Source: Bacilli bacterium (GTDB lineage: Bacteria; Bacillota_I; Bacilli_A; RFN20; CAG-826). Taken from it: 64,000 nt of DNA. The DNA lies in NCBI GenBank assembly GCA_016296775.1, contig JAEDIE010000001.1:18131-82130 (forward strand), in the 5' to 3' direction. The notes under the pieces were generated by a model. It was given only the letters and a program-made list of their open reading frames with translations, was not told where the DNA came from and did no database searches. The first letter of the stretch is position 1, and every line of letters starts with the position of its first letter. The position numbers were made by a program, and so were the translations under genes. Of this stretch, positions 1 to 64,000 are shown one piece after another.

Positions 1-1190
1 CTAATAAATTTAAATTAATTAAAGATCAAGAACCTTGTTATTTAATTTATACAAATGAAGAAACTCATAAAATTATTAGAGATAATTTATATGAATCTGC
101 AATGTATGGAGGAATTGTTAAAGGTGTAGGACCAAGATATTGTCCTTCAATCGAAGACAAATTAGTACGTTTTGCTGATAAAACTCGTCATCAATTATTT
201 TTAGAACCAGAAAGTTACGATACAAACAGCATATATTTACAAGGGTTTTCTACTTCTATGCCTAAAGAAGTCCAAGAAAAGATGGTCCATTCTTTAAAGG
301 GATTAGAAAACGCTAAAATTTTAAAATATGCTTATGCAATTGAATATGATGCTTTTGAGACATATGACTATACTTTTTCTTTAATGACTAAAAAGTATAA
401 AGGATTATTTATTGCTGGACAAATTTGTGGAACTAGTGGATATGAAGAAGCTGGTGGATTAGGCTTAATTGCTGGTATTAATGCTAGTAGATATATCGAT
501 AATCTTGAACCATTAATTTTAGGAAGAGATGAAGCTTATATAGGAGTTATGATTGATGATTTAGTTACAAAAGGAACTAAAGAACCATATAGATTACTTT
601 CTAGTAGAGCAGAATATAGATTACTTTTAAGAAGTGATAATGCTGATTTTAGATTAACTGAAATTGGAAGAAATATTGGATTAATTGATGAAGATAGATA
701 TTTAAAGTTTAAAGATAAATATGAAAAAATTAATAAGATTTTAGATATATTAAGAACTACATATTTAGGTGAAACAAGTCCAATTAATGAAGCTTTACTT
801 TTAAAAGGATATGAAAGATTATCAAGTGGAGTTAAAGCCATTGATATATTAAAAAGAAATGGGATTTCATATAGTTTTTTAAAAAATTATGTTTCTATTC
901 CTAGTGATTTAAACCTAGATAAAAGTGGAGAAGATGAAGTAGAAATCATCGCTAAATATGAAGGATATATAGAAGGAGAAAGAAAAGAAGTTGCTAAATT
1001 TAAAAAGTTAGAAACTTTAAAACTTAAAAGTGATATTGATTACTCCTTAATTGATGGATTAGCTTTAGAAGCTAGACAAAAATTAAATAAAGTAAAACCT
1101 TTAAATATAGGACAAGCTTCAAGAATTAGTGGGGTAAATCCTAGTGATATTGCAATATTAATAATGAATTTAAAAAATAAAAAGATATGA
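1..1190 (+). CDS. mnmG: tRNA uridine 5-carboxymethylaminomethyl modification enzyme MnmG/GidA. C-terminal part only; the 5' end lies outside the window and the reading frame is open from nt 3.
   Basis: The translation contains the MnmG core motif GVGPRYCPSIEDK and a C-terminal tRNA-binding region. The frame has no stop back to the window edge. The TGA stop overlaps the next start as ATGA. Confidence 0.9.
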   Translation, partial: NKFKLIKDQEPCYLIYTNEETHKIIRDNLYESAMYGGIVKGVGPRYCPSIEDKLVRFADKTRHQLFLEPESYDTNSIYLQGFSTSMPKEVQEKMVHSLKGLENAKILKYAYAIEYDAFETYDYTFSLMTKKYKGLFIAGQICGTSGYEEAGGLGLIAGINASRYIDNLEPLILGRDEAYIGVMIDDLVTKGTKEPYRLLSSRAEYRLLLRSDNADFRLTEIGRNIGLIDEDRYLKFKDKYEKINKILDILRTTYLGETSPINEALLLKGYERLSSGVKAIDILKRNGISYSFLKNYVSIPSDLNLDKSGEDEVEIIAKYEGYIEGERKEVAKFKKLETLKLKSDIDYSLIDGLALEARQKLNKVKPLNIGQASRISGVNPSDIAILIMNLKNKKI

Positions 1191-1855
1191 TAACTTTAGA
1201 AGAAATTAAAAATAATGAAAAATTACAAACCTTTAAAAAAATGGTAATTGAAACAAATGAAGTATTAAATTTAACAGCAATTACCGATTCTTTTGAGTTT
1301 GATATTAAACATTTATATGATTCTTTATTAATTTTAGATTATTTTGATTACAAAAATAAAAATATTATGGATTTAGGAAGTGGAGCAGGTTTTCCTGGCA
1401 TTCCTCTTGCTATTTTATTAAATGATACTAACTTTTATTTAGTTGAACCTACTAAAAAAAGATGTGATTTTCTTCTTTCTGTAAAGGAAAAATTACATTT
1501 AGATAACGTAACAATTATTAATAAAAGAAGTGAAGATTTAGATAATAATTTTAGATCTTTCTTTGATTTTATAGTAACTAGAGCTGTTTCAAGATTAAAC
1601 ATTTTAGTTGAGATTTCATTACCTTTTTTAAAAAATAATGGATGTTTAATATCTTATAAAGGATTGAAATATGAAGAAGAAATATCAGAAGCTAAGAATG
1701 CTTTAAAGACATTATCTTCAAATGTTTTAGAAGTTAAGAAAGAAACTTTACCATTTTTAAATGAAGAAAGATTTAATATAATTATTAAAAAGGATAAAGA
1801 TATATCTAGTAAATATCCTCGTCTTTATTCAACTATAAAAAAGAGACCTTTATAA
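1187..1855 (+). CDS. rsmG: 16S rRNA (guanine527-N7)-methyltransferase RsmG/GidB
   Basis: SAM-methyltransferase motif DLGSGAGFPGIPLAI. Conserved position after mnmG. Confidence 0.9.
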   Translation: MITLEEIKNNEKLQTFKKMVIETNEVLNLTAITDSFEFDIKHLYDSLLILDYFDYKNKNIMDLGSGAGFPGIPLAILLNDTNFYLVEPTKKRCDFLLSVKEKLHLDNVTIINKRSEDLDNNFRSFFDFIVTRAVSRLNILVEISLPFLKNNGCLISYKGLKYEEEISEAKNALKTLSSNVLEVKKETLPFLNEERFNIIIKKDKDISSKYPRLYSTIKKRPL

Positions 1856-2623
1856 ATGAAAATTATTGCTATTGCTAACCAAAAAGGGGGAGTAGGTAAA
1901 ACTACTACATGTATCAATTTAGCGGCTAGTTTAAATGAACTAAACCGTAAAGTTTTGCTTGTCGATTTAGATCCTCAAGGAAATTTAAGTAGAGGATTAG
2001 GATTAGATGTTTCTTTAATTAGTAAAAATATTTTTGATGCATTAATTTTGGATGTAGATATAAATAAAGTAATTAAGAAAACAATGATGAAAGGATTAGA
2101 TATTATTCCTACAAATTTAAAGTTATCTAATCTTGAAAGTGAAATTTATCAAAAAAATGTTAGACCTTTTACTTTATTAAAAGAAGCTCTTTCTTCTTTA
2201 AAGAAAAATTATGATTATGTTTTAATTGATTGTCCTCCTTCACTTGGAATTCTTTGTATTAATGCTTTAACTGCTTCAGATTCTGTATTAATTCCTGTTC
2301 AATGTGAGTATTTTGCTCTTGAAGGATTAGCTCAAATTTTAGGAACAATTTCTAAAGTACAAGAAATGTATAATAAAAAACTTACTATTGAAGGATTTTT
2401 ATTAACAATGTATGAGTCTAGATCTAAACTTGGTAATGAAGTTGTTGAACAAGTTCGAACTTTATTTAGAGAAAATACATTTAATGTAATTGTTCCACGT
2501 AATATTTCTTTGAGTGAATCTAGTGCTAAAGGAATTCCTGCTATTTTATATAAACCAACAAGTCAAGGCAGTATTGCTTATAAAAAACTTGCTAAAGAAG
2601 TAATAGATAATGAAAGAAAATAA
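1856..2623 (+). CDS. parA: ParA/Soj chromosome-partitioning ATPase
   Basis: Deviant Walker A KGGVGKTTT. Typical ParA length of 255 aa. Followed by parB. Confidence 0.9.
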   Translation: MKIIAIANQKGGVGKTTTCINLAASLNELNRKVLLVDLDPQGNLSRGLGLDVSLISKNIFDALILDVDINKVIKKTMMKGLDIIPTNLKLSNLESEIYQKNVRPFTLLKEALSSLKKNYDYVLIDCPPSLGILCINALTASDSVLIPVQCEYFALEGLAQILGTISKVQEMYNKKLTIEGFLLTMYESRSKLGNEVVEQVRTLFRENTFNVIVPRNISLSESSAKGIPAILYKPTSQGSIAYKKLAKEVIDNERK

Positions 2624-3407
2624 AATATTAAAAGAAAATAATTTAGAAGATTTAATTAAGAAATTTTCTAAATCTGATATTGTTTCTTCAATAAGAGAAA
2701 ACTATAGTAAAGAAAATATAAAATATATATCTAATTATTTAATAAATGATAATAAATACTTGGAAAAAGCTATTGTTTTTGATGAAGCAATTAAAAATAT
2801 TAAAAATAGTATCGAAGAAAACGGTGTATATAAGCCTTTTTATGTAAATTATAAAGATAATAAATATGAAATTATTATTGGAAGAAAAAGATTAAGAGCT
2901 AGCAAGGAATTAAAAGAAGAAAACGTTCCTTGTATAGTTTTTAGTGTAGATGAACACGAAGAATTATTAATGCTTTTAGCAGATATTCAAGATCATAAAG
3001 AAGTAAATATGTATGAATTATCTTTAATTTTAAATGAGTTATATACTAAATATAATTACAAATTAAAACAACTTTCTTCTTTAATAAATCAATCAGTTTA
3101 TCAAGTAAGTAATATTTTAAATTTAGTAAAATTACCATATGAAATTCTACTTGATTTAGGAAATAACTTAACAAGTTATGGAATATGTAAAACTTTAATT
3201 TATGCTAAAAAAGAAAAGGTAATGGAATATTATAAGTTTGCAAAAAAAGAGAATTTAAGTGTCAGATCTTTAGAAAAACTTGTTAAACAAGATAAAAAGG
3301 TAAGTAAAAATTTTAAGGTTGATGTGGATGAAAATAACTTATCATTAAATATTAAATTTGAAAATAGTGAGGATTTACATAGGTTTTTAAAGAAACTTAA
3401 TAAATAG
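2610..3407 (+). CDS. parB: ParB/Spo0J-like partition protein
   Basis: ParB N-terminal nuclease-like motif IIIGRKRLRA. Overlaps the parA stop. Confidence 0.8.
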   Translation: MKENKILKENNLEDLIKKFSKSDIVSSIRENYSKENIKYISNYLINDNKYLEKAIVFDEAIKNIKNSIEENGVYKPFYVNYKDNKYEIIIGRKRLRASKELKEENVPCIVFSVDEHEELLMLLADIQDHKEVNMYELSLILNELYTKYNYKLKQLSSLINQSVYQVSNILNLVKLPYEILLDLGNNLTSYGICKTLIYAKKEKVMEYYKFAKKENLSVRSLEKLVKQDKKVSKNFKVDVDENNLSLNIKFENSEDLHRFLKKLNK

Positions 3408-3441
3408 ATTTACTAAAATTTATATTTTGATATACTAAAAT

Positions 3442-3575
3442 TACTTCAGGGATAGGTGTAATTCCTTACTGGTGGTATAGCCCACGAGACGAAAGTCAGA
3501 ACTTGTTGAAATCAGTGCCAATAGTTAAAGTCTAGATGAAAGAAGATTTTTTATTTGCTCTTTGAAGTAGAAAGA
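3442..3575 (+). promoter_or_regulatory. FMN riboswitch (RFN element) with an expression platform that sequesters the RBS
   Basis: Conserved RFN blocks are visible: cagggataggtgtaattcc...ctggtggtatagcccacgagacgaaagtcaga...gtgccaatagttaaagtctagatgaaagaag. The downstream hairpin ctcttt/aaagag covers the SD-like sequence. The downstream gene is a riboflavin ECF S-component. Confidence 0.85.
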
Positions 3576-3581
3576 GAACTT

Positions 3582-4217
3582 ATGAAAAGAAAAAGAATTA
3601 TTAATTTAATCGTTCACGTTGCAATTTTTGGAGCATTGGCCATTATTTTATATTGTGTTCCGTATCTTCAATTTTCACTTCCATTTTGTCCATCTTTTTT
3701 AAAAATTCATTTCGATGAAATACCTATTCTATTAGCGGGTTATGCATTTGGACCATTAGAAGCCATATTAATTATCATATTAAAAGCTTTATTTAAGCTT
3801 ATTCAAGATATACCTGAAACAGGTGGAATTGGAGTATTAGCTGATGTCATTTATTCTTCAGCTTTTATACTTCCAGCTGTTTTTATCTATAAAAAACATA
3901 AAAATTTAAAAGGAGCAGTTATTTCTCTTTTAGTAGGAGTTTTATCTCAGTTAATTGTAAGTTGTGTAATAGGATTATATTTAATTTACCCATTATATGG
4001 TCTATATTTTTATCCTCAAGCTAGTAGTTATCAAGAAGCAATGGAAGTTGTAGGACAATTATTTACTCCGTTTGATAATTCTATTAAAAGTGCTACAGAT
4101 CCAAAAATTATGTATCAATTTTTGCTTCCTTTCAATTTAATTAAAGATGTAATTGTAGCTTCAGTGTGTTTTGTTTGTTATAAACCTTTAAAAATGTTAA
4201 TTGAAAGAAAAATGTAA
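3582..4217 (+). CDS. ribU: Riboflavin transporter RibU (ECF transporter S component). Start reassigned to the ATG after the riboswitch.
   Basis: Small protein of about 210 aa with about 6 TM segments, lying downstream of an FMN riboswitch. The ORF-track start at 3555 lies inside the riboswitch. Confidence 0.75.
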   Translation: MKRKRIINLIVHVAIFGALAIILYCVPYLQFSLPFCPSFLKIHFDEIPILLAGYAFGPLEAILIIILKALFKLIQDIPETGGIGVLADVIYSSAFILPAVFIYKKHKNLKGAVISLLVGVLSQLIVSCVIGLYLIYPLYGLYFYPQASSYQEAMEVVGQLFTPFDNSIKSATDPKIMYQFLLPFNLIKDVIVASVCFVCYKPLKMLIERKM

Positions 4218-4276
4218 GAATTTAAGCAAAATAAAAGACTATTCGAAGGAATAGTCAGTTATCAATTAAAATGAAA

Positions 4277-4450
4277 TTATTTTGAAATAGCACCAACTGG
4301 GCAATTTGCAATGGCTTCATCAGCACTAGCTTCATCTAAATCACCGATGACTCTAGCTTTACCTTCATCATCAAATTCAAATGCACTATCGTATGTTCCT
4401 ACGCAAACACCGCAACCAATGCAGCTTTCAGCATCAACTGTAACTCTCAT
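4277..4450 (-). CDS. fer: 4Fe-4S ferredoxin (57 aa). Not present in the ORF track.
   Basis: The reverse-strand translation is MRVTVDAESCIGCGVCVGTYDSAFEFDDEGKARVIGDLDEASADEAIANCPVGAISK. It has a CxxCxxC...CP ferredoxin motif and is preceded by the RBS ggaggaattaat. Confidence 0.8.
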   Translation of the reverse strand: MRVTVDAESCIGCGVCVGTYDSAFEFDDEGKARVIGDLDEASADEAIANCPVGAISK

Positions 4451-4610
4451 ATTAATTCCTCCAATTAATTAAAATATACCATTTTAGAAATAAAAATCAA
4501 CATTAAAATGAATGGTTAAACTTTAATAATAATTCTAGAAAATAATTGCTATTTTGATATTAAAATATTCGCTTTTAGATTATAATATAAGTAATAGATG
4601 GAGGATTCAC

Positions 4611-5162
4611 ATGAAATATCAAATAATTGGTAAGAATATTCAAGTAACTGAAGGCATCTCTTCTGCAATTAAAAGAAAAGTGTCAAAAATGGACAAATAT
4701 TTTGAAAATCCAGACCAAGTTGAATGTAGAGCAGTTGTTAGAAGTTATAAAAACGAAGCTAAAGTCGAAATTACTTTAAGAAATAACGATATTATTTTTA
4801 GAGCTGAAGTTAAAGATCCTGATTTGTATGCAGCTATTGATTTTGCTATTGACAAATTAGAAGGTCAAATGAGAAAATTAAAGACCAAATTAGAGAGAAG
4901 ACATAATAAAAATGGTATCGGAAGATCTATTATTTATTCAGAAATTGAAGAACCATTTAATGTAAGTGAAGATGAAATTGTTAAAACCAAATCATATAAT
5001 TTAAAACCTATTACAATGGAAGAAGCCATTATTGAAATGGAAGCTATAGGTCATGATTTTTATGTTTATTTAGATACTGATGATGAAAAGATTTCAGTTC
5101 TTTATAAGAGAAAAGAAGGGGGATACGGTTTAATTCAAGCTGAAAATAAAGTAGTTTTATAG
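4611..5162 (+). CDS. hpf: Ribosome hibernation promoting factor (long form, YvyD-type)
   Basis: N-terminal sigma-54-modulation/S30EA domain MKYQIIGKNIQVTEG plus a C-terminal dimerisation domain. RBS ggagga lies 6 nt upstream of the ATG at 4611. Confidence 0.85.
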   Translation: MKYQIIGKNIQVTEGISSAIKRKVSKMDKYFENPDQVECRAVVRSYKNEAKVEITLRNNDIIFRAEVKDPDLYAAIDFAIDKLEGQMRKLKTKLERRHNKNGIGRSIIYSEIEEPFNVSEDEIVKTKSYNLKPITMEEAIIEMEAIGHDFYVYLDTDDEKISVLYKRKEGGYGLIQAENKVVL

Positions 5163-5179
5163 AATTAAACTAGTAGTTG

Positions 5180-6010
5180 ATGAAGATTATTGCAACCGAC
5201 TTGGACGGTACTTTGTTTTACCCAAAAGATAAAGTAGAAATGATTTCTGCTAATAATCTTTTTTTCCTACAAAATTTTATTGATGATGGAAATAAGGTAG
5301 TTATTATTTCTGGAAGAAGCATCGATTATGGAAAAAAGGTTATTAAAAAAATTGGGAGAGATTGTTCAGTTATTGGATTTAATGGGACATGTGTTTTTAG
5401 TGAAGGAAAATATATCGAAAAAAAGACCATGCCTAATGATTTAGTAAAAGAATTTATTGATGATACATTCCAAACTTTTAAAAATTTTGGTGTCTTTTTA
5501 ATGACTGATAAAGGTGTATCAGTTCATTTAAAAACTAAATCAAAATTTATTAGATGGTTCGCCAATTTATATTACAAATCTCAAAAGATTTATGCAGAAC
5601 AATTTTCAAGCTTAGAAAGCGATTATGAAAGCGAATTAGCTAATGGAAATATATACAAGGTAATGCTATTTTTTGGAATTAGTAAAAGAAAAATGAAAGC
5701 AGCTAGTGAAGCTAATAAAATATTACGTAATTCCTTTGATAATTTTGAATGTTCATGGTCTGGACCAGTAATTGAAGTCACATTAAAAGGATGCTCTAAA
5801 GCTAATGCTTTAAAGGACTTTATTAAGTTAAAAGGCTATTCAAAAGAAGATGTTTATGTTGTTGGAGATAGTGGAAACGATATCTCAATGTTTAAAGATT
5901 TTTATGAAAATAGTTTTTGTATGGAGCATTCCCCAAGCAGTATTAAAAAATATGCTAGATATACTATTCATAAATTTGAAGATTTATCTAGATATATTTA
6001 TAAAAAATAG
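5180..6010 (+). CDS. Cof-type HAD-IIB phosphatase
   Basis: DxD motif IIATDLDGTLF. C-terminal VGDSGNDISM motif. Confidence 0.8.
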   Translation: MKIIATDLDGTLFYPKDKVEMISANNLFFLQNFIDDGNKVVIISGRSIDYGKKVIKKIGRDCSVIGFNGTCVFSEGKYIEKKTMPNDLVKEFIDDTFQTFKNFGVFLMTDKGVSVHLKTKSKFIRWFANLYYKSQKIYAEQFSSLESDYESELANGNIYKVMLFFGISKRKMKAASEANKILRNSFDNFECSWSGPVIEVTLKGCSKANALKDFIKLKGYSKEDVYVVGDSGNDISMFKDFYENSFCMEHSPSSIKKYARYTIHKFEDLSRYIYKK

Positions 6011-6044
6011 TAAAATATTATAGATAAGGAGAATTATTTAAAAA

Positions 6045-6899
6045 ATGAATACTATTAGTCGTGTTATTGTTTCTTTAGTTTATTACAATTCACTTGTTAG
6101 AGACACTCTTGAATACACAATTAACAAAGAAACATATGAAACAAATTTCTATGATTACAAACAAAATGGAATAATCAACGAAATTAAACTTGAAACACCT
6201 TTAAAAATCTTTATGGACAAGAATGGTGAAAAAGGTGAAGAATTAAGAAAGAAACTTGAAAAATTTGGTGAAGATTTCTACAGCGAAAAATCAACTGTTG
6301 TTAGAAAAGCTATTGATGGATTAAGAGTTGATCATGCTCAAAATATTAGAGTTTTTGAAAGTGTTTGTCCAATCCATGAAGAATTAAATTCAATTGTTCA
6401 ATTACATGTTAATTTTGCAAGAGAAAACAATCAATTAGAAGAAAATATTCTTAAATTAGTCTCAGCTGATGAAAGATATTATAGAGCTGTTGCTTTCTTA
6501 TCTTTAAGTGGTGAATTATTCCGTCAATTTGATGAATACAACAAAGCAAGAAGAGAAGCAAATGGTGAAAAGACACCTCAATCAAATTTCATCGAACAAG
6601 ATTTAAGCAAAGTTGTTGGTTTATTAGGCCTTGTTAGACAACATGCCATCTGTAATGATGAAATGTATACCGATACAGTCGATGCTTTATGGAAAGCAAT
6701 CGAAATTATGAACGGCAAGAGACAAATTCCTCAAGGAAAAACATTTGCTGATGTAATTAACGAAGCAAATGCTAAGATTGGAACATTTGTTCGTGATAGT
6801 GAAGAAGCTTGGAAATCAATTTATCCAGCTATGATCAACGAACTTGTTGCTGACAATCAAAAAGGCGCTCAAGAAGCTACCGAACCAAAAGCTGAATAA
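6045..6899 (+). CDS. Hypothetical soluble protein, 284 aa; no family recognised
   Basis: Long ORF with RBS aaggag. Its codon usage resembles that of well-expressed genes. I recognise no motif in it. Confidence 0.6.
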   Translation: MNTISRVIVSLVYYNSLVRDTLEYTINKETYETNFYDYKQNGIINEIKLETPLKIFMDKNGEKGEELRKKLEKFGEDFYSEKSTVVRKAIDGLRVDHAQNIRVFESVCPIHEELNSIVQLHVNFARENNQLEENILKLVSADERYYRAVAFLSLSGELFRQFDEYNKARREANGEKTPQSNFIEQDLSKVVGLLGLVRQHAICNDEMYTDTVDALWKAIEIMNGKRQIPQGKTFADVINEANAKIGTFVRDSEEAWKSIYPAMINELVADNQKGAQEATEPKAE

Positions 6900-6919
6900 T
6901 TATTTAAAACAGGTAAACT

Positions 6920-7282
6920 ATGAAATTTTTTAAAGGAAAATCAAATGGTCAAATTGCTTCATTTATAATCGGAATCTTTTTGATGTTTTCTGGTATTCTT
7001 TTATTAGTCTTTGGATTAATTGGAGATTACGGACCAAGAAATAATCCTTTTACAGAAGCAAACGAATCAATTGCAGCAAGTGTTAAATTTGGTTTAAGTT
7101 TAACTTGGATAGGTGTAATTGTTCTTCTTGTTGGCAGTATTACTTTTGCTTTAAGCTTAAATTTCATGGCTAAAGCTACTGAAAGAGAAGCTGAAAAAGA
7201 AGTTAGAAGAAAACAACGACTTGAGGTTATTAATCAATCTAAAGTTGTTGATGTAGAAAACGTTAATTCTACTGCTAAATAA
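6920..7282 (+). CDS. Small membrane protein (2 TM) with a charged C-terminal tail
   Basis: Two hydrophobic helices followed by the EREAEKEVRRKQR tail. Confidence 0.55.
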   Translation: MKFFKGKSNGQIASFIIGIFLMFSGILLLVFGLIGDYGPRNNPFTEANESIAASVKFGLSLTWIGVIVLLVGSITFALSLNFMAKATEREAEKEVRRKQRLEVINQSKVVDVENVNSTAK

Positions 7283-7284
7283 TT

Positions 7285-7310
7285 AATGGCCTCTAAAAAA
7301 GAGGCCATTT
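7285..7310. terminator. Rho-independent terminator, probably bidirectional
   Basis: Perfect 10-bp stem aatggcctct / agaggccatt with an A6 loop. It lies between a plus-strand gene and the minus-strand tRNA-Ser. Confidence 0.6.
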
Positions 7311-7362
7311 AAATTACAATAAAAAAAGACTTATAATTAAATATAAGCCATTAAAATTAAAT

Positions 7363-7451
7363 TGGCGGAGAAAGAGGGATTTGAACCCTCGCGGCTTTGA
7401 CACCCTATGAGCTTTCCAAGCCCACCCCTTCAGCCTCTTGGGTATTTCTCC
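7363..7451 (-). tRNA. tRNA-Ser (anticodon GGA), class II with a long variable arm
   Basis: The reverse complement reads ggagaaa...anticodon loop ttGGAaa...long variable arm...ggttcaaatccc...tttctccgCCA. 89 nt in total. Confidence 0.85.
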
Positions 7452-7497
7452 AGCGTTAATAATTATAACAAGAATTTAAGGAGTTGTCACATTAAAT

Positions 7498-8466
7498 ATG
7501 AAAGAAATTGTAATAACTAATGAATTTTCTAATCAAAGAGTAGATAAGTATGTTCGTAAATACTTAAATGAAGCTCCTTTAAGTTTTATATATAAACTTT
7601 TTAGAAAAAAAGATGTAAAAGTAAATAATCATTGGGTAAAAGAAAATTATATTCTTCAAACTAATGATGTTTTAAGAATTTTTGTAAGTGATGCTCAACT
7701 TGAAGAATTTAATAAGCCAAAAGAGGTAAAGAATATTTCTTTTAAAGATCTAAATATTATTTATGAAGATAATAATTTATTAATTGTTAATAAACCAAAA
7801 GGAATTCTTGTTCATGGAGATAGTAGTGAAAAAAGATTAACTTTAACTAATAAAGTTCAATCTTATATTATGTCAAAAAATGAACAAACTGACTTTTTGT
7901 GTTCTCCAATTCATCGTCTTGATAGAAACACTTCTGGCTTAGTAATTTTTGCTAAAAATTTTAAAACCAGCCAGTATTTCATGGGGTTATTGAAAGAAAA
8001 AGAAAAAATTGAAAAGTATTATTTATGTTTAGTAGTTGGAAAAACTACTAAATCTGGAACCGTTAATATTCCTCTATATAAAGATGATGAAAGAGGAATG
8101 GTTTTTAAAGGAAATATTAATAACGGTGCAAAAGAAGCCATAACAAAATATGAGCTTATTGCAAGCAATAATGATTTTAGTTTACTTAGTGTTCAAATTT
8201 TAACAGGAAGAACTCATCAAATTAGAGCTCATTTTAAAGAAATTAATCATCCTCTTGTAGGTGATGGAAAATATGGTGATTTTAAAATTAATAAGGGATT
8301 TAATAGTGATTTTAACTATGATTCACAATTTTTACATGCCTATAAAATTAAATTTAATAATCTAGAAGGAGATTATAAATATTTATCTAATAAAGAATTT
8401 GTTTCTCCATTAAATGATAAAGAAAAAGAGATATTGAATAAGCTCAATATCCCTATGAAATCCTAA
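7498..8466 (+). CDS. RluA-family pseudouridine synthase with an S4 domain (RluD/YlyB-like)
   Basis: Catalytic motif HRLDRNTSGLVIFAKN. N-terminal S4-like region. Confidence 0.8.
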   Translation: MKEIVITNEFSNQRVDKYVRKYLNEAPLSFIYKLFRKKDVKVNNHWVKENYILQTNDVLRIFVSDAQLEEFNKPKEVKNISFKDLNIIYEDNNLLIVNKPKGILVHGDSSEKRLTLTNKVQSYIMSKNEQTDFLCSPIHRLDRNTSGLVIFAKNFKTSQYFMGLLKEKEKIEKYYLCLVVGKTTKSGTVNIPLYKDDERGMVFKGNINNGAKEAITKYELIASNNDFSLLSVQILTGRTHQIRAHFKEINHPLVGDGKYGDFKINKGFNSDFNYDSQFLHAYKIKFNNLEGDYKYLSNKEFVSPLNDKEKEILNKLNIPMKS

Positions 8467-9459
8467 CTATTTATGGACATATAGTCCAACAGTTTTCTTA
8501 ACTTTTATTAATGTTTTATTAGCAATATAATTAGCTCTTCTTGCGCCTTCATTTAATATTTCATCAATCTTTCCTGAAGCTAATACTTCTTTATATTTGG
8601 CTTGGAAAGGAGTTAATACTTCAATAACTACATCAGCAACAGCTTTTTTAAATTCACCATATCTATGACAATCTTTAAAGATTTCTTCAGCTTCTTTAAT
8701 AGTAATTTCTTTTAGTGAAGCATATATTTGAAGTAAGTTTGAAATTCCTGGTTTATTTACTGGATCAAAATAGATATCACTTCCTAAATCAGTGACAGCG
8801 CTCATAATTTTCTTTCTAACAATATTTAAATCATCTTTTAAGAAAATATCACCTTTAGGATCACTTTTTGACATTTTTCTTGTTGGATCACTCAAAGACA
8901 TAATTCTAGCTCCAACTTTAGGAATAATAGGTTCAGGCATTTTAAATAATTCTTTATTGTATCTATTGTTAAATCTATGAACTAAATCTCTACATAATTC
9001 AACATGTTGTTTTTGATCTTCTCCAACTGGAACAACATCAGCATCGTAAAGTAAAATATCGCCACACATTAATACTGGATAAGCAAATAAACCTAAACCA
9101 ATAGCGTTTTCATTCATTTTTTTAGATTTATCTTTAAATTGAGTCATTCTAGAAAGTTCACCCATGTAAAGATAGTTTTGTAAAATTGTATTAATTTCAG
9201 AATGTGCACTTACATCACTTTGAAGGAAAATAGTTGTTTTTTCTGGGTCTAATCCAGCTGCAATATAAAATGCAACAATATCTTTTGTATTATTTCTAAG
9301 TTCAATTGGATCAATTGGTAAAGTTAAAGCATGTAAATCAGCTATAAAAATAAAATTTTCATAGTCATCTTGATATTTTTTAAAATTTTTTAATGCTCCA
9401 ATATAATTTCCTAATGTTAAATTTCCTGTTGGTTTAATACCACTTAGCGATCTTTTCAT
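8467..9459 (-). CDS. trpS: Tryptophan--tRNA ligase
   Basis: Class I aaRS motifs: KPTG...HLGNY-like N-terminus and KMSKS. 330 aa. Confidence 0.9.
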   Translation of the reverse strand: MKRSLSGIKPTGNLTLGNYIGALKNFKKYQDDYENFIFIADLHALTLPIDPIELRNNTKDIVAFYIAAGLDPEKTTIFLQSDVSAHSEINTILQNYLYMGELSRMTQFKDKSKKMNENAIGLGLFAYPVLMCGDILLYDADVVPVGEDQKQHVELCRDLVHRFNNRYNKELFKMPEPIIPKVGARIMSLSDPTRKMSKSDPKGDIFLKDDLNIVRKKIMSAVTDLGSDIYFDPVNKPGISNLLQIYASLKEITIKEAEEIFKDCHRYGEFKKAVADVVIEVLTPFQAKYKEVLASGKIDEILNEGARRANYIANKTLIKVKKTVGLYVHK

Positions 9460-9528
9460 AAACTTAGCCTCTTTATATTCTTTATAATTTTAACTTATTT
9501 ATTTTATAATTCAATTTATATTTATTTA

Positions 9529-9552
9529 CTTATTCAATATTTATTGAATAAG
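9529..9552. promoter_or_regulatory. 24-bp palindrome (11-bp arms) in the trpS/cysS divergent intergenic region; candidate operator
   Basis: cttattcaata tt tattgaataag is a perfect inverted repeat. It lies 28 nt upstream of the cysS start. Confidence 0.35.
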
Positions 9553-9579
9553 TGATATATTTAAAAAGAGGATTTTAGT

Positions 9580-10911
9580 ATGGATATTTATTTATATAAT
9601 TCATTGACAAATAAAATTGAAAAGTTTGTTCCACTTAAAGAAAACGAGTTAAAAATATATGTTTGTGGACCTACTGTTTATAATGATCCACATATTGGAA
9701 ACATGAGACCAGTAGTATTTTTTGATACATTAAATAGATTTTTTAGTTATGTTGGATATGATGTTAAATTTGTTTCAAATTATACCGATGTTGATGACAA
9801 GATTATTAATAAAGCTCTTCAAGAAGGAGTTGATGAAAAAGTTATTAGTGAAAGATATATTGCTAGATATAAAGATTGTTTAGATAAATTGAATGTGCGT
9901 AGAGCTTATCAAAATCCTCGTGTAACCGAATATATGGATAAAATTGTCTCATATATTGATGGATTAGTTGCAAAAAACAATGCTTATGTTGTAGATAATG
10001 AAGTTTTCTTTGATGTAAAAAGTGTCAAAGATTATGGATGTTTATCTAATACTAAATTAGACGAATTAAAAGCTGGAGCTAGAATTGAATCTAACGACAA
10101 AAAGAAATGTCCATTTGATTTTCTTTTATGGAAAAAAACTGATGTTGGCGTTAAATGGGATACTAAATGGTGTTTAGGTAGACCTGGCTGGCACACTGAA
10201 TGTTGTGTTATGATTGATTCAATTTTCAATGGAATGATTGATATTCATGGAGGAGGAAGTGATTTAAAATTCCCTCATCATGAAAACGAAATAGCTCAAG
10301 CTATGGCAATGCATAATAATCATATTGCAAATTACTGGTTACATAATGCAATGATGAATATTAATGGAGATAAGATGTCTAAATCTCTTGGTAATGTTAT
10401 TTTAGCTAAGGATGCAATTGAACTTTATGGAGCTGATACTTTAAGACTTTTCTTAATTAATGCTCCATATAGAAGTATTATTAATTTAACTGATAAAGCT
10501 ATTCAAGATACAAAATCTATCTTAAACAAGGTAGATAATTGCTATAAACAATTAAATTTAGTATTAAATATGAATGATAAATATGCATATGTTAAATCTA
10601 AATTCATGGATAAATTTTTAGAATATCTTTCAAATGATATGAATATTGCAAACGGTGTTACTTACTTATTAGATATTATTAAAGCTAGTAATCAAAGCTT
10701 AAGAGCAAAAGAATTAGACTATGATTTATTGAATGAATATTTCTCGACAATTAATGATATTTGTTCAATTTTAGGTCTTCATTATAGTGTTAAAAGATTT
10801 TCTAAAGAAGAAAAAACAATGTATAATGAGTATATAGAAGCAAAATCTAATAAAGATTTTGAAAAGAGCGATATATTAAGAAAACAATTAATTGAACTTA
10901 ATATTATTTAA
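9580..10911 (+). CDS. cysS: Cysteine--tRNA ligase
   Basis: HIGN and KMSKS motifs. Zn-binding cysteines. 443 aa. Confidence 0.9.
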   Translation: MDIYLYNSLTNKIEKFVPLKENELKIYVCGPTVYNDPHIGNMRPVVFFDTLNRFFSYVGYDVKFVSNYTDVDDKIINKALQEGVDEKVISERYIARYKDCLDKLNVRRAYQNPRVTEYMDKIVSYIDGLVAKNNAYVVDNEVFFDVKSVKDYGCLSNTKLDELKAGARIESNDKKKCPFDFLLWKKTDVGVKWDTKWCLGRPGWHTECCVMIDSIFNGMIDIHGGGSDLKFPHHENEIAQAMAMHNNHIANYWLHNAMMNINGDKMSKSLGNVILAKDAIELYGADTLRLFLINAPYRSIINLTDKAIQDTKSILNKVDNCYKQLNLVLNMNDKYAYVKSKFMDKFLEYLSNDMNIANGVTYLLDIIKASNQSLRAKELDYDLLNEYFSTINDICSILGLHYSVKRFSKEEKTMYNEYIEAKSNKDFEKSDILRKQLIELNII

Positions 10912-10926
10912 AGAAGGAGCTTGTTT

Positions 10927-11691
10927 ATGAATTTTTTAAATACTTTAACAGAAGCAACTGGCACAAGTGATATTTCATGGACGAATACCATCGACGGATT
11001 TATTGTTGAATGGTTTAATAAGTTAGGAATATTTGGTAATTTTGCTTTAATTGTCTTGTCTTTATTACTTGCCACTTTATTTGGCGGAATTATTGGATAT
11101 CAAAGAGAAATTAATGGACATGCTGCTGGATTTAGAACACATATTCTTATTGCTTTAGGTTCAAGTGTTATTATGATTCTTTCAATTTATGGAATATCTA
11201 TCGGAGGAACAAGAGATCCTATGAGATTTGCTGCAGCTGGTGTTACTGGAATTGGTTTCCTTGGTGCGGGAAGTATTATTCAAAACGGATTTAATATTAA
11301 AGGTTTAACTACAGCCGCTTCCATTTGGGTAACAATGGCAATTGGTATGGCTTGTGGAGCAGGTTATTTTGTTCTTGCTATTATTGCAACTGGAATTACA
11401 ATGCTTTGTTTAAGTTCATTTGAAAAATTTGAAAAGAGAGTTTCAAAGAAAAATTCAAATATTATGGTTGTTGTTCGTTCAGATACACCTGTATTATCAA
11501 CAATTATGGAAGTAAGTGAAAAGATGTCTATTACTGTTAAAGATCTTTCTTCTTCAATCGTCAATCAAAATGGTGTCTCTTATTTAAGAATCGTATTTAG
11601 AGTTGCTTGTTTAGACTCGAATAAAGTTCAACAATTTGTAAGTGAAATTGGCGATGAACTTAAACCTTTACAAATTAAAATTTTGCATTAA
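10927..11691 (+). CDS. MgtC/SapB-family membrane protein
   Basis: MgtC signature GGIIGYQRE...GFRTHILI. Start moved to the ATG 9 nt downstream of RBS aaggag. Confidence 0.75.
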   Translation: MNFLNTLTEATGTSDISWTNTIDGFIVEWFNKLGIFGNFALIVLSLLLATLFGGIIGYQREINGHAAGFRTHILIALGSSVIMILSIYGISIGGTRDPMRFAAAGVTGIGFLGAGSIIQNGFNIKGLTTAASIWVTMAIGMACGAGYFVLAIIATGITMLCLSSFEKFEKRVSKKNSNIMVVVRSDTPVLSTIMEVSEKMSITVKDLSSSIVNQNGVSYLRIVFRVACLDSNKVQQFVSEIGDELKPLQIKILH

Positions 11692-11792
11692 TTTTATATA
11701 TTTTTTCTAGATATATAAATATCTAGTAAAAATAATAAATAAACAGTTTTTAAAAATTTAACGTTAATTATTTAAATATTTTTGAGGTGAAT

Positions 11793-12500
11793 ATGGATAT
11801 TATATTTGGTACTAACACTATTATGAGTTCTTTAAAACTAGGGAGTGTTAAAAAACTATATTTGGTAAATGGCTATAATAATGAAAAAGTATTATCTTTA
11901 GCCAAGAAAAATAACGTAAATATAGTTTATGTTCAAAAAAGCGAACTTGATAAGATGACTCATGGTGGAGTGCACCAAAATGTAGTTGGAGTTGTTAAAA
12001 ACAAGGAATTACTTTCTTTTTCTAGTTTATTAAAAAGATTAGAAGGTATTAAGAATCCTCTTCTTGTAATGCTTGATGAATTAAGTGACCCTCATAACTT
12101 AGGCGCAATATTAAGAAGTGGTGATGCTTTTTCCATTAACGGAATTATTTTTAAAAGCAAAAATCAAGTCGCATTAACTGAAACTGTAGCTAAAGTTTCA
12201 ACAGGTGCGATTAATTTTATTGATTGTGTTCAAGTAGTAAATTTATCTCAAACAATAAAAGAATTGAAAAAACATGGTTTTTGGGTAATTGGTTTAGATG
12301 GAAATTCCTCATCTACATTAAAAGATATTCCAGGTGATGTTCCTCTTTGTGTTGTTGTTGGTAGTGAAGGATTTGGTATATCAAGGTTAGTAAAAGAAAA
12401 CTGCGATATGCTTGTAAAAATACCAATGACGGGTCATGTTGATTGTTTAAATGCTAGTGTAGCTTGTTCAATCGCTCTTTATCAAATTCGCAATCGCTAA
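11793..12500 (+). CDS. rlmB: 23S rRNA (guanosine-2'-O)-methyltransferase, SpoU/TrmH family (RlmB/YacO-like)
   Basis: SpoU motifs LDELSDPHNLGAILRS and VVGSEGFGIS. Conserved position after cysS. Confidence 0.8.
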   Translation: MDIIFGTNTIMSSLKLGSVKKLYLVNGYNNEKVLSLAKKNNVNIVYVQKSELDKMTHGGVHQNVVGVVKNKELLSFSSLLKRLEGIKNPLLVMLDELSDPHNLGAILRSGDAFSINGIIFKSKNQVALTETVAKVSTGAINFIDCVQVVNLSQTIKELKKHGFWVIGLDGNSSSTLKDIPGDVPLCVVVGSEGFGISRLVKENCDMLVKIPMTGHVDCLNASVACSIALYQIRNR

Positions 12501-12521
12501 TTTTTGATAAGGATCGATTAT

Positions 12522-13151
12522 ATGGATAATGATGAAATAGTACGTGTTTTTGTTGACTCAAAAAAAGGTGATATAAATTCTCAAAAGATAATTTTGTCTT
12601 TAATGAAAGAATATTGTCACCCATTAGTGTTAGTGTTTTATCCTAATGTTAAAAAGTTAGGAATAGATTATTCTGATTTAGAAGAATTAATATTGGAAGC
12701 GTTATTTAACATTTATAAAAATGTAGATAGTAAAGATATTTATGATTTTAAAAACCTTGCTAAATTTTATTATTTAAAAGCTGTTCAAAATGAGATCAGG
12801 TATCGAACAAGAAATAGTAGGAATGTATATTCAAACATGCTTTCTTTTGATAATCCTGAACAAAATGTTGAATTAATGTTAGCTAGAGAATCTAATTACA
12901 ATAGAGATGATTTACGTGATGTTGTTGGAGATGATGAAATATATAAAGACACAATTATAGAAAATAATGCTAAGTTAACTATTAAAGAAAGAGCAGTAAT
13001 AATTTTATTTTTAAATGACATAACTGTAAAAGAAATATCTCAAAAATATAAGTTAACTTATCAAACTGTATATAAACATATTCGTAATGCTTTAAAGAAA
13101 ATTAAAAGTTATATTGAAATTAAATATAAAGATGAATTTCATTTTCTTTAA
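12522..13151 (+). CDS. Sigma-70 family sigma factor, SigH-like by gene position and domain architecture
   Basis: C-terminal region-4 HTH TVKEISQKYKLTYQTVYKHIRNALKKIK. About 210 aa. The cysS-rlmB-sigma order mirrors Bacillus cysS-yacO-yacP-sigH. Start placed at the ATG after RBS aaggat. Confidence 0.55.
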   Translation: MDNDEIVRVFVDSKKGDINSQKIILSLMKEYCHPLVLVFYPNVKKLGIDYSDLEELILEALFNIYKNVDSKDIYDFKNLAKFYYLKAVQNEIRYRTRNSRNVYSNMLSFDNPEQNVELMLARESNYNRDDLRDVVGDDEIYKDTIIENNAKLTIKERAVIILFLNDITVKEISQKYKLTYQTVYKHIRNALKKIKSYIEIKYKDEFHFL

Positions 13152-13184
13152 ATTTAAGGTTTAAAAATTTAAATTTTTGGCGTC

Positions 13185-14174
13185 TTGTATTATATGAAGC
13201 ATTTATTTTTATCTTTATATTTATTGTTATCTATATTATTTAACCCTTTTAATGTTAAGAAGGTTAATGAATTTAATATTAGTTCTAATATTGAATTTGA
13301 TTGTTCAAGTATAGAGTTTGCTTTTGATTCAAGTTGTTATAAAGAATCAACATTTGAAGGAAAAATTAAAATTACTAGATTAAAAGAAAGTAAAGAAAAT
13401 TTTAATATAAATATTTCTATAATAAACGAAGGGTTTATTTATTCCTATTTAGATGATCCAACACTTAGTTATAGTCAATATATTAGCTTTTTAAATTATT
13501 ATTTCGATTTTAAAATTGATAAATCTTATTTAATTAATAACTTTAAAATTAGAATTGACTATAGTTATTTAGATAGTTATAAAACAATTTTTATTCCTTT
13601 TAGTAGTGACTATTTAAATATTGTGGATGAAGAAAAAGTAGATATCTATTATAAAGCTAAATTAGCAAATAACACTTTATACATTTATAAAAATACCATT
13701 GATTTAACGTATATTTCTTTATTTAAAGATCAAATTTATTATGATTTTCTAAAGTTTAAATTTTTAAAAATAAAGACTCAAGATGATACTTTGGTTTTAA
13801 ATAGTGTAGTACTTGGATTAGAAGATAATAGTTCAGTTTTTAAAGATGTTTCTACTTATTTATTTAGTTACGCTTTATTTCCTTTAAATTTTAAAAAAGA
13901 AGAAAATGAGTATTTTTGCTTCAATGAAAATCTCTTTTATTTAGATGAAACTTCTTTTTTATTAAAGAAAAATAGTAGTGAAAAAAATAATATTCTCACG
14001 AAAAACATTTATTTTCCTTCGAATAAATATGATGAATTTAAAGAATCATCAAGTTTTTTGATTTTAACATTTAATAATTATTTAACTATTAAATATAACT
14101 TTTTGTTAACTGTTGAAAACAATTTAAGAAGTAAGGAATTCTTTATTTTACAATCTAATGAGGCATTATTATGA
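13185..14174 (+). CDS. Hypothetical secreted protein (signal peptide), N/Y/F/K-rich, 329 aa
   Basis: Hydrophobic signal-like N-terminus MKHLFLSLYLLLSILF. Extremely AT-rich. The start could be TTG at 13185 or ATG at 13194. Confidence 0.5.
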   Translation: MYYMKHLFLSLYLLLSILFNPFNVKKVNEFNISSNIEFDCSSIEFAFDSSCYKESTFEGKIKITRLKESKENFNINISIINEGFIYSYLDDPTLSYSQYISFLNYYFDFKIDKSYLINNFKIRIDYSYLDSYKTIFIPFSSDYLNIVDEEKVDIYYKAKLANNTLYIYKNTIDLTYISLFKDQIYYDFLKFKFLKIKTQDDTLVLNSVVLGLEDNSSVFKDVSTYLFSYALFPLNFKKEENEYFCFNENLFYLDETSFLLKKNSSEKNNILTKNIYFPSNKYDEFKESSSFLILTFNNYLTIKYNFLLTVENNLRSKEFFILQSNEALL

Positions 14175-14563
14175 TTAAACTAATTTTAATTATTTCGTCT
14201 ATATTTACTTCATTATCGTTTTTAATAGATTGCTCATTAGTTAATTTAGAAAAGGAAAAAATAAGTAAAAAACTATATGATTTCCCATCTTATTTAGTGA
14301 ATGATTCAATTAGATATTACGAAGAAAAAGATGAGTTAAAACCTTATATTAAGCAAACAGTCTTTGAAGAGAATGTAACATCTTATTTTAATAGTTTATT
14401 GATTGATAAAGTAAAATATATTGAGTACAAATATTTTTACTATAATGATCAAAATATCGTTTTAGATACGAGTGAATATAAAACAAACGCTGAAATAACT
14501 ATAGATATTAATGTATCTACTTTTTATTCATTTAAATTTTATAAGGTTATAATGGTTTCTTAA
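14171..14563 (+). CDS. Hypothetical small exported/lipo-protein, 130 aa
   Basis: ATGA overlap with the upstream gene. Hydrophobic N-terminus ending in FLIDC. Confidence 0.5.
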   Translation: MIKLILIISSIFTSLSFLIDCSLVNLEKEKISKKLYDFPSYLVNDSIRYYEEKDELKPYIKQTVFEENVTSYFNSLLIDKVKYIEYKYFYYNDQNIVLDTSEYKTNAEITIDINVSTFYSFKFYKVIMVS

Positions 14564-14565
14564 TT

Positions 14566-15237
14566 ATGGTCAATTTATTCTTTTTAGCTATAACTTTATT
14601 TATTTATATTTTTCAGGTTGTAATATTAAAAAACTACATTATTTCCTTATCATTTCCTTTAATTTTAGGTATTTCTTTGATACTGATTAATGAGTTTATA
14701 AATTTTAGACTTAAAAATAATAAAAGTGAGAATTATAAGCTATATAACTATTTATTATTTGTTGCTAATAAGATAAAAAATAACGAGTTGAATTTGATAA
14801 GCTGTGAAGAAGAATTTAATAAAAGAGATATATTAAAAGAAAAAACAGATTTTAGAATTAACAATATAGATTACTTAAAATATTTAAATACAAAAATAAA
14901 TAATAAATATATAAATATGTTTATTAATGTTGTATCTAATAATAGTGAAATAGATATTTTGCTTTTTGATTTAGAAGCAGAGCTATTAAGGATAATTACT
15001 ATACATTCAAATTACTTTAAAAATTTAAAAGACGAAATTTTAAAGTCGTCTTTAGTTTTTATTCTTATTGAGTTCTTTTTCTTTATTTTTATTTTAATCT
15101 TAAACAATTTAAATTTAACAATATTTAATGAAAAATATATAGTTTTAGTAATTAATGTTCCTGTAATTTTGTTTATTTTATATTTATTTAGTTATTTGTT
15201 TAGAGGCAGCAAAAATGAAAAAGTTAAAATCAACTGA
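14566..15237 (+). CDS. Hypothetical membrane protein (TM segments at both ends), 223 aa
   Basis: Starts 2 nt after the upstream stop. N-terminal hydrophobic segments followed by a C-terminal LVFILIEFFFFIFILILNNL segment. Confidence 0.5.
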   Translation: MVNLFFLAITLFIYIFQVVILKNYIISLSFPLILGISLILINEFINFRLKNNKSENYKLYNYLLFVANKIKNNELNLISCEEEFNKRDILKEKTDFRINNIDYLKYLNTKINNKYINMFINVVSNNSEIDILLFDLEAELLRIITIHSNYFKNLKDEILKSSLVFILIEFFFFIFILILNNLNLTIFNEKYIVLVINVPVILFILYLFSYLFRGSKNEKVKIN

Positions 15238-15790
15238 TTACTTCTTAGTTTTTATATTTATTTTATTTGCTCTTTTATTTTCTTTAGCTTTATTTTTAAA
15301 AAAATACATTCTTATACTTATCGTAATAATGTACTTATTGCTTTTGTTATTAGGTATTAGACTTTTAGAAAAAAATAATGAAAAAGATCAAAATAACAAG
15401 GGAATAATAGGGAATTTTTATAATTATTATAGTCAATTAAGTAGTTTTTCTATCCAAGAAATTTCTAATTTAGAAATTAATAGAAGCGATACAGAGTTTC
15501 TATCTTTGCATCAAGAATTTATCTCATCTATTAAAGATTCCAATTCAATTTTTGGATATATTAAGTTTTTAAAATATTTAGATTGTAACGAAAAAGAAAT
15601 ACTTAAAAATATTTTCTTAATTAATCAAAAAGAGACTAAAAATAAAAAAGAGCTCATTTTAGAGAATAAAATTAAATTGTCTTTAAAAACTAAAGAAAAT
15701 AAAAAGCAATTAGGATTTACAATGGTTTTTATTGCACTTTTAGCAATACTTGTTATAACAATAGCTTTAGCAAAGGTGGTTATTGGATAA
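15215..15790 (+). CDS. Hypothetical membrane protein, 191 aa, with a C-terminal hydrophobic segment
   Basis: 23-nt overlap with the upstream gene. RBS gagg lies 9 nt upstream. C-terminus KKQLGFTMVFIALLAILVITIALAKVVIG. Confidence 0.5.
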   Translation: MKKLKSTDYFLVFIFILFALLFSLALFLKKYILILIVIMYLLLLLLGIRLLEKNNEKDQNNKGIIGNFYNYYSQLSSFSIQEISNLEINRSDTEFLSLHQEFISSIKDSNSIFGYIKFLKYLDCNEKEILKNIFLINQKETKNKKELILENKIKLSLKTKENKKQLGFTMVFIALLAILVITIALAKVVIG

Positions 15791-16128
15791 TGAAAAAAGA
15801 TTTTTTATGCATTATTTTTGTTTTTCTTTCTACTTATATAGGAACTTTTTATATAGATTTATATAGTTATTTTGTAAGCTATCAAAATTTATTAAGGATT
15901 GATAAAGAAGTTCAGTATTTATTTGAAAAACAAGGGTTTATTTCTAAACAATATAAAGAACAATTATATAGTGTAAATGTTGTTATATATTATGAAAAAG
16001 AAAGTTATTTTGATGGAGAAGTGGTGGAATACACCATTGAGCAGAATGCAAATTTAATTAATACATATTTATATAGCAATAACTTAAGTATTAGTGGATC
16101 TGCTGTAGTAGGAATTTTTATTGCTTAA
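15790..16128 (+). CDS. Hypothetical small membrane-anchored protein, 112 aa
   Basis: TAATG overlap with the upstream gene. RBS aggtgg. N-terminal TM segment. Confidence 0.5.
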   Translation: MKKDFLCIIFVFLSTYIGTFYIDLYSYFVSYQNLLRIDKEVQYLFEKQGFISKQYKEQLYSVNVVIYYEKESYFDGEVVEYTIEQNANLINTYLYSNNLSISGSAVVGIFIA

Positions 16129-16180
16129 TTTTTACTCAGGTTTATTATATAATTTAATTAGTTAATTAATGGAGAATACT

Positions 16181-16408
16181 ATGGCTAAAAGAGAAGAAAT
16201 TGAAAATTTAATTAGAACTAAATTAAATATTGAAAACTTAGACTATAATGCAACATTAACAACCTATGGTTTAGATTCACTTGATGTTGTTGAATTTGTT
16301 CTTGAAATTGAAGATACCTACGGTGTCACGTTCGAAAGTGAAGAAACAAAAGACTTAAAAACAGTCGGAAATTTGGTTGATTTAATCGAAAAGAAAATTT
16401 CTAAATAA
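16181..16408 (+). CDS. acpP: Acyl carrier protein (orphan copy)
   Basis: Phosphopantetheine attachment motif GLDSLDVVEFV. 76 aa. RBS ggag. Confidence 0.8.
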   Translation: MAKREEIENLIRTKLNIENLDYNATLTTYGLDSLDVVEFVLEIEDTYGVTFESEETKDLKTVGNLVDLIEKKISK

Positions 16409-16493
16409 AATATTACAAACTTCGTTAATTTTTTTAAAAAAAATGTTGAAATTAATTAGTGTTGTTTGTTATACTTATTAAGCGTTGATTAGT

Positions 16494-16568
16494 GCTGACT
16501 TAGCTCAATGGTAGAGCAATCGGCTGTTAACCGATCGGTTGTAGGTTCGAGTCCTATAGTCAGCGCCA
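16494..16568 (+). tRNA. tRNA-Asn (GTT)
   Basis: Acceptor stem gctgact/agtcagc. Anticodon loop ctGTTaa. T-loop ggttcgagtcc. CCA is encoded. Confidence 0.85.
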
Positions 16569-16579
16569 TCACTCAAATT

Positions 16580-16656
16580 GGCCTATTGGAGAAGTGGCTT
16601 AACTCACATGCCTTTCACGCATGCATTCATGGGTTCGAATCCCGTATAGGTCACCA
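16580..16656 (+). tRNA. tRNA-Glu (TTC)
   Basis: Closely resembles Bacillus tRNA-Glu: ggcctat...anticodon stem catgc/gcatg with loop cTTTCac...gggttcgaatccc...CCA. Confidence 0.8.
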
Positions 16657-16668
16657 TTTTGAAAGCAT

Positions 16669-16700
16669 AGGTTTGATACAGTAGTGTCAAACCTTTTTTG
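16669..16700 (+). terminator. Rho-independent terminator after the tRNA pair
   Basis: aggtttga..tcaaacct hairpin followed by TTTTTT. A second hairpin agaccaga..tctggtct at about 16741-16787 is also followed by a T-run. Confidence 0.6.
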
Positions 16701-16799
16701 TTTGGCAGAAAGGGTGATTTTCCTATCCGCCAGTTTTTTAAAGACCAGAAGTAGTGAATTATGTAACTATTATCTGGTCTTTTCTTTATTTTTGTATTT

Positions 16800-16849
16800 A
16801 ACTTTTTAACGATTATCTAACTTTTTAACGTTTTGACAACTTTTTAACG
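16800..16849 (+). repeat. Three direct copies of AACTTTTTAACG with an exact 19-bp period (16800, 16819, 16838), immediately upstream of an extended -10 promoter
   Basis: Read directly from the sequence. The spacers are 7 bp. TGgTATATG lies at 16867-16875. Confidence 0.7.
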
Positions 16850-16965
16850 ATTTATTTATTGATTGTTGGTATATGAATAATATGGTCAAAAGTATAGATT
16901 TTTTACATATTATGTGTTATAACAATTTCATAAAAACACAAAACATATTAGGAGGTGCAATATTA

Positions 16966-17892
16966 ATGAAAAAAATTATTAATTTATTTTCTATTTTTTT
17001 ATTAATTATTATTTCTTTTATGCTTTCTGGTTGCGATATTTTAAATGGTTTATTAGGTGACAATGGTTCAAGTAATAGAGAAGAAAACTTTAATAACGAA
17101 TTAGAATCATCTACAGGCAAATGGCTATTAGAAAATGATGAAGACACTTATTTTGTATTTGATGGAACTAAAGGAGTTATGACATACAGCTATGTTGAAA
17201 ATGGAGTTGACAAATATAATGGTACTTATAGAGTTGTTTCTAGAGAAATAGGAAAAGATGTTGCAACACCACTAACTTTTGTTTTCACAAGAAATGATAA
17301 AGCAAAAGAAGATTGGATTGGATGTTATGTCGAAGATTTTAATAGTGATTTTACTCAGTTTACAATTATGAGTGAAGAAGAAGATCTTGGAATGATTGAT
17401 GGTTCTATTCATACTTATATTTATCGAATTAGTGAATTACCTTATAAAATGGGAAGTTATATTTTAGAAGGTAATGATTACAAAGTAGAATCTGATAATT
17501 ATAAATACTCTAATAAATTCTGCATTCCAAGTGGTACTTATACGTTAGAAACTGGAGAAAGATTTACTTTCTTATATACTAAACCTGTAACGAATGAATT
17601 GTTCCAATATGTAAATGGTGAAATAATTATTGAAGGAACAATTACGATAGCGGAAGATAAAAAGACAATTTATCTTTACATTGAGAATGATCCTTATAAT
17701 AAAGTAACTGATGCTGATAAAGAGCGTTACGATACGACATTTGGTATTTATTATCCACCTGATTTCTATCTACGAGGTGATTTTAGCAATCCAAATAAAA
17801 TTGTAATTAATGATTTATATCATCACACAGAAAGTCCAAGTGAAATTGAAGATTCAACTTGGTTGTTTGGAACATATAATAAAATTAATTAA
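16966..17892 (+). CDS. Lipoprotein, hypothetical (308 aa)
   Basis: Lipobox FMLSGC after a hydrophobic h-region. RBS aggagg lies 9 nt upstream of the ATG at 16966. The ORF-track N-terminal extension lacks an RBS. Confidence 0.65.
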   Translation: MKKIINLFSIFLLIIISFMLSGCDILNGLLGDNGSSNREENFNNELESSTGKWLLENDEDTYFVFDGTKGVMTYSYVENGVDKYNGTYRVVSREIGKDVATPLTFVFTRNDKAKEDWIGCYVEDFNSDFTQFTIMSEEEDLGMIDGSIHTYIYRISELPYKMGSYILEGNDYKVESDNYKYSNKFCIPSGTYTLETGERFTFLYTKPVTNELFQYVNGEIIIEGTITIAEDKKTIYLYIENDPYNKVTDADKERYDTTFGIYYPPDFYLRGDFSNPNKIVINDLYHHTESPSEIEDSTWLFGTYNKIN

Positions 17893-17908
17893 TTGGCAAT
17901 AGGAATAA

Positions 17909-17997
17909 GGGTACAAAAACTACCTAAAAGGGTACGGACTTTTAATACAAGGGTACGGAAAAAATAAACCTTATAACGATTACTCATTAAAGGGTAC
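17909..17997 (+). repeat. Iteron-like array: 4 copies of (A)AGGGTAC(G/A)GA phased at 21, 21 and 41 bp, flanked by the 8-bp inverted repeats ACTACCTA / TAGGTAGT
   Basis: The copies sit at 17909, 17930, 17951 and 17992. The inverted-repeat arms lie at about 17918-17925 and 18013-18020. Confidence 0.6.
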
Positions 17998-18042
17998 GGA
18001 ATTGTATTAAAATAGGTAGTGTTTGCCAAAAAGGAGATTCTA

Positions 18043-18074
18043 GGATAATACGTTGTATTATCCTTTTATTTTAT
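18043..18074 (+). terminator. Hairpin plus T-run (9-bp perfect stem ggataatac/gtattatcc)
   Basis: Read from the sequence. Followed by ttttatttta. Confidence 0.5.
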
Positions 18075-18178
18075 GGATTCTCCGTTTTTTTCCGGGGTAT
18101 TTCCGGGTATTTGAAAAAATACCTCTTTTTTATTAGGAAAATTGAAAATACCCTGTGAAAAATAATCGTTTTTTGTAG

Positions 18179-19122
18179 TGAACACATTTCTTTGGACCAA
18201 AATAATGAAGGGAAGATTTTATATGAAGTTCACAAAAGAGTTCAGGTTAAAATGGTAAAAAATACTTGAACGGAGAAATGATTCTAAAGTTTGGAGATGG
18301 ATCAAAACACAATTGCTCTAAAACTGTAAGGGCATGGGTTAAGCTTTATGGAATATCATGGAGAAGAAGGCTTGAGCCATCGCTATAACAATAGGACAAT
18401 CAAAGAAAAAGAATATGCTGTTAAGAGATTTCTTGTTGGAGAAAGCAAAACTGATGTTGCCGCTTCTTTAGGAATAAGTAAATCCATTTTATCTGAATGA
18501 ATTAACATTATTTTAAAAAAGGAATTTCTGGTATAGAATTAAATCACTTATTGGGAAGGCCACCAAAAATGTCTAAAAACACACTAGGAAGAAAAACTCG
18601 CGCTGAATTAGAAAAAGAATATAAATTTTTAAAGACAGAGGGCGAATATTTAAAAAAATTAGATGCCTTAGTTCAAAAATGAAACGTGCTACAATCGAAG
18701 AAAAAGTAAAGATTGTTAATGTATTAAGGCACAAGTATAAATTAAGCACCTTATTGGAAATTTCAAAACTATCTAAATCAACATATTTTTTCACTCTTAA
18801 CAAAGTAAACTTAGATGATAAAAACAAAGAAATTATTAATGAGATTATTGATATTTATTACTTTAATAAATCAAGATATGGTTATAGAAGAATAACTCAA
18901 GAACTTAAAAATAGATGTTTTATAGTTAACTATAAAAAGTTAAACGTATTATATCACCATTAGGTATTTTTGGTATTAAAACAAGCAATTATTGATTATA
19001 TCAATTACTACAACAACGATAGAATTTCTTGCAAATTAAAAGGACTGAGTCTGAATAACTTTAGACATCAGTCCATTCAACCCCTTATAATTTAATTGAA
19101 CTTGTCCAATAAAGTGGGTTCA
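18179..19122 (+). mobile_element. Degraded IS3-family (IS150-like) insertion sequence with recognisable terminal inverted repeats and an internal deletion
   Basis: The left inverted repeat (IRL) is TGAACACATTTCTTTGGACCAAAAT. The reverse complement of the right end (IRR) is TGAACCCACTTTATTGGACAAGTTCA, which matches about 20 of 26 positions. The internal frames encode OrfA-like (HTH, LGRPPKMSKNT...EYLKK) and OrfB N- and C-terminal fragments broken by stops. The integrase core is missing. Confidence 0.6.
18297..18963 (+). pseudogene. IS3-family transposase orfAB remnant (multiple stops and frameshifts)
   Basis: Conceptual translation gives IS3 OrfA-like segments and the OrfB start RYGYRRITQELKNRCFIV, interrupted by in-frame TGA/TAA stops. 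The C-terminal ...NNDRISCKLKGLS fragment lies near 19000-19060. Confidence 0.55.
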
Positions 19123-19160
19123 CTTCAAATTTGGGGTACCTCTCATTTTGTGCCTTATTT

Positions 19161-20795
19161 TTATAATTTTGGTCCTGCATTTACTAAAGCTTTTCCTGCA
19201 TCATTTGTTTCATATTTTTTAAAGTTTTTAATAAATAATGAAGCAAGATTTTTAGCTTTTTCATCCCAATCAGAAGGATTTACATAGGTATCTCTTGGAT
19301 CAAGAATTTTTGTATCAACTCCTTCAAGAATAGTAGGAACTTCTAAATCAAAGTATGGAATTTTCTTTGTTGGAGCTTCATTGATTTTTCCATTTAAGAT
19401 GGCATCAATAATTCCACGTGTATCTTTAATTGAAATACGTTTTCCTGTACCATTCCATCCTGTATTAACTAAATAAGCTTTAGCACCACTAACTTGCATT
19501 TTTCTAACAAGTTCATGAGCATATTTTGTTGGATGAAGTTCAAGGAATGCTTGTCCAAAGCAAGCAGAGAATGTTGGAGTTGGTTCAGTAATTCCTCTTT
19601 CTGTACCAGCAAGTTTAGCTGTAAATCCACTTAAGAAATAATATTGAGTTTGTTCAGGAGTGAGGATTGAAACAGGAGGTAAAACACCAAAAGCATCAGC
19701 TGATAAGAAAATAACATCTTTAGCCATTGGAGCACTTGATATAGGTTTTACAATATTGTTAATGTGATGAATTGGATAGGAAACACGTGTATTTTCAGTA
19801 ACAGATTTATCAGTAAAATCAATTTTACCATTTGCATCAACAGTAACATTTTCTAAAAGAGCATCACGTCTAATAGCGTTATAAATATCTGGTTCAGATT
19901 CTTTATCAAGGTTAATAACTTTAGCATAGCATCCACCTTCAAAATTAAAGACGCCATTATCATCCCAACCATGTTCATCATCACCAATTAATAATCTTTT
20001 TGGATCTGTAGATAATGTAGTTTTTCCTGTTCCTGATAAACCAAAGAAGATAGCAGTATTTTTACCTTCTAAATCGGTATTAGCTGAACAGTGCATACTA
20101 GCAATTCCTTTTAATGGAAGGTAGTAGTTCATCATTGAGAAGATACCTTTTTTCATTTCGCCACCATACCAAGTATTGATGATGACTTGTTCTCTACTTG
20201 TAATATTGAAAATTACAGCGGTTTCAGAATTTAATCCTAATTCTTTATAGTTTTCAACTTTAGCTTTACTTGCATTATATACAACAAAATCTGGAACGAA
20301 GTTTTCTAATTCGTCTTCAGTTGGTCTAATGAACATGTTTTTAATAAAGTGAGCTTGCCATGCAACTTCAACAATAAATCTAACAGCCATTCTTGTATCT
20401 TTATTTGCACCAGCAAATCCATCAACTACAAATAATCTCTTATTTGATAATTCTTTTGTAGCAATCTTTTTACATTCTTCCCAAGCATGAATAGAAGCTT
20501 TATGGTTATCATTCTTGTATTCATCGCTTGTCCACCAAATAGTATCTTTGCTATTTTCATCTTCAACAATAAATTTATCCTTAGGTGAACGTCCTGTGTA
20601 AACACCAGTCATTACGTTAACTGCACCAAGTTCAGTTTCTTGACCCTTTTCAAATCCTTCAAGGGTAGAAGAAGTTTCTTCTTCAAATAATAATTCGTAA
20701 CTTGGATTGTAGACAATTTCTTTTACATTTGTAATTCCACGTTCTTCTAAGAACTTTGTTAATTCTATTTTTTTCATTAAAGTTTGTGCCTCCAT
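19161..20795 (-). CDS. pckA: Phosphoenolpyruvate carboxykinase (ATP)
   Basis: Kinase P-loop [11 protein letters not shown]. 544 aa. PEPCK-ATP family motifs. Confidence 0.9.
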
Positions 20796-20977
20796 TGATA
20801 TAAAAATTTTTAATAAAATTAAAATTTCATAATCGATTAAATGTTATCAATTAATATAACGAAATTCAACTTAAACACATTGTGATTTAATGTATAAACA
20901 ATTTAATATCAAAATATTTCATGATATAATAAGTTTGATTTTGGGATTTTTTCTATAAGTGCAAAAAATCACAAAAA

Positions 20978-20997
20978 TTAATGATTTAAATCATTAA
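20978..20997. promoter_or_regulatory. 20-bp perfect palindrome TTAATGATTTAAATCATTAA, 25 nt upstream of the oad operon start; candidate operator
   Basis: Identical to its own reverse complement. It lies in the pckA/oad divergent promoter region. Confidence 0.35.
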
Positions 20998-21022
20998 TAT
21001 TATTTAGAAAAAGGAGTAAAAG

Positions 21023-22393
21023 ATGGGAGTTAAAATTGTTGAAACAGCTTTAAGAGATGGCCATCAATCACTTTTTGCAACACGTATGACTACTGAAGAA
21101 GTTTTACTTGCTTTAAAGGAACTTGATAAAGTAGGTTATCATGCTTTAGAAGTATGGGGTGGAGCAACTTTTGATGCTTGTTTAAGATTTTTAAATGAAG
21201 ATCCATGGGAGAGACTTAGAAAAATTAAAAAGGTTTGTAAACATACAAAGTTACAAATGTTATTCCGTGGACAAAACATTTTAGGATATCGTCATTATGC
21301 TGATGATGTAGTTGAAAAGTTTGTTAAATTATCAATTAAAAATGGTATTGACATTATTCGTGTATTTGATGCTTTAAATGATATTAGAAATTTAGAATGT
21401 GCAGTTAAAGCTACAAAGAAATATGGTGGGGAATGTCAAATTGCTTTAAGTTATACAACTAGTCCAGTTCATACAATTGAATATTATGTTAATTTAGCTA
21501 AACAAGTTGAAGCTTTAGGTGCTGATTCACTTTGTATTAAGGATATGGCTGGTGTTTTACTTCCTGAAACTGCTTATCAATTAATTAAAGCAATAAAAGA
21601 AAATACTAAATTACCAGTTGAATTACATTCACATTGTACTGGTGGATTAATGGAAATGACATATATGAGAGCCATTCAAGCTGGTGTTGATATTATTGAT
21701 ACAGCTCTTTCACCTTTAAGTGGAGGAACATCTCAACCTTGTACCGAATCAATTAATTATGCTTTAGAAGGTACAGAATATGATCCAAAACTTAATAAAG
21801 AAATGCTTGAATTAGCTGCTATAAAATTAGCTCCTGTTAGACAAAAATATTTAAATAATGGTTTACTTAATCCAAAAGTTCTTGGATGCAATCCAAATAT
21901 TCTTAAATACCAAGTTCCTGGAGGAATGTTATCTAACTTAATTTCTCAATTAACTCAACAAGGTGCTTTAGATAAATTAGATGAAGTTTTAGCTGAAGTT
22001 CCTAATGTTAGAAAAGATTTAGGTTATCCACCTCTTGTCACTCCATTAAGTCAAATGGTAGGAACTCAAGCCGTATTAAATGTCTTAAATAAAGAAAGAT
22101 ATAAGATGGTTCCTAAAGAAATTAATGACTATTTGCATGGAAAATATGGACAAGCTCCTGCTATTGTCAATGAAGAAGTTAGACATAAGATTATTGGAAA
22201 TGATGAAGTTATTACTTATCGTCCAGCTGATGATTTAAAACCTGAATTTAAATCTTTAAAAGAACAATATAAAGGAATTGCTAAATCTGATGAAGATGTA
22301 TTAAGTATTGCTTTATTCCAAGACATTGCAATTAAGTTTCTTAAAAGAAGAAATGAAGATTTAAAACCAACAGTTATTAAATTAGAGGCTTAG
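21023..22393 (+). CDS. oadA: Oxaloacetate decarboxylase alpha-type carboxyltransferase subunit. It has the HMGL-like/PYC-OADA domain and no biotinyl domain.
   Basis: N-terminal ETALRDGHQS pyruvate carboxyltransferase motif. 456 aa. No AMKM/biotin motif in this protein. Confidence 0.8.
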   Translation: MGVKIVETALRDGHQSLFATRMTTEEVLLALKELDKVGYHALEVWGGATFDACLRFLNEDPWERLRKIKKVCKHTKLQMLFRGQNILGYRHYADDVVEKFVKLSIKNGIDIIRVFDALNDIRNLECAVKATKKYGGECQIALSYTTSPVHTIEYYVNLAKQVEALGADSLCIKDMAGVLLPETAYQLIKAIKENTKLPVELHSHCTGGLMEMTYMRAIQAGVDIIDTALSPLSGGTSQPCTESINYALEGTEYDPKLNKEMLELAAIKLAPVRQKYLNNGLLNPKVLGCNPNILKYQVPGGMLSNLISQLTQQGALDKLDEVLAEVPNVRKDLGYPPLVTPLSQMVGTQAVLNVLNKERYKMVPKEINDYLHGKYGQAPAIVNEEVRHKIIGNDEVITYRPADDLKPEFKSLKEQYKGIAKSDEDVLSIALFQDIAIKFLKRRNEDLKPTVIKLEA

Positions 22394-22395
22394 TT

Positions 22396-22695
22396 ATGAT
22401 TTTAGATAATTATTTAGAAAACCTTGGTTACGATAACTATTGGATGGCATTATTAATTTCATTATTTGCAATCTTAGTTGTTTTTGGAATATTAACTCTT
22501 ATTATTGGTGCATGTTCATTAATATTTAAAGCTATAAATAGCGTAGATAAGAAAATGAACATTCTTCCAAAAGAAGAAAACAAAATACTAGAAACTGATA
22601 AAGATGCTGTTGTTGCTTCGATTGTAGCAACTATTGAATTTAATAAAGAAACCGGAAAAGATGCTAAGTTAGTTAGTATTAAAAGGATTGATTAA
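22396..22695 (+). CDS. Small membrane subunit, OadG-like (gamma)
   Basis: 99 aa with a single N-terminal TM. Position between the alpha and beta subunits. Confidence 0.5.
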   Translation: MILDNYLENLGYDNYWMALLISLFAILVVFGILTLIIGACSLIFKAINSVDKKMNILPKEENKILETDKDAVVASIVATIEFNKETGKDAKLVSIKRID

Positions 22696-22707
22696 GGAGA
22701 TAAACTT

Positions 22708-23061
22708 ATGAAGATTTATAAAATTAAAGTTAATGGAAAAACATATCGTGTTGAACTTGAATCAATTGAAGAAGTAAGTTCTGAACCAATTAAAGAAGTT
22801 GGTGAAGTTAAAAAGAGTGAACCTGTTGTTTCAACTTCTTCAACTGGAGGAACTCCAGTATTAGCTCCAATTCAAGGAAACGTTCTTGATGTTAAAGTTA
22901 GTGTTGGAAAGCAAGTTAAAAAAGGTGACTGCTTATTAATCATTGAAGCTATGAAACTTGAAAATGAAGTACTTGCTCCAGTTGATGGTGTAGTTAGTGA
23001 AATTATTGTTACAAAAGGTAAAACCGTTACTAATAAAGAATTGTTACTTACAATAAAATAA
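22708..23061 (+). CDS. Biotin carboxyl carrier protein (stand-alone biotinyl domain)
   Basis: Biotinyl-lysine motif IEAMKLENEV in a hammerhead-like C-terminal domain. Pro/Ser-rich linker. Confidence 0.8.
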   Translation: MKIYKIKVNGKTYRVELESIEEVSSEPIKEVGEVKKSEPVVSTSSTGGTPVLAPIQGNVLDVKVSVGKQVKKGDCLLIIEAMKLENEVLAPVDGVVSEIIVTKGKTVTNKELLLTIK

Positions 23062-23073
23062 TAGGTAAAACAT

Positions 23074-24282
23074 ATGAATTTTGATTTCGTTATTGATTTT
23101 TTCAAAAATCTTTGGGAAAGCACAGGTATTCGTCAATTCTTCGTTGAAGGAGGATGGCAAAACCTTGTAATGATTCTTATTTCCTTTGTTTTACTTTTTT
23201 TAGCAATCAAAAAGAAATTTGAACCTTATCTTTTAGTCCCAATTGCTTTTGGAATGTTGCTCGTTAATTTACCTGGAGTTAAAGAAGTTATATTTAAAAA
23301 GACAATTGTAAGTACAACAGATCCAGTTAGTGGTGTAGTAAGTGAATCGTATAAGTATGAAGGTTTGCTTGGTTACTTATATTATGGAATTAAATATGAA
23401 ATTTACCCATGTTTAATATTCCTTTGTATTGGTGCTACTACTGATTTTGGACCATTAATTGCAAATAAAAAGACTATGCTTTTAGGAGCTGCTGCTCAAA
23501 TTGGTGTCTTTATTACTTTCTTAGGAGCTTTAGCTTTAGGATTTAATGGTTTAGAAGCTGCTGCTATTGGTATTATTGGAGGAGCTGATGGACCAACTGC
23601 TATTCTTGTTACTACAAAACTTGCTCCAGAATTATTAGCTCCTATCTCAGTTGCTGCATATTCTTATATGGCTCTTGTTCCAATTATTCAACCTCCAATT
23701 ATGAAGTTATTAACTACTAAAAAGGAAAGATCTATTAAGATGGAACAATTAAGGCCTGTTTCAAAAAGAGAAAAGATTTTATTCCCAATTATCGTTGCTA
23801 CAATTACAATTTTGATTGTTCCTTCATGTGCTCCTTTAATTGGATGCTTAATGCTTGGAAATTTAATTAAAGAAAGTGGTGTAGTTCCAAAAATTACAGA
23901 TGCATTAGCTAATTCATTAATGTATATTGTCACTGTCTTAATTGGACTTTGTGTTGGAGCTACTGCTACAGGAGAAACCTTCCTTAGCCTTCAAACATTA
24001 GAAATTTTTGCTTTAGGTATTGTTGCTTTCTCAGTTGCTACTGCATTTGGTGTATTAGCTGGAAAAGTAATGTGTGTTGCAACAAAAGGAAAGGTAAATC
24101 CTCTTATTGGTGCAGCTGGTGTTAGTGCTGTTCCAATGGCTGCTCGTGTTGTACATAAAGTTGGTAGAGATGAAGATCCATCTAATTTCTTATTAATGCA
24201 TGCAATGGGACCAAACGTTGCTGGTGTTATTGGTAGTGCTGTTGCTGCTGGTATCTTCTTGATGCTTGCTGGAATTATGTAA
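23074..24282 (+). CDS. oadB: Na+-transporting decarboxylase beta subunit (OadB/GcdB family)
   Basis: Polytopic protein of about 400 aa with an OadB-like glycine/alanine-rich TM core. Confidence 0.75.
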   Translation: MNFDFVIDFFKNLWESTGIRQFFVEGGWQNLVMILISFVLLFLAIKKKFEPYLLVPIAFGMLLVNLPGVKEVIFKKTIVSTTDPVSGVVSESYKYEGLLGYLYYGIKYEIYPCLIFLCIGATTDFGPLIANKKTMLLGAAAQIGVFITFLGALALGFNGLEAAAIGIIGGADGPTAILVTTKLAPELLAPISVAAYSYMALVPIIQPPIMKLLTTKKERSIKMEQLRPVSKREKILFPIIVATITILIVPSCAPLIGCLMLGNLIKESGVVPKITDALANSLMYIVTVLIGLCVGATATGETFLSLQTLEIFALGIVAFSVATAFGVLAGKVMCVATKGKVNPLIGAAGVSAVPMAARVVHKVGRDEDPSNFLLMHAMGPNVAGVIGSAVAAGIFLMLAGIM

Positions 24283-25007
24283 TGGAGAAATTCGATTTAA
24301 TATTATTAGATAGTGTTGATTCTACTAATAGCTATCTTAAGAGAAATTATGAAAAACTACATGATTTAACGGTTGTTTTTTCATCATTTCAAACTGAAGG
24401 CCATGGTAGAATGAATAGAAAATTTTATTCAAAAAAAGGAGAGAACCTCCTTTTTTCTATTCTTATAAAGGATAAAAAACTATTAGAAAAATTTGATTCA
24501 TTATCATTAATGAGTGGATGTTATATTTTTAAAGTACTATCTAAATATGTAAATAATGTAAAAATCAAGTGGCCAAATGATGTTTATATTAATGATAAGA
24601 AGTGCGTAGGAATTTTACTTGAAGGCATTTCTTATTCAAGTTTAGAAGCTATTGTTTTAGGAATAGGAATTAATGTAAATACTATTGATTTTGATGAAGA
24701 AATTAAAAACATTGCTACATCTTTAAAAATAGAAACTAATATAGAATTTGATTTAAATATTTTAAGGAATGAAGTATTAGCTTCTTTAAAAGAGATGGTA
24801 AATGATGCATTAATTGATAAAAAAGATTATTTAAAAATACTAAGAAATAACAATTATTTAAAAGATAAAGAAGTATTAGCATCAATTTATAACAACATTG
24901 AAAAAGTAAAAGTTATTGATATTGCTGATGATAATTCTTTAGTTGTTTTATTTAATAATAAGAAATATTATTTAAAAGAAGGTGAAGTAATAAATACAAA
25001 AATATAA
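24282..25007 (+). CDS. birA: Biotin--protein ligase (class I BirA without a DNA-binding domain)
   Basis: BPL motif QTEGHGRMNRKF...GIGINVN. 241 aa. ATGA overlap with oadB. Confidence 0.8.
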   Translation: MEKFDLILLDSVDSTNSYLKRNYEKLHDLTVVFSSFQTEGHGRMNRKFYSKKGENLLFSILIKDKKLLEKFDSLSLMSGCYIFKVLSKYVNNVKIKWPNDVYINDKKCVGILLEGISYSSLEAIVLGIGINVNTIDFDEEIKNIATSLKIETNIEFDLNILRNEVLASLKEMVNDALIDKKDYLKILRNNNYLKDKEVLASIYNNIEKVKVIDIADDNSLVVLFNNKKYYLKEGEVINTKI

Positions 25008-25180
25008 GGGAAATCATATAGTTTTTAAAAAAATTATTATGTTTATCTTTATATAAATTATTAAATATAATATTACTTTTATTTTAGATATAATTAAGAT
25101 AGATAATAAAAATCTATCTTTTTTTATTTTTTAAAATATTTTTAAGAATTTTTTCGTTATATTTAGTGAAGAGGGTAAAA

Positions 25181-25681
25181 ATGAATAGTGATGTAGCTAT
25201 TATGAAAGGTTTAAAAAACAAGTCAGAAGCTTCATTTAGAAAGCTTTATGACAAGTATTTTCGTTTAGTCTATTATCAAGCATATTTAATCCTTCATTCA
25301 AAAGAAGATTCAGAAGATGTTAGTCAAGATGTATTTATTAAGTTCTATAATAAAGTTGATGAACTTCCTAATGATTTAAACATTAAAAGTTACATCGCAT
25401 TGATGGCTAAAAATACAGCTATCGATCAATATCGAAAGAATCAAAAAGAAAGCGTTACTTTAGATCCTGAAGAGATAGGAAATGAAGATGATTCTTCAAC
25501 ATTACTTGATTCATTTAATGGAATATTAGAAAAAGATGAATCGATTATTCTAACATTAAGGTTAAATTTCAATTATTCGTTTAAAGAAATAGCCTTAGAT
25601 TTGAATCAAACTATCAATGTTGTTCAAGCAAAGTACTATAAAGGGATTAAAAAGATTAAAGAATTTTATTTCAAGAGGTAA
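25181..25681 (+). CDS. ECF-type (group 4) sigma-70 family sigma factor
   Basis: Region 2 VSQDVFIKFY and a region-4 HTH. About 165 aa. RBS gagggt lies upstream of the ATG at 25181. Confidence 0.75.
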   Translation: MNSDVAIMKGLKNKSEASFRKLYDKYFRLVYYQAYLILHSKEDSEDVSQDVFIKFYNKVDELPNDLNIKSYIALMAKNTAIDQYRKNQKESVTLDPEEIGNEDDSSTLLDSFNGILEKDESIILTLRLNFNYSFKEIALDLNQTINVVQAKYYKGIKKIKEFYFKR

Positions 25682-25684
25682 AGT

Positions 25685-27055
25685 ATGAATAAGAAGAAAT
25701 ACGTAGAAGAAATAAATAAAGAAATTGATAAAAATAAAAATTATCAATCTATTAGTTCAAAATTAAATTTTAAAGAAGAAAATAAAAAAGGAGTATTTTA
25801 TATGAAAAACAAAAAATTAATTGCTGGTCTTTGTGGTGGATGCGCTGCTGCTGTTGTAGTTGCTGGTGTTGGTATTGGAGTTGTTTATGGTTTAGATTCA
25901 AAGAAAGAAGGAACACCTACAAGCTTAGTTAAAATGAGTGTTAATCCAGAATTAACAATGGTTTTAGATGAAAATAATACAGTTTTATCTATTAGTGGAG
26001 ATAATGACGAAGGTAAAATGATTATTGCTGATGAAGAAATCGTTGGTAAAGATGTTGATGAAGCTATTGAATATATTATTAAACTTGAAAATGAGACTGG
26101 TTATTTAGTTAGTGGAGAATTTGTTAGTGAACCAAACAAAATCACCATTCAAATTAGTGTAAATGATGAAAATATTAAAAACACTTTAACAAACGTAATC
26201 AATGAAGCAATTACTACAACTTGTGATAAGTTACATATCGAAGAAACAATTTCATGGGCTAAAGATTTTACACGTCAAAATTTAGTTGATTTAGCTTTAA
26301 AAGTTGATCCAACATTGACAGAAGAAGATGCTGCTAAATTAACAAATGAACAGTTGCTTGATATTATTAAACTTTATCAAATTGAAACAGCTTCAATTTA
26401 TACTTGTGAAATTGAAGAATTATATAATCAAGTTAAAGGTTATGAAATTCAATTTGCTGAAACTGAATTTGTTAAAGATGCAGTTAGTTCATTAGGTGGA
26501 CTTTATGATTTAATTGCTAACACTTTACAATCATCAATCATCACACTACAAAATAAAATTGATAGTATTAACAACTTTAGATATGCTACATTTGTTGATC
26601 CAACAAGCGATTATCAAGTTCAAATGGATGAATTAAAAGCTAAAAAGGAAGAAGTTATTGCTGTAAGAAATGAAGTTGCTAATACTGAGGAAAGTGCTTT
26701 AAGAGACCAAAAATTATTAATTCTTGATGCCAAAATTGCAGCTTATGAATCTTGTTACCAAGCTTTAGAATCAATTAAAGCTTCTTGTTTAGCAAATCTT
26801 GATAGCTATGCCGCTTCTCTTCAATCAGCAATTGATTCAATTAATGATATTATCGTTTCTTTACCTACTAAAGATGAAGTTGAAGCTACTTTACAATCAA
26901 AAGCTTCAGAGTTAGATGCAAAATTAAATGAAGTAAAGACAAGTTTCTTCAACGAATTTGAAAAAGAATATAAAGATGATATCGTAGAAGCCAAAAATAA
27001 AGCTATTGAATATAAAGAATCACTTAAACAAAAAGTAAGTGAAGCTAGAATGTAA
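25685..27055 (+). CDS. Single-pass membrane protein with a large coiled-coil ectodomain; putative cognate anti-sigma factor
   Basis: TM segment LIAGLCGGCAAAVVVAGVGIGVVYGL. Located downstream of the ECF sigma factor. An alternative start exists at 25802 with a strong aaggag RBS. Confidence 0.4.
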   Translation: MNKKKYVEEINKEIDKNKNYQSISSKLNFKEENKKGVFYMKNKKLIAGLCGGCAAAVVVAGVGIGVVYGLDSKKEGTPTSLVKMSVNPELTMVLDENNTVLSISGDNDEGKMIIADEEIVGKDVDEAIEYIIKLENETGYLVSGEFVSEPNKITIQISVNDENIKNTLTNVINEAITTTCDKLHIEETISWAKDFTRQNLVDLALKVDPTLTEEDAAKLTNEQLLDIIKLYQIETASIYTCEIEELYNQVKGYEIQFAETEFVKDAVSSLGGLYDLIANTLQSSIITLQNKIDSINNFRYATFVDPTSDYQVQMDELKAKKEEVIAVRNEVANTEESALRDQKLLILDAKIAAYESCYQALESIKASCLANLDSYAASLQSAIDSINDIIVSLPTKDEVEATLQSKASELDAKLNEVKTSFFNEFEKEYKDDIVEAKNKAIEYKESLKQKVSEARM

Positions 27056-27073
27056 TTAAATTATTCTTCTCTT

Positions 27074-27105
27074 AAAAAAGGAATGCTAGTAATGCATTCC
27101 TTTTT
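27074..27105. terminator. Bidirectional rho-independent terminator
   Basis: ggaatgc..gcattcc stem flanked by A6 on one side and T5 on the other, between convergent genes. Confidence 0.6.
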
Positions 27106-27107
27106 GA

Positions 27108-27419
27108 TTATTCTTCTTTGTTATCTTTTTTAGAAATAGTTTCATTAACAAAACTAGCAATTAGTTCAATTAAATCTTCTTTTTCGTATTCATTTAGAAT
27201 ATTTTTAATTCTTTCTAAACAAGTATCTTTTTCTTTAATATCAAGTAAGTAGTCGACACTTACATTAAATAATCTAGCTATTTCTATTAATTTTTGAACT
27301 GGAGGATAACTAATATCGTTTTCCCAATTCAATATAGTTTGACCAGATACTAAAAGCATTTTGCCAAGTTGTTGTTGAGTTAAATTTCTTTCTATTCTTA
27401 ATTCTTTTAATCTTTTCAT
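27108..27419 (-). CDS. XRE-family (Cro/C1 HTH) transcriptional regulator
   Basis: HTH LTQQQLGKMLLVSGQTILNWEN. 103 aa. Confidence 0.8.
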   Translation of the reverse strand: MKRLKELRIERNLTQQQLGKMLLVSGQTILNWENDISYPPVQKLIEIARLFNVSVDYLLDIKEKDTCLERIKNILNEYEKEDLIELIASFVNETISKKDNKEE

Positions 27420-27603
27420 AATTATTATTTCTATAAATTAAAATATATTTTGATTGTTTTGTTAAAAAATCAAATATTTCTTATATTTTTTGCTCATTAT
27501 TCAAGAATTTCTTTTAGTCAAATCAAGAATATTTATAGTTTGAGTTTTTATTATTTATTAAAATGGTTTAATGTTATAAAATTTTAAAAGAAAGCGAGGT
27601 AGT

Positions 27604-28251
27604 ATGAAAAATTTCTTTAAAAAAACTAGTATTTCACAAATTGGTACTATAGCTTGTGTTGGTTTATGTTTAATTATTTTAGTAGATACAATTTTTACAT
27701 TAATAAAAGGATATATTGTAAGTAAAGATACAATAAATACTTTAATTTTGCCTGCTTTTAGTAGCTTGATTAATGTAGTTTTTTATTTCATTATTAGTGG
27801 ATATTTCACTAAGTCTAAGAAACAATTTGGCTTTGCTTATAATGCAATGATCATTCTTTTATTAAGTGATTATGTTATTCCTTTTATTTTTAACTTCTTT
27901 GATGGATTACTTTTTGATCCATTAAATTTAGCTTCATTTATTATTGGATCAGTATTTTCTTTAGGAATTGGTATTGCCTATTTCATTATCATGTTAATGG
28001 ATAATAAATTTGGTGGTACTAAAAAAGGATTAAACATTGCTTTAATTGTATTAGGTTCAATTTTATTTGGTTTAGCTTTAGTTAGTAGTGTTTTAGATAT
28101 AGTAATTTTATCATTTAGTTTTACTAGTGATATATTGAATAATATTCAAATCATCATTAGTATTGTATTCTCTTTCTTTTCATTTTTAGCAACATCATTA
28201 TATTTCTTCTTCCCATTATATTTAAGAAGATATAGAAAATTAGGTTACTAA
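27604..28251 (+). CDS. Hypothetical polytopic membrane protein (215 aa)
   Basis: Five to six hydrophobic helices. RBS gaggt. Confidence 0.55.
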   Translation: MKNFFKKTSISQIGTIACVGLCLIILVDTIFTLIKGYIVSKDTINTLILPAFSSLINVVFYFIISGYFTKSKKQFGFAYNAMIILLLSDYVIPFIFNFFDGLLFDPLNLASFIIGSVFSLGIGIAYFIIMLMDNKFGGTKKGLNIALIVLGSILFGLALVSSVLDIVILSFSFTSDILNNIQIIISIVFSFFSFLATSLYFFFPLYLRRYRKLGY

Positions 28252-28587
28252 TTAACAAACATCAAATAAATAATCATTATCTTCAATATCTATAATATTT
28301 TTGATAGGTAAAGAAAAATCTTTAAAATAGATAATTTTCTTGTAATTATCTATTTTTTTTATTTTTCCAGAATAATTATAGATATAACCATCAAAGTATA
28401 GTTTAAAGTTATATGTTTCTTCTTTATTGTATGTTCTTAAAATTCGATCTATTTTACTGGCATTTTCACTCGATATTAAAGGTTTTGAGATTTTTCTTTT
28501 CTCATAAAGCATTTTTTCTAGTTCGCTACTTTGTTCGACTAGACTAGAAAAAGGTAAATATTTTTTCATTCCTCTATCGTTTGGCAT
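28252..28587 (-). CDS. YolD-like protein (UmuD-analogue family); not paired with a polymerase here
   Basis: C-terminal YolD-like pattern YFDGYIYNYSGKIKKIDNYKKIIYF..PIKNIIDIED. 111 aa. Confidence 0.4.
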   Translation of the reverse strand: MPNDRGMKKYLPFSSLVEQSSELEKMLYEKRKISKPLISSENASKIDRILRTYNKEETYNFKLYFDGYIYNYSGKIKKIDNYKKIIYFKDFSLPIKNIIDIEDNDYLFDVC

Positions 28588-28729
28588 ATTAAGATTATAT
28601 GAAATTTTAATGTTGGTTTATATGAAAAAAGAAAGAAAATAATTTCATATTTTTTACAATATTAAGTAGCAAAAATAAATATTTACATATTCAAAAATTT
28701 GATACAATATTATCGTTAGGAGAATTTTT

Positions 28730-29533
28730 ATGGGTAGATTAGAAAATAAAGTTATTATTGTTACCGGTTCTACAAGTGGAATTGGAATTGGTATTGCTAA
28801 ACTTTGTGCTAAAGAAGGCGCTAAAGTTATTGTTTCAGGAAGAAGAGAAGAAAAAGGACAAATTGTTGTTGATGCAATTTTAAAAGAAGGCGGTGAAGCT
28901 TCATTCCATTTCTTTGATATTACAAAGCTTGAAACAATTGAATCTTTAATTAAAGATACATATGAAAAATATGGTCACATTGATGTTTTAATTAACAATG
29001 CTGCTAATGTTGCTTTAAAAGATGGTAGAGTTGATGAATTGACTGTCGAAATGTGGGATGCAATTTTTGAAAGCGATATGAGAGGAACTTTCTATGCTAC
29101 AAAAACAGTTCTTCCATATTTAGAAAAGAATGAAAAAGGTGGATCAATTATTAATATTGGTTCTATGGCTTCAACAAATGGAGATTTATCTTCAACAGCT
29201 TATGCTTGTGCTAAAGCAGGTGTTGATATGTTAACTCTTTCAACAGCTCTTCAATATGGTAAAAAGAACATTAGATGTAACTGTATTAGACCAGGACTCA
29301 TTGTAACTCCTGAAAACGACGCTCATGTTCCAGAGTTTTTAAAGAACATCTTCTTAGATAACATCATGGTTAATAGATATGGATGTCCAGAAGATATTGG
29401 CAATTTAGCTGTTTTCTTTGCAAGCGATGAGAGCGAATATGTTAGTGGACAAATTATTAACGTCGATGGCGGTATGAATTCACATGTTCCTACAGTTGCT
29501 CAAATGAGAGCTTTAAATAAGAGAACTTGGTAA
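28730..29533 (+). CDS. SDR-family oxidoreductase (short-chain dehydrogenase)
   Basis: TGSTSGIGIGIA Rossmann motif. Catalytic YxxxK (YACAK). 267 aa. Confidence 0.85.
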   Translation: MGRLENKVIIVTGSTSGIGIGIAKLCAKEGAKVIVSGRREEKGQIVVDAILKEGGEASFHFFDITKLETIESLIKDTYEKYGHIDVLINNAANVALKDGRVDELTVEMWDAIFESDMRGTFYATKTVLPYLEKNEKGGSIINIGSMASTNGDLSSTAYACAKAGVDMLTLSTALQYGKKNIRCNCIRPGLIVTPENDAHVPEFLKNIFLDNIMVNRYGCPEDIGNLAVFFASDESEYVSGQIINVDGGMNSHVPTVAQMRALNKRTW

Positions 29534-29555
29534 TTTATCTAAAATCTTGAACTTA

Positions 29556-29582
29556 AATAGGTAGTTATCTACCTATTTTTAA
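29556..29582 (+). terminator. Rho-independent terminator
   Basis: aataggtag ttat ctacctatt followed by ttttt. Confidence 0.6.
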
Positions 29583-29597
29583 TTTAATAAAATAATT

Positions 29598-29624
29598 TTA
29601 GCACTCACCTATTGCAAGTGCTAA
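29598..29624 (+). promoter_or_regulatory. CIRCE element (HrcA operator) TTAGCACTC-N9-AAGTGCTAA
   Basis: Matches the CIRCE consensus TTAGCACTC-N9-GAGTGCTAA at 17 of 18 inverted-repeat positions. It overlaps a sigma-A-like promoter: TTGCAA at 29612, a 17-nt spacer, and TATAAT at 29635. Confidence 0.7.
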
Positions 29625-29640
29625 AATTAAGTACTATAAT
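29612..29640 (+). promoter_or_regulatory. Sigma-A-type promoter of htpG (-35 TTGCAA, 17 bp spacer, -10 TATAAT)
   Basis: Read from the sequence. Confidence 0.6.
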
Positions 29641-29671
29641 TATTTTAGTTCGAAATTGGAGGTATTTAATC

Positions 29672-31594
29672 ATGAAAGAAACAAAAGAATTTCAAACTGA
29701 AAGTAAACAATTATTAAACTTGATGATTAATTCTATTTATACCAATAAAGAAATATTTTTAAGAGAATTAATCTCAAATGCTAGTGATGCTATTGATAAA
29801 TATAAATATTTGCAATTAACTAGCGAAGGAAAATTAGCTGTTAAAGATTATGAAATTTATCTTAAAGTAGATAAAGGTAATAGAACATTAACTATTAAAG
29901 ATAATGGAATTGGTATGAGCCATGACGATTTAGTTAATAGTTTAGGAACTATCGCTTCAAGTGGAAGTAAAGAATTTTTAAAGAAATATAAAGAAGCTAA
30001 AGATAGTGAAGATCTTAATATTATCGGTCAATTTGGTGTAGGCTTTTATAGTGCTTTTATGGTTGCTGATAAAATTGAAGTTTTAACTAAAACTGTTGAT
30101 GATAAAGCTTATAAATTTTCTAGTGATGGAGTAAAAGAATATACTATTGAAGAAGATAATAAAGAAGACACAGGAACAGAAATTAAATTATTCTTAAAAG
30201 AAGATAAAGAAGATGAAGATTATTCAAAATTTTTAGAATATTACACATTAGAAGACTTAGTTAAAAGATATAGCGACTATATTAGATATCCAATTAAATT
30301 AGATGAAGTAACAAAAACTCCTAAAAAGGATGAAAAAGGTGAAGAAATCAAAGATGAATTTGATGAAGTAGTTGAAACTAAAACTTTAAATTCGATGATT
30401 CCTCTTTGGAAAAAGAATAAAAAAGATGTTACAGATGAAGAAATGGAGAAATTTTATAAAGATAAGTTCTCTGATTATGAAAAACCATTTACATCTTTAT
30501 TCTTAAATGTTGATGGAATAGTTAAATATAATGCTTTAATTTTTATTCCAAGTCATGCTCCATACAATTTATATAGTGAAAACTATGAAAAAGGTTTGGA
30601 TTTGTATTCAAAAGGTATATTTGTTAAAGAAAAATGTAAGGAATTAGTACCTGATTATCTTAAATTTGTTAAAGGTTTAGTAGATAGTGATGATTTCGAT
30701 TTAAATATTTCTAGAGAAATGCTTCAATCTTCTCCGTTACTTAGAAGAATTGAAGACAATATTGAAAAGAAGATATTAGATAAGTTAAAAGAAATTAAAA
30801 ATAATGATTATGATAAATATTTAGAATTCTTTAAAACTTTTGGAGATCACTTTAAATATGCTATTTATCAAACTTATGGAGCTAAAAAAGAACAATTACA
30901 AGATTTATTAGTATTTAATGCTCTTCATAATGAAAAACCAATCTCTTTTAAAGATTATGTTTCTAACATGAAAGAAGATCAAAAGTATATTTATTATGCA
31001 AGTGGAAAATCTCTTGATTATATAAAGATGCTTCCTCAAATTGAAAAGTATAAAAAAGATGGTATTGAAGTTCTTCTTCTTGATAAGAAAATTGATGAAT
31101 TTGCCATTATGATGATGGGTGATTACGATAAAAAAGAATTTAAGAATATAGCTTCAGAAGAAAGTAATGAATTAAGTAAAGAAGAAAAAGATAATCTTGA
31201 TATATTAATTGCTGAAAATAAACGTATTTTAGATGATATTAAAGAAGGATTAAATGGTAAAGTTGATGAAGTTACATTCTCTTCTAAGTTAGTTGATTCT
31301 CCTGTTTGTATTACTACTAAAAACGGATTAAGTTTAAATATGGAAAATACTTTAAATGAAGAAGCAAGAGAAAACAACTTTACAGATGATGTTAAAGCGA
31401 CAAAAGTACTTGAAATTAACCCAAATCATGAATTATTTAAAGCATTTGATGCAATTAAAGATAATGATGAAGAAATTAAATTATATGGCTCAATTTTATA
31501 TGATGAAGCTTTGATGCTTGAAGGATATGAAGTTGAAGATAAGAAAGAATTTATCACTAAACTTAATAAATTGATGCTTAAATCACTTAAATAA
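29672..31594 (+). CDS. htpG: Chaperone HtpG (Hsp90)
   Basis: Hsp90 N-terminal ATPase motifs NKEIFLRELISNASDA and IGQFGVGFYS. Start placed at MKETKEF after RBS ggaggt. Confidence 0.9.
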   Translation: MKETKEFQTESKQLLNLMINSIYTNKEIFLRELISNASDAIDKYKYLQLTSEGKLAVKDYEIYLKVDKGNRTLTIKDNGIGMSHDDLVNSLGTIASSGSKEFLKKYKEAKDSEDLNIIGQFGVGFYSAFMVADKIEVLTKTVDDKAYKFSSDGVKEYTIEEDNKEDTGTEIKLFLKEDKEDEDYSKFLEYYTLEDLVKRYSDYIRYPIKLDEVTKTPKKDEKGEEIKDEFDEVVETKTLNSMIPLWKKNKKDVTDEEMEKFYKDKFSDYEKPFTSLFLNVDGIVKYNALIFIPSHAPYNLYSENYEKGLDLYSKGIFVKEKCKELVPDYLKFVKGLVDSDDFDLNISREMLQSSPLLRRIEDNIEKKILDKLKEIKNNDYDKYLEFFKTFGDHFKYAIYQTYGAKKEQLQDLLVFNALHNEKPISFKDYVSNMKEDQKYIYYASGKSLDYIKMLPQIEKYKKDGIEVLLLDKKIDEFAIMMMGDYDKKEFKNIASEESNELSKEEKDNLDILIAENKRILDDIKEGLNGKVDEVTFSSKLVDSPVCITTKNGLSLNMENTLNEEARENNFTDDVKATKVLEINPNHELFKAFDAIKDNDEEIKLYGSILYDEALMLEGYEVEDKKEFITKLNKLMLKSLK

Positions 31595-31598
31595 TTTG

Positions 31599-31621
31599 AA
31601 GGCTCTTAAGAGCCTTTTTTC
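31599..31621 (+). terminator. Rho-independent terminator
   Basis: aaggctctt aagagcctt followed by tttttt. Confidence 0.7.
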
Positions 31622-31711
31622 TTTGTATTATAACTTTATTAATTTTATAAAGTAGTCTTTAAAATGATGAGAAAAATTTGTAAAATAATTTAGGTTAAGA
31701 GGAAACGAAAT

Positions 31712-33328
31712 ATGGAAAAGAAACCGATGAAATTTATTTTTGTTACGGGCGGAGTTGTGTCTAGCCTTGGAAAAGGAATTAGTGCTGCAAGCATTGGAAG
31801 ATTATTAAAAAGAAGAGGTTTAAATATCTTCTCTATGAAATTAGATCCATATTTAAATGTTGATCCAGGTACAATGTCTCCTTATCAACATGGTGAAGTT
31901 TTTGTAACTCAAGATGGAGCTGAAACAGATCTTGATTTAGGACATTATGAAAGAATTATTAATACCTCTTTAACCAAAGAAAGTAGTGTTACAAGCGGAA
32001 AAGTATATTCAACAGTCATCGAAAAAGAAAGAAGAGGAGCTTATTTAGGAGCTACTGTTCAAATTATTCCTCATATTACTAATGAAATTAAGAAAAGATT
32101 AATCGATGGATTTAACGCAAAAGGTGATACAGATGTTTGTATTGTTGAAATTGGTGGAACTGTTGGTGATATTGAATCTCTTCCATTTTTAGAAGCAATT
32201 AGACAAATGAGAAGGGAATTAGGTTATGAAAATACTTTCTTTGTTCATAACACTTTAGTTCCTTACTTAAAAACTACTGGTGAAATTAAAACCAAACCAA
32301 CTCAACATAGTGTTAAAGAAATTACCGGTTTAGGAATTCAACCAGATGCTTTACTTCTTAGAAGTGAAGTTAAAGTAGATAAAAAGAGTAGACAAAAAGT
32401 AGCTTTATTCTGTAACGTTTCAGATGAAGCTGTTATTAGTGTTGAAGATGTAGATATTATTTACGAAGTAGCTTTAAATTTACAAAAACAACATTTAGAT
32501 GATTTAATTGTTAATCATTTAAGATTGAATTGTAATGAAAAAGCTAATATGGATGATTGGATTTCTTTAATTAGAAAAATTAAAAATATCAAAAAAGAAG
32601 TTACAATTGGCTTAGTTGGAAAATATGTTTCTTTACATGATGCTTATATTTCAGTTTATGAATCATTAAAATTTGCTGGATATAAATTCGATACTAAAAT
32701 TAACGTTAAATGGATAAATAGTGAAAATTTAACTTTAGAAAATTACAAAGAAGAATTAGGCGGCTGTAAGGGCATTGTTGTTCCAGGAGGTTTTGGAGTT
32801 AGAGGAACTGATGGAAAGATTTTAGCTGCTAAATATTGTAGAGAAAACAATGTTCCTTATTTAGGATTATGCTTAGGAATGCAAATAGCTTTAATTGAAT
32901 TTGCTAACAATTGTTTGCATTTAGAAAAAGCTAATTCAACAGAATTTGATAGTGAAACACCATATAAAATCATCGATTACCTTCCAGATCAATATAAAGG
33001 AATCAAGATGGGTGGAACAATGAGACTTGGAAATTATGAATGTAAATTATTAAGTGGAACTAAAACTTATTCTTTATATAATTCACCATTAATTGTTGAA
33101 AGACATCGTCATAGATATGAATTTAATAATGAATATAAAGCATTATTTGAAGAAAATGGAGTTATATTCAGTGGAATAAATCCTCAAACTAATCTTTGTG
33201 AGATTATTGAACTTAAAGATCATCCTTTCTTTATTGCATGTCAATTCCATCCTGAATTTAAATCAAGACCACTTGAACCACATCCATTATTTGTTGGTTT
33301 AGTTGAGGCTAGTATTAAGCATGAATAA
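31712..33328 (+). CDS. pyrG: CTP synthase
   Basis: N-terminal synthase domain [11 protein letters not shown]-terminal glutamine amidotransferase (GATase) domain GLCLGMQ...H..E. 538 aa. Confidence 0.95.
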
Positions 33329-34262
33329 AAATTATAAACAAAATTTAAAAACTAGAAATATTAAAGAAAACACTACAAAAACAAAGTATTTAGAAAAAAA
33401 TAATAAGGAATACGTAGTAAAACACGACTCTACATTATTAGAATATTTGATTTCTGATTTACATTTTTCTAGAAACAATGCAAAAGGTTTATTATCTCAT
33501 CATGTTATAGCAATTAATGGAGCTCCTACTTCACAATTTGATTTTCCATTAGTTAAAGATGATGTTTTAATTGTTGCTTCTCATCCTATAAAAAGCAAAA
33601 AACGTAGTGATTTACCAATTATTTTTGAAGATGAATATATTATAGCCATTGATAAACCATATGGTTTACTTTCTGTTGCAAGCGATAAAGAGAAAAATTC
33701 TACAGCTTATAGAATGGTAAGTGATTACTTAAAAGAAAAAGATAGAAAATCTAGAATTTATGTTGTTCATAGACTTGATAAGGAAACAAGTGGAGTTTTA
33801 ATTTTTGCAAAAAATGAAAAGATTAAAGATATGTTTCAAGATTCATGGAATGAACTTGTTACAAAAAGAGGATATTATGCTGTTGTTGAAGGTGTAATGG
33901 AAAAGAAAAGTGATCGAATTACTAATTATTTAAGAATGAATAATTTAAATTTGATGTATGTAACTAAACCTTCAAAAGATAGTTATAAATGCATCACTGA
34001 ATATAGTGTTATTAAAGAAAACGAGAAGAATTCTTTGTTAGATGTTAATATTTTAACTGGAAGAAAAAATCAAATTAGAGTTACTTTAGGAAGCTTAAAT
34101 CACTATGTTTTAGGTGATGATAAATATGGAGAACCACCTAATCCAATTAATAGATTATGTCTTCATGCTTATGAATTAGATATTAAAAATCCTATTACTA
34201 ATAAGACCTATATTTTAAAATCTAAGATACCAAATATTTTTTATGAATTGGTAAAGAAATAG
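33321..34262 (+). CDS. RluA-family pseudouridine synthase
   Basis: [16 protein letters not shown] catalytic motif. S4-like N-terminus. Confidence 0.75.
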
Positions 34263-34276
34263 ATTATAATTAAAAT

Positions 34277-35875
34277 ATGGCTAAGGGATTTTTTAAGAAA
34301 ATTTTAGAGACATTTCTTTCTATAATTCCAATGGTTGTTATTATTACCATTATTTTTTTAATTAGTTATTTTGTTCCTTCATTTGGAGGAATTTTGAATA
34401 ATGATAAAGTACCTTTTATTAGTTTAAATTCATATATTCCATTTTTGATTTGTAGCTTAACTTTAGTTGTTGGTTCAAGTTTATTTCAACTTGGTGCTGA
34501 TAATGCTTTAAGTAAGGTTGGTCAAGAGATAGGTTCTCATTTAACTAAGAAAAAGAACATTGTTTTATTAGTTGTTTTAACAATTGCTTTAGGTTTGTTA
34601 ATAACTTTTGCTGAACCTGATTTAACTGTATTTAGCGATATCATCGGAAAACAAATTGATACAACTTTGGGAACTTGGATTGTTAAACTTGCTGCTGGAA
34701 TTGGTGTAGGTATCTTTTTAGCAATAGGAATTGTTAGAATTATTTTTCAAAAATCATTTAAGATTATTATTTTAATATCGTATGGGTTGATATTTGCTTT
34801 AGGTTGCTTATTTGGACCTGTAGCAGGAGATGCTTTCCTTTCAATAAGTTTTGATACAAGTGCTGTTACAACAGGTCCAGCTACTGTTCCTTTTGTTATT
34901 GCTTTTGGAGCAAGTGTAGCTAGTGCTAGAGGTGGTAAAGATTCATCTTCAGACTCATTTGGTTTAAGTGGACTTATGTCTTTAGGACCAGTAATTAGTA
35001 TGTTAATCCTTTGTTTATTTAAACAACCAGAAAGCAATATTTTAGCAATAGAAGTTCATAATTGGTATGAACAAATTGTTCAAGATAATATCTTTATTGA
35101 AATGATTTTTGAGGTACTTTTAGGTGTAGGTCCTTTATTTATTTTCTTTATTATTTATAATTTTATTTTCTTAAAATTAAAAAAAGAGAAACTTATTAAT
35201 ATTTTAATTGGATTTGGACTTACTGCAATTGGTTTATATATTTTCTTACTTAGTGCATCTATCGGATTTAAGGGATTAGCTGAAGAATTAGGTAGAAATA
35301 TTGCTTCTAATCCAAGTTATTATTATTTATTTATTATAATTGGATTGCTAACTGGAATAATTATTGTTTTAGGTGAACCTTCAATTCAAATATTAACTTC
35401 TCAAGTTGAAGAAATAAGTGCTGGTATAATAAAAAAGAAAACAATGATTATTACCTTAGCAATTGGTGTAGGTTTAGCTATTACTTTAGAATTAGCTCGT
35501 AATGTATTCTTTAATGGATTTTCAAGTTTTTACTTATTTATTCCTTTATATTTATTAAGTATTTTCTTAATGTTATTTGTTCCTGATATTTATGCTTCAA
35601 TTGCTTTTGATAGTGGAGGAATAGCTTCAGGAACAATTTCAGTATGTTTTGTTCTTCCTTTTGTAATTGGAATGAGTAAAGAAATTAATCATGTTTCTAA
35701 TTCATTTGGAATTATTGGAATGGTAAGTTGTATGCCAATTTTATGTATTGAAATGTTAGGTATTTCAAGTAAAATTCAATCTAATATTATTCAAAAGAGA
35801 GCAAGAAAGAGCTTTGTTGGTTACGAGGATGCTCAAATTATTCACTTTATGGAGTTAGAATATGAGGATAAGTAA
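34277..35875 (+). CDS. Internally duplicated polytopic membrane protein, DUF1538-like. Candidate transporter.
   Basis: Two homologous halves: ITFAEPDLTVFSD in the first and IVLGEPSIQILTS in the second, each with about 6 TM segments. 532 aa. Confidence 0.55.
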   Translation: MAKGFFKKILETFLSIIPMVVIITIIFLISYFVPSFGGILNNDKVPFISLNSYIPFLICSLTLVVGSSLFQLGADNALSKVGQEIGSHLTKKKNIVLLVVLTIALGLLITFAEPDLTVFSDIIGKQIDTTLGTWIVKLAAGIGVGIFLAIGIVRIIFQKSFKIIILISYGLIFALGCLFGPVAGDAFLSISFDTSAVTTGPATVPFVIAFGASVASARGGKDSSSDSFGLSGLMSLGPVISMLILCLFKQPESNILAIEVHNWYEQIVQDNIFIEMIFEVLLGVGPLFIFFIIYNFIFLKLKKEKLINILIGFGLTAIGLYIFLLSASIGFKGLAEELGRNIASNPSYYYLFIIIGLLTGIIIVLGEPSIQILTSQVEEISAGIIKKKTMIITLAIGVGLAITLELARNVFFNGFSSFYLFIPLYLLSIFLMLFVPDIYASIAFDSGGIASGTISVCFVLPFVIGMSKEINHVSNSFGIIGMVSCMPILCIEMLGISSKIQSNIIQKRARKSFVGYEDAQIIHFMELEYEDK

Positions 35876-36293
35876 AAAAATAAAAGAAAAGGGTAATAAA
35901 AAAAGTGTAGAAAGCAAGCCTTCTTTTGAAAGCGAAAATAAAATTGAAAGATTAAAATTGCTTGTTATTATTGTTAATCGTAATCAAGGTCAATTTTTTG
36001 TATCAAGATTTTTAGAAAATGATATTAGTGCAGTTTTTGAAGTATATGGAAAAGGAACTGCTCCAAAAGAAATATATGAACTTGTTGGACTAAATGATTC
36101 TAAAAAAGATTTAGTATTAGGAATTATTAAAGAATCAGATTTAGATAAATATATGAAAATCATTAATGAAAGATTTTCATTTAGCCCTACATCAAAAGGA
36201 GTAGCATTTACTATTAAAATTAGTTCTATGGCTGGTGTAATTATGTATAAGTTCTTAACTAATAATAAGGAGAGGATTAAAAATGGGAAATAA
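35862..36293 (+). CDS. P-II-like small signal-transduction protein (first paralogue, with an N-terminal lysine-rich extension)
   Basis: Core LKLLVIIVNRNQGQFFVSRF resembles the beta-alpha-beta start of P-II/DarA folds. Overlaps the upstream stop. Confidence 0.4.
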   Translation: MRISKKIKEKGNKKSVESKPSFESENKIERLKLLVIIVNRNQGQFFVSRFLENDISAVFEVYGKGTAPKEIYELVGLNDSKKDLVLGIIKESDLDKYMKIINERFSFSPTSKGVAFTIKISSMAGVIMYKFLTNNKERIKNGK

Positions 36294-36612
36294 AGGTGAA
36301 TTAATTGTAGCGATTATTAATAGAGGATATAGCGATTTAGTAATGGAAGCAGCTAAAAAAGCTGGAGCTAGAGGTGGAACAATTTTTAATGCTCATGGAA
36401 CTGGAAATAAAGAAATTGAAGAATATTTTGGTGTTCCTATTCAACCTGAAAAAGAGATGGTTTTTATAATTGTCGATAAATCAATTAAAGATAATGTTTT
36501 GTTGAATATTTATAAAGATGCAGGATTAGAAACAAAAGGTCAAGGAATTGTTTTTTCTCTTCCTGTTGATGATATGGTTGGTGTTACTTTAAATGAAGAA
36601 GAAACTAAATAG
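36283..36612 (+). CDS. P-II/DarA-like small signal-transduction protein (109 aa)
   Basis: ELIVAIINRGYSDLVMEAAKKAGARGGTIFNAHGTG ... GQGIVFSLPVDD parallels the P-II/DarA (YaaQ) pattern. Confidence 0.55.
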   Translation: MGNKGELIVAIINRGYSDLVMEAAKKAGARGGTIFNAHGTGNKEIEEYFGVPIQPEKEMVFIIVDKSIKDNVLLNIYKDAGLETKGQGIVFSLPVDDMVGVTLNEEETK

Positions 36613-37423
36613 AATAGTAAATCTTCTTAACTATATTTTTATTAATATTAAATAATAAACTTACTGCTAAAATGGCATCTTTAGGTGTCATTTTATTTTC
36701 GATTAATAATTTTAATTTATCTTTTATTTGTTCTAAAGATATTGTTTCTTCGTCACTAAAATTACCTTCAACAATTAAAACAATTTCTCCAATAATCTCT
36801 CTTTTTGATTCTAAAATTTCTTCTAATGAAATTCTAATAAATTCTTCATGAATCTTAGTTAATTCTCTAGCAATACAAATATTTCTATTTCCAAAAACAT
36901 TAAATAAATCATTCAAAGTATCATAAATTCTATGAGGAGCCTCGTAAAAAACTATAGTATTTCCCACCTCTTTTAATTGTTCTAACTCTTTTATTCTTTC
37001 ACTTTGTTTAGATTTTAAAAATCCATAAAATAAGAATTTGGAAGGATCAATTCCACTTCCAACAAGAGCATTCAAAAATGCATTTGGTCCTGATAAAGGA
37101 ACAATTTTTATATCGTATTTTAAGCATTCTTTTACTAAATTATATCCAGGATCACTAATACAAGGATAACCAGCATCAGATAAATAACCTACTGTTTTCC
37201 CACTTAAAATTTCATTTACTATATTAATTGAGGCTTCAATTTCGTTATGTTCATGACATGAAATTGTTTTCTTTTTTATATTTAATAGATTAAGTAATTT
37301 ATTTGTATTTCTTGTATCTTCACAAGCTAAAAAATCACAAATAGAAATAGTTTCTAATACACGTGGAGAAACTTCTTTTAAATTTCCAATTGGAGAAGGT
37401 ATTAAATATAATGATCCAATCAT
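36605..37423 (-). CDS. rsmI: 16S rRNA (cytidine1402-2'-O)-methyltransferase RsmI
   Basis: Tetrapyrrole-methylase fold. N-terminus LYLIPSPIGN...ACEDTR. Confidence 0.85.
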   Translation of the reverse strand: MIGSLYLIPSPIGNLKEVSPRVLETISICDFLACEDTRNTNKLLNLLNIKKKTISCHEHNEIEASINIVNEILSGKTVGYLSDAGYPCISDPGYNLVKECLKYDIKIVPLSGPNAFLNALVGSGIDPSKFLFYGFLKSKQSERIKELEQLKEVGNTIVFYEAPHRIYDTLNDLFNVFGNRNICIARELTKIHEEFIRISLEEILESKREIIGEIVLIVEGNFSDEETISLEQIKDKLKLLIENKMTPKDAILAVSLLFNINKNIVKKIYYSI

Positions 37424-38232
37424 GATACTTTCTTTAACTTTTTAAAGTCCTCTAATGCAATGTATTCAACATCTTCTTTAGTTTCAATTCTAATTACTTT
37501 AGAAATAATATTAAAAGATGTAACTTTATAAATTTCGTTATTATATTTAACTGTTGAATTAATAGCAGGGAAAGCTTTTTTAGCTTCAGTATAAGCATCA
37601 TCTTCAAATTTTAAACAGCACATTAATTTTCCACATTGACCGCTAAGTTTAGGAATATTAATAGTTAACATTTGGTTTTTAGCTTTACTTAAAGATACTC
37701 CTTCAAATTCTTTTAAGAAAGTAGTGCAGCAAAGTGGAAGTCCACAAACACCAATACCACCAATTATTTGAGCTCTTTCTCTAACATTTACTTGTTTAAG
37801 TTCAATTCTACAATGTAAAGCACCAGCTAAAAGCTTTAATAAATTTCTAAAATCAACTCTATCTTGAGCAATATAAGTAAATAAAATTTTAGTTTTATCT
37901 AAAGTATATGAAGCGTCAATTAAATCCATATTTAATTTTTCTTGTTGAGCATATTTATTAAATATATTTTTAGCTTCTAAAGCATCTAGAGAATTTCTTT
38001 TATGGACTAATAAATCTTGTTTTGTAGCTCTTCTAACAATTGGAATAACTTCAAAAGGAGCTTTAACTTCACTTAATAATCTAGGATCGGCGGTAACTCT
38101 TCCAAGTTCTAAGCCAACAACAGTGTTAACAACAACAAATTCACCCATTTTAATAGTTTCATCTGTTGTTTTAAAAAAGTAATTCTTTCCGGTTTCAGTA
38201 AATGATATGTTTAAACAATATTCTATATCCAT
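37420..38232 (-). CDS. ricT: PSP1-domain protein RicT/YaaT
   Basis: PSP1 C-terminal domain with Cys-rich GVCGLPLCCTTF...CGKLMCC. Conserved holB-yaaT linkage. Confidence 0.8.
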   Translation of the reverse strand: MDIEYCLNISFTETGKNYFFKTTDETIKMGEFVVVNTVVGLELGRVTADPRLLSEVKAPFEVIPIVRRATKQDLLVHKRNSLDALEAKNIFNKYAQQEKLNMDLIDASYTLDKTKILFTYIAQDRVDFRNLLKLLAGALHCRIELKQVNVRERAQIIGGIGVCGLPLCCTTFLKEFEGVSLSKAKNQMLTINIPKLSGQCGKLMCCLKFEDDAYTEAKKAFPAINSTVKYNNEIYKVTSFNIISKVIRIETKEDVEYIALEDFKKLKKVS

Positions 38233-38234
38233 AA

Positions 38235-39206
38235 TTAAGCTCCAAATATATTCTCGATGAGGTTTAAAAACAATAGTTGAGTATTTAAATTATATGATAA
38301 TTCATAGCGATAATTCATTAATTTTAATATTGAATCATCAATAGAATTAACGTTATTAATTATAACATTTAATTGTTCTTTTGACTCGTTAATAATAATT
38401 TCTTCATTCATCTTTAGTTTTGATGCTTCTTTTAAATAAACAATTAAGATATCTAAGAAAAATCTAATAGCTATCTTTGTTTTTAAATTGGGATTAATTT
38501 CGTTTAAAACGAAGAATCTTAATTTGTTTTTGTTAGGTATTAAATTAATAAAAGATTCTACATATTTTTGAGCTTCTATGTAATCTTCATTTTCAGTTTC
38601 TAATTTAATCATTGAAGCATCATTTTGAAAAAACGATAATATTTCCGCATTCTTTTTATCAACATTTAAAGAAATGCATTCATTTATCAAATCTTTTTTA
38701 TCAACATTAGAGAAACGAACTATTTCGGTTCTACTTAAAATTGTTGGTAAAACACGATATTCGTTTTCTGTAGTTAAAATTGCGTATGTATTATCAAGTG
38801 GTTCTTCTAAAAACTTAAGTAATGCATTTGTTTCGTTAGGTCTAAGATTTTCAACTAAGTTAATAATATAAATTTTAATTCCTAATTGATTGATAGAAGT
38901 TTGAGAAAACTTTTCTTCAATTTTTCTTATATCATCAATTTTTGATTGTTCTTTTTTTGTATCAATAATAATTAAGTCAGGATAAGTTCTATTTTCAACT
39001 TGTTTAGAGATAATATTTTCTTCATCTATAAATTTATGTTTGTTATTTAGTAAACTTTTAGCTAGAAATTTTGCAACTTCAAATAGAGGTGTTCCAGTTG
39101 GTCCACTTAATAAATATGCGTGGAAAAACCTATTGTTTTCCAAAGCATTTTTAAAAATATTGTATGGAATTTCTTGATATTTTTTTAAATAATTAATACA
39201 ATCCAT
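38235..39206 (-). CDS. holB: DNA polymerase III delta' subunit
   Basis: AAA+ clamp-loader N-terminus HAYLLSGPTGT. Position after tmk. Confidence 0.8.
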   Translation of the reverse strand: MDCINYLKKYQEIPYNIFKNALENNRFFHAYLLSGPTGTPLFEVAKFLAKSLLNNKHKFIDEENIISKQVENRTYPDLIIIDTKKEQSKIDDIRKIEEKFSQTSINQLGIKIYIINLVENLRPNETNALLKFLEEPLDNTYAILTTENEYRVLPTILSRTEIVRFSNVDKKDLINECISLNVDKKNAEILSFFQNDASMIKLETENEDYIEAQKYVESFINLIPNKNKLRFFVLNEINPNLKTKIAIRFFLDILIVYLKEASKLKMNEEIIINESKEQLNVIINNVNSIDDSILKLMNYRYELSYNLNTQLLFLNLIENIFGA

Positions 39207-39819
39207 CTAATTTGTTTTTAATAATTGTATATGCTTCTAAAACAACTTCATCAAGTGGTTTACTAGCATCAATTACAACGTATCTTTCTTTATACCTTTT
39301 ACTTAAATCTAAAAAAGTATTTCTAACATCATCATAAAACTTTAAAGATTCAAGATCTAAACGATTAACTTCTCTATTTTTATTTTTATTAATTCTTTCT
39401 AAACCAACCTTTGGTTCAAGGTCAAAAAGAATAGTTAAATCAGGTAAAGTATTTTCTGTAGCAAAAAGATTAACATTTAATACTTCTTCAACACCTAAAT
39501 GTTTTCCACCTCCTTGATAAGCCAAACTTGAATCAATATATCTATCACATAAAACGATCTTATTTTCTTTTAAAGCTGGCCAAACTTTTTCAACTAAATG
39601 TTGTCTTCTACTTGCAGCAAAAAGTAATGCTTCAGATCTATCATCTAAAGAAGTATTTTCTTTATCTAAAATAATATTTCTAATTTGTTCAGCAATTTTA
39701 ACTCCACCGGGTTCACGAGTTAAAATAATATCGTAGTTTTCGTTTTTTAATCTTTCAAATACTAAAGAAGCAACAGTAGTTTTCCCGCTTCCTTCGCCAC
39801 CTTCAAATGTAATAAACAT
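39193..39819 (-). CDS. tmk: Thymidylate kinase
   Basis: P-loop FITFEGGEGSGKTT. DRY motif. Confidence 0.9.
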   Translation of the reverse strand: MFITFEGGEGSGKTTVASLVFERLKNENYDIILTREPGGVKIAEQIRNIILDKENTSLDDRSEALLFAASRRQHLVEKVWPALKENKIVLCDRYIDSSLAYQGGGKHLGVEEVLNVNLFATENTLPDLTILFDLEPKVGLERINKNKNREVNRLDLESLKFYDDVRNTFLDLSKRYKERYVVIDASKPLDEVVLEAYTIIKNKLDGLY

Positions 39820-39830
39820 ATTTTTACCCC

Positions 39831-40430
39831 TTATTTTAAAGTAGTTCTTCCTTCAATAGCTTTTTGAATGGTTAATTCATCAGCATATTCTAAATTTCCA
39901 CCCATTGGAATACCATAAGCAAGTCTTGTAACTTTAATATTTTTATCTTCTAATAATTTAGCTAAATATAAAGCTGTGGTTTCTCCTTCGATGGTTGGAT
40001 TAGTAGCAATTATAATTTCTTTTATATTTTCTTTATCAATTCTTTCAAGTAACTCTTTAATTCTTAGATCTTCAGGTCTAATTCCTTTCAATGATGAAAG
40101 ATCACCATTTAATGAATGATAAGTGCCTCTATAAGTATTGCTTTTTTCAAAGTTATAAACATCTTTATAAGATGAAAGAACAATACAGGTGGAATGATCT
40201 CTATGTTCATCATTACATATTGGGCAAATTGAACCTTCACTTAATAAGCCACAAATTGGACAAGGATGAATTTTTTCTTTTACATCTTTAATGTTTTGAA
40301 TTAATTCATCAACAGTTTTGTCATCCATACTTAAAACGTTGAAAGCCATTCTTTCTGCAGTTTTACTTCCAACGCTTGAAAAGTTTTTAAAAGAATCTGT
40401 TAATTTTACAATGCTACTTAATTCTTTCAT
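39831..40430 (-). CDS. recR: Recombination protein RecR
   Basis: C4 zinc finger CPICGL..CPIC plus a Toprim domain. 199 aa. Confidence 0.9.
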   Translation of the reverse strand: MKELSSIVKLTDSFKNFSSVGSKTAERMAFNVLSMDDKTVDELIQNIKDVKEKIHPCPICGLLSEGSICPICNDEHRDHSTCIVLSSYKDVYNFEKSNTYRGTYHSLNGDLSSLKGIRPEDLRIKELLERIDKENIKEIIIATNPTIEGETTALYLAKLLEDKNIKVTRLAYGIPMGGNLEYADELTIQKAIEGRTTLK

Positions 40431-40738
40431 TAAAACATTCCTGGCATTCCGTTAATTTTAAATGAAGATGCTAATTTTTCATTTGCTTCATCAATTAAAT
40501 CTTTACAGCCATCATAAGCTAATTTAATCATGTCTTTAAGCATATCTTCATCATCTTGATTTAAAAGATCTTTATCGAGGAATTCAATTGAAACAAAGTC
40601 CATATTTCCTTTTAAAACAACTTTGACTGCTCCATTAGCAGTGTATTCGAATTCTTTTTCATCTAATTCTTTTTGTTTTCTTTCGAATTCTCTTTGTGTT
40701 CTTTGCATTTGTTGAATCATTTGTTGATAACTTGGCAT
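40430..40738 (-). CDS. ybaB: Nucleoid-associated protein YbaB/EbfC
   Basis: Conserved dnaX-ybaB-recR arrangement. 102 aa. MPGMF C-terminus. Confidence 0.85.
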   Translation of the reverse strand: MPSYQQMIQQMQRTQREFERKQKELDEKEFEYTANGAVKVVLKGNMDFVSIEFLDKDLLNQDDEDMLKDMIKLAYDGCKDLIDEANEKLASSFKINGMPGMF

Positions 40739-40749
40739 AAAATTCTCCT

Positions 40750-42429
40750 TTATAATAATTTAATTTTATCAATTTCAATTTCTTTCGCTTTTGGAAGCTT
40801 ATTTACTTGTTGAAGATCTAAATAATGTTTAAAACTATTAATAGAATCTGATCTGGATAAAGCATAAACACTATATTCAACGTTAGTTAATTCTTTTAAT
40901 ATTTTTGTGTACATTTTTTGATTTTGTTTATTGTTAACTTTGTTAACTGAAGACATAAAATCATAAACTAATACAACAAAATTTGAAGTTACAATAAAAG
41001 GTTGACCATCTTGAAGAATGGAAGAGTAAGGAAGTAATTTGCTATCTTTAACATTAAACAAATTAGGCCAAACAGTGTTTGTTAAATTTTTCTTACATTC
41101 TTTATTTCCTAAAACCATTAATTTAATGAGGTTATCCATTGATAAAGTAACTTGTTCACCTTCACTTGAAATAGAACTTGTGTTAAATTCAACCTTTTTA
41201 TATTCTTCTTTAACAACAGGTTTTTCTTCTTTTATCTCTTCTTTTTTAACTTCAACTTCTTTAACTATTTCTTTCTTTTCTTCTAAAATAGTTGGGTTTT
41301 TAATAGATTTTTTATCTTCAGCTTTGGTTTCTTCTTTAATTTCAATAGTAGAAACTACATTTTTAGTAGCTTTTAACATATAAATTTCAAAGACAAAACT
41401 TGGATTTGAAGCAGTCTTGTATTCTTTTTTACATTCTAAGAAAAGATCAATTAAACTATAAAGTTCTGGTTCATTAAATAAAGAAATAACTTCTTTAACT
41501 TTTTCTTCTTTTAAATATTCTAACAACTCTTTATTTTTGGTTTTTGTATAAACTAAAGCATCTTTTAATGAAATTAAAACTTCATTTGTTAATCTAGAAA
41601 TATCAATATTTCTTAAGTTATAGCTATTTAATTCTTTGATTATTTCGCTTGTTTTTTTGAATTTAATAAGTTTTAAAAGGTTTATTTTTTCATCTATATT
41701 TGTTAAACCAAATACTTTTTCTATATTTTTTAATGAAATATGATTTCCACTAAAAGCAATTAATTGATCAAGTAAAGAAAGAGCATCTCTAGCTCCACCT
41801 TGAGCTATTTCAACAATACTAGGAATTACACATTCATCGTAAGTAATATTTTCGTTATTAAGAACTCTAATTATCAATTTCGATAGTGATTCGTCACTAA
41901 TTTTAGAAAAATCATATCTTTGACATCTACTTAAAATAGTAGGAATAATTTGATAAGGTTCAGTAGTACAAAGAATAAAAACAACATACTCTGGAGGTTC
42001 TTCTAATGTTTTAAGTAAAGCATTAAAAGCATTTTCAGTCATCATATGGACTTCATCAATAATATAAACTTTATATCTTCCTTTAATTGGAGCATATTTA
42101 ACTTTTTCAATTAAAGTTCTAACACCATCAACTCCTGAATTACTAGCAGCGTCAATTTCAATTACATCAGGATGAGCGCCTTTATTAATTAAAGTACAGT
42201 TTTCGCATTCATTACATTGGTTTCCAAGTCCTTCATCACAATTTAAAGCTTTAGCAAAAAGTCTAGCAATAGAGGTTTTTCCAGTACCTCTTGGACCACA
42301 AAATAAATAGGCATGGGCTATTTTTTCACTAGTGAAAGCATTTTTTAATGTTTGAACGATTGCTTCTTGACCAACGATTTCATCAAATGTTTGACTTCTA
42401 TATTTTCTATAAAGTGCAAGGTAACTCAT
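40750..42429 (-). CDS. dnaX: DNA polymerase III subunits gamma/tau
   Basis: AAA+ Walker A GPRGTGKTS. Zn-module CxxC. Confidence 0.9.
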   Translation of the reverse strand: MSYLALYRKYRSQTFDEIVGQEAIVQTLKNAFTSEKIAHAYLFCGPRGTGKTSIARLFAKALNCDEGLGNQCNECENCTLINKGAHPDVIEIDAASNSGVDGVRTLIEKVKYAPIKGRYKVYIIDEVHMMTENAFNALLKTLEEPPEYVVFILCTTEPYQIIPTILSRCQRYDFSKISDESLSKLIIRVLNNENITYDECVIPSIVEIAQGGARDALSLLDQLIAFSGNHISLKNIEKVFGLTNIDEKINLLKLIKFKKTSEIIKELNSYNLRNIDISRLTNEVLISLKDALVYTKTKNKELLEYLKEEKVKEVISLFNEPELYSLIDLFLECKKEYKTASNPSFVFEIYMLKATKNVVSTIEIKEETKAEDKKSIKNPTILEEKKEIVKEVEVKKEEIKEEKPVVKEEYKKVEFNTSSISSEGEQVTLSMDNLIKLMVLGNKECKKNLTNTVWPNLFNVKDSKLLPYSSILQDGQPFIVTSNFVVLVYDFMSSVNKVNNKQNQKMYTKILKELTNVEYSVYALSRSDSINSFKHYLDLQQVNKLPKAKEIEIDKIKLL

Positions 42430-42542
42430 AATTGAGTTAATTATAGCAAAAAGAACATGTTTTTTACATATATAATTTGTAATTATATTTAATTATAATT
42501 AAATATTTGTTATTATTTTAAAGCACTGAAGGAGTTTTAATT

Positions 42543-43616
42543 ATGGATAAAAACATGTATGACAGATTAGTAACAAGTGAAAAAAGAGTTGAAGAAATTG
42601 ATACATTATTAAGTGAACCAGATGTTACTAGTGATTTAAAAAGATTTAAAGAGTTATCAAAAGAAAGAAGCATTCTTGAACCAATCGTTGAAAAGTTTCA
42701 AGAATATAAAATGTATGAAAGTAACCTTAAAGATGCTTTAGATATGTCAAATGATTCTGATCCAGAAATTAGTGCTCTTGGAAGAGAAGAATATAAAAAT
42801 AACCAAGAAAACATATTAAAAACTGAAGAAGAGATTAGAATTTTATTACTTCCTAGAGATCCTAATGATGGTAAAGATGTAATTTTTGAAATTAAGGGTG
42901 CAGTTGGTGGAGATGAAGCCGATATTTTTGCTGGAGATTTATTTAGAATGTATATTAAATACTGCGATTCTAAAGGATTTAAATATAAAATTTTAGATGA
43001 AAACCCATGCGGAGTTGGTGGATATTCATATATTTCGTTTGTTGTAAGTGGAGATGATGCTTATTCTCATTTAAAGTTTGAATCAGGTGTTCATAGAGTT
43101 CAAAGAGTTCCTAGAACTGAAGCTAATGGTCGAATTCATACTTCAACTGCAACTGTCGTTGTTATGCCAAAAATTGAGGTAAATGATGTTAATATTAAAA
43201 ATGAAGATTTAAGAGTTGATAGATATAGATCTCAAGGAGCTGGTGGACAAAACGTCAATAAAACCGAATCTGCAGTTAGAATTACTCATATTCCTACTGG
43301 AATTGTTGTTTCTTGTCAAACTGAAAAATCCCAAATTCAAAACCACGAAATATGTATGGAAATGTTAGCTAGTAAATTAGCTCAACTTGAAGAAGAAAAA
43401 AAGCAAGCTAGTGAAGCTCAATTTAGAAGCAAAATTGGAAGTGGTGATAGAAACGAAAAAATTAGAACTTACAACTATCCACAAAATAGAGTTACTGATC
43501 ATAGAATTGGCTATACAATTCAACAACTTGATAGAGTCATGGAAGGTGAGCTTGATTCAATTGTTGATGCATTAATTAATTTTGAACAAGAACAAAAAAT
43601 AGCTGGAAATAAATAA
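42543..43616 (+). CDS. prfA: Peptide chain release factor 1
   Basis: GGQ motif. PxT-type recognition region RVPRTE. 357 aa. Confidence 0.9.
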   Translation: MDKNMYDRLVTSEKRVEEIDTLLSEPDVTSDLKRFKELSKERSILEPIVEKFQEYKMYESNLKDALDMSNDSDPEISALGREEYKNNQENILKTEEEIRILLLPRDPNDGKDVIFEIKGAVGGDEADIFAGDLFRMYIKYCDSKGFKYKILDENPCGVGGYSYISFVVSGDDAYSHLKFESGVHRVQRVPRTEANGRIHTSTATVVVMPKIEVNDVNIKNEDLRVDRYRSQGAGGQNVNKTESAVRITHIPTGIVVSCQTEKSQIQNHEICMEMLASKLAQLEEEKKQASEAQFRSKIGSGDRNEKIRTYNYPQNRVTDHRIGYTIQQLDRVMEGELDSIVDALINFEQEQKIAGNK

Positions 43617-44503
43617 TGAATTTGACAAATAGAGAAGTATATTTAAATTCTTTAAAAGAAATTAAAGATAACAATTTAGATGTTCAACAATCTTTAATTT
43701 ATCAATTGCTAATTAAGGTAAATAATTTTAATAATTTCACATCTTTAATAGTAAATTTTGATAAAGAAATTAAAAACATCAAATTGTTTAACGAATTATT
43801 CACTAGATTAAAAAATGGTGAACCTTTTGAATATATTGTTAATGAAGCTTCATTTGTTTCGCTTCTTCTTTATGTTGATAAAAATGTTTTAATTCCTCGA
43901 GTAGAAACAGAAGGTTTGATGACTATTGTTAACAAATTGATTGATGATAACAATTTAAATGCTTCAACAATTATTGATATGTGTACTGGAAGTGGTTGCA
44001 TAGGTTTATATATGAAAAAGACACATCCAAATAGTCGAGTTATTGTTAGTGATATTTCGAGTGAAGCTTTAAAAATAGCTAAGAAAAACAGCCTCAATTT
44101 GAATTTAGAAATTGAAACTTTGTTAAGTGATAAGTTAGATGAATTTTTAAAAAATCATATTAAGTGTGATGTATTTTTATCAAATCCACCTTATGTAGAA
44201 AATAAAGATGATATATTTGAAAAAGTTAAAAAATATGAACCAATGAATGCTGTATTTGTTGAAAATAATGATACATTTTATGAAGAATGTTTTAAACATT
44301 ATAAAGATATAATGAATGAAAAATTTTTGATGGCTTTTGAAATTAATTATGATCAAAAAGAAAGATTAACTAATTTAATTGGTAAATATTTTACTAGTGA
44401 AGATACCAAATTTTTATTTTTAAAAGATATATATAACAAAGATAGATATTTAATTATCTTGGGAGGATATGATGTTGCTTATTTCCAAATGCGAGATAGA
44501 TAA
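43616..44503 (+). CDS. prmC: Release-factor glutamine N5-methyltransferase PrmC/HemK
   Basis: NPPY motif LSNPPYV. Follows prfA with an ATGA overlap. Confidence 0.85.
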   Translation: MNLTNREVYLNSLKEIKDNNLDVQQSLIYQLLIKVNNFNNFTSLIVNFDKEIKNIKLFNELFTRLKNGEPFEYIVNEASFVSLLLYVDKNVLIPRVETEGLMTIVNKLIDDNNLNASTIIDMCTGSGCIGLYMKKTHPNSRVIVSDISSEALKIAKKNSLNLNLEIETLLSDKLDEFLKNHIKCDVFLSNPPYVENKDDIFEKVKKYEPMNAVFVENNDTFYEECFKHYKDIMNEKFLMAFEINYDQKERLTNLIGKYFTSEDTKFLFLKDIYNKDRYLIILGGYDVAYFQMRDR

Positions 44504-45089
44504 AGCTGTTAAAGTAATTAAAGATGGTGGGTTAGCATGTTTTCCTACCGAAACTGTTTTTGGTTTAGGTTGTATTGCAAGTAAAGAGAGTTCTTTTTTA
44601 AGAATAGTTGAAGTTAAAAAAAGACCTGCAAATAAGCCTTTTACATTAATGTGTTCTTCAATTGAACAGGCATTAGATTATATTGAATATAATGAAAAGA
44701 TAGTTTCTTTAATGAAAAAATATTTTCCTGGCCAATTAACGATTATTACAAAGTGTAAAAAAGGAATTCAAAAACATATTGATTTAGGCACTAATTATAT
44801 AGGAATTAGGATTCCAGATGATGAATTTGTTTTAAATTTAATATCAAGAGTTAATGAACCAATGCTTGTTACAAGTGCAAACATTTCTTCATTTCCTCCT
44901 GCCTTAAACGATAAGGAAGCAAATGACTATTTTAAAGATGGAATTGATATTATAATTAAAGGAGAGTGTAAAAGTAATATACCTTCAACAATTGTAATGT
45001 TTAAAGATGGTAAATTAACATTAATCAGAGAAGGAATTATAAAATTTAAAGAATTGGAGGACTATATCAATGGAAAAAAAGAATATTAG
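44469..45089 (+). CDS. tsaC: L-threonylcarbamoyladenylate synthase TsaC/YwlC (YrdC domain)
   Basis: YrdC motif PTETVFGLGC. Confidence 0.8.
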   Translation: MMLLISKCEIDKAVKVIKDGGLACFPTETVFGLGCIASKESSFLRIVEVKKRPANKPFTLMCSSIEQALDYIEYNEKIVSLMKKYFPGQLTIITKCKKGIQKHIDLGTNYIGIRIPDDEFVLNLISRVNEPMLVTSANISSFPPALNDKEANDYFKDGIDIIIKGECKSNIPSTIVMFKDGKLTLIREGIIKFKELEDYINGKKEY

Positions 45090-45528
45090 AGTAGTTTTAG
45101 GTAATGATCATGGTGGTTTTGAAGCAAAAGAAGTGGTAAAAACACACTTAATTAATTGCGGTTATGATGTAATTGATGTAGGTACTTCTTCAAAAGAAAG
45201 CTGCAATTATGCTTATTTTGCTTTAGAAGCAGCTAAAAAGATTTCTTCAAAAGAAGCTAATTTTGGAATTTTAATTTGTAATTCAGGAGAAGGTGTTTCT
45301 ATTGCTGCTAATAAAGTTAAAGGTGTTAGATGCGGAATTGGTTATAACGATGATGTTGCTCGTTTAATAAGACAACATAATGATTGTAATATGATTTCTT
45401 TTGGTGCTTCTTTTATGAGTGTTGAAGATATATTAAGAAGAGTTGATATTTTCTTACATACTAGTTTTGAAGGCGGAAGACATTGTTTAAGAGTCCAAAC
45501 CTTTATTGATTACGAAAATAGCAAATAA
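45070..45528 (+). CDS. rpiB: Ribose-5-phosphate isomerase B
   Basis: RpiB/LacAB motifs GNDHGG and CNSGEG. 152 aa. Confidence 0.85.
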   Translation: MEKKNIRVVLGNDHGGFEAKEVVKTHLINCGYDVIDVGTSSKESCNYAYFALEAAKKISSKEANFGILICNSGEGVSIAANKVKGVRCGIGYNDDVARLIRQHNDCNMISFGASFMSVEDILRRVDIFLHTSFEGGRHCLRVQTFIDYENSK

Positions 45529-45577
45529 TTTAAAAAAGTTTATTTTTATAGTTTAATTTTCCTCCTTCATCGACGTC

Positions 45578-46741
45578 TTGTTATATGAAGGAGGTTTTTA
45601 TATTCAATTTAAGTGTGAAATATGTGGAAATGAGGATCCCAAATACATTGGATATTTAAATAACACACCATATTGTAGAAAATGTATTCAATTTAAAGGT
45701 GAAGCTGCAAGCGAAGACATATCTTACTTAAAAGGAAAATCTAAGGCTATTCTGAAATATGAATTGAGTCAAGAACAAAAAGTTATTTCAAATAAAGTTT
45801 TAAATAATTTTATCAATGGTAAGGATACATTGATTTATGCAGTTTGTGGAGCAGGGAAGACAGAACTTGTATTTGAAGTTATCGAATATGCTTTAAATCA
45901 CAAAATGAAAGTAGGTTTTGCAATTCCAAGAAAAGATGTCGTTATTGAACTTGCTAGAAGATTTCAAGCTACCTTTAAAAAGAATATAGTTATTGCTCTA
46001 TTTGGAGGAAATACTAATTTACTTTATGGAGATATAATTTGTTTAACAACTCATCAATTATATAGATATGAACATTATTTTGATCTTTTAATATTAGATG
46101 AAATAGATGCTTTTCCTTATAAAGGAAATGACGTTCTAGAAGCTATATTTAAAAGGAGTGTTAAAGGGAATTATGTATTGATGAGTGCTACTCCTGATGA
46201 TAAAACATTAAAAAGCTTTAATGATAACGATACATTATTAAAACTATTTACAAGATACCATAAAAAGCCTATCCCTGTTCCTAAAATAGTTATTAGATTT
46301 TCGATTTTTAAGTACATTTTTATAATTAAGAAATTAAAAGAATATGAGGAAAAAGATTTACCTTCTTTTGTGTTTGCTCCAACAATAGAAAAATGTGAAA
46401 ACCTTTATTCTTATCTAAAAATATTTATAAAAAATATCGATTACGTTCATTCAAAAAGAGATAATCGTAATCAAATAATTGATAAATTTAGAGATCAAAA
46501 ATTGAAATGTTTAGTTTGTACAGCTGTATTAGAAAGAGGAGTTACTATTAAAAATCTTCAAGTAATTATTTTTGATGCAGATGACCAAATTTATAATGAA
46601 AAATCTCTTAATCAAATATCTGGAAGAGTTGGAAGAGTAATAGGAGCAACAAGTGGAGATGTTTATTATGTTGCAGAAAGAAAAACTAAATATATGGAAA
46701 AAGCTATTGAGTTCACTATCTACGCAAACTCAAAACTGTAA
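45578..46741 (+). CDS. comFA: Competence helicase ComFA (DEAD/DEAH-box, N-terminal zinc ribbon)
   Basis: Zn ribbon CEICG...CRKC. Walker A CGAGKT. DEID box. Helicase C-terminal domain. Confidence 0.75.
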   Translation: MLYEGGFYIQFKCEICGNEDPKYIGYLNNTPYCRKCIQFKGEAASEDISYLKGKSKAILKYELSQEQKVISNKVLNNFINGKDTLIYAVCGAGKTELVFEVIEYALNHKMKVGFAIPRKDVVIELARRFQATFKKNIVIALFGGNTNLLYGDIICLTTHQLYRYEHYFDLLILDEIDAFPYKGNDVLEAIFKRSVKGNYVLMSATPDDKTLKSFNDNDTLLKLFTRYHKKPIPVPKIVIRFSIFKYIFIIKKLKEYEEKDLPSFVFAPTIEKCENLYSYLKIFIKNIDYVHSKRDNRNQIIDKFRDQKLKCLVCTAVLERGVTIKNLQVIIFDADDQIYNEKSLNQISGRVGRVIGATSGDVYYVAERKTKYMEKAIEFTIYANSKL

Positions 46742-47369
46742 AGTGTGTTTTAAAGAAATAAGAAATAAGTCATTCCATCATTTATTTAATAATGCTTCGA
46801 TATGTGATAAATGTTTGCAAAAATATCATCCTAAGTTTAAACAGTTTATTTTTGAAGGAATTAATGCTCTTTCAATTTATGAATATAAAGATACAATTAA
46901 AGAAAAATTATTTGCCTTTAAGGGTTGTTATGATTATGAACTTTATTCTACATTTTTAAACATATATGAGAACGAATTAAGAATAAAATATATAGGATTT
47001 TATATAGTTTTTGTTCCATCAACTAAAGAAAGTAATGAAGCAAGAGGCTTTAATCATGTTAAAGAAATGTTCAAATTTTTAAAACTTCCAGAACTTGATT
47101 TATTAAGGAAAGAAGGTAATGATAAACAAGCAAAAAGTACTTATCAAGAAAGAAAAAAGGTAGGAAAACATATTGTTTTAGCATCCAAAATCGATCTTAG
47201 AAATAAAAAAATTCTCTTAGTAGATGATGTTATAACTACAGGAGCCACATTAAAAGCATCAATAAACTTAATAAAAAGTTTAAATCCTTTGAAAATAGAG
47301 ATTTTAACTATGGCAAAAAGAGAATTTGATTACTCTAAGGGTGGTAAAAATATCGATGTAATTAAATAA
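46653..47369 (+). CDS. comFC: Competence protein ComFC (phosphoribosyltransferase domain). The start is uncertain and may be internal.
   Basis: N-terminal Cys pairs and the PRTase motif ILLVDDVITTGATL. Confidence 0.75.
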   Translation: MEMFIMLQKEKLNIWKKLLSSLSTQTQNCKVCFKEIRNKSFHHLFNNASICDKCLQKYHPKFKQFIFEGINALSIYEYKDTIKEKLFAFKGCYDYELYSTFLNIYENELRIKYIGFYIVFVPSTKESNEARGFNHVKEMFKFLKLPELDLLRKEGNDKQAKSTYQERKKVGKHIVLASKIDLRNKKILLVDDVITTGATLKASINLIKSLNPLKIEILTMAKREFDYSKGGKNIDVIK

Positions 47370-48326
47370 TTATTTAAATTTGTTATAGTAATCTTTTACA
47401 ACTTTATCTAATTCGTTATTAAAGTCGAATTTACATTTAAATCCTAACTCTTTTTCAATTTTAGAAGTATTTAAACAATATTTCTTATCATGAATTGGTC
47501 TATCTTTTATATATGAAATTTTATCTTCTTTAAGTCCTAAAGAATTTAAGATAATTTTAGCTAATTCGTTATTGGATTTTAAATTATGTCCTGCAACGTT
47601 ATATATTTCACCAACTTTACCTTTTCTAACAATTAAGTCAATTGCTTCTGCATGATCTAAAACATGTATCCAATCCCTAATATTTTCTCCGCCTCCATAT
47701 ATTTCAATATTCTCTTCTTGAGCAAGAAGTTTAATGGAGTGAGGTATAAATTTTTCTTCATGTTGACATGGTCCATAATTGTTGGTGGATCTAGAAATTG
47801 TAATAGGCAAAGACTTTTCTTCAAAATACTTTAATGCAACAAGATCTGCTTCTGCTTTAGATTTACTATATGGATTTTTTGGTAAAAGTGGACTATTTTC
47901 ATCAAATGATTTGTCGCTATTAAGTTCTAAATCACCATAAACTTCATCAGTTGAAACTTGATGAAATCTAGTAATTTTGTAATTTAAGCAACATTCAAGT
48001 AGATTTTTGACTCCATCAACATTAGTTGAGAAGAATTTTCCTTCTTGAGAAAACGAATTATCTACATGTGATTCAGCTGCAAAATTAATTACATAATCAA
48101 ACTGATAAGTTTCGAAAAGCTTAATTATAAGTTCTTTATCTCGAATATCGCCCCAAATAAAATTAAAATTAGATTTCCCTATGATTTCTTGGATATTTTC
48201 TAAATTTGCAGCATATGTTAACGCATCAAGGCAAACAAAATAATCTTCCTCATATTTGTTTACCATTTTGTTTAAGAAATTGGAGCCAATAAAACCAGCT
48301 CCGCCTGTTACTAAAAATTTTGCCAT
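47370..48326 (-). CDS. dTDP-glucose 4,6-dehydratase / NAD-dependent sugar epimerase-dehydratase
   Basis: Rossmann motif LVTGGAGFIGSNF. Catalytic YxxxK. Start set at MAKFLVTGG. The ORF-track N-terminal extension was rejected. Confidence 0.75.
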   Translation of the reverse strand: MAKFLVTGGAGFIGSNFLNKMVNKYEEDYFVCLDALTYAANLENIQEIIGKSNFNFIWGDIRDKELIIKLFETYQFDYVINFAAESHVDNSFSQEGKFFSTNVDGVKNLLECCLNYKITRFHQVSTDEVYGDLELNSDKSFDENSPLLPKNPYSKSKAEADLVALKYFEEKSLPITISRSTNNYGPCQHEEKFIPHSIKLLAQEENIEIYGGGENIRDWIHVLDHAEAIDLIVRKGKVGEIYNVAGHNLKSNNELAKIILNSLGLKEDKISYIKDRPIHDKKYCLNTSKIEKELGFKCKFDFNNELDKVVKDYYNKFK

Positions 48327-48489
48327 AATTAATTTTAAAATAATTGTGAAATTTAATAAAGAAGCAATGATTAATATGAAAAATAAGAGTAAATTCATAA
48401 AAAGTCTTTATTTTATTAATAAAATAAATATTGTTTTAATGTTATACTTTTAATGATATAATCTTAAAAGTGCAGAAAAGGAACGTATT

Positions 48490-51063
48490 ATGAGTAATTT
48501 TATTGAAAAACTATTTGGAATTGATAAGAGAACATTAAAAAAATATGATCGTCAAGCTAGAAAAGTTGAAGCTTTAGCTGAAACGATGAGATCGTTAAGT
48601 GATGAACAATTAAGGGCGAAAACAAACGAATTCAGAGATAGACTTAAAAAAGGTCAAACTTTAGACGATATTAAAATTGAAGCTTTTGCTGTTTGTAGAG
48701 AAGCTGCAAAAAGAGTCTTAGGTTTATATCCTTTCCATTGCCAAATTATTGGTGGTTTAGTTCTTAACGATGGTAACGTTGCAGAAATGCGTACCGGTGA
48801 AGGTAAAACATTAACTGCTACAATGCCAGTTTATTTAAACGGTTTAAGTGGAAAAGGTGTCCATGTCGTTACAGTTAACGAATATCTTGCTCAAAGAGAC
48901 TCAAACGAAATGGGTCAAGTTTATCGCTGGTTAGGATTAACAGTCGGATGTAACTTACATTCTTTAAATACTTTAGAGAAAAAGAAAGTTCATATGTGCG
49001 ATGTTACTTATACAATTAACTCCGAATTAGGTTTCGATTACCTTAGAGATAATATGGCTCCTACTGTTGGACAAAGAGTTTTAAGAGGATTAAATTACTG
49101 TATCGTTGATGAAGCCGATAGTGTTTTAATTGATGAATCAAGAACTCCTCTTATTATTTCTGGTGGTGCTAAAGCAAGTGCTAGCCAATATACTGTTGCT
49201 GATAGATTTGTAAAAATGTTAACTCCATCAACTCCACGTGATGAAGAATATAAAAGAAAACATCCAGATTACATTCCAGATGGTGATTTTGAAATTGATG
49301 TTAAAACAAAGGCTTGTTATTTAACTGATAAAGGTGCAATTAAAGCTGAAAAATTATTTGGCGTTCCAAATCTTTATGCTCCAAATCTTCAAGATTTAGT
49401 TCATAGAATTCACCAAGCTTTAAAAGCTAACTATATTATGACAAGAGACGTTGAATATCTTGTTGATCAAAATTTAGAAATTCAATTAATTGACCAATTT
49501 ACTGGACGTGTTCTTAAAGGAAGAGAGTATAGCGATGGTTTACAACAAGCTATTCAAGCTAAAGAAGGTGTAAAAATTAAAGAAGAAACAGTTACTTTAG
49601 CTACAATTACATACCAAAACTTCTTTAGATTATTTAAGAAAATTGGTGGTATGACTGGTACTGCTAAAACTGAAGAAGAAGAATTCCAAAAGATTTATAA
49701 CATGAGAGTTATTTGTATCCCAACAAATAAACCTGTTATTAGAGATGATGCTACTGATTATATCTTTGCTCATAAAGATGGAAAAATTAAAGCTATGGTT
49801 AAAGAAATTGCGGAAAGACATGCAATTGGTCAACCAATTCTTATTGGTACTCCATCTGTTGAAGCTAGTGAAGAATTAGCAAAATATCTTGATAAAGCTA
49901 ACTTAAAATTTGAAATGTTAAATGCTAAAAACCATGCTAGAGAAGCTGAAATTATTTCTCATGCTGGTGAAAAAGGTAGAATCACACTTGCTACTAACAT
50001 GGCAGGTCGTGGTACCGATATTAAGTTAACTGAAGAAACTAGAAAATTAGGCGGTTTATGTGTTTTCGGTTTAGAAAGACATGAATCAAGACGTATTGAT
50101 AACCAATTAAGAGGACGTTCAGGAAGACAAGGTGATCCTGGTTTTTCAAGATTTTATGTTTCTCTTGATGATGAATTAATGATTAGATTTGCAAACGATA
50201 GATTAAGAAAGGCTTTTGAAAACTATGGTGATGAAGCAATCGAATCCAGAATGTTATCAAATGCTATTACTGGAGCTCAAAAGAGAATTGAAGGTCAAAA
50301 CTTTGACGTTAGAAAGAACCTTCTTGATTACGATGATGTTTTAAGTAAACAAAGACAAATCATGTATGCAAAACGTGATCAAATCTTATTTGCTGATGAT
50401 ATTTCTGACTTATTATTAGAAATTTTTAAAGATTGTGGACAAGCTTTAGCTAAGAGAGCAGTTTTAGAAAATTCAGCTAATAAGTCTGTTAATGGACAAG
50501 AATTAGTTAAATTATGTGTTCCTAAGTTTATTAAAGAAGGAATTATTAAACCAGATTTATATGATGATGCTGATCCAGTAGAAGTTGGAGAAGATTTAAA
50601 AGATATTCTTTTAGATTCATATTTACATAGAAAGAAAGATGCTGATAAAGATGAAATGGAAAGAATTGAAAGACAAATTTCATTACGTGTTATCGATAGA
50701 AACTGGACAAAACAAATCGATGATATGACTAGATTTAGAGAATCAGTCGGTTTAAGAGGATATGGTCAAATCAACCCACTTCAAGATTATGTTAATGAAG
50801 GTTGGGCAATGTTTAGAGAAATGCTTGAAATTATTTCACTTGAAGTTGTACTTAATCTTTTAAATGTACAAATTCAAAAGAAAGAGGAAAATAAACAAGC
50901 ATTTACAATTAATGTAAATCAACCAGTTACTCCTCAAGAAACAAAAGAAGAAAATAAAGAAATGAAAGTCGTATCAAAAGAAGCTGAACTTAATATCACA
51001 AATGTTGATAAAGATGCTAAAGCTGCTCCAGAACATAAATACGACGACATTCATACAAATTAA
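48490..51063 (+). CDS. secA: Preprotein translocase ATPase SecA
   Basis: DEAD motor motifs. 857 aa. Confidence 0.95.
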   Translation: MSNFIEKLFGIDKRTLKKYDRQARKVEALAETMRSLSDEQLRAKTNEFRDRLKKGQTLDDIKIEAFAVCREAAKRVLGLYPFHCQIIGGLVLNDGNVAEMRTGEGKTLTATMPVYLNGLSGKGVHVVTVNEYLAQRDSNEMGQVYRWLGLTVGCNLHSLNTLEKKKVHMCDVTYTINSELGFDYLRDNMAPTVGQRVLRGLNYCIVDEADSVLIDESRTPLIISGGAKASASQYTVADRFVKMLTPSTPRDEEYKRKHPDYIPDGDFEIDVKTKACYLTDKGAIKAEKLFGVPNLYAPNLQDLVHRIHQALKANYIMTRDVEYLVDQNLEIQLIDQFTGRVLKGREYSDGLQQAIQAKEGVKIKEETVTLATITYQNFFRLFKKIGGMTGTAKTEEEEFQKIYNMRVICIPTNKPVIRDDATDYIFAHKDGKIKAMVKEIAERHAIGQPILIGTPSVEASEELAKYLDKANLKFEMLNAKNHAREAEIISHAGEKGRITLATNMAGRGTDIKLTEETRKLGGLCVFGLERHESRRIDNQLRGRSGRQGDPGFSRFYVSLDDELMIRFANDRLRKAFENYGDEAIESRMLSNAITGAQKRIEGQNFDVRKNLLDYDDVLSKQRQIMYAKRDQILFADDISDLLLEIFKDCGQALAKRAVLENSANKSVNGQELVKLCVPKFIKEGIIKPDLYDDADPVEVGEDLKDILLDSYLHRKKDADKDEMERIERQISLRVIDRNWTKQIDDMTRFRESVGLRGYGQINPLQDYVNEGWAMFREMLEIISLEVVLNLLNVQIQKKEENKQAFTINVNQPVTPQETKEENKEMKVVSKEAELNITNVDKDAKAAPEHKYDDIHTN

Positions 51064-51075
51064 GTAGGATTTCAT

Positions 51076-52183
51076 ATGGAATTTTATATTTTAAAGCAAA
51101 AAATTGTTGAGGCATTAAGTAATTTAGAACAACTTAATGATTCACTTTGACATCGAAAAATTAGAGGCTAAATTTAAATCAATAGAAGAAGAAATTTTAT
51201 CTCCTGATTTTTGGAACAATCTTCGTGTTGCTAATAAAAAAATCGAGGAGAAAAATGACTTAGAATATAAAATAAGTACAATTAAAAAATTAAACACTGC
51301 ATTTAATGGATTAGAAGATTTTGCTCTTATCTTAAATGAAAGTGATGAAGAAATGATTGCTTTAGCAGAAAGCGTCTATTTTGAAAATATAAAAGTTTTG
51401 AATGATTTAAGACATCAAGTTCTTTTTAGTCAAGAATATGATGCTTTTTCATGCACCCTTTCTATTCATCCAGGAGCAGGAGGAACTGAAGCTTGTGACT
51501 GGGCTGACATGCTTTTGAGAATGTATGAAAGGTTTTGTGAAAAAAACAAGTTTAAATATAGTGTAATTGATTATGAACCAGGTGATGAAGCTGGTGTAAA
51601 AAGCGTTGTTTTAATGATTGAAGGTAAAAACGCTTATGGTATGTTAAAAGGCGAAAAAGGAGTTCATAGACTAGTTAGGATTTCGCCTTTTGATGCTAAC
51701 GCAAGAAGACATACTTCTTTTGCTAGTGTTAATGTTGTTCCTCTTTTTGATGATTCTATTGATGTTCAAATTGATCCAAAAGACTTACAAATTGATACTT
51801 ATAGAAGCGGTGGAGCTGGTGGTCAAAACGTTAATAAAGTTGAAACAGCAGTAAGAATTACACATATTCCAACAGGTATAGTTGTATCTTGCCAAGTCGA
51901 AAGATTTCAAATAAAGAATAAGGAAATCGCTATGAATATGCTTAAAAGTCAACTCTATGAAATTGAAATGGAGAAAAAAGAGAGCAAGATTAAAAATATT
52001 GTTGGAGAAAAGAAAGATATTGAATGGGGTTCTCAAATTAGAAGTTACGTTTTCTGTCCATATACACTTGTTAAGGATAATAGAACTAACTATGAAGACA
52101 CTCAAGTTGATAAAGTTATGGATGGCGATATAAATGGCTTTATTTATAGCTATTTAGAAATGGAGGCTAAGAAAATTGATTAA
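51076..52183 (+). CDS. prfB: Peptide chain release factor 2, with a programmed +1 ribosomal frameshift at CTT TGA C (51145-51151)
   Basis: Frame 0 reads [24 protein letters not shown] and ends at an in-frame TGA within CTTTGAC. The +1 frame continues as DIEKLEAKF... and carries the SPF and GGQ motifs. Confidence 0.85.
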
Positions 52184-53231
52184 ACTTTTAAAGAAGTTAA
52201 ATCCAAAAAAGAGGCAGGTTTTACATACTATTTTTAAAATTTTTCTTGTTTTATTAGGCACTTTTATCCTTGCTTTTGGGACAGGTGTCTTCCTTGTACC
52301 ATTCAACATAATTACTGGTGGTGTGAGTGGTATTTCTATCTTGCTTGGTAGACTTAATATATTGAGCGTAGATATTTGGTCATATATAATTTGTTGGTCA
52401 TTATTTATCGTGGGATTTTTTGTTCTTGGGTTAAAATTTTCTTTATCAACTTTAATATCTACAATTTTTTATCCAATATTTTTGACTATTCTTTTACGTA
52501 TAGGATTAGGCGAAGCTTGTTTAAGTTTACTTTGTCCAAAAAACGGAATAGTTTATATAAACGGAAATTTAAGTGTTTTACCAACAACTATACAAAGTTT
52601 AGGAACAGGCAATTTGTTAATAATTTCGCTGTTTGGAGGTATTTTTGTTGGTCTAGGTTGCGGAATCACTTTTATTGGTGAAGGATCGACTGGTGGACTT
52701 GACATTTTATGTTTTATATTTAAAAAATTCTTTAATTTTAGTGTTTCAGTAACAAGTTTTATTCTTGATGCTTCAGTTATCTTAATTGGAATTATTGTAG
52801 ATATAGTTAATGGTGGAACTAGCACTACATTCATGGCGAGTTTAATTGGTATAATAGGTGCTTTTTCTTGTGCTATGGCAATTCAATACATCTACAACGG
52901 TTTAGAAAGTAGTTATGTTTGTGATATTATCACCTCTAAACCTGATGAAGTTAATGATTATGTTCAAAAAGAATTAGAGAGAACAACAACTTATTTCAAA
53001 ATTGTTGGAGGTTATTCAAAAGAAGAAAAAACTATGATTAGACTAGTGTTTTCTAAACGAGAATATACTACAATTAAAGATGCTTTAAGTAAAATTGATC
53101 CGGAAGCATTTATTACTTTTACTAAAGCAAAATTAGTAACAGGAGAAGGTTTTGAAAATAACGAAAACAGTAAGGATTTAGCTATAAATTCGTTAATTAA
53201 AAAGGCAAAAAAGAAGAATGAAAAAGTATAA
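52176..53231 (+). CDS. YitT-family membrane protein (DUF161 plus C-terminal DUF2179)
   Basis: Polytopic N-terminal region and a soluble C-terminal domain. 351 aa. Confidence 0.6.
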
Positions 53232-55191
53232 GAAGTTTGAATTAGTTTCTAAATTTCATCCTACTGGTGATCAACCAAATGCAATCAAAGAATTAGTTAA
53301 TGGACTTAAGGAAGGTAAAAAAGTCCAAGTTCTTTTGGGTGCAACTGGAACTGGTAAAACTTTTACAATGGCAAATGTTATAAAAGAGATAGAAAAACCT
53401 ACTTTAATTTTGGTTCATAACAAAACATTAGCGGCTCAATTATACGCAGAAATGAAAGAATTATTTCCAAATAATCGTGTAGAATATTTCATTTCAAATT
53501 TCGATTTTTATCAACCAGAAGCCTATATTCCTTCAAGTGATACTTATATTGATAAGACAGCTTTAATGAATGAAGAAATTGAAATGATGAGGGTTTCAGC
53601 GATAAATTCTATCGTTTCCAGAAGAGATACTATCGTTGTTGCTAGTGTTGCTTCTATTTATGGTCTTTCAGATCCTGAAGAATATAAGAAGCTTGTTTTT
53701 GAAGTTAGAGAAAATGAAGAAATTGATAGAAGAACATTCTTTAAAAAACTAATTGATTCACAATATAAACGTAATGATATTGAATTAAAACCTGGAAGAT
53801 TTAGAGTTCATGGAGATTTAATCGATATTATGCCTAGCAACATGAGCGATACTTTTATTCGTTTAGATATGTTTGGAGATACAGTTGAACGAATAATTGT
53901 TGTTGATTACATGACACAAAAAACAATCGATAGATATAAAATTTATAACTTATTCCCTGCATATGATCATGCAGTAACGAGAAATACTATTGATAATGCA
54001 TGTGAACACATTTTAAAAGAATTAGAAGAAAGAGTTAAATACTATGAAGATTTAGGAAAGCCTCTTGAAGCTGAACGTATTGAAATGCGTACAAGACAAG
54101 ATGTTGAAAATCTTAGAGAATTTGGAATTTGTCCAGGAATTGAAAACTATTCTAGATATATGGATGGTAGAAAAGAAGGTGAAAAACCATTCTGTTTGAT
54201 GGATTATTTTGATAGAGATTATCTTTTAATTGTTGATGAAAGTCATGTTACTCTTCCTCAAGTTAGAGGTATGTTTAATGGTGATAGAAGTAGAAAAACA
54301 ACCCTTGTTGAATATGGCTTTAGACTTCCAAGTGCTTTAGACAATAGGCCTTTAAATTTTAATGAATTTGAAAATGAAATTAATCAACTTATTTGTACAA
54401 GTGCTACACCAGGAGACTATGAATTAGAGAAGACAAATAACCAATATGTTGAACAAATTATTCGACCAACAGGTCTTTTAGATCCTCAAATTGAAGTACG
54501 ACCATCAATGGGTCAAATCGATGATTTAGTACATGAAATAAAAGAAAGAATTGAACGTAATGAAAGAGTCATGGTTGTTACATTAACAATTAAAATGAGT
54601 GAGGATTTAACGGCTTATTTGAAAGGAATAGGTATAAAAACAGTTTATTTACATAGTGAATGTAAGACACTTGAAAGAAGCCAAATTATTTACGAGCTTA
54701 GAAAAGGAAAATATGATGTATTAGTTGGTATTAACCTTCTTAGAGAAGGATTGGATATTCCTGAAGTTAGTTTAATTACGATTTTAGATGCAGATAAAGA
54801 AGGTTTCCTAAGAAGTGAAAGAAGCTTAATACAAGTCGTTGGAAGAGCCGCAAGAAACGCAAATGGTAAAGCGATAATGTATGCAGATTCTATTACCGAA
54901 TCAATGCAAAAATGTATCGATGAGACTAATAGAAGAAGAAGTATTCAAGAAAAATATAACGAAGATAACGGAATTGTTCCGATGACAATTGTTAAAGAGA
55001 TAACTCCTCCTCTCTCTGTTAAAGAAGATGACAAGCCTTATGAATATAAGGGTAAATTAACAAAGAAAGAACTTGATAGACAAATAAAGGAAGTCGAAAA
55101 AGAGATGAATGAAGCTGCTAAAGCTTACGACTTTGAAAAGGCTATTAAACTTAGAGATTTGCTCTTTGAATTACGTGCTGAAAGAGAATAA
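53218..55191 (+). CDS. uvrB: Excinuclease ABC subunit B
   Basis: Walker A GATGTGKT. Helicase motifs. C-terminal UVR domain. Confidence 0.95.
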   Translation: MKKYKKFELVSKFHPTGDQPNAIKELVNGLKEGKKVQVLLGATGTGKTFTMANVIKEIEKPTLILVHNKTLAAQLYAEMKELFPNNRVEYFISNFDFYQPEAYIPSSDTYIDKTALMNEEIEMMRVSAINSIVSRRDTIVVASVASIYGLSDPEEYKKLVFEVRENEEIDRRTFFKKLIDSQYKRNDIELKPGRFRVHGDLIDIMPSNMSDTFIRLDMFGDTVERIIVVDYMTQKTIDRYKIYNLFPAYDHAVTRNTIDNACEHILKELEERVKYYEDLGKPLEAERIEMRTRQDVENLREFGICPGIENYSRYMDGRKEGEKPFCLMDYFDRDYLLIVDESHVTLPQVRGMFNGDRSRKTTLVEYGFRLPSALDNRPLNFNEFENEINQLICTSATPGDYELEKTNNQYVEQIIRPTGLLDPQIEVRPSMGQIDDLVHEIKERIERNERVMVVTLTIKMSEDLTAYLKGIGIKTVYLHSECKTLERSQIIYELRKGKYDVLVGINLLREGLDIPEVSLITILDADKEGFLRSERSLIQVVGRAARNANGKAIMYADSITESMQKCIDETNRRRSIQEKYNEDNGIVPMTIVKEITPPLSVKEDDKPYEYKGKLTKKELDRQIKEVEKEMNEAAKAYDFEKAIKLRDLLFELRAERE

Positions 55192-55199
55192 AACCAAAA

Positions 55200-55506
55200 A
55201 TTTTATTCTTTTTTTGTTAAATTTTTTATGAATTTTTTTAAAAAATAATGAAAAAAATGAATTTTTTTAGTATATTTTTTAAAGAAAAGTAACTGATTTT
55301 TCGATTAGATTAGAGCCCTTCTATATATTTATATATAATTGTAAAAAAAGTGTTGATTTATACTTACGAGTATAGTAAACTTTTAATGTTTTACGGTTGC
55401 GTTGATGTGCGAGGTTGCTGATACACCCACAGGCGTTGTCATGATATGTATTCAGGTAATTCGCATTGAGCATTCTGTAAGTGGAAAATTATGAAAGGAG
55501 AAATTC
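55200..55506 (+). promoter_or_regulatory. Promoter and roughly 250-nt leader of the S10 ribosomal-protein operon, containing an unusually GC-rich structured segment at 55385-55480
   Basis: Possible -35 TTGATT with a 17-bp spacer to TAAACT. The imperfect palindrome TATACTtacgAGTATA lies within the promoter. The GC-rich block ggttgcgttgatgtgcgaggttgctgatacacccacaggcgttg sits in an otherwise AT-rich region. Confidence 0.4.
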
Positions 55507-55818
55507 ATGGCAAAAGTTAAAAAGATTAGAATTCGTTTACAATCTTATGACCACAAATTACTCGATATGGCTGTTGGTAAAATTGTAAATGCAATTACTA
55601 AGACAGGTGCAGGTGTAGTCGGACCTATTCCTCTTCCAACGGAGAAACAAGTCTACACAATCTTAAGAGCTGTTCATAAATACAAAGATTCTCGTGAACA
55701 ATTCGAAATTAGAACCCATAAGAGAATCCTTGATATCACAAATCCAAATAGTGAATCAGTTGATGCATTAAGAAAATTAGATTTACCAAGTGGTGTTGAT
55801 ATCGACATTAAGTTATAG
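55507..55818 (+). CDS. rpsJ: 30S ribosomal protein S10
   Basis: Clear homology in the translation. First gene of the S10 operon. Confidence 0.95.
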
Positions 55819-55831
55819 GAGGTAAGACACA

Positions 55832-56515
55832 ATGAAACAAATCATCGGTCGTAAAATTGGAATGACTCAAGTTTATGCAGAAGATGGAACAATGTATGCT
55901 GTCACAGTTGTTGAAGTCTTACCAAACGTAGTCACCCAAAAGAAAACACTTGAAAAAGATGGTTATGAAGCTATCCAAATCGGATACGAAGACAAAAAAG
56001 AAAAGAATCTTAACAAGTGTGAAAAAGGTATATTCGCTAAAGCCAACGTTAGTGGTAAAGCTAACTTATTCGAATTAAAAGGCGACGAAATGACAAAATT
56101 CGAAGTTGGACAAGAAATTACATGTGATTTATTTGCTAAAGGTGAACAAATCGATGTTATCGGAACAAGCAAAGGTAGAGGATATGCCGGTACCGTCAAG
56201 AGATGGGGCCACACCATCGGACCTAAAGGACATGGTTCAGGATACCACAGAGGTCAAGGTTCATTTGCTAACAATGGTAGATGCAACAACCGTGTTATTC
56301 CAGGAAAGAAAATGTCAGGTCATATGGGGAATCAATCAGCTACAGTTTTAAATCAAGTAGTTGTTGATTCAAACAAAGAAATGAACTACATCCTTGTAAG
56401 TGGTGGAGTTCCAGGACCTAAAAAAGGTTTAGTAAAAATTAGAAGTGCTATTAAGCCAGTTGCAAATCCATTAAAGGTTGAAACATTGATTAATAGAACT
56501 CCTAAAGCTGAATAG
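55832..56515 (+). CDS. rplC: 50S ribosomal protein L3
   Basis: Translation and operon order. Confidence 0.95.
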   Translation: MKQIIGRKIGMTQVYAEDGTMYAVTVVEVLPNVVTQKKTLEKDGYEAIQIGYEDKKEKNLNKCEKGIFAKANVSGKANLFELKGDEMTKFEVGQEITCDLFAKGEQIDVIGTSKGRGYAGTVKRWGHTIGPKGHGSGYHRGQGSFANNGRCNNRVIPGKKMSGHMGNQSATVLNQVVVDSNKEMNYILVSGGVPGPKKGLVKIRSAIKPVANPLKVETLINRTPKAE

Positions 56516-56530
56516 TAGAAAGGAGCGAAT

Positions 56531-57151
56531 ATGGAAAATATCGAATTAAAAGTCTTATCCCAAACTGGTAAGGAAGTTTCTACTATTACATTAGATAAGG
56601 AAGTCTTTGGTGTTGAAGTTAACGAACAAGTTATGTTCGATGCTGTTATGACTTACTTAGCAAACAGAAGACAAGCTACTGCTAAAACAAAGAAAAGACA
56701 TGAAGTTAGCGGTGGTGGTAAGAAACCATTCAGACAAAAAGGAACTGGTAGAGCAAGAGCAGGAAGCTCAAGATCACCAATCTGGGTCGGTGGTGGAACT
56801 GTCTTTGGACCAGATGGAAACCAAAACTACAAAATTAAACAAAATAAGAAAGAACATAAGTTAGCCTTAAAGAGTGCCTTAACAAAACAAATTGGAAATC
56901 TTATCGTTCTTGATAGTTTAACAGTAGGTGGTAAAACAAAAGAAATCGTTGAAGTTTTAAAAGCTTTAAACGTTGCTAACAATAAAGTTTTATTAGTTAG
57001 TGAAGATGAAAAAGTACTTCAAGGTAGCGCAAACCTTGCTAATGTACTTGTCGTTAATAGAAGTAACATCTCAGTTTATGACTTATTAAACAGTGAATCA
57101 CTTGTTATGGTCGAAGCTGATGTTAAATCATTAGAGGAGGGTCTTAAATAA
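56531..57151 (+). CDS. rplD: 50S ribosomal protein L4
   Basis: Translation and operon order. Confidence 0.95.
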   Translation: MENIELKVLSQTGKEVSTITLDKEVFGVEVNEQVMFDAVMTYLANRRQATAKTKKRHEVSGGGKKPFRQKGTGRARAGSSRSPIWVGGGTVFGPDGNQNYKIKQNKKEHKLALKSALTKQIGNLIVLDSLTVGGKTKEIVEVLKALNVANNKVLLVSEDEKVLQGSANLANVLVVNRSNISVYDLLNSESLVMVEADVKSLEEGLK

Positions 57152-57489
57152 TGGCTAAAAAAGAAGTGGTAGCTGAAGTAGTCGCTACAACAAAACCTAT
57201 CATTCATGATTTTGAAATTATTAAAGAACCAGTAATCACTGAAAAGAGCTCACTTCTTAGTGAACAAGCTAATCAATATACATTCATTGTTGATAAGAAA
57301 GCTGGAAAGACCGAAATTAGAAAAGCTATTGAAAGAATCTATGGTGTTCACGTTGTTGGAATTAGCACCATCAATGCCAAAGAAAAACTTTTATCAAGAG
57401 GTTCTAGATATAAAGGAAAGATTGGCGCATTCAAGAAAGCTATTGTTACATTACGTGAAGGCGAAGTAATCAACTTATTCGCTGAATAA
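57151..57489 (+). CDS. rplW: 50S ribosomal protein L23 (short N-terminal extension)
   Basis: Translation and operon order. Confidence 0.9.
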   Translation: MAKKEVVAEVVATTKPIIHDFEIIKEPVITEKSSLLSEQANQYTFIVDKKAGKTEIRKAIERIYGVHVVGISTINAKEKLLSRGSRYKGKIGAFKKAIVTLREGEVINLFAE

Positions 57490-57517
57490 AATTAAAACTT
57501 ATATATAGGAGAAAGAT

Positions 57518-58351
57518 ATGTCAGTAAAAAGTTATAAACCTTATACTCCTTCTAGAAGAGCAATGATCTCGATGAACTATGAAGAAGTAACCAAAAAGAC
57601 TCCTGAAAAAAGTTTAGTTGTCACACTTAAAAAGAGTGGTGGAAGAAATAACCAAGGTGTTATCACTTGCCGTCACATCGGAGGAGGCAATAAAACAAAA
57701 TACAGAATTATCGATTTCAAAAGAAATAAAGACGGAGTTGTCGGAAAAGTATTCGCTATCGAATATGATCCAAATAGAAATGCAAATATTGCCTTAATCC
57801 ATTATCTTGATGGTGAAAAACGTTATATCATCAAACCTCAAGGATTACATGTCGGTGACACAATTGTCAGTGGAGATGCTTGTGATATCGTCGTAGGTAA
57901 TGCAATGTTACTTAAAAACATTCCTGAAGGTACATTTATACATAACGTCGAATTAACACCAAAGAAAGGTGGACAATTATGTAGAAGTGCTGGATGTAGT
58001 GCTCAAGTCCTTGGTAAAGAAGGCAAATATGTTATCGTCAGACTTCAATCTGGTGAAACAAGAAAAATTCTTGAAACATGTAGAGCTACAATCGGTATCG
58101 TAGGAAATGAAGATTACAACCTTGTCAATGTTGGTAAAGCAGGTAAAACAAGATATAAAGGTGTAAGACCAACAGTTAGAGGTTCCGCTATGAACCCACC
58201 AGATCACCCACACGGCGGTGGTGAAGGTAAGTGTCCAGTTGGTAGAGATGCACCACGTACTCCATGGGGTAAACGTGCATTAGGTGTCAAGACACGTAGA
58301 ATTAAGAAGGCTTCAACTAAATTAATTATTAGAAGAGCCTCAGATAAATAA
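57518..58351 (+). CDS. rplB: 50S ribosomal protein L2
   Basis: Translation and operon order. Confidence 0.95.
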
Positions 58352-58371
58352 TCGGGAAAGGAGATAGAAAT

Positions 58372-58674
58372 ATGTCAAGAAGCTTAAAAAAGGGACCATT
58401 TGTTGATGAAAGCTTAATGAAGAAAGTTGAAGCTTTAAATGCTAGCAACAAGAAAGCTGTTATCAAAACATGGTCAAGAAGAAGTACAATCTTTCCTGAA
58501 TTTGTAGAACATACATTCGCTGTATACAATGGTCACACATTCATTACAGTTTATGTAACAGAAGATATGGTTGGTCATAAATTAGGTGAATTTGCTCCAA
58601 CAAGAACTTTCAAAGGTCACTTTGGAAACAATGCTGAAGACAAAGCAGCCGCTATGGCAGCCTTAAAGAGATAG
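58372..58674 (+). CDS. rpsS: 30S ribosomal protein S19
   Basis: Translation and operon order. Confidence 0.95.
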
Positions 58675-58687
58675 GAGGAATTAGTTA

Positions 58688-59215
58688 ATGGCTACAGAAA
58701 CTAAAAAGAAAACTGCTAAAGTTGAAGAAGCTAGTGCTCCAACAACTGAAGTAGTCAAAAAACCTAGAAAACCAAGAGCTAAGAAAGTTACTCCTGAAAC
58801 AACTGAAGTTAAAGAAGTAAAAGAAGTTAAGAAAGCTAAAAAAGAACCTGTAAAAGAAGAAGTCAAAAAACCAATCGTTACAGAAGCTAGAGCTAAAGCC
58901 TTAACATTAAAGGTTACTCCTAGAAAATGTAGATTAGTTGTTGATCTTGTTAGAGGAAAATCTTGCAGTGAAGCACTTGAAATTTTATTCAATACTCACA
59001 AAGAAGCAGCTCCTATGGTTGCTAAAGTTATTAAATCAGCTGTCGCAAATGCTGTTAATAACTTCAATATGAGAGAAGATAAATTATACGTTGCTTCAAT
59101 CATGGCAAGTGATTCAGTCAAAATGAAAAGATACCTTCCACGTGCTAAAGGTAGCGCCAGTGGAATGGTTAAGAGATTCACAAATCTTTACGTCGTTGTA
59201 AAAGAAAAGAACTAA
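58688..59215 (+). CDS. rplV: 50S ribosomal protein L22 with a roughly 65-aa lysine-rich N-terminal extension
   Basis: The L22 core starts at about ARAKALTLKVTPRKCRLV. It is preceded by the low-complexity K/E/T/V-rich MATETKKKTAKVEE...KKPIVTE. Confidence 0.9.
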   Translation: MATETKKKTAKVEEASAPTTEVVKKPRKPRAKKVTPETTEVKEVKEVKKAKKEPVKEEVKKPIVTEARAKALTLKVTPRKCRLVVDLVRGKSCSEALEILFNTHKEAAPMVAKVIKSAVANAVNNFNMREDKLYVASIMASDSVKMKRYLPRAKGSASGMVKRFTNLYVVVKEKN

Positions 59216-59233
59216 TGGAGGGAAGATAAAGTT

Positions 59234-59923
59234 ATGGGTCAAAAAGTAAATCCAGTAGGAATGAGAATTGGTCTTAATAAAGATTGGAACTCTAGATGGT
59301 TCGCAAGTGATAAAGACTATGCAACTCTTCTTAACAATGATATTCAAATTCGTAAATTCTTAGATAAGAAGTTACCAAAAGATGCTCTCGTTTCACATAT
59401 TGAAATCGAAAGAAAAGAAAGAGATGGACGTCCATATACTCGTGTTATTCTCTTTGTTGGTCGTCCAGGTGTTGTTCTTGGACAAGATGGAGCAAACATC
59501 AAATTATTAAAGAAACAATTACAAAAAGTAGTTGGTAAAAATGTTGAATTAAAATTAGATGTAGCTGAAGTTAAACAACCTCAATTAGATGCTACAATCG
59601 AAGCTACAAAAATTTGTCAACAATTAGAAGCACGTGCTTCCTTTAGAATCGTTCAAAAGAAAGCTCTTGCTGAAATTAGAAAAGCCGGTGCTAAGGGATG
59701 CAAAACAAAAGTAAGCGGAAGACTTGCTGGTGCTGATATCGCTCGTAGCGAAGGTTATAAAGAAGGAACAATGGCTATCAATACTCTTAAGAGTGATATT
59801 GATTATGCCCATGCAGAAGCTATGACCACTTATGGTAAATTAGGCGTTAAAGTCTGGATTTGCCGTGGTGAAAAAGTTGCTGATGAAAAGCCATCAACTC
59901 CTGAATCAAAGAAAGGAGAATAA
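59234..59923 (+). CDS. rpsC: 30S ribosomal protein S3
   Basis: Translation (KH domain). Confidence 0.95.
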   Translation: MGQKVNPVGMRIGLNKDWNSRWFASDKDYATLLNNDIQIRKFLDKKLPKDALVSHIEIERKERDGRPYTRVILFVGRPGVVLGQDGANIKLLKKQLQKVVGKNVELKLDVAEVKQPQLDATIEATKICQQLEARASFRIVQKKALAEIRKAGAKGCKTKVSGRLAGADIARSEGYKEGTMAINTLKSDIDYAHAEAMTTYGKLGVKVWICRGEKVADEKPSTPESKKGE

Positions 59924-59926
59924 ACT

Positions 59927-60349
59927 ATGTTACAACCAAAAAGAGTTAAATATAGAAGACCTCATATTATTAGATATGAAGGACTTAGTAAAGGTGGAAA
60001 TGAAGTAAGTTTTGGTGAATATGGTCTTCAAGCTACAAGTGGAAACTGGGTTAGCGATAGACAAATCGAAGCTTGCCGTATTGTATTAAGTAGATATACC
60101 AAAAAAGGTGGAAAAGTCTGGATCAGAATTTTCCCACAAATGGCTAAAACCAAAAAACCTGCCGAAGTCCGTATGGGTAGTGGTAAAGGTAGTCCAGAAT
60201 ATTGGGTAGCTGTTGTTAAAAAGAATAGAGTTATGTTTGAAGTTGGCGGAATTTCAGAAGCTGATGCTTATGAAGCCTTAAGACAAGCTAGCTACAAACT
60301 TAACGTTTCAACAAGAATCGTTAAAAGAGTATCTAAGGAGGGTAAATAA
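59927..60349 (+). CDS. rplP: 50S ribosomal protein L16
   Basis: Translation. Confidence 0.95.
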
Positions 60350-60351
60350 TT

Positions 60352-60549
60352 ATGAAAATTGATGAAATCAGAGAAAAATCAGTCGAAGAACTCAATGAAG
60401 CTATTTACTCACTTAAAGAAAAATTATTCGATTTAAGAAGAAAGAAAGCCGTTGGTCAACTCGAAAACTTAAGTGAAATTAAGAGAGTTAGAAAAGAAAT
60501 CGCAAGATGTTACACAGTTCTTAAAGAAAAAGAACTTGGTGTTAAATAA
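60352..60549 (+). CDS. rpmC: 50S ribosomal protein L29
   Basis: Translation. 65 aa. Confidence 0.9.
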   Translation: MKIDEIREKSVEELNEAIYSLKEKLFDLRRKKAVGQLENLSEIKRVRKEIARCYTVLKEKELGVK

Positions 60550-60559
60550 GGAGTAAGTT

Positions 60560-60883
60560 ATGGATCACAAAAAGAGAATTCAAGGTGAAGTTATCTCAGC
60601 TACAAATGATAAAACCATTAAAATTCAAACAATCCCTTACAAAAAACACCCTCTTTACAAAAAGAGAGTTGAAAAAAGACATACTTACTATGCTCATGAT
60701 GAATTAAATGAAGCTAATGTTGGAGATACAGTCACAATCGTTGAATGTAGACCAATGTCTAAAACAAAGAGATTTAGACTTGAATCAATCGATAAGAAAG
60801 CTTTAGTCAAAATTAAAGTTTTAGAAGAAGAAGCAGTTAAAGAAGCTCTTCATGAAGAAGAAACAACAGAGGAGGCTAAATAA
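60560..60883 (+). CDS. rpsQ: 30S ribosomal protein S17 with an acidic C-terminal tail
   Basis: S17 core plus the C-terminal [19 protein letters not shown]. Confidence 0.9.
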
Positions 60884-60885
60884 TT

Positions 60886-61260
60886 ATGATACAAACAGAA
60901 ACAAATTTAGTAGTCGCTGATAACTCTGGTGCTCGTTCAGTAAGAGTATTTAGAATTTATGGCGGGAGCCATAGAAAATCTTGTTCAGTTGGTGATATCG
61001 TTCTTTGCGCAGTCAAAGATGCTATCCCAAACGGAAAGATTAAGAAAAGTCAAATTGTCAAAGCAGTAATCGTTAGAACTAGCTATCCAATCCAAAGAAA
61101 AGATGGTTCTTCAATCAGATTCGATGATAACGCTTGCGTTATTATCAATGAAGATAAGACACCAATCGGAACCCGTGTCTTTGGTCCAGTCGCTAGAGAA
61201 TTACGTGAAAAGGGTGATACATTCATGAAGATTATCTCCCTTGCTAATGAAGTCTTATAA
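60886..61260 (+). CDS. rplN: 50S ribosomal protein L14
   Basis: Translation. Confidence 0.95.
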
Positions 61261-61272
61261 GGAGAAATGATT

Positions 61273-61584
61273 ATGAAACTTAAAAAAGGTGATAAGGTAA
61301 TTGTCATTTCTGGAAAAGAAAAAGGCAAAACTGGTGTTATTCAAAAAGTAATGCCAAAAGAAAATAAAGTTATTATTGAAGGTTTAAACGTTCGTAAGAA
61401 GAACCAAAAACCTACTCAAGCTAATCCAAAAGGTGGCCAAATTGATATTTATGCCCCAATTGATGCTTCAAATGTTGCTTTCTATGATGAAAAGAGCAAA
61501 AAAGCTGTCAAAATCGGATACAAACTTGATAAAGATGGTAACAAAGTAAGATTTAATAAATCTACTAAAAAAGAAATTAAATAA
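61273..61584 (+). CDS. rplX: 50S ribosomal protein L24
   Basis: KOW motif. Start set at the second ATG, 8 nt after the aggag RBS. Confidence 0.9.
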
Positions 61585-61595
61585 AAGGAGAGGGT

Positions 61596-62213
61596 ATGGC
61601 AGAAACAAAGAAAACTACAGCTACAGTTGAAGCTGCAACTTCTGAAAAAGGTGCTCATAAAACAGCTACCTACACAAACAGATTACTCGACAAATACAAT
61701 TCTACAGTTAAGGAAGCATTAATGAAGAAGTTTGAATACACTTCCATTATGCAAGTTCCTCATCTTGACAAGATCGTCGTCAACGTTGGTGTTGGTGATG
61801 CTCTTGAAGACAAGAAGAGAATTGATGAAGTTGTTGATGAAATTGGTGCAATCACTGGTCAAAAACCAATCGTTACAAAAGCTAAGAAATCAATCGCTTC
61901 ATTCAAGTTAAGAGAAGGTGAACCAATTGGTGTCAAAGTTACTCTTAGAGGAATTAGAATGTATGAATTCCTTGATAAACTCGTAAGTATCTCACTCCCA
62001 AGAGTTAGAGACTTCAGAGGTGTAAGTAAAAATAGTTTTGATGGAAGAGGAAATTATACACTTGGTATTAAAGAACAATTAATTTTCCCAGAAATTAACT
62101 ACGATAAAGTTAACAAAGTTAGAGGAATGGACATCGTCATTGTTACAACAGCTAACACTGATGAAGAAGCTTATGCTCTTTTAAAAGAGTTAGGCATGCC
62201 ATTTAGTAAATAA
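61596..62213 (+). CDS. rplE: 50S ribosomal protein L5 (about 25-aa N-terminal extension)
   Basis: Translation. Confidence 0.95.
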
Positions 62214-62225
62214 TAGGAGGATGTT

Positions 62226-62411
62226 ATGGCAAAGACAAGTTTAAAGGTCAAACAATCAAGACCACAAAAGTTCAAAGTCAGAGAATATACACGTTGTAAA
62301 AGATGTGGACGTCCTCATAGCGTTTATTCCAAATTCGGTTTATGCAGAATTTGTATTAGAGAATTAGCCTACAAGGGCGAAATTCCAGGACTTAAAAAAT
62401 CTTCATGGTAA
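62226..62411 (+). CDS. rpsN: 30S ribosomal protein S14 type Z (zinc-binding, 61 aa)
   Basis: CxxC...CxxC motif [20 protein letters not shown]. Confidence 0.95.
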
Positions 62412-62426
62412 TAGGAGGACAAGAAT

Positions 62427-62825
62427 ATGCATCAAGATCCAATTGCAGATATGCTTACACGCATTAGAAATGCTAATGCATTAAATCATCAAACAGTAAG
62501 TATGCCTTCTAGCAAAATGAAGGTAGGAATCGCTACAATTTTATTAAACGAAGGATTTATTTCTAATTTTGTAGAAAATAAAGCAAGTGATGGAAAGAAA
62601 ACTCTTGAAATCACCCTTAAATATGGTCCAAATAACGAAAAAGTTATTAATGGATTAAAGAGAATCTCTAAGCCAGGTCTTAGAGTTACAGCTGATAGCA
62701 AACATCTTCCATTAGTATTAAGAGGATTAGGAATTGCTATCATCTCAACAAGCAAAGGCTTATTAACAGACAAAGCTTGTAGACAAGCTAATGTCGGTGG
62801 TGAAGTCATTTGCTACGTTTGGTAA
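62427..62825 (+). CDS. rpsH: 30S ribosomal protein S8
   Basis: Translation. Confidence 0.95.
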
Positions 62826-62839
62826 TAGGAGGGTAAATT

Positions 62840-63406
62840 ATGTCACGTATTGGTAATAAAATTATCCCTATTGCTGAAGGATTAAAAGTTGAAATCAAAG
62901 AAAACTATATTGACATTAAAGGTGCCAAAGGTGAAGATAAGGTTTACTTCGATGCTTCATTAATCGGTGTCAAAATCGAAGATGGTCACGTTGTTGTCAC
63001 AAGAGTCAATGATGAAAAACATACAAAACAATTACATGGTACAACTAGAGCCTTAATTAACAACGCTATGATCGGTTGCCACGAAGGTTTTACCAAAACT
63101 CTTCAAATTGTCGGTATTGGTTATAGAGCTGAAATGAGAGGCGAAGATGTAGTTCTTTACATCGGTCACGTCAAACCTACAATTGTTAAACCTCTTGAAG
63201 GTGTAAAAATTAGTGTTGTTGAATCTAAGTCAAAAGATATTACTTGTACAATTACTGTTACAGGTAATGACAAATTCAGAGTTGGTCAAACCGCTGCCTT
63301 AATTCATGATGCTAAACGTCCAGAACCATACTTAGGAAAAGGTATTCGTTATGTTGGTGAATACATACTTCGTAAGGAAGGTAAGAGAGCTGGTTCAGGT
63401 AAGTAG
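62840..63406 (+). CDS. rplF: 50S ribosomal protein L6
   Basis: Translation. Confidence 0.95.
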   Translation: MSRIGNKIIPIAEGLKVEIKENYIDIKGAKGEDKVYFDASLIGVKIEDGHVVVTRVNDEKHTKQLHGTTRALINNAMIGCHEGFTKTLQIVGIGYRAEMRGEDVVLYIGHVKPTIVKPLEGVKISVVESKSKDITCTITVTGNDKFRVGQTAALIHDAKRPEPYLGKGIRYVGEYILRKEGKRAGSGK

Positions 63407-63421
63407 TAGGAGGAAATTAGT

Positions 63422-63778
63422 ATGATTAAAAGTATTAGTAAAAATACCGTCAGATTAAGAAAACACGCTAGAGTTAGAGCTAAAATTAGCGGTACTAGTG
63501 AATGTCCTCGTCTTTGCGTCTTTAGAAGTAACAAACACATTGAAGTTCAAGTTATCGATGACGTAAAGAGAGTAACTCTTGCCTCAAGTGGTAGCGTTAA
63601 GCTTAAATTAACAGATGGCAACAACATTAATGGTGCTATCAAAGTTGGTGAAGATATCGCTAAACAATGCTTAGCATTAGGCATTGAAAAAGTCGTATTT
63701 GATCGTGGTGGTTACATTTATCACGGACGTGTCAAAGCTTTAGCAGATGCTGCTAGAGAAAACGGACTTAAGTTCTAA
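63422..63778 (+). CDS. rplR: 50S ribosomal protein L18
   Basis: Translation. Confidence 0.95.
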
Positions 63779-63790
63779 TAGGAGAAAGTT

Positions 63791-64000
63791 ATGGAAGAAA
63801 ATAAAGTAAATAATGCTACTGCACCTGTTTCAAAAGAAGGTGCAACCGATAACAAAAGACCTTTAAGAAAAGGTCCAAGAAAGAACTTTTCTAAAAACAA
63901 TAGAAAAGATGCTCCTAAAGAATTTGAAGAAAGAGTAGTTGGTCTTAACAGAGTCACCAAAGTTGTTAAAGGTGGTAAGAGAATGAAATTTGCTGCTCTT
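63791..64000 (+). CDS. rpsE: 30S ribosomal protein S5. 5' part only, with a lysine/arginine-rich N-terminal extension; it continues beyond the window.
   Basis: RBS ggagaaag. The translation [17 protein letters not shown]...[23 protein letters not shown] ends in the S5 dsRBD-like start. Confidence 0.85.

Follow-up and report, generated by a model that had tools for sequence, protein, structure and literature searches.

A five-gene cluster behind a divergent sigma factor gene as a probable reduced descendant of a Tad-like filament-assembly cluster

The Com pseudopilus (ComGA-ComGG and ComC) is a minimal type IV filament of monoderm bacteria, consisting of an ATPase, a platform protein and small pilins. 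Several Bacillota place the Com genes under the control of a SigH/ComX-type sigma factor. The Bacillus SigH (Spo0H) gene itself lies in the order cysS-(mrnC)-rlmB-(yacP)-sigH-rpmG-secE-nusG. The architecture of the Tad pilus comprises TadA/CpaF, TadB and TadC, Flp, TadE/TadF and TadV (summarised in PMC10191384 and PMC6668835). For the plasmids pAW63 and pXO2, only a VirB11 homologue has been noted in the literature (PMC9673590, PMC1196294).

In this work we describe five genes, O1 to O5, in a 64-kb stretch of DNA from a Bacilli bacterium (the window). We consider it probable that they descend, in vestigial and reduced form, from a chromosomal Tad-like (type IVc, VirB11/TadA-type) filament-assembly cluster. 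If correct, this places them among the type IV filament systems, vestigial or repurposed in the lineage of the window.

Five conserved genes in the place of rpmG-secE-nusG

The original prediction had described five tightly packed ORFs behind a sigma gene, and the coordinates agree (Table 1): O1 and O2 overlap in ATGA, O2 and O3 are 2 nt apart, O3 and O4 overlap by 23 nt, and O4 and O5 meet at TAATG. The sigma gene is followed by O1 after 30-42 nt, and O5 by acp after about 40-50 nt. A database copy of O1 (P0001) begins at the ATG and has 326 aa. A terminator scan found no terminator between 11600 and 16668, as expected if transcription reads through from the sigma gene to O1-O5, acp and the tRNAs. 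O1-O5 would still be translated as one coupled unit and are probably co-transcribed with the sigma gene.

Table 1. Features of the locus (positions in the window)
Feature	Position	Strand	Remarks
rlmB, SpoU-type 23S rRNA methyltransferase	11787..12500	+	Pfam SpoU_methylase and SpoU_sub_bind
sigma-70-family factor, divergent	12522..13151	+	alternative TTG start at 12504
O1	13194 (ATG)..14174, or TTG start 13185	+	secreted beta-rich protein, 326 aa from ATG
O2	14171..14563	+	N-terminally anchored, 130 aa
O3	14566..15237	+	degenerate platform-like membrane protein
O4	15215..15790	+	second degenerate platform-like membrane protein, O3 paralogue
O5	15790..16128	+	N-terminally anchored, 112 aa, putatively derived from pseudopilin-like component
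acp, acyl carrier protein gene	16181..16408	+	PP-binding, 1.6e-12
tRNA-Asn(GTT) and tRNA-Glu(TTC)	16494..16656	+	ARAGORN, Rfam; end of conserved block
terminator-like hairpin	16669..16694	+	terminator scan; first one downstream of rlmB

Upstream of O1 the window keeps the cysS-(mgtC)-rlmB-sigma synteny of the Bacillus SigH locus. Its upstream anchor is rlmB, the product of which has 76-80% identity in the loci L002-L004 and about 53% in L005-L011. The sigma factor is the positional counterpart of SigH, sitting after rlmB as does its homologue in the relative L005 (23% identity). The earlier label ‘SigH-like’ thus holds for position. A region-4 match was also found (Sigma70_r4_2, 28.9 bits, cut-off 25.7), but scores against the ECF superfamily and SigH models are weak and far under their cut-offs. 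The sigma gene has a dN/dS of 0.09 (L083 versus L084). A genuine sigma/RsgI-like pair lies elsewhere in the window (25166-27055).

The gene order was rightly called unusual. L005 retains rlmB-sigma-rpmG-secE-nusG-rplK-rplA, whereas in the window clade O1-O5, acp and the tRNAs occupy the place of the ribosomal/secE/nusG block, and rpmG-secE-nusG was not found within the 64-kb window.

O1-O5 are genuine, conserved genes. The order sigma-O1-O2-O3-O4-O5-acp, together with the lengths and coupling of the O1-O5 orthologues, is kept in L083, L084, L085-L090 and L093/L094, i.e. in at least four other lineages. Between L083 and L084, dN/dS (Nei-Gojobori, at high dS) is 0.27-0.38 for O1-O5 and 0.03-0.05 for cysS, mgtC and rlmB. 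Low-complexity sequence and the lack of family matches could indicate a spurious run of ORFs in AT-rich non-coding DNA, but there is next to no chance of this and the comparative data refute it. Orthologous ORFs of the same lengths, order and coupling occur in more than five lineages with dN/dS below 1, and have significant profile matches to the full-cluster genes described below. At about 19% G+C roughly one codon in ten would be a stop, yet 112-329 codons are intact, so these are not chance ORFs. Since all five are intact, with lengths and coupling kept through saturating synonymous divergence, some retained function is indicated rather than plain decay.

The ORFs are indeed AT-rich and rich in F, Y, I, N and K: G+C is 0.16-0.21 over 13000-16100 against 0.25-0.34 in the flanks, and these residues make up 0.43-0.54 of O1-O5 against 0.26-0.41 of neighbouring products. 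That said, GC3 is unchanged (0.125-0.18, against 0.08-0.19 in flanking genes). The G+C deficit is confined to codon positions 1 and 2, therefore recent horizontal transfer, which had been proposed, is not indicated. A recent origin of the block from outside, as a foreign surface module or a mobile-element fragment, is very unlikely. Its low G+C, the homologous modules on conjugative plasmids and the DNA past the tRNAs, which differs among relatives and carries IS debris, would fit such an origin. However, GC3 is that of core genes, the block from O1 through acp to the tRNAs is chromosomal, keeps to one fixed site and has diverged in step with its hosts in many lineages, and likeness to the plasmid proteins is detectable by profile-profile comparison only.

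A previously undescribed full cluster in related loci

The five products had been said to belong to no nameable family, and Pfam and NCBIfam searches matched none of O1-O5. The profile searches and synteny comparison that had been suggested were more informative. Searching 1.84e9 proteins with an O1 profile found P0011 (E=1.7e-7), whose locus, L091, reads O1-O2-T2SSE ATPase-O3-O4-O5-62 aa-acp. With hhalign, the window and L091 products pair one-to-one and in order (P=7e-12 for O1, 4e-18 for O2, 1e-3 for O3, 8e-5 for O4 and 1e-9 for O5), every off-diagonal pair having P>=0.03. The chromosomal order O1-O2-ATPase-O3-O4-O5-P62-acp is common to about 45 metagenomic loci, where it lies after gmk and far from any sigma gene. 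We regard this full cluster as a Tad-like gene cluster for pilus assembly that had not been described before, and its products may assemble a filament.

Its sequence places the ATPase in the VirB11/TadA (T2SSE) family (PF00437, 66.9 bits, cut-off 24.9). In the PDB it matches VirB11-like proteins, archaeal GspE, FlaI and CpaF best, and in NCBIfam VirB11 (114 bits) and TadA (82 bits). In this it differs from the Com pseudopilus, as ComGA scores lower (59 bits); the full-cluster platform is moreover split into two proteins.

P62 has 45-70 aa, with a leader MSE[IL]KGQ followed by a hydrophobic helix, and 24 distinct sequences show no variation from this N-terminus. Full-cluster O5 orthologues start M-x-S-K-[IL]-G before a hydrophobic stretch, and this K-x-G leader resembles that of P62. 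From these N-terminal patterns P62 appears prepilin-like and O5 pseudopilin-like, with family matches that are not significant (for P62, archaeal Pilin_N at E=0.12 and UpsA at E=0.075). The surroundings of the clusters yielded no prepilin peptidase motif.

By hydropathy, O1 carries a short hydrophobic stretch resembling a signal peptide; it is a secreted, beta-rich protein of tandem beta-sandwich domains. O2, with a hydrophobic segment at its N-terminus, is by its profile match the orthologue of the gene preceding the ATPase in full clusters. O3 has two N-terminal and two C-terminal hydrophobic segments flanking a helical cytoplasmic domain, O4 has two N-terminal and one C-terminal, and O5 has one at the N-terminus. 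O3 and O4 are paralogous membrane proteins: their full-cluster profiles match at P=9e-7, a value identical to that of Rhizobium TadB versus TadC. Both appear platform-like. The T2SSF assignment is sub-threshold, the O3 of locus L131 reaching E=6.7e-5 and 23.3 bits (cut-off 25.2) over profile positions 8-123 of 125, and O4 and the plasmid homologues give fainter T2SSF and Spore_III_AB matches. Using single Rhizobium TadB, TadC and TadE sequences, hhalign gave no signal. A single-sequence AF2 model of window O3 is all helical (pLDDT 49).

Like the Tad/Flp pilus, the full cluster has a secretion ATPase from the VirB11/TadA/FlaI branch. Both have two platform-like membrane proteins, adjacent, paralogous and of one domain each, in place of a single protein of two domains. 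Both also have a tiny pilin-like protein whose short leader ends in Gly, and a further small, N-anchored protein that is pseudopilin-like. The full cluster differs in that its non-ATPase components are below Pfam and NCBIfam thresholds, with no TadE or Flp match among them, and no Tad counterpart is recognised for O1 or O2. The P62 leader, MSE[IL]KG|Q, lacks the Flp G/XXXXEY motif, and no TadV, TadZ or CpaB was found nearby, TadZ and CpaB being judged by gene size and order only.

Another parallel is the CpaF/VirB11 module of Gram-positive conjugative plasmids, which in the two plasmids read (Listeria pLIS21-type and Paraclostridium bifermentans) is gene-for-gene collinear with the full cluster: an N-anchored protein of ~130 aa, the ATPase, membrane proteins of ~270 aa and ~250 aa, an N-anchored protein of ~120 aa and small hydrophobic ORFs. 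RefSeq annotates these only as ‘CpaF/VirB11 family protein’ and hypothetical proteins. The full-cluster O2 profile matches plasmid protein a129 (P=5e-5), those of O3 and O4 match proteins b (P=6.5e-11) and c (P=2.3e-10) of a mobile-element module, and O5 matches plasmid d120/d118 (hhalign, P=3e-6 to 4e-5). The plasmid modules differ in being set among conjugation genes, e.g. VirD4-like, and thioester adhesin genes, in their longer ATPases (400-470 aa) and in lacking O1 and acp; the window cluster, in turn, is chromosomal, vertically inherited and without the ATPase. Taken by itself, the ATPase has further matches on pXO1, pXO2/pAW63-type, pLS20-like and Enterococcus faecium plasmids; the pXO1 locus read has a different order (CpaB, AAA ATPase, CpaF/VirB11, 310-aa protein).

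Gene losses and relaxed constraint in the window clade

The window clade is without the ATPase, P62 and a small upstream gene (‘Reg’), and in the window the ATPase slot between O2 and O3 is closed to 2 nt. Nothing better than E=0.3 was found for any of the three in 232 kb from reduced lineages (64 kb of this genome and about 170 kb from relatives), and a pattern-limited metagenome scan gave no ATPase match from the two JGI samples holding reduced clusters. In the plasmid and mobile-element homologues, too, the ATPase gene sits between the O2-like gene and the O3-like gene, and in an ACP tree (75 residues) the reduced lineages form one clade nested among full-cluster lineages; on these two grounds the reduced form is derived.

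Constraint has also relaxed. For O2-O5 at similar dS, the dN/dS range is 0.04-0.15 where the cluster is full and 0.27-0.38 where it is reduced. Purifying selection is 2-6 times weaker in the window clade. Of the columns conserved in full clusters, each full-cluster member retains at least 62%, while reduced lineages keep 6-28% in O3/O4 (window O3 24%, window O4 6%) and 33-48% in O5, whose M-x-S-K-[IL]-G leader is gone.

The ancestral order would have been a small regulator-like gene, O1, O2, ATPase, O3, O4, O5, P62, acp and two tRNAs. In the common ancestor of the window clade a rearrangement may have moved the block behind the sigma gene in the sigH position, displacing rpmG-secE-nusG. The genes for the ATPase, P62 and Reg were lost. 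With motor and pilin absent, the remaining five proteins would be unable alone to polymerise a filament. Selection is still purifying, though weaker than in full clusters, and most ancestral motifs are lost. O1-O5 may thus persist as a vestigial membrane or surface complex, in slow decay or kept for a minor ATPase-independent role in the envelope.

The original prediction called a competence or surface-assembly function under the adjacent sigma factor conceivable, and also a fast-evolving surface module. Its surface elements survive as descent from a Tad/VirB11-type cluster. We think it unlikely, given the loss of the ATPase, the pilin gene and most conserved motifs, that O1-O5 still work as a pilus, competence or surface-assembly machine with ATPase, pilin and peptidase elsewhere (e.g. 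comG-type). The intact, coupled ORFs with dN/dS below 1 in all sampled lineages, the tight sigma-O1 spacing and the absence of a terminator before 16669 speak for it, as do the comFA/comFC-like genes, present as predicted (45578-47369), in data that cover 64 kb of the genome. Against it, of the positions that are conserved in all clusters with an ATPase, 72-94% are lost from the platform-like proteins, the O5 K-x-G leader is lost and selection is weakened, with ATPase and P62 homologues absent from the sequences searched. The window encodes no KGFTLxE prepilin. Its sole prepilin-like motif, the G-F-T segment previously pointed out in O4 (KKQLGFTMVF), is C-terminal, lacks Glu5 and has no counterpart in orthologues.

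Might O1-O5 instead have taken on a new role as the sigma factor's sensing or regulatory partner, e.g. an unconventional anti-sigma or envelope-signal module? The sigma gene adjoins O1-O5 in every reduced lineage and evolves fast there (47% identity, where flanking proteins have about 79%). This reading is nevertheless improbable: no anti-sigma domain was detected in O1-O5, O1 has no cytoplasmic N-terminal domain, the full-cluster counterparts lie away from sigma genes beside an ATPase and a pilin-like gene, and the genuine sigma/RsgI-like pair is elsewhere. Descent from a Tad-like cluster, with O1-O5 now vestigial, remains our preferred explanation.

The acp gene is the constant downstream neighbour of reduced and full clusters alike, found 3′ of O5 or P62 in L083-L094 as well as about 27 full-cluster loci. 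The spurious ORF that spans the two tRNAs in the window recurs after acp in L091.

A fast-evolving gene block behind the sigH-position sigma gene

The best-supported reading of O1-O5, the five coupled, AT-rich ORFs behind the sigma gene (see table), is that they are the remains of a Tad-like filament-assembly cluster, minus its motor, its filament subunit and the gene upstream of it. The junctions between them are exactly as first predicted (ATGA, a 2-nt gap, a 23-nt overlap and TAATG), and the predicted membrane and export topologies match the hydropathy profiles. A terminator scan of the window found no terminator-like hairpins from rlmB to position 16669, and matches to promoter consensus sequences were no richer than in shuffled sequence and so are uninformative. 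On the reading above, the block is now fused behind the sigma gene in the sigH position and, judging from the spacing and the lack of terminators, is probably transcribed with it.

The host is a Mollicutes-like Bacillota MAG of ~27% G+C that uses genetic code 11. TGA is read as a stop codon, so it is not a code-4 mycoplasma; its RlmB is ~40-43% identical to Acholeplasma and Haloplasmataceae entries. A distant relative (L005), with an RlmB 53% identical to that of the window, has the order cysS, mgtC, rlmB, sigma, rpmG, secE, nusG, rplK, rplA, rplJ, rplL, rpoB, which is the Bacillus-type gene order, and its sigma protein matches that of the window at 23% identity (E=2e-9). Given the shared locus and this homologue, the sigma factor of the window corresponds to SigH in position. 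The cysS/rlmB half of the setting is present, and the rpmG-secE-nusG half has been replaced in the window's clade; secE, nusG, rplK and rplA were not found within the 64-kb window. The original prediction of a SigH-like factor therefore stands by position but not by sequence, as its match to the SigH equivalog NF006146 reaches 16.7 bits where the cut-off is 414. The model for the sigma70-ECF superfamily also falls short (32.7 against 42.9), and Sigma70_r4_2 is the sole model above threshold (28.9 against 25.7); region 2 is discernible by eye, although uncalled by the models. A place behind a sigma gene could also suit a sigma-linked sensor, an unlikely alternative. No anti-sigma protein, with a cytoplasmic N-terminal anti-sigma domain ahead of a transmembrane segment, was found among O1-O5: none of them matches a Pfam or NCBIfam model, in agreement with the earlier remark that they belong to no nameable family, and O1 begins directly with a signal-peptide-like segment.

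The G+C content over O1-O5 falls to 0.16-0.21, and F, Y, I, N and K make up 43-54% of the residues in their products. This shift had been thought to fit foreign DNA, but GC3 is 0.125-0.18 in O1-O5 versus 0.08-0.19 in the neighbouring core genes, and GC1 and GC2 alone are lowered. The anomaly is therefore one of amino-acid composition, weakly constrained in a genome biased towards AT, and does not come from a different mutational history.

Might these ORFs simply be spurious? They are hard to place by homology. Word-indexed homology searches returned three relatives of O1, among 5.8e9 proteins, and, for O4, O4 alone. Searches of PDB with sequence profiles from shallow and deep alignments of O1, O3 and O4 gave noise only, and BLASTP of O3 against O4 and of O2 against O5 inside the window found no similarity. 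That said, the synteny comparison answers the question. The contigs of the few O1 relatives show that the order sigma-O1-O2-O3-O4-O5-acp recurs in several independent lineages (L001, L083, L084, L085-L090 and L093/L094), with stable lengths (sigma 212-215 aa, O1 331-335, O2 130-131, O3 220-238, O4 188-193 and O5 108-113) and with the stop/start codon overlaps kept in all of them. Between L083 and L084, housekeeping proteins are ~95% identical with dN/dS of 0.03-0.05, and O1-O5 are 52-64% identical with dN/dS of 0.27-0.38, by a simple Nei-Gojobori estimator at high divergence. These ratios, together with the conserved architecture, indicate that O1-O5 are coding and constrained, yet fast-evolving; chance ORFs of their length are not expected at 19% G+C.

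Coordinates of the features discussed, in the window and in loci of relatives and plasmids
Feature	Locus	Position	Strand
FMN riboswitch	window	3438-3551	
ECF-transporter S component	window	3555-4217	
cysS	window	9580-10911	+
mgtC	window	10921-11691	+
rlmB	window	11787-12500	+
sigma-70-family gene	window	12504/12522-13151	+
O1	window	13194-14174	+
O2	window	14171-14563	+
O3	window	14566-15237	+
O4	window	15215-15790	+
O5	window	15790-16128	+
acyl-carrier-protein gene (acp)	window	16181-16408	+
tRNA-Asn and tRNA-Glu	window	16494-16656	+
Variable DNA past the tRNAs	window	16657-19100	
Broken transposase-like ORFs	window	18266-19095	
Second sigma factor and RsgI-like protein	window	25166-27055	
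comFA-like and comFC-like genes	window	45578-47369	
Variable DNA	L083	13686-20228	
Variable DNA	L093	6874-8058	
Reg gene, full cluster	L109	6234-6587	
Reg gene, full cluster	L121	6245-6598	
Reg gene, full cluster	L127	6209-6580	
O1 with two-cysteine C-terminus	L109	6588-7616	
O1 with two-cysteine C-terminus	L111	6582-7607	
O1 with two-cysteine C-terminus	L131	3554-4642	
Six-gene plasmid module	L095	5431-9420	
Six-gene plasmid module	L096	5398-9611	
964-aa secreted protein	L091	7876-10770	

The full cluster and its likeness to known systems

The link to filament assembly comes from an exhaustive O1 profile search of 1.84e9 representative proteins, which found seven proteins only. One of these (P0011, E=1.7e-7) lies in a locus, L091/L092, with more genes than the window cluster: an O1-like protein of 353 aa, an O2-like protein of 135 aa, a T2SSE ATPase of 342 aa, two membrane proteins (243 and 223 aa), proteins of 115 and 62 aa, and then acp with the tRNAs that also follow it in the window. 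The five window profiles match their counterparts in L091 in order (P=7e-12 for O1, 4e-18 for O2, 1e-3 for O3, 8e-5 for O4 and 1e-9 for O5), and all off-diagonal pairs have P of at least 0.03. A metagenome scan by ATPase alignment, followed by HMM tabulation, yielded about 45 loci (L097-L146, with starts taken as longest-ORF calls) that share the order O1-O2-ATPase-O3-O4-O5-P62-acp and usually follow a gmk gene in divergent orientation. Immediately 5' of O1, these full clusters have a conserved, unannotated gene of 105-135 aa, here named Reg (three loci in the table and ~18 further ones), with the motif IINNDFF..NY.FWW..YS.STYYRLKR. It has no Pfam match and hhalign shows no similarity to the window sigma factor; it may be the full cluster's own regulator. 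By profile similarity and gene order, then, the five orphan genes can be assigned to a putative type-IV-filament-like system in which no part but the ATPase fits a curated family.

The ATPase is the clearest component. With 66.9 bits it clears the Pfam T2SSE (PF00437) cut-off of 24.9. In PDB it is closest to VirB11-like proteins, Archaeoglobus GspE, FlaI and CpaF, and among NCBIfam models to VirB11 and the TadA family; a T2SSE-family ATPase is thus present in the full cluster and was not found in the window. O3 and O4 each have N- and C-terminal membrane segments that flank a ~110-aa helical domain, and deep profiles, but only these, relate them to each other as paralogues with P=9e-7, the value obtained for Rhizobium TadB versus TadC. 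The platform family T2SSF is near threshold at best: one of 29 full-cluster O3 proteins (L131) matches it over nearly its full length at E=6.7e-5, with 23.3 bits against a cut-off of 25.2, and three of 22 O4 proteins match weakly (E of at least 0.15). The plasmid homologues described below match T2SSF at 0.0089 and Spore_III_AB at 4e-5, the latter a family with a GspF-like fold. Full-cluster O3, O4 and O5 profiles gave no hhalign signal against single Rhizobium TadB, TadC and TadE sequences, and a single-sequence AF2 model of the window O3 (pLDDT 49) is too poor to judge the fold.

P62 is a protein of 45-70 aa whose 24 distinct sequences share an invariant N-terminus, MSE[IL]KGQ[LI]LG, followed by a hydrophobic helix and a variable tail. 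By inspection, this layout is that of a candidate class III (prepilin) signal peptide with putative cleavage after Gly6; family matches are faint (archaeal Pilin_N E=0.12, UpsA E=0.075). Full-cluster O5 begins M-x-S-K-[IL]-G with a hydrophobic stretch next, by inspection a second prepilin-like leader, and full-cluster O1 ends in a conserved G-[DN]-C-x-x-S-x-Y-C with two cysteines. The motif G-x-G-D-[VI]-K of prepilin peptidases (aspartic proteases such as PilD, ComC and TadV) was found in no ORF of the window or of any fetched locus.

Three known systems invite comparison. Tad (type IVc) machines combine an extension ATPase with a pair of single-domain platform proteins, products of a gene fission, and with TadE/F pseudopilins and the very small pilin Flp (PMC10191384; PMC6668835). 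The full cluster agrees with this plan, its T2SSF and pilin membership being sub-threshold or pattern-based, whereas the window version is without the ATPase and the pilin gene. A conjugative T4SS of the VirB/D4 type (Gram-positive MPF) would be expected to have VirB4- and VirD4-type ATPases and a relaxase beside the VirB11-like ATPase. The ORFs between gmk and acp in full clusters are mostly below ~410 aa, and, judged by ORF length, none has the 600-800 aa of VirB4 or VirD4; no relaxase-like gene was noted among the annotated flanks of the chromosomal full clusters. The plasmid homologues of the module, on the other hand, do adjoin VirD4-like genes. As for the Com pseudopilus, the ComGA model scores the full-cluster ATPase below the VirB11 and TadA models, and a regular-expression search for KGFTLxE-type prepilins (ComGC) in six frames of the window hit the C-terminal segment of O4 only. 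This segment had been proposed as prepilin-like, but it is C-terminal and absent from all orthologues. The resemblance is a chance one; the ancestral cluster nevertheless holds prepilin-like proteins of its own.

The full cluster is an undescribed and apparently minimal Tad-like system. Its parts are the ATPase, two split platform-like proteins, a pseudopilin-like protein, the pilin-like protein of 45-70 aa and two accessory proteins, and many uncultured Bacillota of low G+C conserve it at one fixed site on the chromosome. The cluster has relatives on mobile DNA. In PLSDB, the best annotated relatives of its ATPase are 'CpaF/VirB11 family' proteins on conjugative plasmids of Listeria, Bacillus (including pXO1- and pXO2-type), Clostridium, Paraclostridium, Paenibacillus and Enterococcus. 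A collinear neighbourhood is found on the two plasmids compared gene by gene, from Listeria and Paraclostridium, and in ~25 metagenomic mobile-element-like loci (within L149-L176); for the Bacillus, Clostridium and Enterococcus plasmids the match reported is that of the ATPase. This six-gene module encodes a ~130-aa N-anchored protein (a), the ATPase, membrane proteins of ~275 aa (b) and ~250 aa (c) and a ~120-aa N-anchored protein (d), and ends in hydrophobic ORFs of 47-55 aa, e.g. MLDQNTDRGSWAMI..LVVAG.., which could be Flp-like pilins. Profile-profile comparison aligns O2 with a (P=5e-5), O3 with b (6.5e-11), O4 with c (2.3e-10) and O5 with d (3e-6 to 4e-5). RefSeq annotates all of the plasmid module except the ATPase as 'hypothetical proteins', and the literature that we found describes the VirB11 homologue of pAW63/pXO2 only, with no account of the remaining module or of the chromosomal cluster. 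The homology gives the module a testable candidate function, as a mating or adhesion filament.

Reduction in the window's clade

In the reduced lineages the ATPase gene, P62 and Reg are missing: O2 and O3 lie 2 nt apart where full clusters have the ATPase, and O5 and acp ~40-50 nt apart where they have P62. Profiles of the ATPase, P62 and Reg found nothing better than E=0.35 in 232 kb of these lineages, a fraction of each genome, the whole window included. Plasmid modules, mobile-element modules and chromosomal clusters all carry the ATPase in the identical slot, so that lacking it is a derived state. A neighbour-joining tree of the ACPs, to be read with caution at 75 residues only, also groups the reduced lineages in one clade, nested inside the full-cluster lineages.

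What remains has evolved under weaker constraint. In full clusters dN/dS is 0.11-0.15 for O2, 0.10-0.12 for O3, 0.08-0.15 for O4 and 0.04-0.07 for O5 (dS 0.6-1.4), against 0.27-0.38 for O2-O5 in the reduced pair, at comparable dS. Of the alignment columns with a conservation of 75% or more across full clusters, each full-cluster member keeps at least 62%, and the reduced proteins keep 6-28% in O3/O4, with the window's O4 at 6%, and 33-48% in O5. The window's O5 has lost the K-x-G leader, which, with no P62 gene or profile match, leaves the window without a class III signal-peptide pilin, and the O1 proteins of its clade have lost the C-terminal two-cysteine motif.

The O1-O5 proteins cannot build a filament alone. 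They could still, though with low probability, belong to a split but working machine; the relaxed selection and the loss of motifs disfavour such continued coupling to an ATPase. That they have long stayed intact, with dN/dS below 1, nonetheless speaks for a role of some kind at the membrane or surface, either left over or newly gained. It is possible, though in our judgement rather unlikely, that O1-O5 form an exapted, motor-independent envelope complex, not a decaying relic, captured into the sigH transcription unit. If so, proteins that once served as platform, pseudopilin and accessory parts in an undescribed class of type IV filaments, one with 45-70 aa MSE[IL]KGQ pilins and common to Mollicutes-like Bacillota chromosomes and Gram-positive conjugative plasmids, would have gained a new stationary-phase or stress-linked role through that unit. 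If O1-O5 are remains of the full cluster, nature has run an experiment in the window's clade: the motor and filament subunit are gone and the rest has long been kept intact under weakened selection, so that one can ask which components of a type IV filament apparatus have a function without the motor.

Neighbouring features

The DNA past acp-tRNA-Asn-tRNA-Glu varies among relatives and looks like an integration hotspot. In the window the tRNAs are followed by a lipoprotein-like ORF of 339 aa and by several broken transposase-like ORFs in a row, in L083 by a DpnII-type restriction-modification system and a serine recombinase, and in L093 a transposase is inserted between O5 and acp. In L091 the full cluster is followed, after a 208-aa exported protein, by a secreted protein of 964 aa that has a Hint-like module (E=0.0012) and was not seen beside the other inspected full clusters.

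The closest GTDB representative MAGs (L002-L004, L006-L011) have RlmB proteins 50-80% identical to that of the window and the same local synteny. Their NCBI names are mutually incompatible (Staphylococcaceae, Lachnospiraceae, Bacteroidaceae, Slackia and Parabacteroides among them), and such labels are unreliable.

Elsewhere in the window, the predicted comFA and comFC genes are borne out, by domain content only (DEAD/Helicase_C/ResIII and phosphoribosyltransferase, respectively). The two overlap by 89 nt, and downstream of them lie an epimerase/dehydratase gene in the opposite orientation, secA and prfB. Another alternative sigma factor (Sigma70_r2) has an RsgI-like anti-sigma protein directly after it in the gene order, a conventional pair unlike the sigma-O1 arrangement. 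Finally, an FMN riboswitch (84.8 bits) lies immediately 5' of the S component of an ECF transporter, which is probably a riboflavin transporter.

Follow-up and report, generated by a model that had tools for sequence, protein, structure and literature searches.

Phages that encode a large serine recombinase (LSR), such as A118, TP901-1, Bxb1 and phiC31, keep the integrase gene next to the attachment site, an imperfect dyad of about 55 bp that is built around a crossover of 2 bp. This dinucleotide is all that attL and attR have in common, and two or more LSR genes are also known from related Firmicutes phages. For the characterised large serine integrases, att sites of about 50 bp suffice without accessory DNA sites, and we know of no characterised LSR site that is flanked by phased-repeat arrays. 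Elements moved by serine recombinases usually disrupt genes, the 3' ends of tRNA genes being typical targets of tyrosine recombinases (PMC5704250). The family described here resembles the LSR phages in its dyad, in its shared dinucleotide and, in some members, in adjacent LSR genes, but differs from them in having two repeat-bearing arms and in its targets, the 3' ends of many tRNA genes.

The attP sites of lambda, L5, P2 and Tn916 resemble our locus in another way: the crossover is flanked by arms of about 100-250 bp with phased direct repeats and integration takes place at tRNA 3' ends, a layout that suggests an intasome-like complex. These sites are served by a tyrosine integrase and have an identical overlap of 6-8 bp, whereas here a serine enzyme recurs, 2-3 nt are shared and the two arms carry different motifs; the combination of a 6-8-bp overlap with a heterobivalent tyrosine integrase, which defines lambda-type arm sites, was not found. 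The CIMEs, defined in a review of IMEs (PMC5704250), provide a further likeness. Those of Streptococcus ICEs and IMEs are flanked by att sites, have no recombinase or transfer genes and form tandem arrays at a tRNA gene, from which a related resident element could potentially mobilise them (PMC5704250). The described CIMEs derive from tyrosine-integrase ICEs and IMEs; the cassettes analysed here are about 1-2 kb long, have their own promoter and one to three cargo genes, and form unidirectional, integron-like arrays. A report on the ssrA-specific genomic islands of Dehalococcoides (PMC3146451) contains the terms "serine recombinase" and "tandem"; these islands differ from our case in being large and in having a single target gene.

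Integron cassettes are likewise small, recombinase-less, diverse in cargo and arranged in one orientation from a fixed anchor, with a recombination site at the 3' end. Unlike them, our cassettes have their own promoters, a tRNA gene and not attI as anchor, and neither IntI nor an attC structure (R''/L''-L'/R', GTTRRRY): the attC consensus (RYYYAAC...GTTRRRY) was not found at cassette boundaries, and no IntI-type gene was recurrent. Plasmid iterons and SaPI origins share with our array three to five direct repeats, a two-turn period and motif changes that affect all copies together, but here an adjacent initiator gene and DnaA boxes are absent and the repeats lie at a fixed distance from a recombination terminus.

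The array studied here lies within positions 17893-18178 of the window, the whole 64,000-nucleotide stretch that was analysed. We estimate at roughly 0.6 the probability that it is the P arm of an attP-type site of a serine integrase, surviving as the attR of a decayed, possibly trans-mobilisable, phage-derived cassette, in which the repeats are putative accessory protein-binding sites.

The 1372-bp unit behind tRNA-Glu

The array is the right-hand part of a unit of 1372 bp (16657-18028) that starts directly after the CCA of a tRNA-Glu gene. A terminator hairpin is followed by three 19-bp TTTAACGATT repeats, a promoter and a lipoprotein gene, the GGGTACGGA array and the terminal segment ATTGTATTAAAATAGGTAGTGTTTGCCA. 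ARAGORN placed a tRNA-Asn and the tRNA-Glu gene upstream, at 16494-16656. The features, all on the plus strand, are:

16580-16656, plus: tRNA-Glu(UUC) gene (ARAGORN), its 3' CCA being the left junction (B side of attL)
16657-16699, plus: start of the left arm, read from the sequence as TTTTGAAAGCATAG, the hairpin GGTTTGATAC-AGTA-GTGTCAAACC and a T-run
16800-16856, plus: left-arm repeats, three 19-bp units AACTTTTTAACG(A/T)TT, read from the sequence
16895-16923, plus: putative cargo promoter, TAGATT, 17 nt and TATAAC preceded by TG, as suggested by its sequence
16966-17892, plus: cargo gene for a lipoprotein of 308 aa, signal peptide ending in LSGC, no Pfam family
17907-18000, plus: array of five slots at a 21-nt phase (sequence, repeat search, alignment to locus L168, family statistics)
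17907, 17928, 17949 and 17990, plus: array slots 1, 2, 3 and 5, AAGGGTAC(A/G)(A/G)A
17974-17983, plus: array slot 4, TAACGATTAC, its CG in phase with the CG of GGGTACGGA
18001-18028, plus: terminal segment ATTGTATTAAAATAGGTAGTGTTTGCCA, the limit of similarity to L168, L059 and both copies in L004; a proposed P half-site of a serine-recombinase attP, with the crossover dinucleotide CA at its end
18029-18178, plus: flank outside the unit, with a terminator at 18042-18074, then TTTTTTTCCGGGGTATTTCCGGGTATTTGAAAAAATACC-TCTTTTTT with a second hairpin and T-run; probably the native region downstream of tRNA-Glu (B') or the left-arm start of an older element
18179-19122, plus: decayed IS3-family element outside the feature, recognised by its inverted repeats, with broken transposase reading frames

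The four GGGTAC copies of the original prediction were found at 17909, 17930, 17951 and 17992, at spacings of 21, 21 and 41. The rest of the 64 kb window contains one further copy, at 19134. About 3.7 copies are expected per 64 kb on both strands and four within 90 bp of one strand have a chance of about 1e-7 (Poisson estimate), so that the cluster is far beyond chance. Exact copies of the 11-mer AAGGGTACGGA start at 17928, 17949 and 17990; the copy at 17907 reads AAGGGTACAAA, with 2 mismatches. The 41-bp gap holds TAACGATTAC, and the homologous array of L168 has a fifth repeat copy in that slot. The inverted repeats said to bracket the array are real, although they extend over 13 nt and not 8 bp (17914-17926 and 18013-18025, 92% complementary), and a second pair is also present (17940-17950 and 18002-18012, 11/11). 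The hairpin that had been described with a 9-bp stem lies at 18042-18064, has a stem of 10 bp and is followed by the T-run TTTATTTTAT. The further direct and inverted motifs placed at 18090-18160 are likewise there, as GGGTAT at 18095 and 18105 on the plus strand and at 18148 on the minus strand. A hairpin followed by TTTTTAGGGGTAWTT is typical of the left arms of L021 and of the phage PV036447.1.

The original suggestion of a relic mobile-element end was supported. A partner end lies at 16657-16860, and the block of similarity stops at 18028. The partner does not repeat the 11-mer; it carries a different repeat, TTTAACGATT, in three copies and in direct orientation, with TTTAACG starting at 16805, 16824 and 16843. 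The left-arm terminator hairpin reads GGTTTGATAC...GTCAAACC, and TTTGATACAGT, within 16657-16699, is the inverted partner of ATTGTATTAAA at the opposite end of the unit. As in CIMEs, both arms enclose the lipoprotein gene only, without recombinase or transfer genes.

The array had also been placed directly at the left end of the IS3 element. The two are 150 bp apart: the similarity block reaches 18028, and the IS begins at 18179 with its left inverted repeat. This remnant has inverted repeats of its own (TGAACACATTTCTTTGGAC at 18179 and rc(GTCCAATAAAGTGGGTTCA) ending at 19122) and is absent from all of the homologous arrays. The IS3 remnant is unrelated to the array.

Homologues of the lipoprotein (184) were found in MAGs of 26-60% GC and in unrelated genomic contexts; the chromosome of the window has 28% GC. 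Their similarity to the window begins about 90 bp before the start codon and stops at 18028 (...ATTGTATTAAAATAGGTAGTGTTTGCCA). The gene lies 140-500 bp behind tRNA genes of several identities (Glu, Thr, Arg, Leu-GAG, Leu-CAG and Ser), with an orientation that does not vary, and the promoter arrangement of the window recurs in L005 and L007. The pckA product of the window is 93-94% identical to proteins labelled Candidatus Onthovivens or Bacilli bacterium. No clean empty tRNA-Glu site was recovered in these close relatives (pckA 93-94% identical, Ca. Onthovivens-like), which carry there a different insert of 5.6 kb with a UvrD-like helicase and adh_short, indicating that the tRNA-Glu site is a variable hotspot. 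This outcome favours the original suggestion: between tRNA-Glu and pckA the DNA of the close relatives is quite different, and the region is not conserved in them as ordinary intergenic sequence. The array is not ordinary intergenic DNA and is unlikely to be an origin.

A family of two-arm cassettes behind tRNA genes

Scanning metagenome contigs with the pattern GGGTRYGNAATTGTATTAAA returned at least 120 stretches. The pattern required a terminal repeat copy plus ATTGTATTAAA, so that the apparent universality of the terminal part is partly a selection effect. Nearly all of the matches listed have one to five copies of (A/G)GGGT(G/A)(C/T)GNA, the last of which is fused to ATTGTATTAAA and 17 nt ending in CA; in the same matches the terminus is usually followed by TATWRAAGCATAGGTTTGATAC and a hairpin. 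Among the matches listed, 119 non-redundant arrays contained one (51), two (27), three (14), four (25) or five copies (2). In these 119 arrays the spacing of the repeats ranged from 19 to 22 nt and was most often 20 (63 cases) or 21 (56 cases), and about 15 positions of each unit were conserved, the other 6 or so not. The consensus of about 15 bp, A-R-GGGT-R-Y-G-N-A-AA-W-W, thus recurs every 20-21 bp, or two helical turns. The last repeat was always at a fixed 37 nt from the terminus in the family arrays among the matches listed, and a terminal CA was present in 94 of 108 of them. The same architecture was found in over 100 metagenomic loci and in one complete gut phage genome. The family is large, and its arm architecture appears undescribed in the literature searched.

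The arrays are associated with tRNA genes. A co-oriented tRNA gene lies upstream of the array in 21 of the 22 tRNA-containing loci, with at least ten amino acids represented, and the same cassette is found behind tRNA-Gly (L134) and tRNA-Leu (L034), starting exactly after the CCA. In many loci TATWRAAGCATAGGTTTGATACAAT follows both the CCA ends of tRNAs and the array ends, with an offset of 15-16 nt at 60 of 108 array ends. By eye, the sequence beyond the array end of L050, L061 and L100 resembled a convergent tRNA gene at its 3' end; none of the three loci yielded a tRNA call from ARAGORN. Reading the repeats themselves, or the terminal ...GCCA, as relics of tRNA T-arms or 3' ends was kept as a minor alternative only, as the invariant GGGTnnGnA does not match the invariant bases of the T-loop and the spacing differs.

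In these relatives the cargo inside the two-arm frame is unrelated, and the cassettes often stand in tandem behind a wide range of tRNA genes; the frame forms a modular unit with definite boundaries. Locus L004 contains tRNA-Lys, cassette A with three small ORFs and cassette B with a lipoprotein gene. The cargo of the two is unrelated; their left arms are homologous to each other, and so are their right arms. Both left parts consist of TAAGAC, a hairpin, a T-arm-like stretch and AACGATTA repeats, and both right parts of a GGGTAC array ending in GTGTTTGCCA. The end of the L004 units is found again, after other genes, in L005 and L014. Tandem cassettes also occur in L028, L052, L075, L086, L098 and L115, each with its own promoter and with diverse cargo that includes lipoproteins, RelB/Fic pairs, XRE regulators and AAA ATPases. 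Repeats of the left-arm type, ACGATT or ACACGATT, were found in L004, L028, L052, L062, L086, L098 and phage PV036447.1. At least three phased repeats, mostly ACGATT or ACACGATT, followed 21 of 94 array ends, compared with 10 of 156 control segments.

Junctions and the candidate recombinase

The sequence common to attL and attR is usually only CA or CCA (window, L030, L034, L039, L092 and L134), with longer repeats in some loci (L042, L062 and L067); in most pairs, as at LSR sites, only a 2-bp crossover is shared. Tyrosine recombinases need an identical overlap of 6-8 bp. Junctions sharing 2-3 nt therefore do not fit a tyrosine recombinase, but do fit the 2-bp crossover of a serine recombinase, and a tyrosine-integrase model was rejected because this holds in most pairs. 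Tyrosine recombinase genes were found near arrays in three loci only (L001, L038 and L096), at inconsistent positions. The junctions form an imperfect dyad of about 55 bp, made of ATTGTATTAAA, 17 nt ending in CA, 15 nt and TTTGATACAAT; the inverted partner TTTGATACAAT is at a fixed offset in 60 of 108 junctions among the matches listed. For the window, an imperfect dyad of about 50 bp, as expected of an LSR site, can be reconstructed from 18001-18028 plus 16657-16682.

Clustering of the neighbouring ORFs revealed one recurrent recombinase family, the LSRs, often encoded as a pair of about 430 aa and 530 aa with the Pfam domains Resolvase, Recombinase and Zn_ribbon_recom. The clustered genes were always on the strand of the array and always upstream of it. 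LSR genes lie close to arrays: of the 48 loci with at least 4 kb of upstream sequence, 8 have a pair on the same strand 0-3 genes before the array, the array of L121 begins 30 nt past the stop codon of the second LSR gene, and in the IMG/VR contigs with close LSR homologues (L154-L157, L159 and L168) the array follows 90-250 nt after the gene. At least three phased repeats were found after 9 of 61 LSR genes and after 1 of 237 control segments. The LSR pair is preceded by a small HTH protein, always encoded with it, and a SHOCT-like protein. The window has no recombinase gene, nor do most cassette loci. L042 represents an intermediate stage of decay: behind tRNA-His and a left arm it retains the C-terminal part of an LSR, with a frameshift, and then cargo genes and the array. 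From this association, with adjacency in a minority of loci, we infer that the LSR is the catalyst. An array that is separated from the LSR by cargo might be part of a distinct, accreted cassette.

Both arms are present in a complete phage, GenBank PV036447.1 ("Anaeroplasmataceae phage NatCom_34063, complete genome"; Ca. Heliusvirales; 63,197 bp). At its right end, an LSR pair (60216-63081) is followed by GGGTGTCG at 63110, 63141 and 63162 and by the terminus TTGTATTAAAATAGTTGTGTAAATACA, i.e. TTGTATTAAAATAG...ACA. The left end consists of CACCA, TTAGAGTACATTAGTCTTGATAC, a hairpin and AACGATTAC at 177, 197 and 226. A 28-nt composite site, GGGGTGTCGGAAGTAATCGTTCTAACAC, is found in both arms in inverted orientation. 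Among other Heliusvirales with LSR homologues, PV036423, PV036416, PV036458 and PV036426 had no arm, convergent genes following directly after the LSR, and PV036431 had different repeats. The paper that defines the order Ca. Heliusvirales reports 97.9% of complete genomes as temperate and makes no mention of integrase type, tRNA or attachment sites. A pattern scan of viral contigs gave one match, inside a coding region and judged to be due to chance.

What the repeats may do

The arrays of the window and of L168 are homologous, with the same spacers (AAAACTACC.A and TTTTAATACAA) and the same terminal 28 nt. The repeat copies themselves differ throughout, being GGGTACGGA in the window and GGGTGCGAA in L168, a concerted motif change that points to recognition by a protein. 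Such a change with constant spacers, together with the two-turn period, the fixed 37 nt to the terminus and a second set of repeats, is expected of cooperative protein-binding sites at a recombination site, and we infer that the repeats bind a protein and act in recombination. To this extent the proposal of a multi-site recombinase-binding end stands, with phased repeats that look like protein sites next to a recombination junction; the Tn7, Mu or Tn554 type proposed for it found no support. The 51 of 119 arrays with a single copy (among the matches listed) suggest that extra copies are dispensable, or that those elements have decayed.

If the array ended a DDE transposon of the Tn7, Mu or Tn552 kind, with stacked transposase sites and a 3'-CA terminus, this would account for subterminal repeats at a period of about 21 bp, for a terminus in ...CA-3' and for orientation-specific insertion downstream of tRNA genes, which some Tn7-like elements also show. 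However, an inverted copy of the end was present in 0 of 130 loci, the arrays occurring as direct tandem repeats, and a Tn7- or Mu-type end is excluded because any inverted partner end is lacking. Left ends start with TATAAG, TTTTGA or similar and not with TG, the junctions have no target-site duplication, and recurrent DDE, TnsB, TniQ or Tn554 genes were not found near the arrays, where the only DDE genes are those of ordinary IS3; a DDE end is thus extremely unlikely. The original prediction had also considered origin iterons or a captured replication site. In its most favourable form, the repeats would be iterons that function only in the excised circle and bind the initiator of a helper phage, as in SaPI or satellite origins, the two repeat sets flanking an AT-rich junction region. 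Direct repeats in 3-5 copies on one helical face, at a period of 20-21 bp that falls within the 17-22 bp or so of tandem iterons, a second repeat set across an AT-rich hairpin region and copies that change in concert, as initiator-iteron pairs do, all agree with this. Against it, no rep, helicase or primase gene lies by the array in the window, the cassettes, the LSR end of L154-L168 or PV036447.1, and no DnaA-box cluster was found; blastn gave no similarity to plasmid or phage origins, a search with 17880-18185 against plasmids and phages returning only short chance matches or none. The fixed 37 nt from the last repeat ties the array to the junction and not to a replication gene, and we regard an origin of this kind as unlikely.

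The same fixed distance argues for a junction-linked role against a purely regulatory one, in which the repeats would have no part in recombination and would serve a phage regulator as operators or insulators; transcription that crosses the junction would be under its control, for instance where cargo is silenced or where recombinase or cargo transcripts run on. The small HTH protein that always accompanies the LSR pair would be a suitable regulator, the left-arm repeats lie 60-130 nt upstream of the cargo promoter, and arrays are placed after the end of a gene and ahead of terminators. An operator is usually a palindrome that overlaps a promoter, whereas these are direct repeats downstream of genes, and the array keeps its orientation to the tRNA and the junction even in the 7 cases (e.g. 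L144) whose preceding genes lie on the opposite strand; this role is improbable. An RNA element in the 3'-UTR of the cargo or recombinase transcript (a protein sponge or stabiliser), read as far as the terminator at 18042, would fit the 95 arrays that follow a plus-strand ORF, the lack of any terminator found between the lipoprotein stop codon and the array, and a fold of the window array that beats shuffled sequences (z = -2.8). Yet 7 arrays follow a minus-strand ORF, the Rfam covariance models gave at best mir-137 (23 bits) and PyrR (21 bits), far under their gathering scores, and the inverted repeats of the fold are limited to the sub-family of the window, L004, L059 and L168, the dominant GGGTGCGTA family having none. 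The two-turn period is moreover a property of DNA, and we consider an RNA role very unlikely. The repeats could finally be functionless and simply carried along, having arisen by tandem duplication or as scars of successive integrations that left behind fragments like a tRNA T-arm. Copy number varies from 1 to 5, with 43% of arrays among the matches listed having a single copy, GGGTACGAA resembles the tRNA T-arm GGGTTCGAA, and partial tRNA 3' ends pile up at the site in L021. This is difficult to reconcile with a period confined to 19-22 nt, a 15-bp motif far more conserved than the 6-nt remainder, a motif that switches in all copies between constant spacers (L168), and arrays of 3-5 copies in intact LSR-bearing elements and a complete phage, and we think it quite unlikely.

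If the array is the P arm of a serine-integrase site, the family would consist of integrative elements derived from temperate phages in low-GC Firmicutes and Mollicutes-like gut and digester bacteria. The elements would insert exactly after the CCA of a tRNA gene, co-oriented with it, and crossover would take place at the dinucleotide CA within the imperfect dyad; the best candidate catalyst would be the LSR pair encoded just upstream of the array in full-length members. The repeats would present putative same-face binding sites to an element-encoded protein, for which the LSRs themselves and the small HTH protein encoded ahead of them are the candidates. Acting with the ACGATT-type repeats of the other arm as well, this protein would build the recombination complex or set its orientation. 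Arms would be out of the ordinary among LSRs, whose characterised members need att sites of about 50 bp only. The copy in the window, 16657-18028, would have lost all but the two arms and one promoter-bearing lipoprotein gene, and its reduction to arms and one cargo gene suggests a CIME-like remnant or a cassette that may be mobilised in trans.

A wider reading, which we put forward tentatively and as a possibility only, is that the small two-arm units constitute an integron-like gene-cassette system of low-GC Firmicutes and Mollicutes-like bacteria, moved in trans by phage-encoded LSRs with the phased arms as accessory sites. Cassettes with a promoter of their own, carrying lipoproteins, toxin-antitoxin pairs or defence-like ATPases, would be cut out, re-inserted in trans and stacked unidirectionally behind essentially any tRNA gene; the LSR responsible would have lambda-like arms and recognise tRNA ends generically. 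Large serine integrases are valued for genome engineering for their short att sites and because no accessory DNA is needed; if a widespread clade uses phased arms and many tRNA 3' ends, the known scope of the LSR class would be extended. Precise boundaries would also be available for prophages of the Ca. Heliusvirales type. The cassettes mark a pool of mobile lipoprotein, toxin-antitoxin and defence-like genes, and a clade that works in this way would explain the origin of tRNA-linked accessory-gene arrays in abundant uncultured bacteria of the gut and of digesters.

Chromosomal setting and insertion at tRNA 3' ends

The lipoprotein cassette (16657-18028) lies directly behind the CCA of a tRNA-Glu gene. 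Because mnmG, rsmG, parA and parB-like genes were found at the start of the window (1-3400) and a large ribosomal-protein operon at its end (55800-64000), this site belongs to the core, origin-proximal part of the chromosome rather than to a plasmid-like region. In the window organism's close relatives (L148, reverse strand 334-6000; L149-L153), the interval from tRNA-Glu to pckA lacks the lipoprotein cassette; in its place lie genes for a 961-aa UvrD-like helicase that bears a zinc ribbon and for a short-chain dehydrogenase, along with small ORFs. This makes the 3' end of tRNA-Glu an insertion hotspot that varies between strains.

An att duplication was identified in the related locus L021:

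L021 4430-4700: tRNA-Ser(UGA) and a second copy of its 3' end

The duplicate is an exact 20-nt copy (GAATCCCTCACTCTCCGCCA) located ~170 nt downstream of the tRNA, and the L021 lipoprotein cassette begins immediately behind the CCA of this duplicated end. This is a classical att duplication produced by a different small insert, which is stacked with the lipoprotein cassette.

Flank of the array and the IS3-family element

The phased GGGTAC-type array (17907-18000) and the region following it contain these features:

17889-18029 and 18066-18200, - strand: small ORFs of 46 aa and 44 aa from the ORF list
18029-18178: flank 3' of the array, with a terminator (18042-18074) followed by TTTTTTTCCGGGGTATTT
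18179-19122: decayed IS3-family element, with inverted repeats TGAACACATTTCTTTGGAC and TGAACCCACTTTATTGGAC (opposite strand)

The two small ORFs across the array and flank have TTG starts and gain no support from the relatives; they are most likely spurious. In the flank, TTTTTTTCCGGGGTATTT is similar both to TTTTTAGGGGTATTT, found after the L021 hairpin, and to TTTTTAGGGGTAAATT of PV036447.1, a complete phage with both arms. A second hairpin, GGGTATTT-GAAA-AAATACC, is also present with a T-run. The flank looks like the start of a further left arm, the arm type at the tRNA-proximal end of the cassette, and may be all that is left of an older element truncated by the IS3 insertion. The reading frames of the IS3-family element are broken, and no matching direct repeat was found at its flanks. 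Since intact or partial IS3-family transposase genes were detected near arrays in six loci besides the window (e.g. L055, L056 and L130), terminator-rich array junctions may be preferred IS3 targets.

Repeat arms in other lineages

The distant lipoprotein group (L017-L022 and L025; 51-53% identity) has a conserved 170-nt 3' flank of its own, ending in ...GTAGCCCTTTCAC ~170 nt past the lipoprotein stop codon, beyond which the flanks diverge. Upstream of the lipoprotein gene, these loci carry TCGTTAAA four times; this motif is TTTAACGA as read on the opposite strand. Their arms form a second family, whose terminus differs.

In two MAGs (L001, 4927-6990, and L008), the lipoprotein gene is accompanied by a single-copy array and is divergent to an adjoining tyrosine recombinase gene and type III restriction-modification operon.

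Other phage contigs encoding a large serine recombinase (LSR), the candidate type of catalyst, also have phased repeats, but their motif or orientation differs. In L229, the stretch 456-560 nt past the LSR stop codon holds TGCATACCCC, which is GGGGTATGCA in reverse complement, three times and then ATTGTATCAAA; L239, an Oscillospiraceae phage (PV036431.1, 56150-56394), contains TTTTGCGGTCTTG repeats and one inverted copy. These differing phased repeats suggest that repeat arms are general in this LSR clade, with lineage-specific motifs.

Follow-up and report, generated by a model that had tools for sequence, protein, structure and literature searches.

Few signal processors in biology are as widespread as the PII proteins. 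Two adjacent paralogous members of the family, NifI1 and NifI2, act jointly on nitrogenase; a related reference is Dodsworth and Leigh (2006). A 2023 review names only five transporters under direct PII control, namely AmtB, Amt1, Nrt, Urt, and SbtA (PMC10710835). GlnK acts as a plug on AmtB, SbtB with bound AMP locks SbtA, and the regulation exerted by SbtB depends on adenine nucleotides, not on 2-oxoglutarate (PMC10710835). The DUF1538 family of membrane proteins (about 4,900 representatives at 50% identity) includes a single pair that has been studied, UmpAB of Halomonas zhaodongensis, for which alone Na+(Li+,K+)/H+ antiport has been reported and whose homologous subunits UmpA and UmpB, with 7 predicted transmembrane segments each, form a hetero-dimer (PMC5484666). 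UmpAB was reportedly active in E. coli with no PII gene on the clone; the cloned fragment ended at umpB, and a PII partner is not mentioned in that study (PMC5484666). According to its reports, the laboratory that screened UmpAB has also attributed Na+/H+ antiport to proteins from several unrelated families, and its antiport assay may be permissive. DUF1538 also stands beside K+ and Na+ transporters among the features predictive of growth pH (PMC13255231). Literature searches on DUF1538, PF07556, and UmpAB turned up the UmpAB study of 2017 and otherwise brief mentions, none of which linked the family to PII. The word uncharacterised, which an earlier note on this DNA used for the module described here, holds only in part, as the distant UmpAB pair has a reported activity.

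The gene unit and its surroundings

Within the window (the whole stretch of 64,000 nucleotides that was analysed), a gene for a DUF1538 membrane protein is followed on the plus strand by the genes of two small proteins, which we call PII-A and PII-B. The features of this unit, with the evidence for each, are as follows.

34277-35875, plus strand: membrane protein of 532 aa with two DUF1538 repeats, i.e., fused UmpA-like and UmpB-like halves (Pfam PF07556)
34277-35020, plus strand: predicted N-terminal repeat, residues 1-248 (helix map, K+R bias of loops, invariant columns)
35021-35089, plus strand: acidic linker between the repeats, residues 249-271 (charge count, 118 sequences)
35090-35815, plus strand: predicted C-terminal repeat, residues 272-513 (helix map, K+R bias, invariant columns)
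35828-35848, plus strand: putative cytoplasmic C-tail motif D-A-Q-I-I-H-F, residues 518-524 (conservation)
35851-35854, plus strand: GGAG ribosome-binding site of PII-A, within the 3' end of the membrane gene (sequence read)
35862-36293, plus strand: PII-A, 143 aa, divergent PII-like protein (BLASTP, hhalign, AlphaFold2, Foldseek)
36268-36275, plus strand: AGGAGAGG ribosome-binding site of PII-B, within the 3' end of PII-A (sequence read)
36283-36612, plus strand: PII-B, 109 aa, PII family, DUF1538-associated subtype (Pfam PF00543)
36605-36612, no strand: convergent overlap of 8 nt between the stop regions of PII-B and rsmI, which lies on the minus strand; end of the unit

The three open reading frames and their overlapping stops and starts are as the earlier note had given them, with 14 nt shared at the DUF1538/PII-A junction (35862-35875) and 11 nt at the PII-A/PII-B junction (36283-36293); the overlap of rsmI with the stop of PII-B had also been seen correctly. 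As read from the sequence, the overlapping junctions and internal ribosome-binding sites amount to translational coupling of the three genes, and the window scan placed no terminator-like sites between them. A terminator-like hairpin on the plus strand (36668-36695) lies inside rsmI. The promoter scan was uninformative in this AT-rich DNA, with 33 sites found against 39 expected. Rfam gave no riboswitch or leader RNA in the whole window at E<=0.1, and none pointing to a substrate upstream of DUF1538 in 45 loci; apart from tRNA and tmRNA genes, it matched only one T-box, which lay on the opposite strand.

The same note had taken the module for a compact insertion, which we reject because the module occupies the same position, with an rluD-like gene on one side and rsmI on the other, in several divergent Bacilli that share only 38-66% identity in DUF1538, and because its base composition is that of its flanks. 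No third conserved gene family was found in the neighbourhoods of the DUF1538-PII loci, where the next commonest clusters were antisense shadow ORFs or lineage-specific neighbours.

The DUF1538 membrane protein

The 532-aa protein matched PF07556 in two stretches with 321.4 bits (cut-off 22.6, E 2.6e-96), in keeping with the proposal of an internally duplicated DUF1538 protein. Its two halves are homologous, as had been claimed (25% identity, BLASTP E 3e-9), but the claimed count of about 6 transmembrane segments per half has to be replaced by about 7 membrane-spanning elements, two of them broken helices, according to the helix map of the AlphaFold2 model (pLDDT 90.4, pTM 0.88). When this model was compared with solved structures by Foldseek, no relative was found (best E 0.016, TM<=0.2).

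UmpAB shares Pfam PF07556 with this protein, its two 7-TM subunits corresponding to the two halves, and the closest equivalogs are UmpA for the N half and UmpB for the C half. However, UmpAB is encoded by two genes, whereas the 532-aa protein is fused, and no PII partner is described for UmpAB. The scores against NCBIfam NF041627 (UmpA) and NF041628 (UmpB) were 98.5 against a cut-off of 490 and 80 against 500 bits, and on these scores the 532-aa protein is a member of the UmpAB superfamily and not an orthologue. Because the scores lie so far below the cut-offs, the transfer of a substrate from UmpAB is weak. True UmpAB orthologues were also missing among 20 split-pair subunits from the collected loci described below, all of which fell far below the equivalog cut-offs.

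Over 118 homologues, the K+R bias of homologous loops in the C-terminal repeat is reversed relative to that in the N-terminal repeat. By the positive-inside rule alone, this suggests that the halves form an inverted 7+7 helix repeat, in which the N-terminal repeat would be oriented N-in/C-out and the C-terminal repeat N-out/C-in. The linker between them, with on average 3.4 D+E and 0.9 K+R in 118 sequences, would then be extracellular. Each repeat carries a conserved helix break and a second acidic motif, namely E113-P114 and D193/VTTGP in the N-terminal repeat and E367-P368 and D445/SGGxASG in the C-terminal one. Conserved acidic and glycine motifs at intramembrane helix breaks are typical of ion-coupled transporters.

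Behind the second repeat, conservation among homologues reaches 90% or more at the tail residues D518, Q520, I521, I522, and F524. The AlphaFold2 model gives the motif 518-524 a low pLDDT of 47-64. An acidic residue followed by [IV][IV]x[FLMY] is the general form of this tail in fused DUF1538 proteins of Bacillota. We regard the motif as a possible site at which the PII proteins dock. One homologue (P0033), which was found in two independent samples, consists of two DUF1538 repeats and an A-type PII domain that follows the tail motif directly, and a separate P-II gene comes next.

The two PII-like proteins

PII-B belongs to the PII family, with 41.8 bits against a cut-off of 25 for Pfam P-II (PF00543), and its family profile matched 26 solved PII sequences at E<=0.01. 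The motifs ELIVAIINRGY, GGTIFNAHGTG, and GQGIVFSLPVDD all lie within PII-B. PII-A itself hit no Pfam family and did not match P-II at E<=0.1, but 10 of the 33 members of its family did so at E<=0.01, and the paralogy of the two small proteins, which had been proposed from the letters, is borne out by BLASTP (E 8e-6) and by comparison of their family profiles (hhalign, 99% probability, E 2.5e-18). In PII-A, residues 1-30 form a disordered N-terminus rich in K, residues 31-119 make up the PII core, and residues 120-140 add a helix at the C-terminus. In the AlphaFold2 model, the core is a doubled beta-alpha-beta unit, b1-a1-b2-(loop)-b3-a2-b4, with pLDDT above 90, and Foldseek gave the model 75 matches among solved chains of PII or PII-like proteins (E<=1e-3, TM about 0.66), including GlnK1 (2j9d, E 1.6e-5). 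The expected PII-like ferredoxin fold is supported in both proteins, through this model for PII-A and through Pfam P-II for PII-B. Half of the pocket motifs are gone from PII-A, including the GGT side, and by profile comparison and predicted fold PII-A is a degenerate PII paralogue of PII-B.

The earlier description of the small proteins had joined PII with DarA (YaaQ), and only the first name has lasted, as seen by Pfam, hhalign, and Foldseek. Receptors of c-di-AMP of the DarA/PstA type had to be considered, since the host belongs to a Bacillota lineage, where c-di-AMP signalling is common, and since PstA (4d3h) and PotN, which like PII-A and PII-B are small PII-fold proteins of Gram-positive bacteria, were among the Foldseek matches of PII-A. 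In addition, SbtB, a PII-like transporter regulator, can perceive c-di-AMP, according to one report (PMC8654305). However, neither small protein matched the DarA family (Pfam, E<=0.1), and the best sequence and fold matches are PII proteins of the GlnB/GlnK type. Their loop lengths are canonical and not swapped, with a short alpha2-beta4 loop and a longer T-loop region, the opposite of PstA (PMC6516651). The GGFL motif occurs in neither protein, and B-type partners are found in Alphaproteobacteria too. We therefore reject membership of DarA/PstA on the family match, the loop lengths, and the GGFL motif, and consider this reading very improbable. A further lead, a "PII-like" protein of Borrelia, concerns YitT/DUF2179 and is unrelated.

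Canonical GlnB/GlnK proteins are marked by the nucleotide-binding motif TGxxGDGKI and by Q39, K58, and Y51 (PMC6516651). Alignment of PII-B to M. tuberculosis PII showed that the backbone of the pocket is kept (G31-G32-T33, G39, K57, and G86-x-G88, K57 being the canonical K58), but that equivalents of the canonical R38, Q39, K90, R101, and R103, the phosphate and 2-oxoglutarate residues, are missing. TGxxGDGKI has become LETKGQGIV, with two glycines kept, so that PII-B lacks the canonical motif, while K43 stands at the position of Q39 and I53 has replaced the uridylylation tyrosine Y51. The subtype has a signature of its own, GARGGT ... QPEKE ... GQGIxFSLPV, and its invariant residues, computed over 141 B-type domains, include the glycines, threonine, and lysine of the pocket from Alphaproteobacteria to Bacillota. 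Such conservation would be hard to explain otherwise than by ligand binding, although PII-B has lost the arginines and the lysine with which canonical PII binds phosphate, so that binding of a nucleotide is not assured. In public annotation, these genes are named "P-II family nitrogen regulator". This name and the Pfam match above threshold are what could be said for an ordinary GlnB/GlnK nitrogen regulator that happens to lie beside DUF1538. We find this hardly credible, because the canonical signature is lost, amtB, glnA, and nif genes are absent near the unit, and the adjacency to DUF1538 is kept in about 145 loci.

Both PII-A and PII-B profiles found their best solved match in 9p1x_H, a 105-aa P-II chain with a short T-loop. 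As in NifI1/NifI2, two diverged PII paralogues are neighbours and presumably form a hetero-oligomer, but the target would be a membrane protein and not nitrogenase, and nif genes are absent. Where Alphaproteobacteria have a single PII gene beside a split DUF1538 pair, it is of the PII-B subtype.

Linkage, fusions, and a possible gated complex

The conservation of the gene triplet, a check that the earlier note had proposed, was examined in 160 fetched loci (80 from genomes and 80 from metagenomes), 147 of which had enough downstream sequence. PII genes came directly after DUF1538 in about 145 of these 147. Among the 80 genome loci, DUF1538 was followed by two PII genes in 59 and by one two-domain PII gene in 14; a further 5 were ended by the contig after the first PII gene and 2 had no room. 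The 80 metagenome loci included 14 with a split DUF1538 pair and one PII gene and 40 with a fused DUF1538 and a fused double PII, as well as split pairs followed by two PII genes or by a fused double PII, and PII was clearly absent from only one metagenome locus with downstream room. The same adjacency was seen in annotated replicons of Alphaproteobacteria and Clostridia. At one end of the series of architectures stands a split DUF1538 pair with a single PII, at the other a protein of 720 aa (P0378) with all four domains in one chain. Fusions of DUF1538 with PII occur in at least six cluster representatives, always with the PII domain at the C-terminus, and P0376, P0379, P0382, and P0403 each carry one PII-like domain fused to DUF1538. 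As the K+R bias would place the C-terminus of the fusions in the cytoplasm, a physical DUF1538-PII complex on the cytoplasmic face would be their natural reading.

This pattern also suits PII-like proteins that are obligate, constitutive subunits, either as a cap for assembly or stability or as components of the transport machinery itself, rather than a ligand-operated switch. A linkage of nearly 100% and covalent fusions, one of which unites all four domains in one polypeptide, are as compatible with an obligate structural subunit as with a reversible regulator, and the translational coupling and the loss of half of the pocket motifs in PII-A point the same way. The two-domain PII fusions, which have no simple counterpart in a single trimer, count against a gated cap. 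On the other hand, activity in E. coli was reported for UmpAB by itself, the glycine, threonine, and lysine residues of the PII-B pocket are invariant from Alphaproteobacteria to Bacillota, and amtB-glnK is likewise a conserved gene pair, with products that interact 1:1, yet GlnK is a reversible regulator (PMC10710835). We consider a purely constitutive role unlikely, although it is the strongest competitor of the gated transporter set out below.

DUF1538 might instead be mainly a membrane sensor or anchor that sequesters PII proteins or releases them toward other cytoplasmic targets, for PII proteins often have several targets and the sequestration of GlnK by AmtB is itself signalling (PMC10710835), and Foldseek matched the DUF1538 model to no solved transporter fold. 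But release would be prevented wherever the PII domains are fused to the membrane protein, no conserved third partner recurs in the neighbourhoods, the acidic and glycine motifs at the helix breaks are of the kind seen in ion-coupled transporters, and transport activity is reported for UmpAB. This makes a sensor or anchor quite improbable.

The reading that we favour, with a confidence slightly above the halfway mark, is that a heteromeric PII cap gates a cation/proton transporter in response to a ligand that is probably nucleotide-like. The products of the three genes would form one membrane complex, in which the DUF1538 protein would be a secondary transporter of two homologous 7-helix repeats in opposite orientation, and the two broken helices of each repeat would bear the acidic and glycine-rich motifs (E113-P and D193; E367-P and D445). 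By remote homology to UmpAB, its likeliest substrates would be monovalent cations exchanged for protons. PII-A and PII-B would together cap the transporter on the cytoplasmic side, PII-B as the ancestral, ligand-competent partner and PII-A, the degenerate duplicate, probably as an adaptor near the C-terminal tail of the transporter. The cap would bind a small ligand, with an adenine nucleotide or a messenger related to it as the likeliest candidate, and the conserved short T-loops would change in response, which would open or block transport, as GlnK does on AmtB and SbtB on SbtA. In this picture the homologies, predicted folds, conserved linkage, and gene fusions are results, and the topology in the membrane, the contact between the proteins, the gating, the class of ligand, and the substrate are inferences.

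The gated transporter would resemble GlnK-AmtB in that a PII-family gene accompanies the gene of a membrane transport protein, as is also the case for SbtB-SbtA, and in that this linkage is conserved across phyla; by analogy, a cytoplasmic cap with T-loops that block the transporter may be expected (PMC10710835). It differs in the predicted inverted repeat of DUF1538 in place of Amt, in two paralogous PII proteins in place of one, in the lack of the uridylylation tyrosine, Q39, and the basic phosphate-binding residues in PII-B, and in the lack of a nitrogen-metabolism context. SbtB-SbtA is the best functional analogy, as a non-canonical PII-like protein is dedicated there to one co-transcribed secondary transporter, but the transporter is of another family and the PII protein of another subfamily, and the DUF1538 unit pairs with a putative heteromer of A and B.

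In a bolder form, which we hold tentatively and find rather doubtful, DUF1538 and its PII subtype would be an ancient, so far unrecognised transporter-regulator holo-complex, from Alphaproteobacteria to Bacillota, with an inverted 7+7 fold absent from the PDB, an obligate PII heteromer in Bacillota of one ligand-competent and one degenerate protein, and a new ligand that is neither ATP/2-oxoglutarate nor c-di-AMP. If this were true, it would mean a new branch of PII signalling as well as a new transporter fold. DUF1538-PII would be a further, strictly conserved transporter-PII pairing, for which we found no published study, and the series of fusions leads to clear predictions on which domains touch. 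Identification of the ligand and the substrate could reveal a coupling of ion and pH homeostasis to the energy or messenger state, bring a new transporter fold to light, and do away with the public name "nitrogen regulator", which is misleading. The carriers of DUF1538 include small-genome gut Bacilli, in which the module lies among core housekeeping genes.

Gene layout and genomic setting

The unit consists of three open reading frames, referred to here as the module.

Table. Genes of the module (window positions)
34277-35875, plus strand: DUF1538 membrane protein, 532 aa
35862-36293, plus strand: PII-A, 143 aa
36283-36612, plus strand: PII-B, 109 aa

The co-transcription proposed in an earlier note holds. 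The genes overlap by 14 nt (DUF1538/PII-A) and 11 nt (PII-A/PII-B) and there is no terminator-like hairpin between them, nor any from pyrG (31712) to the end of the PII-B gene. The ribosome-binding sites of PII-A (GGAG) and PII-B (AGGAGAGG), as read in the sequence, each lie within the 3' end of the preceding gene. The first and sole terminator-like hairpin after the module (36668-36695) is within the coding sequence of the convergent rsmI, whose stop region shares 8 nt (36605-36612) with that of PII-B. The same note had called the module a compact insertion, which has to be abandoned because the order pyrG, rluD-like gene, module, rsmI (then ricT, holB and tmk) is kept in divergent relatives (loci L002, L004, L005, L014, L019 and L020) that share only 38-66% identity with the window in the DUF1538 protein. 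Base composition and skew run on unbroken from the flanks. PII-B relatives with over 90% identity carry the names Candidatus Onthovivens or "Mollicutes bacterium", so that the window belongs to a low-GC lineage of uncultured gut Bacilli.

At about 36000-37000, at the very point where the genes turn from the plus to the minus strand, GC skew switches sign and cumulative skew reaches its maximum, probably through gene-strand bias alone. The starts assigned mechanically to the ORFs of htpG (TTG 29612) and the rluD-like gene (TTG 33303, overlapping pyrG by 26 nt) are apparently over-extended, and the internal methionines of MKETKEF... and MNKNYKQ..., respectively, are more plausible.

The membrane protein and its PII partners

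Pfam DUF1538 matched the membrane protein twice (321 bits, cut-off 22.6), and its two halves align with 25% identity (E 3e-9), confirming the internal duplication suspected earlier. In NCBIfam the N half resembles UmpA (98.5 bits against an equivalog cut-off of 490) and the C half UmpB (80 bits against 500). The AlphaFold2 model (118 homologues; pLDDT 90.4, pTM 0.88) has seven membrane-spanning elements per half, two of which are broken helices, and the family is most conserved at the helix breaks: A-E113-P-D and F-D193-x-x-x-V-T-T-G-P in the N half, E367-P and F-D445-S-G-G-x-A-S-G in the C half. Across the alignment, the first half is rich in lysine and arginine in its N-terminus, loop 2-3 and loop 4-5, while the second half has few of them in the corresponding loops; by the positive-inside rule this reversed bias points to a putative antiparallel 7+7 repeat with both termini inside and the linker outside. 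Acidic residues predominate in the linker (249-271) and basic ones in the C-tail. The otherwise disordered C-tail, predicted to be cytoplasmic, carries within the last 15 residues of the protein a conserved D-x-Q-I-I-x-F motif (35828-35848), where model confidence is low; a looser acidic-I-I-x-hydrophobic tail is general among Bacillota fused forms, and the motif is missing from the alphaproteobacterial subunits and Peptoclostridium.

Both small proteins proved to be PII-like. PII-B exceeds the Pfam P-II threshold (41.8 bits against 25), and 26 PII sequences with solved structures match the profile of its family. Relative to Mycobacterium tuberculosis PII, it keeps G27, T29, G35, K58, G87 and G89, has R38, Q39, K90, R101, R103 and Y51 substituted, and has a T-loop five residues shorter. 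In 141 B-type domains, conservation reaches 95% or more at G15, A29, G31, G32, T33, K57 and G100. PII-A has no Pfam match itself, but several lines show that it is a PII paralogue: BLASTP aligns it with PII-B (E 8e-6), the two families match profile to profile (99% probability, E 2.5e-18), Pfam P-II is matched by 10 of 33 PII-A relatives, the AlphaFold2 core is b-a-b-b-a-b (pLDDT above 90), and Foldseek found 75 PII or PII-like structures at E<=1e-3, GlnK1 at the top. Its model adds a disordered lysine-rich N-terminus and a C-terminal helix. The GARGGT strand motif is gone from PII-A, which keeps the K58-equivalent lysine and, at family level, the G-K-G loop. The best solved match of both family profiles is chain H of PDB 9p1x, one of 12 chains in that entry of a 105-aa "P-II family nitrogen regulatory protein" with a short T-loop.

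The DarA likeness also claimed was not borne out: both proteins lack a match to the DarA/PstA family and have loops of canonical length. DarA-type c-di-AMP reception fails on membership of the class, as does ordinary nitrogen regulation. By analogy, c-di-AMP may still be a ligand of a canonical-type PII pocket, since SbtB is described as perceiving it (PMC8654305).

Conservation, architectures and fusions

The idea of a conserved transport module stood up, with PII genes adjoining DUF1538 across genome and metagenome loci. Among 80 genome loci from different species, DUF1538 is directly followed by an A-type and a B-type gene in 59 and by one gene with both PII domains in 14; five end at a contig edge after the first PII gene and two leave no room. 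A further 80 metagenome loci were collected with an alphaproteobacterial subunit as seed.

Table. Architectures in the metagenome scan
Split DUF1538 pair, one PII: 14 loci
Split DUF1538 pair, two PII genes: 4 loci (including L130, which resembles a frameshifted fused form)
Split DUF1538 pair, fused double PII: 3 loci
Fused DUF1538, fused double PII: 40 loci
Fused DUF1538, two separate PII genes: 1 locus

Two PII domains follow every resolvable fused DUF1538 gene (114/114), and no other gene family was found conserved near the module across loci. Annotated examples are the Methylocystis and Chelativorans plasmids (two DUF1538 genes and one "P-II family nitrogen regulator") and Peptoclostridium (a fused DUF1538 gene and a 222-aa two-domain PII). 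With downstream room, a PII gene is clearly missing in one locus only (L099:202-1197), where an 85-aa RelE/ParE-like (toxin-like) ORF comes after a truncated DUF1538 ORF of 175 aa, possibly the remains of a disrupted module. The whole module occurs twice, inverted (3659-6006, plus; 6085-8432, minus), with identical HMM scores, in a Candidatus Scatosoma MAG (L056:3659-8432); the arrangement could be a genuine palindrome or could stem from assembly.

The single alphaproteobacterial PII scores 103-105 bits with the B-type model against 41 with the A-type, and because this lone PII is B-type, we read B as the ancestral partner and A as its degenerating duplicate. The first Peptoclostridium PII domain is intermediate between the models.

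The best case for PII domains that function while touching the transporter on its cytoplasmic C-terminal side is made by Rosetta-stone fusions. P0033 (654 aa), seen in two independent samples, joins a double DUF1538, the tail motif, a linker of roughly 30 residues and an A-type PII domain, and a separate P-II gene comes next. Among the best 150 of 4,910 DUF1538 relatives in 1.84 billion representatives searched, P0378 (720 aa) has all four domains, and P0376, P0379, P0382 and P0403 have one C-terminal PII-like domain each. These fusions, together with the transporter-like intramembrane motifs, disfavour the view that the DUF1538 protein is a sensor or anchor. A locus with natural DUF1538-PII fusions is L165:3001-5329. 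Other long homologues (P0276, P0279, P0283, P0311 and P0350) have C-terminal extensions of 110-160 aa, which Pfam and PII models did not match.

Proposed function and novelty

The only experimental work on DUF1538 is the study of Halomonas UmpAB, two DUF1538 proteins that form a hetero-dimer in the membrane and give E. coli KNabc Na+(Li+,K+)/H+ antiport; the cloned fragment stopped at umpB, and the paper does not mention a PII gene (PMC5484666). The window protein is a remote homologue of the pair, and none of the split pairs is an UmpAB orthologue, the 20 subunits scored falling well short of the equivalog cut-offs. Judging from paper titles, the KNabc screen gave the same activity for several unrelated families, and we therefore hold the substrate as provisional. 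A machine-learning study places DUF1538 among growth-pH-predictive features, beside K+ and Na+ transporters (PMC13255231). The earlier note took a known substrate together with known regulation as arguing against its reading; of the two, only the first has a counterpart, in the substrate proposed for a family member.

We lean slightly towards a PII cap that binds and controls the DUF1538 transporter, and have lower confidence in the ligand class and substrate. Modelled on GlnK-AmtB and SbtB-SbtA (PMC10710835), a cytoplasmic cap would use the inter-subunit PII-B pockets to sense a small ligand, its conserved short T-loops would gate the transporter, and PII-A would act as an adaptor close to the C-tail. 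An obligate structural role of the PII proteins would agree with the near-absolute linkage and the fusions, but it fits less well, as the PII-B pocket residues are invariant and UmpAB is active without PII.

AmtB, Amt1, Nrt, Urt and SbtA are the PII targets named in a 2023 review on how transporters are controlled post-translationally, DUF1538 being absent (PMC10710835), and full-text searches found no literature linking DUF1538 with PII; the adjacency is already visible in public annotation, the partner being named "nitrogen regulator". On these grounds we regard the logic of a PII protein gating a transporter as familiar, and the transporter family and its dedicated PII subtype as new, along with, in Bacillota, a putative heteromeric PII pair with DUF1538.
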